Origin: Spirochaetae bacterium HGW-Spirochaetae-5
GTDB taxonomy: Bacteria; Spirochaetota; UBA4802; UBA5550
Length of the DNA stretch: 22,055 nucleotides
Direction: 5' to 3'
Assembly (NCBI GenBank): GCA_002839285.1
Contig: PGXT01000027.1
Span: 22,908 to 44,962 of the forward strand
Shown here: piece after piece, positions 1 through 22,055 of the stretch
Numbering within the stretch: position 1 is the stretch's first letter
How the letters are laid out: each line of letters opens with the position of its first letter
Position numbers and translations under genes: made by a program
Notes under the pieces: model-generated
What the model was told of the DNA's origin: nothing
Seen by the model: the letters and a program-made list of their open reading frames with translations, nothing else
The model's database searches: none

Positions 1-52
1 ATAAAAATCCTTAATTACATTCCAATTTTTCTAAAAATGTTTGAATACTCTA

Positions 53-81
53 TTGAAAATTTATCCTTTTTTTAGTACTAT
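53..81 (+). promoter_or_regulatory. Putative sigma-70-type promoter for the first gene: TTGAAA (53-58), 17 nt spacer, TACTAT (76-81)
   Basis: Read directly: -35 TTGAAA, 17 nt spacer, -10 TACTAT, about 50 nt upstream of the ATG at 133. A short palindrome GGAC-tgaatt-GTCC (99-112) lies in the leader. No experimental support. Confidence 0.3.
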
Positions 82-132
82 TATTACATGGATTTAACGG
101 ACTGAATTGTCCGGAAGAAAAGGAGGTATTTT

Positions 133-840
133 ATGCCGTCATCAATGGAAAAATATATAAGCGCACAGGTAACCTACTGGAAGAAACAGAAAGAGCAGCT
201 TACTGCACCGGAGAAGGTAAACCGCCTCCCCTTTATTACCATATCAAGGGAATACGGATGCGGCGGCTATGAAGTTGCAAAAAAACTTGTGGAGATTTTT
301 AATAATGAAATGAAGCAGACTCCGGAATGGGCAGGATATAACCGGGAGCTTCTTGATAAAGTTATGGATGACCTGGGCTTGTCTCAAAGCCTGGCGGAAA
401 CTCTTACCGGAACTGCAAGAAGCGGTTTAACAAATCTGCTTTCGACATCCTTCAGTTCATTCCCCACGCAGGTTTCGGTTCATAAAAAACTTGCCGAGAC
501 AATAGCACTTCTTGCGCTTAACGGAAACGTTGTCATTGTCGGAAGAGGATCGAACATAATCACCCGATCCATTAAGAATGGTTACAATGTAAGACTTGTT
601 GCGCCTTTAAACTGGAGAAGTGATGAGATTGTAAAAAAGATGAATATTTCAAAACAGGATGCGGGTAAACTCATTGCTGAAAAAACAAAACAGAGGGATA
701 CTTATCTGAAAGAATATCTCAAGTTTGATGTGGCCGATCCTCATAATTATCATCTTCTGATAAATAATGCCGAGCATTCTGCTGAACAGGCGGCACGAAT
801 TATTATCGAAAGCATGAAGATTAAAGGATTGATTCAATAG
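133..840 (+). CDS. Cytidylate kinase-like family protein (P-loop-related, Cytidylate_kin2-type)
   Basis: 235 aa ORF with a strong RBS, aaaaGGAGGtattttATG. The N-terminal motif ITISREYGCGG matches the characteristic ITIGREFGSGG motif of cytidylate-kinase-like family proteins. Intact single frame. Confidence 0.7.
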   Translation: MPSSMEKYISAQVTYWKKQKEQLTAPEKVNRLPFITISREYGCGGYEVAKKLVEIFNNEMKQTPEWAGYNRELLDKVMDDLGLSQSLAETLTGTARSGLTNLLSTSFSSFPTQVSVHKKLAETIALLALNGNVVIVGRGSNIITRSIKNGYNVRLVAPLNWRSDEIVKKMNISKQDAGKLIAEKTKQRDTYLKEYLKFDVADPHNYHLLINNAEHSAEQAARIIIESMKIKGLIQ

Positions 841-861
841 AGCGGATTAATCCAGATTTTA

Positions 862-895
862 CCACCGGCCGCCGGAATATCAATCAGGTGGCCGG
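862..895. terminator. Weak GC-rich hairpin downstream of gene 1: CCGGCC (865-870) can pair with GGCCGG (890-895), followed by TTTATT
   Basis: Seen in sequence. The 19 nt loop is long and alternative pairings exist (CCACC/GGTGG). It contains CCGCCG, as do the other GC-rich intergenic hairpins. Low confidence as an intrinsic terminator. Confidence 0.2.
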
Positions 896-1068
896 TTTAT
901 TAATACCCCGCTCTCGCCCGCTGGAAAATATTAAGAAGTCCTTTATTACAAAAGAGCATATTTAATACTTTATACAGATGAACCTTTTTTTGTGCAGCTC
1001 AATTTAAGATCTTTCAAAATCTGAACATACAGAGGGTAAATTTTAAATCTTAAGGGAGCAGTCATTTC

Positions 1069-2034
1069 ATGAAAAGAATAAAAGCATTCTTTAACCCTGA
1101 GCAGTATCACGGCTGGAATGAAACTAAAAGCTACTTTGAAGGGTGGTACTTTAAGATAGTTGACCATACAGAGAAAAAAGCATTCGCATTTATTCCGGGT
1201 ATCGCCATGGATGGAGAGGGGAACAGTCAGGGATTTATCCAGGTTTTAAACGGGAAAAAATCAACTTCCATATACCGGCGCTTTGACCCGTCTGATTTTG
1301 TTCCGGCACCTGGTAAATTTGAATTACGGATTCTGGACAATTTTTTTTCAGAGAATAAGATAAGGCTCAATCTGCCCGAGGTAAAGGGGGAACTCTACTT
1401 TTCAGAGAATGTCAAATGGCCGAAAAAATTGTACTCCCCCGGGATTATGGGGCCTTATTCATTTGCGCCATTTATGGAATGCTATCATGGCATTGTCAGC
1501 ATGGATCATCTGATAAGCGGGAAACTAAGGATTGACGGTGAGGATATAAATTTTGACAACGGCCGGGGTTATATCGAGAAAGACTGGGGACACTCCTTCC
1601 CTGATGCCTACGTATGGATGCAGTCAAACCACTTCAGCAAACCGGGAGTTTCACTTTTTATATCAGTGGCAAAGATTCCATGGCTGCGGAACTCATTTAC
1701 AGGATATATCGCAGCAATCTGGATTCATGACCGGCTGATAAAATTTACAACATACAATGGAACAAAACTCACAAAATGCCGCATCGATAAAACAAAGGTT
1801 GAAATGGTAATGGAAAACAGCAATTACCGTATGGAGATAAATGCAAAAAGAGGTCACTCGGCAACTCTGGCTTCACCAATTCAGGGATTTATGGATGGGC
1901 GTATAGATGAGAGCATGACTGCAGAGATAGAGATAAATCTTTTGGATTTAAAAAGCGGAGAATCAATATTTAAGGATACGGGACGTAATGCCGGACTTGA
2001 GGCTGCAGGGAGGATTGAGTCAATACTTGCTTAA
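1069..2034 (+). CDS. Tocopherol cyclase family protein (VTE1/Slr1737-like, bacterial homologue)
   Basis: 321 aa with RBS GGGAG 9 nt upstream. EQYHGWNETKSYFEGWYFKIV...KKAFAFIPGI aligns with Synechocystis Slr1737 HSGYHWQGQSPFFEGWYVRLL...ESFAFMYSI. GYIEKDWGHSFPDAYVWMQSNHFSKPGVSLFISVA aligns with VYAEKNWGHSFPSRWFWLQANYFPDHPGLSVTAAG. The family assignment is from recalled sequence; the substrate is unknown. Confidence 0.7.
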   Translation: MKRIKAFFNPEQYHGWNETKSYFEGWYFKIVDHTEKKAFAFIPGIAMDGEGNSQGFIQVLNGKKSTSIYRRFDPSDFVPAPGKFELRILDNFFSENKIRLNLPEVKGELYFSENVKWPKKLYSPGIMGPYSFAPFMECYHGIVSMDHLISGKLRIDGEDINFDNGRGYIEKDWGHSFPDAYVWMQSNHFSKPGVSLFISVAKIPWLRNSFTGYIAAIWIHDRLIKFTTYNGTKLTKCRIDKTKVEMVMENSNYRMEINAKRGHSATLASPIQGFMDGRIDESMTAEIEINLLDLKSGESIFKDTGRNAGLEAAGRIESILA

Positions 2035-2065
2035 TCAAAAAATCAAAAATTAACGGAGTTTCCAT

Positions 2066-2806
2066 GTGAAAATTAAACAGCTGTTTATTATTGCAAATAT
2101 TATGACATGTTTATATATAAATGCATCTGCAGAGTTCGTCACATCAATCCAGGGTGCCGCTGTCTATTCAGGAAAAAATGATATAGCACTCCCCGGGGAC
2201 ACCGGGAGCAGATTTTCATTTTGCGATGATCTCGATTCCGGCATAGTCTTCTCTCCCCGGATTGAGGCAGGCTACGAGTTTAACGACAGGCACTACATCG
2301 GCTTTATGGCTTCCACACTTCGTCTTGATGCGGACGGCACACTTGACCGGGATATTTACTTCGACAATAAACTATTTGCCAGTGGAACTGAAGTAAATGC
2401 GGAATACCGTTTTGACTCATACAGAGCAACTTACAGATACTATTTTTTAAGTAATGAAAAACTTAAATTCGGCGCTGGTATAACGGGTAAAATCCGGGAT
2501 GCGGAAATTTCACTCGAAGGCGGAGGAGAGAAAGGGGGCTTGAGCAATACAGGGGCAGTTCCACTAATCAACTACTATCTTGAGCTGTTACTATCGCCTG
2601 AGTTTTCACTAGTAACATATGGAGACGCGGCATGGTCGCCATATGGCCGGGCTGAAGATATATTCGCGGGATTCCTCTACAGGTTTAATGAAAACAGCGC
2701 ATTAATTGCCGGATACAGAATGTTGGAGGGTGGTTCTGATAATAATACTGTTTATACATTTTCAATGTTTCATTATGCTGTAATGGGTGCCGAATTCAGG
2801 TTTTAA
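2066..2806 (+). CDS. Outer-membrane beta-barrel protein with N-terminal signal peptide (function unknown)
   Basis: GTG start at 2066 (ATG at 2064 is followed immediately by TGA), with RBS ACGGAG 8 nt upstream. Signal peptide MKIKQLFIIANIMTCLYINASA. Alternating amphipathic strands rich in Y/G/F. C-terminal ...GAEFRF ends in an aromatic residue, as is typical of OM beta-barrels. Confidence 0.6.
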   Translation: MKIKQLFIIANIMTCLYINASAEFVTSIQGAAVYSGKNDIALPGDTGSRFSFCDDLDSGIVFSPRIEAGYEFNDRHYIGFMASTLRLDADGTLDRDIYFDNKLFASGTEVNAEYRFDSYRATYRYYFLSNEKLKFGAGITGKIRDAEISLEGGGEKGGLSNTGAVPLINYYLELLLSPEFSLVTYGDAAWSPYGRAEDIFAGFLYRFNENSALIAGYRMLEGGSDNNTVYTFSMFHYAVMGAEFRF

Positions 2807-2817
2807 TAAAACCTGAA
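2795..2817. terminator. AT-rich 10 bp inverted repeat TTCAGGTTTT-aat-AAAACCTGAA between the convergent OM beta-barrel and rhodanese genes; putative bidirectional terminator
   Basis: Perfect 10 bp stem read directly. The TAA stop of the + gene (2804-2806) lies in the loop. No U-tract follows on either strand, so termination efficiency is uncertain. Confidence 0.3.
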
Positions 2818-2872
2818 GCATAATAACAATTTATACGGAGATATATTGTTATGCGGGAATGATATGCAGAAA

Positions 2873-3232
2873 TCAAAACTGCATATCTTTCAAACCGCCT
2901 CCATTGGTTACATTTTTAAAACCGTATCTCTCAAGTATAATCTTTGCTTTTTCACTCCTGTTACCGGTGCGGCAGTATACTACAATATTATTATCTTTAC
3001 TTCCGAAAAGATCAATTTTCGATTCAAGTTCACCAAGTGGTATATTAACAGAATTCTCATAATGGCCCGCTGCGTACTCCTCGGGAGTACGCACATCAAC
3101 AACGAGTGCACCATTATCAATCAATTCTTTAACTGCAGCTCTGGAATCAAGACCACAGCCGCTCTTGAAAGATAAGAAAACAAAAACTGCTGCAGCCGCA
3201 GTAACGATTAGTAACAGAAATTTGAAATTCAT
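2873..3232 (-). CDS. Rhodanese-like single-domain sulfurtransferase with N-terminal signal/anchor sequence
   Basis: 119 aa. N-terminal hydrophobic segment MNFKFLLLIVTAAAAVFVFLSF. Rhodanese fold motifs VVDVRTPEEYAAGH...IVVYCRTGNRS with the catalytic Cys in the CRTGNRS loop. The overlapping + strand ORFs (2846-3175, 2859-3062) are antisense artefacts. Confidence 0.85.
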   Translation of the reverse strand: MNFKFLLLIVTAAAAVFVFLSFKSGCGLDSRAAVKELIDNGALVVDVRTPEEYAAGHYENSVNIPLGELESKIDLFGSKDNNIVVYCRTGNRSEKAKIILERYGFKNVTNGGGLKDMQF

Positions 3233-3367
3233 AATCTAAAACCTTTTCCCGGTAAAAAAATAAAATTAAATCACTTCTAACTCTGAATAAGTAGTTTACA
3301 TCCTGATAATATAATACAACATTTATAAAAAAATTGTAATTTTTTTCAATAAAAAAAGCTCTATTAT

Positions 3368-3390
3368 CCCCGCCGCCGAAGGCGGCGTGG
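3368..3390. repeat. GC-rich palindromic hairpin ccCCGCCGCCgaaGGCGGCGtgg (7 bp perfect stem, GAA/UUC triloop) in the AT-rich divergent promoter region; shares core GCCGAAGGCG with the element at 21981-22007
   Basis: Seen in sequence. The 17 bp perfect DNA palindrome CGCCGCC-GAA-GGCGGCG is flanked by runs of A/T. It is upstream of both flanking genes, so it is not positioned as a terminator for any annotated gene. Confidence 0.4.
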
Positions 3391-3534
3391 ATATATAATC
3401 TTCAATTTTTTAATAATAATTCCTGAACATATTTTTCAGCGAAAATATATCAGCCGCACCAAAGCAGCAGCTGATAAAATGCCGCATGTTTAATAGCAAT
3501 TGCAAAAAATAAAATCAGTTAAACATGAATTACC

Positions 3535-3563
3535 TTGACTGATAAATAATTGTATGTTAACAA
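3535..3563 (+). promoter_or_regulatory. Putative promoter of the NfeD-flotillin operon: TTGACT (3535-3540), 17 nt spacer, extended -10 TGtTAACAA (3555-3563)
   Basis: The -35 is 5/6 to consensus and the -10 is weak but preceded by TG. It is about 40 nt upstream of the RBS CAGGAG. The -10 region is overlapped by the palindromes AATAATTGT-N6-ACAATTATT (3545-3568) and TGTTAACA (3555-3562). Confidence 0.3.
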
Positions 3564-3600
3564 TTATTAATTAACCAGATTCAATCAGGAGATAAAAAAT

Positions 3601-4206
3601 ATGCTGTTTGACAACCTCGGCATCCTTAACTGGATTTTCCTTATAAGTGCTGTTCTTGGCGGATCATTATTCATTGCAAGGATTATACTTATGCTGTTTG
3701 GTATGGGGGATGGAGCAGATACTCCGGACGCCGGACATGATTTCCATCCGGATATGGATACCGGTGTACATCATGGCGAGAGCGGACATTCTGATAATTC
3801 AGATTCATCTTTCAAAATTTTATCACTTCAGGGGATAATGGGATTTTTTCTGATGTTCGGTGCTGTCGGATTTACAATGAATCGAATAGCCCTTTCCGGT
3901 GCTTTTTTTTCAGTTACAGCAGCTGTTACTACGGGATTTATAACTATGTGGCTTACCGCTAAACTTCTAAAAGTTCTTTTAAGTCTTCAGTCAGACGGTA
4001 CAGTAGAAATATACAACGCTATTGGTAAAGAAGGGACTGTTTACCAGAGGATTCTCCCCGGTAGTACGGGCAAGGTCCAGATAGTTGTGCAGAACAGACT
4101 GGTTGAATATGAAGCAATGAGCCGCAAAGGTGATGAGCTCCCAACCGGAACACCGGTTATGGCTACTTATTACAAAGGAAATATTCTTATCGTAGAAAAA
4201 ATATAA
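3601..4206 (+). CDS. NfeD-family membrane protein (YuaF-like): 3 TM helices plus C-terminal OB-fold beta-barrel
   Basis: 201 aa with RBS CAGGAGataaaaaatATG. Three hydrophobic helices, then the C-terminal domain GTVEIYNAIGKEGTVYQRILPGSTGKVQIVVQNRLVEYEAMSRKGDELPTGTPVMATYYKGNILIVEK typical of the NfeD OB-fold. It is immediately upstream of a flotillin gene, the canonical NfeD/SPFH pairing. Confidence 0.85.
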   Translation: MLFDNLGILNWIFLISAVLGGSLFIARIILMLFGMGDGADTPDAGHDFHPDMDTGVHHGESGHSDNSDSSFKILSLQGIMGFFLMFGAVGFTMNRIALSGAFFSVTAAVTTGFITMWLTAKLLKVLLSLQSDGTVEIYNAIGKEGTVYQRILPGSTGKVQIVVQNRLVEYEAMSRKGDELPTGTPVMATYYKGNILIVEKI

Positions 4207-4225
4207 AATTAAACGGAGGTTTTTT

Positions 4226-5773
4226 ATGCTTGGTGTCAGCATCGCACTGATAGCTGTAATTTTCATCGCAATATTTCTTTTTCTTATACTATTCTGGGCT
4301 TCCCGCTACAAGCGCTGTCCCTCGGACAAGATTCTTGTAATTTACGGACGAGTCGGTAAAGGACAGTCAGCTAAATGTATCCATGGCGGCGGAGCTTTCA
4401 TCTGGCCGCTGATTCAGGGTTACGCATACATGTCTCTTACCCCTATTACCATAGGTATACCGCTGCAGAATGCTCTTTCTCTTCAGAATATCCGTATCAA
4501 TGTTCCGAGTACATTTACTGTTGGAATAAGCACCGACTCGGCAATAATGAACAATGCCGCTGTGAGGCTTCTTGGTCTTAATATTGAAAGAATCGAAGAG
4601 ATGTCACGGGAAATTATTTTCGGTCAACTGAGGCTTACCGTAGCCTCACTTACAATTGAGCAGATTAACCAGGACAGAGAGAGCTTTCTGGAATCTATCC
4701 GTAAAAATGTTGAGCCTGAGTTGAATAAAATCGGACTCTATCTTATCAATGTAAATATTACAGATATTACTGATGAATCAACATATATCGAAAGTATCGG
4801 TAAAAAATCAGCATCAGAAGCAATTAACCGTGCTAAAGTGGATGTTGCAGAACAGGAAAAAATCGGTGCGATTGGCCAGGCACATGCCAACCGGGATAAA
4901 GATGTAAGCGTTGCCGAAACCGAAGCTGAAGCTGCCAAAGGAAGAAAGAAAGCAGAAGCCGAGCAGAGAATCTTCGTTCAGCAGCAGGAGACAAGTGCTG
5001 CCATTGGAGAGGCTGAAGCAAACAGGGAGATGTCAATCAGGATTGCAGAGACCGAAGCAGATGCGGCAAAGGGTAGAAAAAAAGCTGAAGCCGAACAGCG
5101 GATATTTGTTCAGGTCCAGGAAGCTCTGGCAGTACAGGGAGAGAACAGCTCCAAAGCATCAATCGCCGAAACCAACTCTGAACTGCAGGTAAGACAAGCC
5201 CGCGCTATGCAGATAAGTGAAATCGCAAGGAAAGAGGCTGAAGCTGAAATCCAAAAGGCTCAGTACCACGCCGAACTTGAAAGACTTACAGCCGAAGAAG
5301 TTGTAAAGCAGGAGATTTCAAAAAGGAAGATGGAAATTGATGCTGAAGCTAATGCAGAGAGAGTACGTCGTGAAGCCAAGGGTGCTGCTGATGCGGTAAT
5401 GATGAAATATGAAGCAGAAGCAAAGGGTATCCTTCAGGTTCTTGAAGCAAAAGCTAAAGGTTACGAATACCTGCTGAAAAGCTGCAATGGTGATGCAGAA
5501 GCAGCAACAAGCCTGTTAATGATAGAAAAACTTCAGGAGATTGTAAAACTTCAGGTTGAAGCTATAAAGAATATTAAAATTGATAAAGTTACCGTATGGG
5601 ATTCCGGTGAAAAGAACTCTACCGCAAATTTTCTTTCAGGTCTTATTAAAAGTCTGCCTCCCCTTCAGGAAGTTGCAAAAATGGCAGGTGTTCAGCTGCC
5701 CGGTTATTTAGGTGAACTGATTGAAGATAAAATAATTGATGCGGAGCAGGATACCAGTCACGGGAAAAAATAA
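4226..5773 (+). CDS. floT: Flotillin-family protein (SPFH/band-7 domain plus long Glu/Ala-rich coiled coil); FloT/YuaG-like
   Basis: 515 aa with RBS ACGGAGGttttttATG. N-terminal TM helix, SPFH domain, then EA-rich coiled coil with two near-identical 29-aa repeats (AETEAEAAKGRKKAEAEQRIFVQ.QE). Operon partner of NfeD, as with B. subtilis yuaF-floT. Confidence 0.9.
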   Translation: MLGVSIALIAVIFIAIFLFLILFWASRYKRCPSDKILVIYGRVGKGQSAKCIHGGGAFIWPLIQGYAYMSLTPITIGIPLQNALSLQNIRINVPSTFTVGISTDSAIMNNAAVRLLGLNIERIEEMSREIIFGQLRLTVASLTIEQINQDRESFLESIRKNVEPELNKIGLYLINVNITDITDESTYIESIGKKSASEAINRAKVDVAEQEKIGAIGQAHANRDKDVSVAETEAEAAKGRKKAEAEQRIFVQQQETSAAIGEAEANREMSIRIAETEADAAKGRKKAEAEQRIFVQVQEALAVQGENSSKASIAETNSELQVRQARAMQISEIARKEAEAEIQKAQYHAELERLTAEEVVKQEISKRKMEIDAEANAERVRREAKGAADAVMMKYEAEAKGILQVLEAKAKGYEYLLKSCNGDAEAATSLLMIEKLQEIVKLQVEAIKNIKIDKVTVWDSGEKNSTANFLSGLIKSLPPLQEVAKMAGVQLPGYLGELIEDKIIDAEQDTSHGKK

Positions 5774-5804
5774 TACCATCGGCAGATAAACAGGTTAGTT
5801 ATTA

Positions 5805-6806
5805 ATGAAAATAAAAAAAAGCGCGATACTAATTATTAAACTTATGGTTTTAATTCTGGCACTTGCCGCTCTTTACATGGGCTTTATGTCATGGCAGTAT
5901 AATTCATTCAGGAAAAATGCAGAGAGTATCGAAGCCCTATGGAAATTCGATCCCGACCTGAGCTACAACCTTGACGGAGGTGAGCCTCTCTTTCTTGTCA
6001 AACCGCAAAATAAAATTTCCATGGTATTCATGGAGGGTTTCCGGACACAGAACCCCGCAGGGATGTATATGGACTGGTTCAGAGAACTTCATTCAATACA
6101 TAAAATAAATATTGTTGTACCGGTGTATGGACTGCAGAGCTCGCCATTCCAGCTCCGTTACAGAGAATGGTATCCGCAGGAGGATCTGCGTACAGTACTC
6201 CAGGTTTATAATGCCTATACCTCCATGCTGCCGAAGGACCACCGGGTGATTACAGTATCCCAGTCTTTCGGTACTTATCCCCATGCTGGAATTCTTGCAC
6301 GCGCATCACGCAGGCCCGATTCAGCGGTATTCCTCTCGCCGCTGAACACCGCCATGGAGTATCGTGCTGCAGGTGATTTTGTATTCTGGCTGTCGAAGCA
6401 GATGAACTGGATCCAGCACATAGTAGCATTTACTAAACCGGCACCGTCTCCGAACCGTGTTTCGGTCTGGGATATTGTTAATCCGGAAAAAAATAAAAAG
6501 ATGGCAGAGCGCTTCCCGATCAATCCCGAAGACAAGGCCCATCACGGAGTGCAGGTGCAGGAGACAGCGGAGCTAATGGAAAGCAGACTCCTCCCGCAGA
6601 TTAAAAGAACCGTTGTACTTGTAGTTAACGGCGACAGCGACTTGTACTTCTCTCAAAATGGTTTTGCCCGGACCGCAGAGCTGCTGAAAAATAACGGCAA
6701 CTCTGTTAAGCATGTTGTGCTTAAAAACTCCGGCCACATGGTACTTGCAGACAATGGAGAGGATCAGCTTAAAGCGATGATTCTTAATATTCTTAAAAAC
6801 AGGTGA
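5805..6806 (+). CDS. Membrane-anchored alpha/beta-hydrolase fold protein
   Basis: 333 aa. N-terminal TM anchor. Nucleophile elbow VSQSFG (Sm-x-Ser-x-Sm), acid NGDSD, His in NSGHMVL. It starts 31 nt after the flotillin stop on the same strand. Confidence 0.7.
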   Translation: MKIKKSAILIIKLMVLILALAALYMGFMSWQYNSFRKNAESIEALWKFDPDLSYNLDGGEPLFLVKPQNKISMVFMEGFRTQNPAGMYMDWFRELHSIHKINIVVPVYGLQSSPFQLRYREWYPQEDLRTVLQVYNAYTSMLPKDHRVITVSQSFGTYPHAGILARASRRPDSAVFLSPLNTAMEYRAAGDFVFWLSKQMNWIQHIVAFTKPAPSPNRVSVWDIVNPEKNKKMAERFPINPEDKAHHGVQVQETAELMESRLLPQIKRTVVLVVNGDSDLYFSQNGFARTAELLKNNGNSVKHVVLKNSGHMVLADNGEDQLKAMILNILKNR

Positions 6807-6816
6807 TTTAAAAAAA

Positions 6817-7722
6817 TCAGTGCATGAAAAGCAGTGACACACTCCCCACGGCAATAAAGGCCCCTGCAATTTCAGCATAGGATATACGTTTTTTTAACAG
6901 TATAATCGATGGCGCAATAATGAGAACCGGTGTAAGGGATGATATAGTCGCAACAATCCCGGCCTCTGCGTGCTGTAAAGCGTACAGAAGCGCACCGACT
7001 CCGATGAAGGGACCGAAAACTGAACCCGCTGCTATAAGAGAAAACGATTGAAAATCCTTCAGTGCATCCATAACTTCCCCGGTTTTTCTGAAAAATACCA
7101 CTATCAAAACAAAACCGGCAAATGCCGCAAAAATCCTTATCTGAGTGGCGGCTATAGCTGAAATATCAGCGGCACCCACCTTGGTCAGCAAAGTCCCTCC
7201 GGCCATTGCTACAGCCGATAATATACCGAAAACTACTCCTTTAATATAATCACTACCCCCCGACTCCGGATTTACCGCGGAATTCCTGTTTCCCGAAACA
7301 ACAGTAATTCCTATGCCGAGAACAGTTCCGGTAATGCCAAGCACACCCCAATAACCGATTGTCTCACCGAATATAAAGTATGAAGCAACCGCGGTCATGG
7401 GGACAGAAGCAGCCATGAGAAGCATTGCAATTCTTGATCCCACCATGAGATAGGAATTAAAAAGAAAAAAATCTCCGATGATGAATCCCACAACTCCCGA
7501 GGCGCTCATGAAAATCCATGATTTAAGCGGAATACCCGATGGAATTATCTGATCACTGAAAAAATACGCAAGAATTGAGAGATACACCGTGCCGAACAGC
7601 ACCTTGAGAGTATTCACTGCCGTTACACCGGCCCTGCTGCTTGCAGATTCAAAAATCATTGCAGCGGCTGTCCATGAAACAGCAGTGATCAGAGCCGCAG
7701 CCTCCCCCATTTTCACTATCAC
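6817..7722 (-). CDS. DMT superfamily (EamA-like) transporter, about 10 TM helices
   Basis: Two EamA-like halves. The ORF is open up to the ATG at 7737, but that ATG would have only a 6-7 nt leader with no SD. The GTG at 7722 is preceded by a perfect AGGAG (7734-7730) at 7 nt spacing, so I favour 7722. Taking 7737 adds five residues, MRSSK. Confidence 0.8.
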   Translation of the reverse strand: MIVKMGEAAALITAVSWTAAAMIFESASSRAGVTAVNTLKVLFGTVYLSILAYFFSDQIIPSGIPLKSWIFMSASGVVGFIIGDFFLFNSYLMVGSRIAMLLMAASVPMTAVASYFIFGETIGYWGVLGITGTVLGIGITVVSGNRNSAVNPESGGSDYIKGVVFGILSAVAMAGGTLLTKVGAADISAIAATQIRIFAAFAGFVLIVVFFRKTGEVMDALKDFQSFSLIAAGSVFGPFIGVGALLYALQHAEAGIVATISSLTPVLIIAPSIILLKKRISYAEIAGAFIAVGSVSLLFMH

Positions 7723-7750
7723 TTTAGAACTCCTCATCGGTTTTACAGTA

Positions 7751-7778
7751 ATTATAAAATCTGATATGACGACAGCAA
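7751..7778 (-). promoter_or_regulatory. Putative promoter of the DMT transporter gene (minus strand): TTGCTG (7778-7773), 16 nt spacer, TATAAT (7756-7751)
   Basis: Read from the reverse complement: ttgctg-tcgtcatatcagattt-tataat, a consensus -10. The predicted TSS is near 7744. Confidence 0.45.
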
Positions 7779-8085
7779 TTTACCGGAAATTTAGTGATAA
7801 GGATTCAGGAACCATGCAGAATGCAACTATTTTAAAAAGTCAGAATAGGATAAAATTAAAATCTGCCGGAACAGACTCCATAAAACAGCTCTGCAAATCA
7901 CATAAAAGATAGCAAAATCCGTTTTTTTCTTGTATAAAAATTAAGTTATTCTTTATTAGGAATCAGCGTATTTAATCGATTATCACCTGTTTAAAATTCA
8001 GCCGTTTTGAAATGATAATTGAATACTTACAATGCCAGTGATAGTGCAATTGTACCCATTCCAAACAAAAAAAGGAGTTACTTTA

Positions 8086-8858
8086 TGGTTCAACAAATAA
8101 TTGAAGATAATATCATGATTGCCAAATTCGACAATCCCCCTGCCTACTCCATGACTTTTGATTGTCTTAATGTCATTAGAGATGCAGTGAAAAAAGTCAA
8201 TGAAGATGATTCTCTCAAGGGACTTATCTTTACAGGCGAAGGGAAATTTTTCTGCTCAGGTTTCGACCTCCCGACATTTATAAGTTTCAAGACAAGGGAG
8301 GATGTTCTCGGTTTTTTCAACGTTGAAGAAGAGATGCTATATGAAATATTTACATGTAAAAAACCTGTAATTGCGGCTATCAACGGTCACTGTACTGCAG
8401 GGGGATTTATTGTGGCAATGGGTTGTGATTACAGAATTGCCACTGATAACCCTAAAGCAAAAATGGGAATGACTGAAACTAAAATCGGTCTCTCACTTAC
8501 AATTGCTGAAATGGAACTTGTAAGATCGGGACTTAACAACGATAAACTTGTACGTGACATCATGTATGACGGCGAAAGACACAGTTTTGAGCAGGGGAAA
8601 GAGATGGGTTTTGTTGACCAGATCGTTCCTGAAGCTGAACTTATGGACGCAGCGAAAAAAAGAATAACATACTGGTGGGATCAGCCGGGTCATGCCTTTA
8701 CAAACCTGAAATACTGTTTAAGATACCCTATAGCATCACAGATGAGATACAGACTCGACAATGAGAACTGGCAGGACAGTCTCTGCGAAGCAATAACAAA
8801 TCCGCAGCTGAAAGCAATTTTTGAAATGGTTCAAAAAGCAATGTCCGGCGGGAAATAA
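8086..8858 (+). CDS. Enoyl-CoA hydratase/isomerase (crotonase) family protein
   Basis: Oxyanion-hole motifs FCSGFDL and AAINGHCTAGGFIVAMGCDYRIA. Strong RBS aaaAGGAGttactttATG at 8086. The in-frame extension back to 8019 lacks an RBS and is probably not translated. Confidence 0.85.
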
Positions 8859-8866
8859 AAGGATAA

Positions 8867-8942
8867 CCCCGTATGGGCAGTAGGGGCAAAAGATTTTTTG
8901 CCCCTACTGCCATCCCGATGTCCCTCTTTTCGGGGCATGGGG
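8867..8942 (+). other. Compact GC-rich structured element: 16 bp hairpin GGCAGTAGGGGCAAAA/TTTTGCCCCTACTGCC (8876-8911) plus a second 7 bp hairpin with a G-U pair (8918-8938), bracketed by CCCC (8867-8870)/GGGG (8939-8942)
   Basis: Seen in sequence, 9 nt after the enoyl-CoA hydratase stop. No U-tract follows on either strand, so it is not a canonical intrinsic terminator. The G-U wobble favours folding as a + strand RNA. Confidence 0.35.
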
Positions 8943-9161
8943 GCTCCTAAAAAAAGCTTGACGATTACGCCTTTTAAACTTCTTCTTTAATACTTAAAGT
9001 AATTAAAAATTATAAAAATTTAGTGGATCCGGCGATTTTAAAACCGTACCATTAACATACAGCAGCAATTCCTGAACTTATTTATAAAGGAATCAGCATT
9101 GTTTGAATATAATTTTATACTAAAAATGCTCTGCATTTAACTGAAAATAAGGATCAATAAT

Positions 9162-9626
9162 ATGAAAACAATCGAAGGAAAACTTGACGCAACGGGACTT
9201 AAGTTCGGCATAGTCGTATCCCGTTTTAACGAATTTATCACCAGCAGACTTCTTGGCGGTGCTGTTGACTGTCTTAAAAGAAATAACGCAAATGATGACG
9301 ACATCACTGTTATGTGGGTTCCCGGAGCCTTTGAAATACCCGCGGCAGCCACACGCATGGTTCAGTCAAAAAAATATGACGCCATAATCTGTCTTGGAAC
9401 AGTTATAAGGGGTGCCACACCGCACTTTGATTATGTATCCGCAGAAGTTACAAAGGGTGTGGGACAGCTCAGCCTTAAAGCGGAGGTTCCTGTAATATTC
9501 GGAGTACTTACAACAGATTCAATTGAGCAGGCTGTGGAGAGAGCCGGTACCAAATCTGGGAATAAAGGATTTGATGCTGCAATGTCTGCAATAGAAATGT
9601 CTAACCTTTTTAAACAGATTAACTAA
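9162..9626 (+). CDS. ribH: 6,7-dimethyl-8-ribityllumazine synthase
   Basis: 154 aa. [12 protein letters not shown]...[11 protein letters not shown]...[17 protein letters not shown] are hallmark RibH motifs. RBS AAGGAtcaataatATG. Followed by nusB with a TAATG overlap, the conserved ribH-nusB pair. Confidence 0.95.
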
Positions 9627-10039
9627 TGGGACAGAGACACAAAGCAAGAGAACATGCGCTTCAGGGACTCTATATGTACGAAGTCTCCAAGTCGACTGTT
9701 GACAATATTATAGAATTTGAATGGCTCGATGGTGAAATAGCCGAAGATGAAGAAAAATTCGCGGTACAGCTTATACAGGGTGTAATAAAAGAGATCGAAA
9801 GAATCGATACTATAATAACAGATTACTCAAAAAACTGGAAGTTTGAAAGAATAGCCATCATCGACAAGTCTATTCTAAGGCTTGCCATATACGAAATGCT
9901 TTTCATAAAGGATATACCCGCTATTGTAACAATCAACGAGTGTATCGATCTGGGCAAAACTTTCGGAGGGGAAAACTCCGGTCAGTTTATAAACGGGATT
10001 CTTGACGCTGTAAAGAAACAGGAACTCAGGGAGGGTTGA
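9626..10039 (+). CDS. nusB: Transcription antitermination factor NusB
   Basis: 137 aa. N-terminal RHKAREHALQGLY and the conserved NusB fold signature. Its start overlaps the ribH stop by 1 nt (translational coupling). Confidence 0.9.
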   Translation: MGQRHKAREHALQGLYMYEVSKSTVDNIIEFEWLDGEIAEDEEKFAVQLIQGVIKEIERIDTIITDYSKNWKFERIAIIDKSILRLAIYEMLFIKDIPAIVTINECIDLGKTFGGENSGQFINGILDAVKKQELREG

Positions 10040-12099
10040 TAAACCTTGTGAAGATTGGAAGAAGCCGTAAGGACAGCTCCGAATTCGATATTCATATCGA
10101 AAAAAACAGAATCAACGAAATTGAAACTGTTCAGATCGAGACCGGCAGAAAAGAGCCGATGTCATCAAAACAGAAGTACACTATTCTCATACTCGGATTG
10201 GCATCGGTATCTCTTATTTCAGCTCTTCTTATTATCAACTTTTTCTATAACAGATCCGGCAAATTCACTGCCGGTGAAAACAATCTGACAACCGGAAGCG
10301 ATGTAATGCAGGGGAAGGAACTGCTTACTCCATTTCAGACAGAGAATCCCCAGCTTAAAAAAGCCATAGCCAGCTACAACAGCGGATACATACCAAATGC
10401 AATCACAGAATTCACCGATGTTGTAGAGTCCACCGCAGTTCCTAAAGACAAAGCAATTGCCCTTATTTATCTTGGGATTATTGCAGACCGCAAAGGTGAG
10501 TACGACAATGCTATAAACTATTTTAAACGTGCTGAAAACTACGACGAATACAATCCCGAAATATACCTCAACATGGCACGGACTTACAGAAAAAAGAGAG
10601 ATTACAACAACGCGGTAAAGTATGCAGAAAAATCATCGGAACTTATTCCTGATGATGTTAATCCTCTGATTCTTCTGGGGAATATTAACTATGAACTTAC
10701 TAACTGGGATGAAGCGATAAGATACTACGAGAAAGCCCTGAAGATTGACAGCAATAATCCATCCCTTCTCTACAACATGGCTCTGGCGCTTTTCAAAAAG
10801 GGGGAAAGATTCCCCGCACTTGAATTTCTGAAAAAGGCTGCCGAATCTGATAAAATCGGAGATGTGGCGTACAACTCCTACTCGCGTCTTGGAGCTGAAT
10901 TTCTTGAGAGCAATATGTTCGACCTGGCGGAAAAATATCTTGTACAGGCCACCAGACTCAGACCGCAGGACCCCGTGGGGCGATACAATCTAGCCGTCGC
11001 TTATTTAAGACAGAATAAAAATGCCGAAGCCCTGAAAGAACTGGAGGAATCTGAACGGTTAAGCCAGGGGGATATGATGCTCCTTGAAAACATCGGAGAA
11101 TCGTACTTCGCCCTGAAGGATTACGACCGGAGCCTGAGGTCATACGGCAAAGTGATGGAGACCTCCAGCAGAAATGTAAAAATACTCTCCCGTATAGGCG
11201 AGATCTATTACGCCAAGGGTGATCTTGAAAGAGCATATGAATCTTACAGAAAGGTCACACAAATTCAGCCGGCCACGGAAAACGCGCGCATTGCATATCT
11301 GAACATGGGCAACATTCTTGATGACGCGCAGAGGTTTGAAGATTCGATCAGAGCATACGAATCGGCCATTGCAATCAGAGACAACGATGACCTTGCGTAC
11401 TACAATCTTGGAATTGCCTACAAACATTACGATAAGCCTGCCATGGCTATAAACTCATGGAGAAAGGCAATACAGATCAATCCAGGGAACATTAAAGCGC
11501 GGCTTGCCATGGCGGATTATTATTACGAGCAGGGGTACAACGATCAGGCCGAGAAGGAGTATCAGGAGATAATCTACAAATGGCCAGACAATCAGGAAGC
11601 CCTTTTTAAACTGGGAACGATTTACCATAAACATAAAAATTACAAGGACGCACAGAAGGCATATTCAAGGGTTGTGGAAGCAGGTGAATCTACCGAGCTT
11701 TCAAGAAAAGCAATGATCAATCAGGCGATAGTCTCATCGGGAGAGCGCGGCGATGAGGATAGCCTGAACAATTCAATTAAAATGATACAGAAAGCTCTGC
11801 TTCTTAAACCGGACGATTCCGATGCTCTGCTTGCTCTTGGAATTATTTACGCGCGGAAAGAGATGCACAGCAAAGCGGTTGAGGCATTCTATCAGTCTAT
11901 AAAGTCATCAAGGGACAACAAAATGACGGCTGAAGCATATAACAATATGGGGAAGAGTTATTACCAGATGAAAGAGTATAAAAAATCCGTGCAGGCATTT
12001 ACCCGCGGTGTTGAAGAGGATTCGTCCAATGAAGAGATACGCATAAACAGAAAAACTGCCGTACAGGCATATGAAGAGCAGCTGGAAAGAGAGAGATGA
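10036..12099 (+). CDS. Tetratricopeptide-repeat protein with a single N-terminal TM helix
   Basis: More than 12 TPR units with the repeated pattern A..Y..A/G...Y..A...Y..AL..P. TM helix YTILILGLASVSLISALLIINFF. The start is uncertain. TTG at 10036 overlaps the nusB stop but is only 1 nt from the SD; the alternatives are GTG at 10048 or ATG at 10159. The stop overlaps the dgt start (ATGA). Confidence 0.8.
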   Translation: MINLVKIGRSRKDSSEFDIHIEKNRINEIETVQIETGRKEPMSSKQKYTILILGLASVSLISALLIINFFYNRSGKFTAGENNLTTGSDVMQGKELLTPFQTENPQLKKAIASYNSGYIPNAITEFTDVVESTAVPKDKAIALIYLGIIADRKGEYDNAINYFKRAENYDEYNPEIYLNMARTYRKKRDYNNAVKYAEKSSELIPDDVNPLILLGNINYELTNWDEAIRYYEKALKIDSNNPSLLYNMALALFKKGERFPALEFLKKAAESDKIGDVAYNSYSRLGAEFLESNMFDLAEKYLVQATRLRPQDPVGRYNLAVAYLRQNKNAEALKELEESERLSQGDMMLLENIGESYFALKDYDRSLRSYGKVMETSSRNVKILSRIGEIYYAKGDLERAYESYRKVTQIQPATENARIAYLNMGNILDDAQRFEDSIRAYESAIAIRDNDDLAYYNLGIAYKHYDKPAMAINSWRKAIQINPGNIKARLAMADYYYEQGYNDQAEKEYQEIIYKWPDNQEALFKLGTIYHKHKNYKDAQKAYSRVVEAGESTELSRKAMINQAIVSSGERGDEDSLNNSIKMIQKALLLKPDDSDALLALGIIYARKEMHSKAVEAFYQSIKSSRDNKMTAEAYNNMGKSYYQMKEYKKSVQAFTRGVEEDSSNEEIRINRKTAVQAYEEQLERER

Positions 12100-13250
12100 T
12101 AAACGCAGACAGAGCATTCCTCCAGAATCTTGAAGAGACAAGCCTTGCATCATACGCGGCCAGGTCATCAGAAACAAAGGGGAGAGATCACGCTGAATCG
12201 AGTCACGCCTACCGCACGGAATACCAGCGCGACAGAGAGAGGATAATACATTCACGCGCGTTCAGAAGACTTGAATACAAAACCCAGGTTTTTATAAATC
12301 ACGAAGGTGACCACTACAGAACACGGCTTACCCATACAATAGAGGTGGCACAAATCTCAAGAGCAGTCTCCCGGGCTCTCAGACTTAACGAGGATTTAGC
12401 AGAAAGTATTGCTCTTGCCCATGACCTTGGACATACGCCATTCGGCCATGTGGGGGAGAAGGAACTTAACAGGCTTCTGAAAGATCACGGCGGTTTTGAG
12501 CACAACAGGCAGAGTCTCCGTGTTGTTGAAGTTCTTGAAAAAAGATACAGCAGTTTCCCGGGACTTAATCTCACATGGGAAACCCGCGAAGGTATTATAA
12601 AACACTCCAGCCCATACGACAGACCGGAAACTTCCGATTTTCTCCCGGGTGAAAATGCATCGCTTGAGGCTCAGATCATTGATCTTGCCGATGAAATTGC
12701 CTACAATAACCACGACCTTGATGACGGCATAACATCGGGCCTTCTCGATTATGACGGTGTAATAAAGCTTGAAATATGGGAACTTGCAAAAGAATTATAC
12801 GGCAGACCTCTCCCGGATTCAAAAAAATCAGCAGCACGGGAGATTATCAGAACAATTATAAATCTTCTGGTTACTGATCTTATAAATTCAACAGTCAAAA
12901 ACATCAATGATAACAATATTCATTCATATCAGGATGTTAAACAATCACCCGTTAAGCTTGCAGGTTTTTCAAATGACATCAGCAAAGCTAATAACGAACT
13001 GAAGAAATTCCTTAGAAAAAATATGTACCAGCATTACAGAGTTACAAGGATGTCGCTTAAATCACAAAAAGTAATAAATGAACTCTTCAACATCTACACA
13101 GAGCATCCCGACACCCTCCCGGAGAGATACGCCGAAGAGATTGAACAGCATGGTCTGATACGGACTGTAACAGACTTCATCGCCGGAATGACAGACCGCT
13201 TTGCCCTTGAAGAGTATAAAAAATTAACCGACCCATTTATCAGAGTTTAG
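12096..13250 (+). CDS. dgt: dGTP triphosphohydrolase-like HD-domain protein (short-form dGTPase)
   Basis: 384 aa. HSRAFRRLEYKTQVF, RLTHTIEVAQISR, HDLGHTPFGHVGE and DLADEIAY are the canonical dGTPase/HD motifs. ATGA overlap with the upstream TPR gene. Confidence 0.9.
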   Translation: MINADRAFLQNLEETSLASYAARSSETKGRDHAESSHAYRTEYQRDRERIIHSRAFRRLEYKTQVFINHEGDHYRTRLTHTIEVAQISRAVSRALRLNEDLAESIALAHDLGHTPFGHVGEKELNRLLKDHGGFEHNRQSLRVVEVLEKRYSSFPGLNLTWETREGIIKHSSPYDRPETSDFLPGENASLEAQIIDLADEIAYNNHDLDDGITSGLLDYDGVIKLEIWELAKELYGRPLPDSKKSAAREIIRTIINLLVTDLINSTVKNINDNNIHSYQDVKQSPVKLAGFSNDISKANNELKKFLRKNMYQHYRVTRMSLKSQKVINELFNIYTEHPDTLPERYAEEIEQHGLIRTVTDFIAGMTDRFALEEYKKLTDPFIRV

Positions 13251-13258
13251 GAGAAAAT

Positions 13259-13765
13259 ATGGAGATTCAATTTCCTGAAATACCCGATTACATCAAAGAA
13301 CTGATCGCTTCCGGAAGCGGAATTGATGAGATATTGATAGACAAAGAAGGGGTATGGTACCACAACGGCGAAAAATTCACCAATGAAAAGATACTGAATT
13401 TTTTCGGAAGATCAGTCAACATAACAGCCGATGGAGAATATGTTATTCATTACGGTGAATACACTTATCCTATAAAAGTAGAAGATACTCCGTATTTTAT
13501 AACAGGCGTAACATTCAGCGGTTTCGGAAATTTCGAAACAGTTCTCCTCAACCTCTCATCGGGAGAGACTGAAGAACTGAACTGCAATACCCTCTACTGT
13601 AAAAAAAACAATGCGCTCTACTGCAGAATTAAAAACGGAACAATGCCGGCTAAATTTAAAAGATCACCCTCTTTCAATATTCTTGAAAGACTTGAAGAGG
13701 GGAGCGACGGGAAGTTCCATTTAAAATTATGCGGACAGATAATTGATCTTATAATTAAGGACTAA
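13259..13765 (+). CDS. Conserved hypothetical protein, probably DUF1285 family
   Basis: 168 aa with RBS TTAGGAGaaaatATG. The pattern IDKEGVWYHNGEKF...ILNFF...DGEYVIHYGEYTYPIKVEDTPYF resembles the I.RDG.W.H.G..I...L..LF...L...GEY.L.TP.E...I.VED.PF signature as I recall it for DUF1285. Four Cys lie in the C-terminal half. Confidence 0.55.
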   Translation: MEIQFPEIPDYIKELIASGSGIDEILIDKEGVWYHNGEKFTNEKILNFFGRSVNITADGEYVIHYGEYTYPIKVEDTPYFITGVTFSGFGNFETVLLNLSSGETEELNCNTLYCKKNNALYCRIKNGTMPAKFKRSPSFNILERLEEGSDGKFHLKLCGQIIDLIIKD

Positions 13766-13768
13766 ACA

Positions 13769-14995
13769 GTGAAAAAATATATTAATTCCATGCTTCTTCT
13801 TTCTATTGCCGGAGTCGTAGTATCCGGAGTTCTGCTTTATCAGCATTATTTCCCTGATTTCGAAATGGGGTTCATCACATGCGGTAAGGGATTTTCAAAT
13901 CCATGCATAACCGTCGGACAGTCAAAATATTCAACACTTTTCGGTCTTCCGGTTGCGGCATACGGCCTGTTTTATTTTATTTTATTATCTTTTTTAATAC
14001 TTGTAGCTGATTACGCTCAGGATAAGTTTTATAAAATTTTATGCGGAATTATATTTCCACTGATTATTGTCGGGCTTTTTTCAGATGTGGTTCTGGGAAT
14101 TTTAATGATAAAAATCGGTGAAATATGCGGGCTGTGTATTTTCACTTATGTTCTGAATATTTTACTATTTGTTATTATGATTTTGTTTATAAAGAATAAT
14201 TTCAGCAGAAAAGAGATTATAGATTCAGTTCTTAATTTTTTTAAACCTGCCAATTCAGATGAGAAGGCATCACTCTCTCTTTCCATACTGTTCTCTTTTT
14301 TTCTCGCATTTGCTGTATTTACCAGCACAAATATAATCAAGATGAAATCGGGAGTAAACAAAACTCCGGAAGCTCAGAAGGCAAAGCATTTAACAACTTT
14401 CTACAATCAGCAGCCTGAGCAGATTGATTATATTAAAAGCAATATGGCCATGGGGAATGACAACGCAAAAGTCAAAATCTATATTTTCAATGACTTTCTC
14501 TGCTCTGCCTGTTATAAACTCTATCAGATTGAAAAATCTATTTTTGCAAAATATAAAAACAGCATACAGATAATCTACTACCACTACCCTCTTGATTCGG
14601 CCTGTAATAAATACATGGATGATTCGGTATACATGAACTCGTGCATGGCATCTCAATCAATGTATGCGGCTGCAGAGGCCGGTTTTTTTGAAGAGTACTT
14701 CTATGTGCATTTTTCAGATTATGCCAGCTACAAAGATTCATTTGAAAAGGATAATGTTACAAAAAACATCAGTGATACTGAAAAACAGTTTAAAATCAAA
14801 CCCGATTCAAAACAGAAATTTGTATCTATAATGGAAAACAACAGCGGTGATTTACAAATAAAAGAGCATATTGAATTTGCAGAAAAACTTAAAATTGAAG
14901 CAACACCGACAATTATCATTGCCGGGAGAAAAATAGTAGGTGTGCCGCCGAAGGAGATTCTTGAAAGTATTATCGATACTGAACTTTCAAAATAA
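13769..14995 (+). CDS. Vitamin K epoxide reductase (VKOR) domain fused to a periplasmic thioredoxin/DsbA-like domain (bacterial DsbB-analogue)
   Basis: GTG start 3 nt after the DUF1285 stop. Five TM helices, a loop Cys pair (CGKGFSNPC) and an in-membrane CGLC active site. The C-terminal domain has the CSAC thioredoxin motif (FNDFLCSACYKL). Confidence 0.8.
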   Translation: MKKYINSMLLLSIAGVVVSGVLLYQHYFPDFEMGFITCGKGFSNPCITVGQSKYSTLFGLPVAAYGLFYFILLSFLILVADYAQDKFYKILCGIIFPLIIVGLFSDVVLGILMIKIGEICGLCIFTYVLNILLFVIMILFIKNNFSRKEIIDSVLNFFKPANSDEKASLSLSILFSFFLAFAVFTSTNIIKMKSGVNKTPEAQKAKHLTTFYNQQPEQIDYIKSNMAMGNDNAKVKIYIFNDFLCSACYKLYQIEKSIFAKYKNSIQIIYYHYPLDSACNKYMDDSVYMNSCMASQSMYAAAEAGFFEEYFYVHFSDYASYKDSFEKDNVTKNISDTEKQFKIKPDSKQKFVSIMENNSGDLQIKEHIEFAEKLKIEATPTIIIAGRKIVGVPPKEILESIIDTELSK

Positions 14996-14998
14996 TAC

Positions 14999-16871
14999 CT
15001 AAAGCATATCAACAGGATCTATATCTATTTCAACATATACAGCCTTTGATTTAAAAGAATCAAGGGCTGTTTTAATTAGAGCAGTAAGATCCTTCAGTTT
15101 ACTGCTTTTCAAAATTATATGATACCGGTAGTTCCCCCCGATTTTAGTGAGAGGAGCAGGTGACGGTCCCAGAATCATTATCTTCGGGAACTTCTCCGAT
15201 CCGGTCTTCTTAAGAATTTCAGCCAGAGTATCTGCCGATTCACAGACTGTGTCCTCATCTTTGCCGCGGATTACAATCCGTGCCAGCCTTGTGAAAGGGG
15301 GATAATTGATCATCTTCCGTATCTTCAACTCTTCCCTATAAAATCCGGAATAGTCCTGTCTTTTCAGATAATCAAAAATTATATGCTCCTCATTCAGTGT
15401 TTGAATTATAACACGCCCTTCACTCCCCCCTCGCCCCGATCTTCCAGACAGCTGCATGAGAAGTGAAAATATTTTTTCCGTCGCCCTGAAGTCGGGCATA
15501 TTGAGCCCGATGTCCGCCATTATTATTCCGGCAACGGTTACGCCGTGAAAATCGAATCCCTTTGAAATCATCTGAGTCCCTAAAAGAATATCGATCTCCC
15601 TTTTATGCATCTGTTCAAGAAGATCGAATACTGCATCCTTTTTCCTGGCACTATCCTGATCGAGCCGGAAGACTCTGTAATCGGGAAACTCCTTTGTAAT
15701 TGTCTCTTCAATTTTCTGTGTACCGGAACCGAGCTTAAGTATAGATTCAGATCCGCATTTGGAACACTTAACAGGGACATCCGCTGAATACCCGCAGTAG
15801 TGGCAGAGCATCCCCTTCCCCCTGTGATAATTCATTCCAATACTGCAATCGGGGCATTCGGCGGCAGTACCGCAGTCTCCGCATAAAACAAACGGTGCAA
15901 AACCTCTACGGTTCAGAAGATATACAGCCTGATTACCCTCTTTTACGGCTCTGTTTGTAAAAAGCTTCAATCTTGGAGTTATCTCTTCGCTGCTGTTTTT
16001 TAATTTCACAATTTCAATCAGGGGGAGCTTACCCTCACCGTATCTTTCGCTCAGGGTATGAAGCTCAATAACACCCCGTTCCGCGGCATAGAGAGTTTCA
16101 ATTGAGGGAGTAGCGGAACCGAGTATAACCTTTGCATTCTCTGTCTCGCTCCTGTGAAAAGCAATTCTTCTTGCATTATATCTTGGTGTACTCTGCCATT
16201 GCCTCACCTTTGTAGAATTTCTTCCAGTTAGCCAGTCGCTGATTCTGCGTGAGGTGACTATGGTAGACAATAAGATTATCTCCAAAGACTTTATATAATC
16301 TTTCATAAATCTGAGATGAAAGTGTAATTTCCGGGACAAGATAAATTACAGAGAGTCCTTTTGAAACAGCATCAATTGCCGCGCTCATATATACTTCGGT
16401 CTTGCCGCTGCCGGTTATTCCAAAAATAAGATGAGTTTTTTTTTCTGAAGAGAGTATTTTTTCGTATATCTCTTTCTGCTGCCCGGTTAAAATTATCCCG
16501 CTGTCCTGAATCTGCCTTACCCGTGAATTACGGGGCCTGGACTTTGAGCTCTCACCGGCCGGAAGGGCTTTCCCCAGAGCTTCACCCACGGAGGAGAGAT
16601 AAGATTCCGAAACATACTCTGCAAGTCTGATAATCCGTTCATCATAAATCGGCTCATCGTCAATGCGCGACTCAATATCTTTAAGCTCTATCCCTTCGGG
16701 CATATTACTATGAACCGAAGATACATACCCGGTCATCTTCCGCCCTGCGAAATTCACAACAACCCTCATTCCGGCAACAAGAATCATACCATCCGGAATT
16801 TTGTATGTAAACGATCTTGTGACGGGTGAATTAATAAATATATCAGCAACGGAAGGTTTAGTGGGGGTCAT
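14999..16871 (-). pseudogene. priA: Primosomal protein N' (PriA), disrupted: two overlapping out-of-frame ORFs (16871..16176 and 16339..14999) with helicase motif II (DExH) missing
   Basis: The N-terminal fragment has the PriA N-terminus, Walker A GITGSGKTEVY and ...IVYHSHLTQNQRLANWKKFYKGEA, then stops (MAEYTKI*). Homology resumes in another frame near 16198 with WQSTPRYNARRIAFHRSE...ILGSATPSIETLY, the Cys4-Cys4 zinc-binding region (CGDCG..CPDC..CHYCG..CSKCG) and the C-terminal domain. The approximately 30 residues that in E. coli PriA read [32 protein letters not shown] are absent. Confidence 0.8.
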
Positions 16872-17529
16872 TATGAAGTTCCAGATATTTCATCTTTACC
16901 AGTTTCAATGTCTCCCAGGCTGGACGTTTAAGCTCGGGATTTTTTATCAGTGATATTGTATGCTCTGTATTAAACCATGTTATACCTTTACTGGAATTTA
17001 CAACGCTCTGAATAGGGAGGATTTCACCCATAACAATAACCAGACGGGGTTTTATAAGATCAACCTCCCTCTGAAGAATTTTTGTACAGTTCTTAACCAT
17101 GTCGCTCGGTTTAAATAATGCGTTGCCCGTTTCGCATTTAATCAGGTTTGTAACATAACACTCTTTCATCTCAAGACCGATTGCCGAAACCATTTTTTTA
17201 AGAAGTTCAACTGACTCAGCTCTGTGGATACTCATTTCAATCCGGTTGGCCATTCGCGGTGCATTAAGTATAATCATCACTCCATTGGCTCCTGAGCCGA
17301 ATGGATTTTTTCTTTCAATAATATCCGGGCAGGCTTTACATTCAGATATTTTAAAGTCAGCGGTAATATCCTGAATGATTGAAATTTTCGCCGTTTCGGT
17401 CTTCGGTTTAAGTAATTCAATAAGATAATTTAATTCATCTTCCCCCTTATACAGAAGGGTGTTCTTCATCACTCTCCGGTCCTTAAGCAGATTGATTAAA
17501 GATTCAGCTGTTTTATAATTTTTCAACAT
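16858..17529 (-). CDS. Uracil-DNA glycosylase superfamily protein, family 4/5-like with Fe-S cysteines and a divergent motif A
   Basis: Aligns to Thermus UDGA. CKACPD matches [35 protein letters not shown] matches [38 protein letters not shown] matches HPAYLLRNP. The GEGPG motif is replaced by LNAPRM. An alternative start at ATG 17469 (MKNTL...) has a better RBS (ccGGAGagtgATG). Confidence 0.7.
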   Translation of the reverse strand: [223 protein letters not shown]

Positions 17530-18874
17530 TGATATTGTACTGTTTTATTTTTCTGTGGAGATTAGTTCTCTCTATATCGAGTTCCCGTGCCGTCACGGAA
17601 ACATTACCTTCATTCTTTTTAAGCGCAGCGATTATATAATCTTTTTCAAAAGCCTCTCTTGTCTCCTTCAAAGATCCGCCGGCATAATTAACCTCACGGG
17701 TATGATCTTTCCCGCCTGAACCGATATTTTTCTGAATATCTTCAGCTTTGATCTCTTCAGTGGAGACCATTATCACCACTCTTTCAATAATATTTTTCAA
17801 CTCCCTTACATTACCCGGCCATGGATATTCTTTTAAAAACTCCATCCCGTCTTCAGTGATAACCTTTTTTCCGGTTCCATGTTCCTGGGAAAACCGTTCA
17901 ATAAAATAATTTATAAGAACTTCTATATCATCCTTTCTTTCAGTCAACCGGGGGACATGAATAGGGATAACATTAAGTCTGTAATAAAGATCCTCCCTGA
18001 ACTTCCCCTCGGCAATCGCCTTGGGAATATCAACATTTGTTGCCGCAATAACCCTAACATCTACAGTAATTGTTTCACTCCCCCCGACCCTTTCAAACTG
18101 CTGTTCCTGAAGCACACGGAGAACTTTCGCCTGGGCTGACAAGCTCATATCACAGACTTCATCAAGAAAGAGAGTCCCGCCGTCGGCAAGCTCAAACTTT
18201 CCAAGTCTTCTCCCTACTGCACCGGTAAAGGAACCTCTTTCATGTCCGAATAATTCACTCTCAATAAGTTCATCAGGTATAGCTGCACAGTTCATCTTCA
18301 GAAACGGCTTATCCGATCTGTTTGAGAGCTGGAATATTGCCTTAGCGACCAGTTCTTTTCCTGTACCGCTCTCGCCTGTGATAAGAACTCTTGCATTTGT
18401 CTTCGCGGCTCTTCTTATAATATCTTTAATTTCATTAACATGATTTGAATATCCGATCATGTCATCATCAACAAATGATTTCTTTTTTAGCTTAATATTT
18501 TCACGGCGAAGCCTCACCTGCTCCAGGGCATTGTTTACAGATGTTACAAGCCTGTCAAGGGATGGGGGTTTCTCCAGAAAATCAAATGCCCCGATCCTTG
18601 TAGACCGGACAGCTATATCAATAGAACCATGTCCGCTGATCATTATCGCGGCGGATTCCGGATACATTTTTTTTATCTTTTCAAGCAGCTCAATTCCGTC
18701 AGCATCGGGGAGCCATACATCAAGTATGATAAGATCAACTTCATTTTTTTTCAGAAATGATAAAGCCTCTTCACCATTCTTTCCCGAAAATACAACATGA
18801 CCTTCATCCTGAAGTATCGGTGTCATGGAATTTATTATATTTTCTTCATCATCTACAATTAATATTCTTGCCAT
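17513..18874 (-). CDS. Sigma-54-dependent Fis-family response regulator (NtrC/NtrX-like): REC, AAA+ and HTH domains
   Basis: 453 aa. Receiver domain with the phospho-acceptor Asp in LIILDVWLPDADG. Walker A GESGTGKE, Walker B LFLDEV, sigma-54 contact ESELFGHERGSFTGA, and a C-terminal Fis-type HTH. Its start overlaps the kinase stop by 1 nt (TAATG). Confidence 0.9.
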   Translation of the reverse strand: MARILIVDDEENIINSMTPILQDEGHVVFSGKNGEEALSFLKKNEVDLIILDVWLPDADGIELLEKIKKMYPESAAIMISGHGSIDIAVRSTRIGAFDFLEKPPSLDRLVTSVNNALEQVRLRRENIKLKKKSFVDDDMIGYSNHVNEIKDIIRRAAKTNARVLITGESGTGKELVAKAIFQLSNRSDKPFLKMNCAAIPDELIESELFGHERGSFTGAVGRRLGKFELADGGTLFLDEVCDMSLSAQAKVLRVLQEQQFERVGGSETITVDVRVIAATNVDIPKAIAEGKFREDLYYRLNVIPIHVPRLTERKDDIEVLINYFIERFSQEHGTGKKVITEDGMEFLKEYPWPGNVRELKNIIERVVIMVSTEEIKAEDIQKNIGSGGKDHTREVNYAGGSLKETREAFEKDYIIAALKKNEGNVSVTARELDIERTNLHRKIKQYNINVEKL

Positions 18875-20646
18875 TAAACAACTCCTATTTGCGCCGGGAA
18901 CATAAATGTAAATTCAGCGCCCTGTCCCTCTTTAGACCGGCAGTAAATTTTTCCGTCATGCTCCAGTATAATTTTTTCAACAATAGCAAGCCCCAGGCCT
19001 GTTCCGGTTTTCTTCAAAGTAAAACCGGGTTCAAAAATTTTATCAATATCATCCGCTTTTATACCGGGCCCGTTATCCTTAACAGTCACCACCTGATAGC
19101 AATCTGAATCATCTATCCCGGTTGTAATAATAATAATCCCGTTTTCATGGAATGCCTGTATTGCATTACTGATAATATTGTTTAAAGCCTGCCTGACCAG
19201 ACTTCTGTCAATCAGAATATCCGGAAGATTCTCTTCTCTGTTGAAAATGAATTCAACATTATCATAACTGTTAAAAAGCAGAATACTCTCATCAATTAGA
19301 GTATTAAGATTTGACAATTCTGCTTTTTTAACGGGGAGTCGGGCGAAGTTATTAAACTCACTTACAAGCTTCAGTAATGAATTCACTTCAGTAATAATAG
19401 TTTCCGATCCTGTAATTACAGCACTCTGCATATTCGGATTACCCTCTTTAACCAGTTTCCTCATCCTCTCGGCAGAAAGTCTGATAGGAGTAAGAGGGTT
19501 TTTAATTTCATGGACAAGCTTCCTTGCCATTTCATTCCAGGCTTCGAGTTTCTGTTTCTGAAACATGAACTTCTGGTTTTCATCCAGCTGCTTTGCCATG
19601 GAGTTAAAAGCATCAACAAGCACACCAATCTCATCGTCGCTTCTTTTTTCAATATGCATCTTATTATTACCCATGGCGATCTGCTTTGAAGCAGATGAAA
19701 GCTCAAGAACAGGACGTACAATATTTCCGGAGATGTATATACTTATCAGATATGCTATGCCGACGATTACAATAGATATGAGCATCAAAAATGATCCGGT
19801 ACCTGTTTCAAAATACTCCTTCTGACTTTCGATCCGCCTGTAATCATCTCTCGCCTGAAGAAAAAGTTCTTCATTGACTTTTATCTCATCAGAAAGAGGG
19901 AGGTAAACAACAACCATCAGATCCCGGTACCTGAACATCCCGCTGACTATATCATGACTGTCAATTTTGATCCGGTCCACTCTGATACCGGGTAATCCGG
20001 AAGCACTATAAAATCTATATAACTTATAATTATCAACGTGGGCTGATGTTTGAGCATTCCCTGTAATCTGAAGAGCGCCATTAACGGCCTTGAAAAATAT
20101 AATTTTTAATTCAGAATTTCTGTATGTAGCTGTAATTCTTTCTAAATCGTTCTGGTCTGTCTTCAGCATAAAATTATCGAAAAGAAATCTTGCGGTTTTA
20201 AGCTCCGAAGTTACCTCTTTCTCAATCCGGTAATAAGCATCATGAGTAAGATCAACCGATTTTTCCAGAGCACTCATGGTTCTTCCGCTGAACATTTTTG
20301 AAAGACTTTTGTTAAAATAGTTGCTCGATATAATTACAATGGGCATGGCGGAGAGCACGGCAATAAAGACGAATGAAAGTGTTATTTTTTTCTTAATACT
20401 TTCCGGAATATCTGCTGTATTAATATTCAGACTTCTCCGGAAAGACATAACAATAAAATATATTCCCGCTATAATCGGAATAGTCATCATTGTTGTTATA
20501 AAAAAGTTTTCATCCACGAGACCGGCATTTAAACGGCCCGGGAACAGACCGATAATAAGAATAGATGAGAATATAATTATACCGACAAGAAATAGAATGT
20601 CCTGTACTGAATTTTTACTCTTTATTTTTTTTTTGTCTGAGGACAA
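18874..20646 (-). CDS. Sensor histidine kinase (4 TM, HAMP, HisKA, HATPase_c; NtrY/AtoS-like architecture)
   Basis: 590 aa. TTG start with RBS AGGAAG 5 nt upstream. Three N-terminal TM helices, a domain of about 170 aa, a fourth TM helix, then a HAMP domain. H-box HEIKNPLTPIRLSAERM, N-box ALNNIISNAIQAF, G1 VKDNGPGI, G2 GTGLGLAIV. Confidence 0.9.
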   Translation of the reverse strand: MSSDKKKIKSKNSVQDILFLVGIIIFSSILIIGLFPGRLNAGLVDENFFITTMMTIPIIAGIYFIVMSFRRSLNINTADIPESIKKKITLSFVFIAVLSAMPIVIISSNYFNKSLSKMFSGRTMSALEKSVDLTHDAYYRIEKEVTSELKTARFLFDNFMLKTDQNDLERITATYRNSELKIIFFKAVNGALQITGNAQTSAHVDNYKLYRFYSASGLPGIRVDRIKIDSHDIVSGMFRYRDLMVVVYLPLSDEIKVNEELFLQARDDYRRIESQKEYFETGTGSFLMLISIVIVGIAYLISIYISGNIVRPVLELSSASKQIAMGNNKMHIEKRSDDEIGVLVDAFNSMAKQLDENQKFMFQKQKLEAWNEMARKLVHEIKNPLTPIRLSAERMRKLVKEGNPNMQSAVITGSETIITEVNSLLKLVSEFNNFARLPVKKAELSNLNTLIDESILLFNSYDNVEFIFNREENLPDILIDRSLVRQALNNIISNAIQAFHENGIIIITTGIDDSDCYQVVTVKDNGPGIKADDIDKIFEPGFTLKKTGTGLGLAIVEKIILEHDGKIYCRSKEGQGAEFTFMFPAQIGVV

Positions 20647-20675
20647 AATTACTTCCTGGAGAGATTATATTTTAT

Positions 20676-20939
20676 TCAGACTTTAAAATCATTTTCAATC
20701 AGATTGAGGATGTAACTGACAAGTTCATGTTCACCCTCTCCGCTTGCTCTTATCTTCAGTTTTGATCCTGAAATTATTGCAAGACCAAGAACGGACATTA
20801 TTGATTTACCGTCGGCTTCTATATCATCTTTAATCAGCGTAATTTCACATTGATACTTCATTGCCTCACGTACAATCATCATGGCAGGTCTGGCATGAAT
20901 ACCCGCATCACTATTTACAACAACATCTCTTTCAACCAT
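20676..20939 (-). CDS. ptsH: Phosphocarrier protein HPr
   Basis: 87 aa. His15 motif GIHARPA, and the Ser46 region GKSIMSVLGL (the HprK target). TAATG overlap with hprK. Confidence 0.9.
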   Translation of the reverse strand: MVERDVVVNSDAGIHARPAMMIVREAMKYQCEITLIKDDIEADGKSIMSVLGLAIISGSKLKIRASGEGEHELVSYILNLIENDFKV

Positions 20940-21883
20940 TACTTCCCACCTTCATTGATAATCCATTTTTTAATCCGTTCATCCAGTTCTCTGGCCGAAT
21001 TAATTCCTACTTTCTTCAGTCTCTGATTTAATGCTGCTGTTTCAATAATTATCGGAATATTTCTTCCCGGACGTACCGGCACTGTAATATATGGAACATC
21101 TATATCCAATATTGTATATTTCTTCTCATCAAGACCGAGTCTGTCATATTCAGTGGATGAATCCCACTCTTCAAGGAGTATAACCATCTCTATACGTTTC
21201 CTGTTTCTGACAGATCTTATACCGAAAATTTCACGGACATTTACAATCCCTATTCCCCGGATTTCAATATGGTGTTTTAATATCTCTGAGCCCCCCCCCA
21301 TAAGAAGTGACTCATCTATTTTCTTGACAACAACCATATCGTCACCAACCAGCCTGTGACCCCTCTCTATGAGCTCCAGAGCAGTCTCGCTCTTGCCAAC
21401 CCCGCTTTTACCGGTTAGAAGAACACCGACTCCAAAGACATCCACCAGAGTTGCATGTAGAGTTACGCTCTCGGCAAAAATTTCATCAATAACGTGAACA
21501 AAAAGCGTTATAAATCTTGTAGTACTTCTTTTTGAAAGAAAAATAGGAATATTTCTCTTTTCGGCATATTCAAGAAAAAGATCATCGGGCCTGTATTCAT
21601 AGGTAAATATACAGCATAAAACCGGATAACTGAAAAAATCATCATACACCTTAATCTTCTGTTCCGGACTGAGCTGATTCATGAAAGCCGTTTCACCCTG
21701 ACCGAAAATCTGAATCCTGTCATAGGCGAAATAATCAAAAAAACCCGCAAGAGCAAGCCCGGGTCTGTTCAGCTCACCCGTTTTAATCTCCTTATCGAGA
21801 CCGCCTTCACCTGCGAGTAAACGGAGCTGAAGATCAATCCGCCCTATCCCATCAATAAAATATCTTAATGTAAGTTTTCCCAT
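20939..21883 (-). CDS. hprK: HPr kinase/phosphorylase
   Basis: 314 aa. Collinear with B. subtilis HprK: GVGVLLTGKSGVGKSETALELIERGHRLVGDD (P-loop), EIRGIGIVNV, and PVRPGRNIPIIIETAALNQRLK. Confidence 0.95.
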   Translation of the reverse strand: MGKLTLRYFIDGIGRIDLQLRLLAGEGGLDKEIKTGELNRPGLALAGFFDYFAYDRIQIFGQGETAFMNQLSPEQKIKVYDDFFSYPVLCCIFTYEYRPDDLFLEYAEKRNIPIFLSKRSTTRFITLFVHVIDEIFAESVTLHATLVDVFGVGVLLTGKSGVGKSETALELIERGHRLVGDDMVVVKKIDESLLMGGGSEILKHHIEIRGIGIVNVREIFGIRSVRNRKRIEMVILLEEWDSSTEYDRLGLDEKKYTILDIDVPYITVPVRPGRNIPIIIETAALNQRLKKVGINSARELDERIKKWIINEGGK

Positions 21884-21955
21884 GGTAGATTTATCTCACT
21901 ATATCATTTTCTTTCCAGCAAAAAAATATAAAACAGAATAAAAAAAGAGAAACTG

Positions 21956-22029
21956 CTCAAAAACCAGCGGTAAAATTGTTCTCCGCCGAGCCGAAGGCGC
22001 GGCGGAGATAAAAACCACCAGTTTTTGAG
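21956..22029. repeat. Nested palindromic element upstream of hprK: 27 nt hairpin CTCCGCCG-aGCCgaaGGCg-CGGCGGAG (21981-22007) inside a 9 bp inverted repeat CTCAAAAAC (21956-21964)/GTTTTTGAG (22021-22029); direct repeat AAAACCA on both sides
   Basis: Seen in sequence. The inner hairpin shares the 10-mer GCCGAAGGCG and a GAA triloop with the hairpin at 3368-3390. It lies 73 nt upstream of the hprK start and is cut close by the window edge. Confidence 0.4.
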
Positions 22030-22055
22030 TAGATAAAAAATTTATTTGTCTTGCG

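Follow-up and report, generated by a model that had tools for sequence, protein, structure and literature searches.

The split priA gene of the HGW-Spirochaetae-5 genome is probably a local assembly artefact

In the stretch of DNA analysed here (the window, 22,055 nt), priA is broken into two reading frames, and the DEEH that forms the Walker B motif of the helicase is encoded in neither. Has this spirochaete lost an intact PriA, or does the break belong to the deposited assembly rather than to the organism? A sequence-only reading of the locus had offered genuine pseudogenisation, a lineage-specific two-piece PriA and an assembly error as possible explanations. The features of the broken gene, all on the minus strand, are the following.

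16871..16176, minus strand: N-terminal priA fragment, 231 aa, deposited as PKL18273.1 ('hypothetical protein CVV49_06725')
16421..16392, minus strand: Walker A / helicase motif I, GITGSGKTEV, intact and within the N fragment
16306..14999, minus strand: deposited C-fragment CDS, PKL18272.1 ('primosomal protein N''), 435 aa
16195/16196, minus strand: deletion junction, ATGG joined to CAGAG, with 92 nt absent relative to an otherwise identical contig
16195..14999, minus strand: C-terminal PriA-homologous part, 398 codons plus stop, in a frame that differs from that of the N fragment
16120..16103, minus strand: helicase motif III, GSATPS, in the C part
15883..15749, minus strand: Cys-rich zinc region with eight Cys, in the C part, inside helicase lobe 2

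The N fragment comprises the 3' DNA-binding domain (3'BD) and the beginning of helicase lobe 1 (Pfam PF17764, residues 11-104, E = 4.6e-24; PF00270, residues 131-221), and its 3'BD aligns with the PriA structures 4NL4 and 6DGD. Its sequence runs to KKFYKGEA and is followed by MAEYTKI and a stop, the last six residues (AEYTKI) being out-of-frame; the ORF thus ends seven codons past GEA, exactly as the sequence-only reading had described. PriA homology starts again in the other frame at a glutamine (16195), reading QSTPRYNARRIAF...GSATPS, close to the position of about 16198 given earlier. Besides motif III and the zinc region, the C part holds helicase lobe 2 (Helicase_C) and the C-terminal domain, with matches to PF18319 and PF18074. 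The first 37 residues of the deposited C-fragment CDS (MKDYIK...VRQW) are not PriA sequence; they come from reading the N-fragment coding region out of frame. No Shine-Dalgarno-like sequence was found upstream of either C-fragment start, ATG 16306 or TTG 16339.

The extent of the loss was measured on the TIGR00595 profile, a check that the sequence-only reading had called for. Match states 1-77 are taken up by the N fragment and states 110-509 by the C fragment, which leaves 32 states (78-109) missing between them; the scores are 81.5 bits for the N fragment and 418 bits for the C fragment, at a family cut-off of 230. In an alignment with E. coli PriA (8fak_H), the N fragment stops at residue 298 and the C fragment begins at residue 330. 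The missing piece corresponds to V226-E256 and includes DEEH, in agreement with the earlier estimate of about 30 residues. The earlier statement that no frame nearby encodes DEEH also held up, as a six-frame search across the priA span returned no DExH. The sole DEEH string of the window (17470..17459) falls within the neighbouring uracil-DNA glycosylase (UDG) gene, in a frame full of stops, and a search for a substitute Walker B elsewhere found none. In protein databases, the C fragment clustered with full-length PriA proteins.

Compared with the PriA family (TIGR00595; E. coli and Klebsiella structures 8FAK, 6DCR and 4NL4), the window gene has the same domain order and all motifs besides those lost: 3'BD, Walker A, motif III, the Cys-rich zinc region, helicase lobe 2 and the C-terminal domain are all in place. 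It departs from the family in lying in two frames and in lacking the 32 profile states that include DEEH; the window contains neither a PriA Walker B / motif II (DExH) nor one continuous ORF at the TIGR00595 cut-off.

Comparison with orthologous loci, by DNA alignment for four and by BLAST for eight, defined the lesion at the nucleotide level. Nucleotide identity to the window is ~88% for L002 and L004, ~84% for L003 and L005, and 75-79% for L001, L006, L007 and L009. The window shows one clean gap of exactly 92 nt, the rest being collinear over 13-15 kb. The deletion of about 90 nt, not a multiple of three, that had been read from the sequence alone is therefore real as a difference between sequences. 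The missing bases, TTGCCGTCGG...CCTACAAGGAG, extend from codon positions 2-3 of V226 through codon E256, and the 31 residues that they encode (V226-E256) contain motif Ib (TRSA) as well as the Walker B / motif II DEEH. Codon M225 (plus one G) is consequently fused out of frame to codon Q257. The flanks that meet at the junction are GGTGAGGCAATGG and CAGAGTACACCAAG, where the intact allele reads GGCAATGGTTGCCGTCGG...CTACAAGGAGCAGAGTACACC. The join is clean, without Ns or scrambled sequence, and has 1 nt of microhomology, the G at 16196 being ambiguous. Slippage between direct repeats was considered as an origin and rejected, there being no repeat spaced ~92 nt and none flanking the missing segment; imperfect CTACAA(A)GG copies lie ~100 nt apart at positions that do not match the junction. 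The site itself bears no repeat, hairpin or slippery run.

Exact-match searches with a Band_7 protein and with the UDG of the window identified two further contigs of the same strain. The ENA contig ERZ27239241:k141_71736 (L084; 29.8 kb; MEGAHIT-style) covers window positions 1-16196 and 16196-22055 at 100.000% identity, free of mismatches and of gaps apart from the extra 92 nt, and encodes a single 654-aa priA ORF with IIVDEEHD. This contig, with its ~90 additional nt and one DEEH-containing ORF, tells directly against the split gene of the sequence-only reading. Over the 12.4 kb compared, SRR3546454_5080, a Logan contig of 18.9 kb, also shows 100% identity to the window, and its gene table has a 654-aa priA product; the exact 654-aa protein is recorded on two contigs. 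SRR3546454 very probably belongs to the same Horonobe project as the MAG reads, whose nine data sets gave the HGW MAGs, judging from the adjacency of its accession to SRR3546456-57, the runs that are documented as Horonobe runs of PRJNA321556 (PMC8324899). Set against the PriA family, the intact 654-aa allele is an ordinary full member. The proteins flanking priA occur in NCBI, Logan and ENA, and the 231-aa and 435-aa split products in NCBI only. Likewise, an index of 153 billion gene positions contained none of the split products, searched as the 231-aa, the 435-aa and the 446-aa (TTG-start) versions. The strain-specific left flank TTCTACAAAGGTGAGGCAATGG gave no exact match in JGI metagenome contigs; the strain is absent from that collection, so the search is uninformative on alleles.

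One-piece DEEH-bearing priA is found in relatives from 100% down to 50% identity, with ORFs of 654-660 aa, and the 120 listed homologues, partial proteins excepted, are single ORFs of ~650-660 aa with DEAD and Helicase_C domains. The dN/dS ratio (omega) of priA is 0.038-0.042 between the intact allele and three relatives, indicating strong purifying selection. Within the 31 missing residues, one position varies in the three relatives despite 8-16 synonymous differences. Relative to the intact allele, the two fragments have 0 substitutions and no further indels, that is, no secondary decay.

The genes that precede priA are intact and have the same lengths as in relatives (five genes). Together with priA, they form a string in the order hprK, ptsH, histidine kinase, NtrC-type regulator, UDG and priA.

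21883..20939, minus strand: hprK (HPr kinase), first gene of the six-gene string
20939..20676, minus strand: ptsH (HPr), second gene of the string
20646..18874, minus strand: HAMP/HisKA histidine kinase, intact
18874..17513, minus strand: sigma-54-dependent (NtrC-type) response regulator, intact
17529..16858, minus strand: family-4-type UDG (PF03167), intact, with a 14-nt overlap with the priA start

Successive overlaps in this string measure 1, 1, 17 and 14 nt, and ptsH and the kinase gene are separated by a 29-nt spacer. The six-gene operon of overlapping genes proposed by the sequence-only reading is thus right as to four junctions and the intact upstream genes, and wrong as to the ptsH-kinase junction. 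The string recurs with the same gene lengths in L001, L002, L003 and L084, which are all the loci whose gene tables were read, and rpoN and hpf lie directly upstream of it in the relatives L002 and L003 and in same-strain L084. A PTS/sigma-54 regulatory cluster is an unusual partner for a repair glycosylase and a restart helicase. On the other side of priA, a 408-aa VKOR plus thioredoxin/DsbA fusion (13769-14995, plus strand) is convergent to it, with the stop codons 3 nt apart, an arrangement kept in all relatives examined. Further away, a 300-nt intergenic region (8859-9161, plus strand) precedes a ribH (9162-9626)-nusB pair; no FMN riboswitch or other Rfam family reached its gathering score anywhere in the window, and tRNA and promoter/terminator scans added nothing relevant.

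The deposited genome itself, Spirochaetae bacterium HGW-Spirochaetae-5, is a MAG of 4.71 Mb in 308 scaffolds from groundwater of the Horonobe underground laboratory. IDBA-UD (k 40-100) assembled it from Illumina HiSeq2000 reads and ra2 curated it automatically, manual curation being limited to a few top bins (PMC5520028 and supplement). The priA fragments and their neighbours (PKL18271.1 to PKL18275.1) are located on one 89,606-nt contig of this MAG. Both split products are found verbatim in GenBank (PKL18272.1, PKL18273.1), so the lesion belongs to the public deposit and was not introduced later; a planted or synthetic edit is thereby ruled out. The laboratory that produced the MAG has described unsupported local errors as especially common in IDBA-UD scaffolds and as a source of incorrect database genes, with 13 local errors in one 1.13-Mb genome (PMC7111523).

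Taken together, these data lead us to favour the reading that the split priA is a local assembly or curation artefact of the deposited MAG scaffold and not a feature of the organism, whose true gene is probably the intact 654-aa priA of the two other same-strain assemblies. An artefact is favoured because other assemblers yield an intact gene on identical sequence, and because IDBA-UD scaffolds are especially prone to errors of this kind (PMC7111523). The junction, in addition, lacks the signature of a biological deletion (1 nt of microhomology, no flanking direct repeat), and scaffold errors are a priori commoner than a majority-allele knockout of a strongly constrained gene in sequence that is otherwise unchanged over 22 kb. 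The confinement of the split products to the NCBI MAG and the strong purifying selection on priA were both counted on the same side. According to this proposal, 92 bases would have dropped out in the IDBA-UD scaffold, automatically curated with ra2, and the resulting out-of-frame M225 (+G)-Q257 fusion would have been annotated as two CDSs, neither with the DEEH Walker B. We infer that the loss arose in silico rather than in cells. The assembly error that the sequence-only reading had listed among its options is hence the one preferred here, on the basis of the intact gene in two other assemblies of the strain.

The window resembles the local assembly errors documented in short-read MAG scaffolds (Chen et al. 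2020, PMC7111523) in its IDBA-UD origin with only automatic ra2 curation, and in carrying a small lesion that breaks one gene, uninterrupted in the identical sequence of other assemblers. As in such cases, the other assemblies (ENA, Logan) are coherent at the site, with flanks 100% identical. Those errors are defined by the lack of any read that perfectly supports the consensus; the likeness of the window to them is one seen between assemblies. On the opposite side, ra2 is meant to flag unsupported joins, so the survival of an unsupported junction requires that both the assembler and ra2 failed.

It is possible, although we consider it less likely, that the MAG instead records a real and very recent 92-bp priA deletion segregating at Horonobe, a minority or one-sample allele that IDBA-UD followed. 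The clean join, with no Ns or scrambled sequence, is what would be expected if reads carry the junction, and de Bruijn assemblers normally need junction-bearing reads and rarely invent junction k-mers. Genotypes with >99.98% ANI to one another recur at Horonobe in samples from several depths and years, and slow in situ growth has been reported there (PMC11657941). The intact contigs may therefore stem from another sample than the MAG, and the broken gene may be a real, sample-specific priA allele. An independent 1-nt frameshift, located 1-3 nt from the same boundary, is seen in the sister species L001 (78% nt identity). If real, the deletion allele would be null for PriA, since its N fragment has the 3'BD and Walker A without Walker B and its C part offers no plausible site for translation to begin; cells with this allele would no longer restart replication through PriA. 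In E. coli, priA null mutants are viable although sick. In a subsurface population that grows very slowly, such a null could thus survive for some time.

The window resembles recent bacterial pseudogenes in that a frameshifting internal deletion has taken the catalytic motif out of a gene that all relatives keep whole, but it differs from them in showing no accumulated decay and no sign of fixation. Moreover, the lesion of an evolved pseudogene should be reproduced in independent data from the same organism, whereas here two other assemblies of the identical strain are intact and none is split. With no divergence at all from the intact allele, the gene cannot be an old or fixed pseudogene, and what survives of the genuine pseudogenisation suggested from the sequence alone is a very recent or minority allele. 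Even such an allele has to be reconciled with 0 substitutions in 22 kb, which leave no sign of time spent as a pseudogene, with the strong purifying selection on priA, and with a junction at which no repeat offers a mechanism and the microhomology is just 1 nt.

The sister-species frameshift raises the related idea that the break marks a place of repeated damage. In L001 (ENA ERZ21878447 ctg45342l, 5247-7218; ~78% nt identity), priA is split into ORFs of 264 aa and 405 aa by a single extra A near 6000-6015 (TATAAAGAAACAGAGC, compared with TACAAAGAGCAGAGT in relatives); this +1 A insertion, at AAAGAAACAG, lies no more than 3 nt from the 3' boundary of the window deletion. The other eleven complete genes of the 13.2-kb L001 locus match relatives in length. 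P0054, the 405-aa C-terminal PriA of this sister species, was examined as a second DEEH-less split and rejected: the cause is the simple 1-nt insertion, and DEEH is kept in the 264-aa upstream ORF. P0124 (430 aa, beginning at M225) was likewise rejected as a break at the same codon, the gene being cut by a contig end. That contig, L085:1-1391 (JGI 3300037043 Ga0377233_005640), comes from a third relative and ends 98 nt upstream of priA M225. Its HD-domain gene is split in the gene calls (3141-3455 and 3923-4294), so this stretch is probably of low quality.

With the window deletion, the L001 insertion and the JGI contig end, three breaks thus fall near one place. That a real 92-bp deletion marks a site of recurrent priA inactivation in a subsurface spirochaete clade nevertheless seems very improbable to us, and so does a hot spot of mutation, or a programmed event, in the priA motif II segment. 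The coincidence was noticed post hoc, with a chance that we roughly estimate at 1-2% for L001 alone. The site has no repeat, hairpin or slippery run, the end of the L085 contig does not count as a lesion, the L001 insertion may be an error of a long-read consensus, and all other relatives are intact. We regard the L001 and L085 breaks near the window lesion as chance plus assembly noise, although the spot may be prone to mutation or to misassembly.

In principle, a PriA lacking helicase activity is conceivable: primosomes are still assembled by the ATPase-dead K230R form of E. coli PriA, and all remaining motifs and domains are intact in both window pieces. A functional, lineage-specific two-piece or helicase-less PriA, made from two separately translated ORFs and loading the replicative helicase without an ATPase of its own, is nonetheless highly implausible: the relatives, including contigs 100% identical on both sides of the lesion, have one ORF with DEEH, which contradicts the lineage-specific split entertained earlier; the C piece opens with 37-48 out-of-frame codons and lacks any SD-like signal for initiation; the frameshift falls midway through helicase lobe 1 rather than at a domain boundary; and 0 substitutions relative to the intact allele leave no room for compensating changes.

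Were recurrent inactivation nevertheless true, it would mean that loss of PriA helicase and restart is tolerated, even transiently favoured, in extremely slow-growing deep-groundwater populations. If the deletion allele exists in cells, it would be a modestly interesting priA null segregating in a slow-growing subsurface population and not a new kind of system. On the favoured reading, that of an assembly artefact, the finding is a point of data quality: GenBank holds two bogus CDSs (PKL18273.1 and PKL18272.1) for what is almost certainly one ordinary 654-aa PriA, and inferring from this MAG that PriA-dependent restart has been lost in the lineage would mislead.
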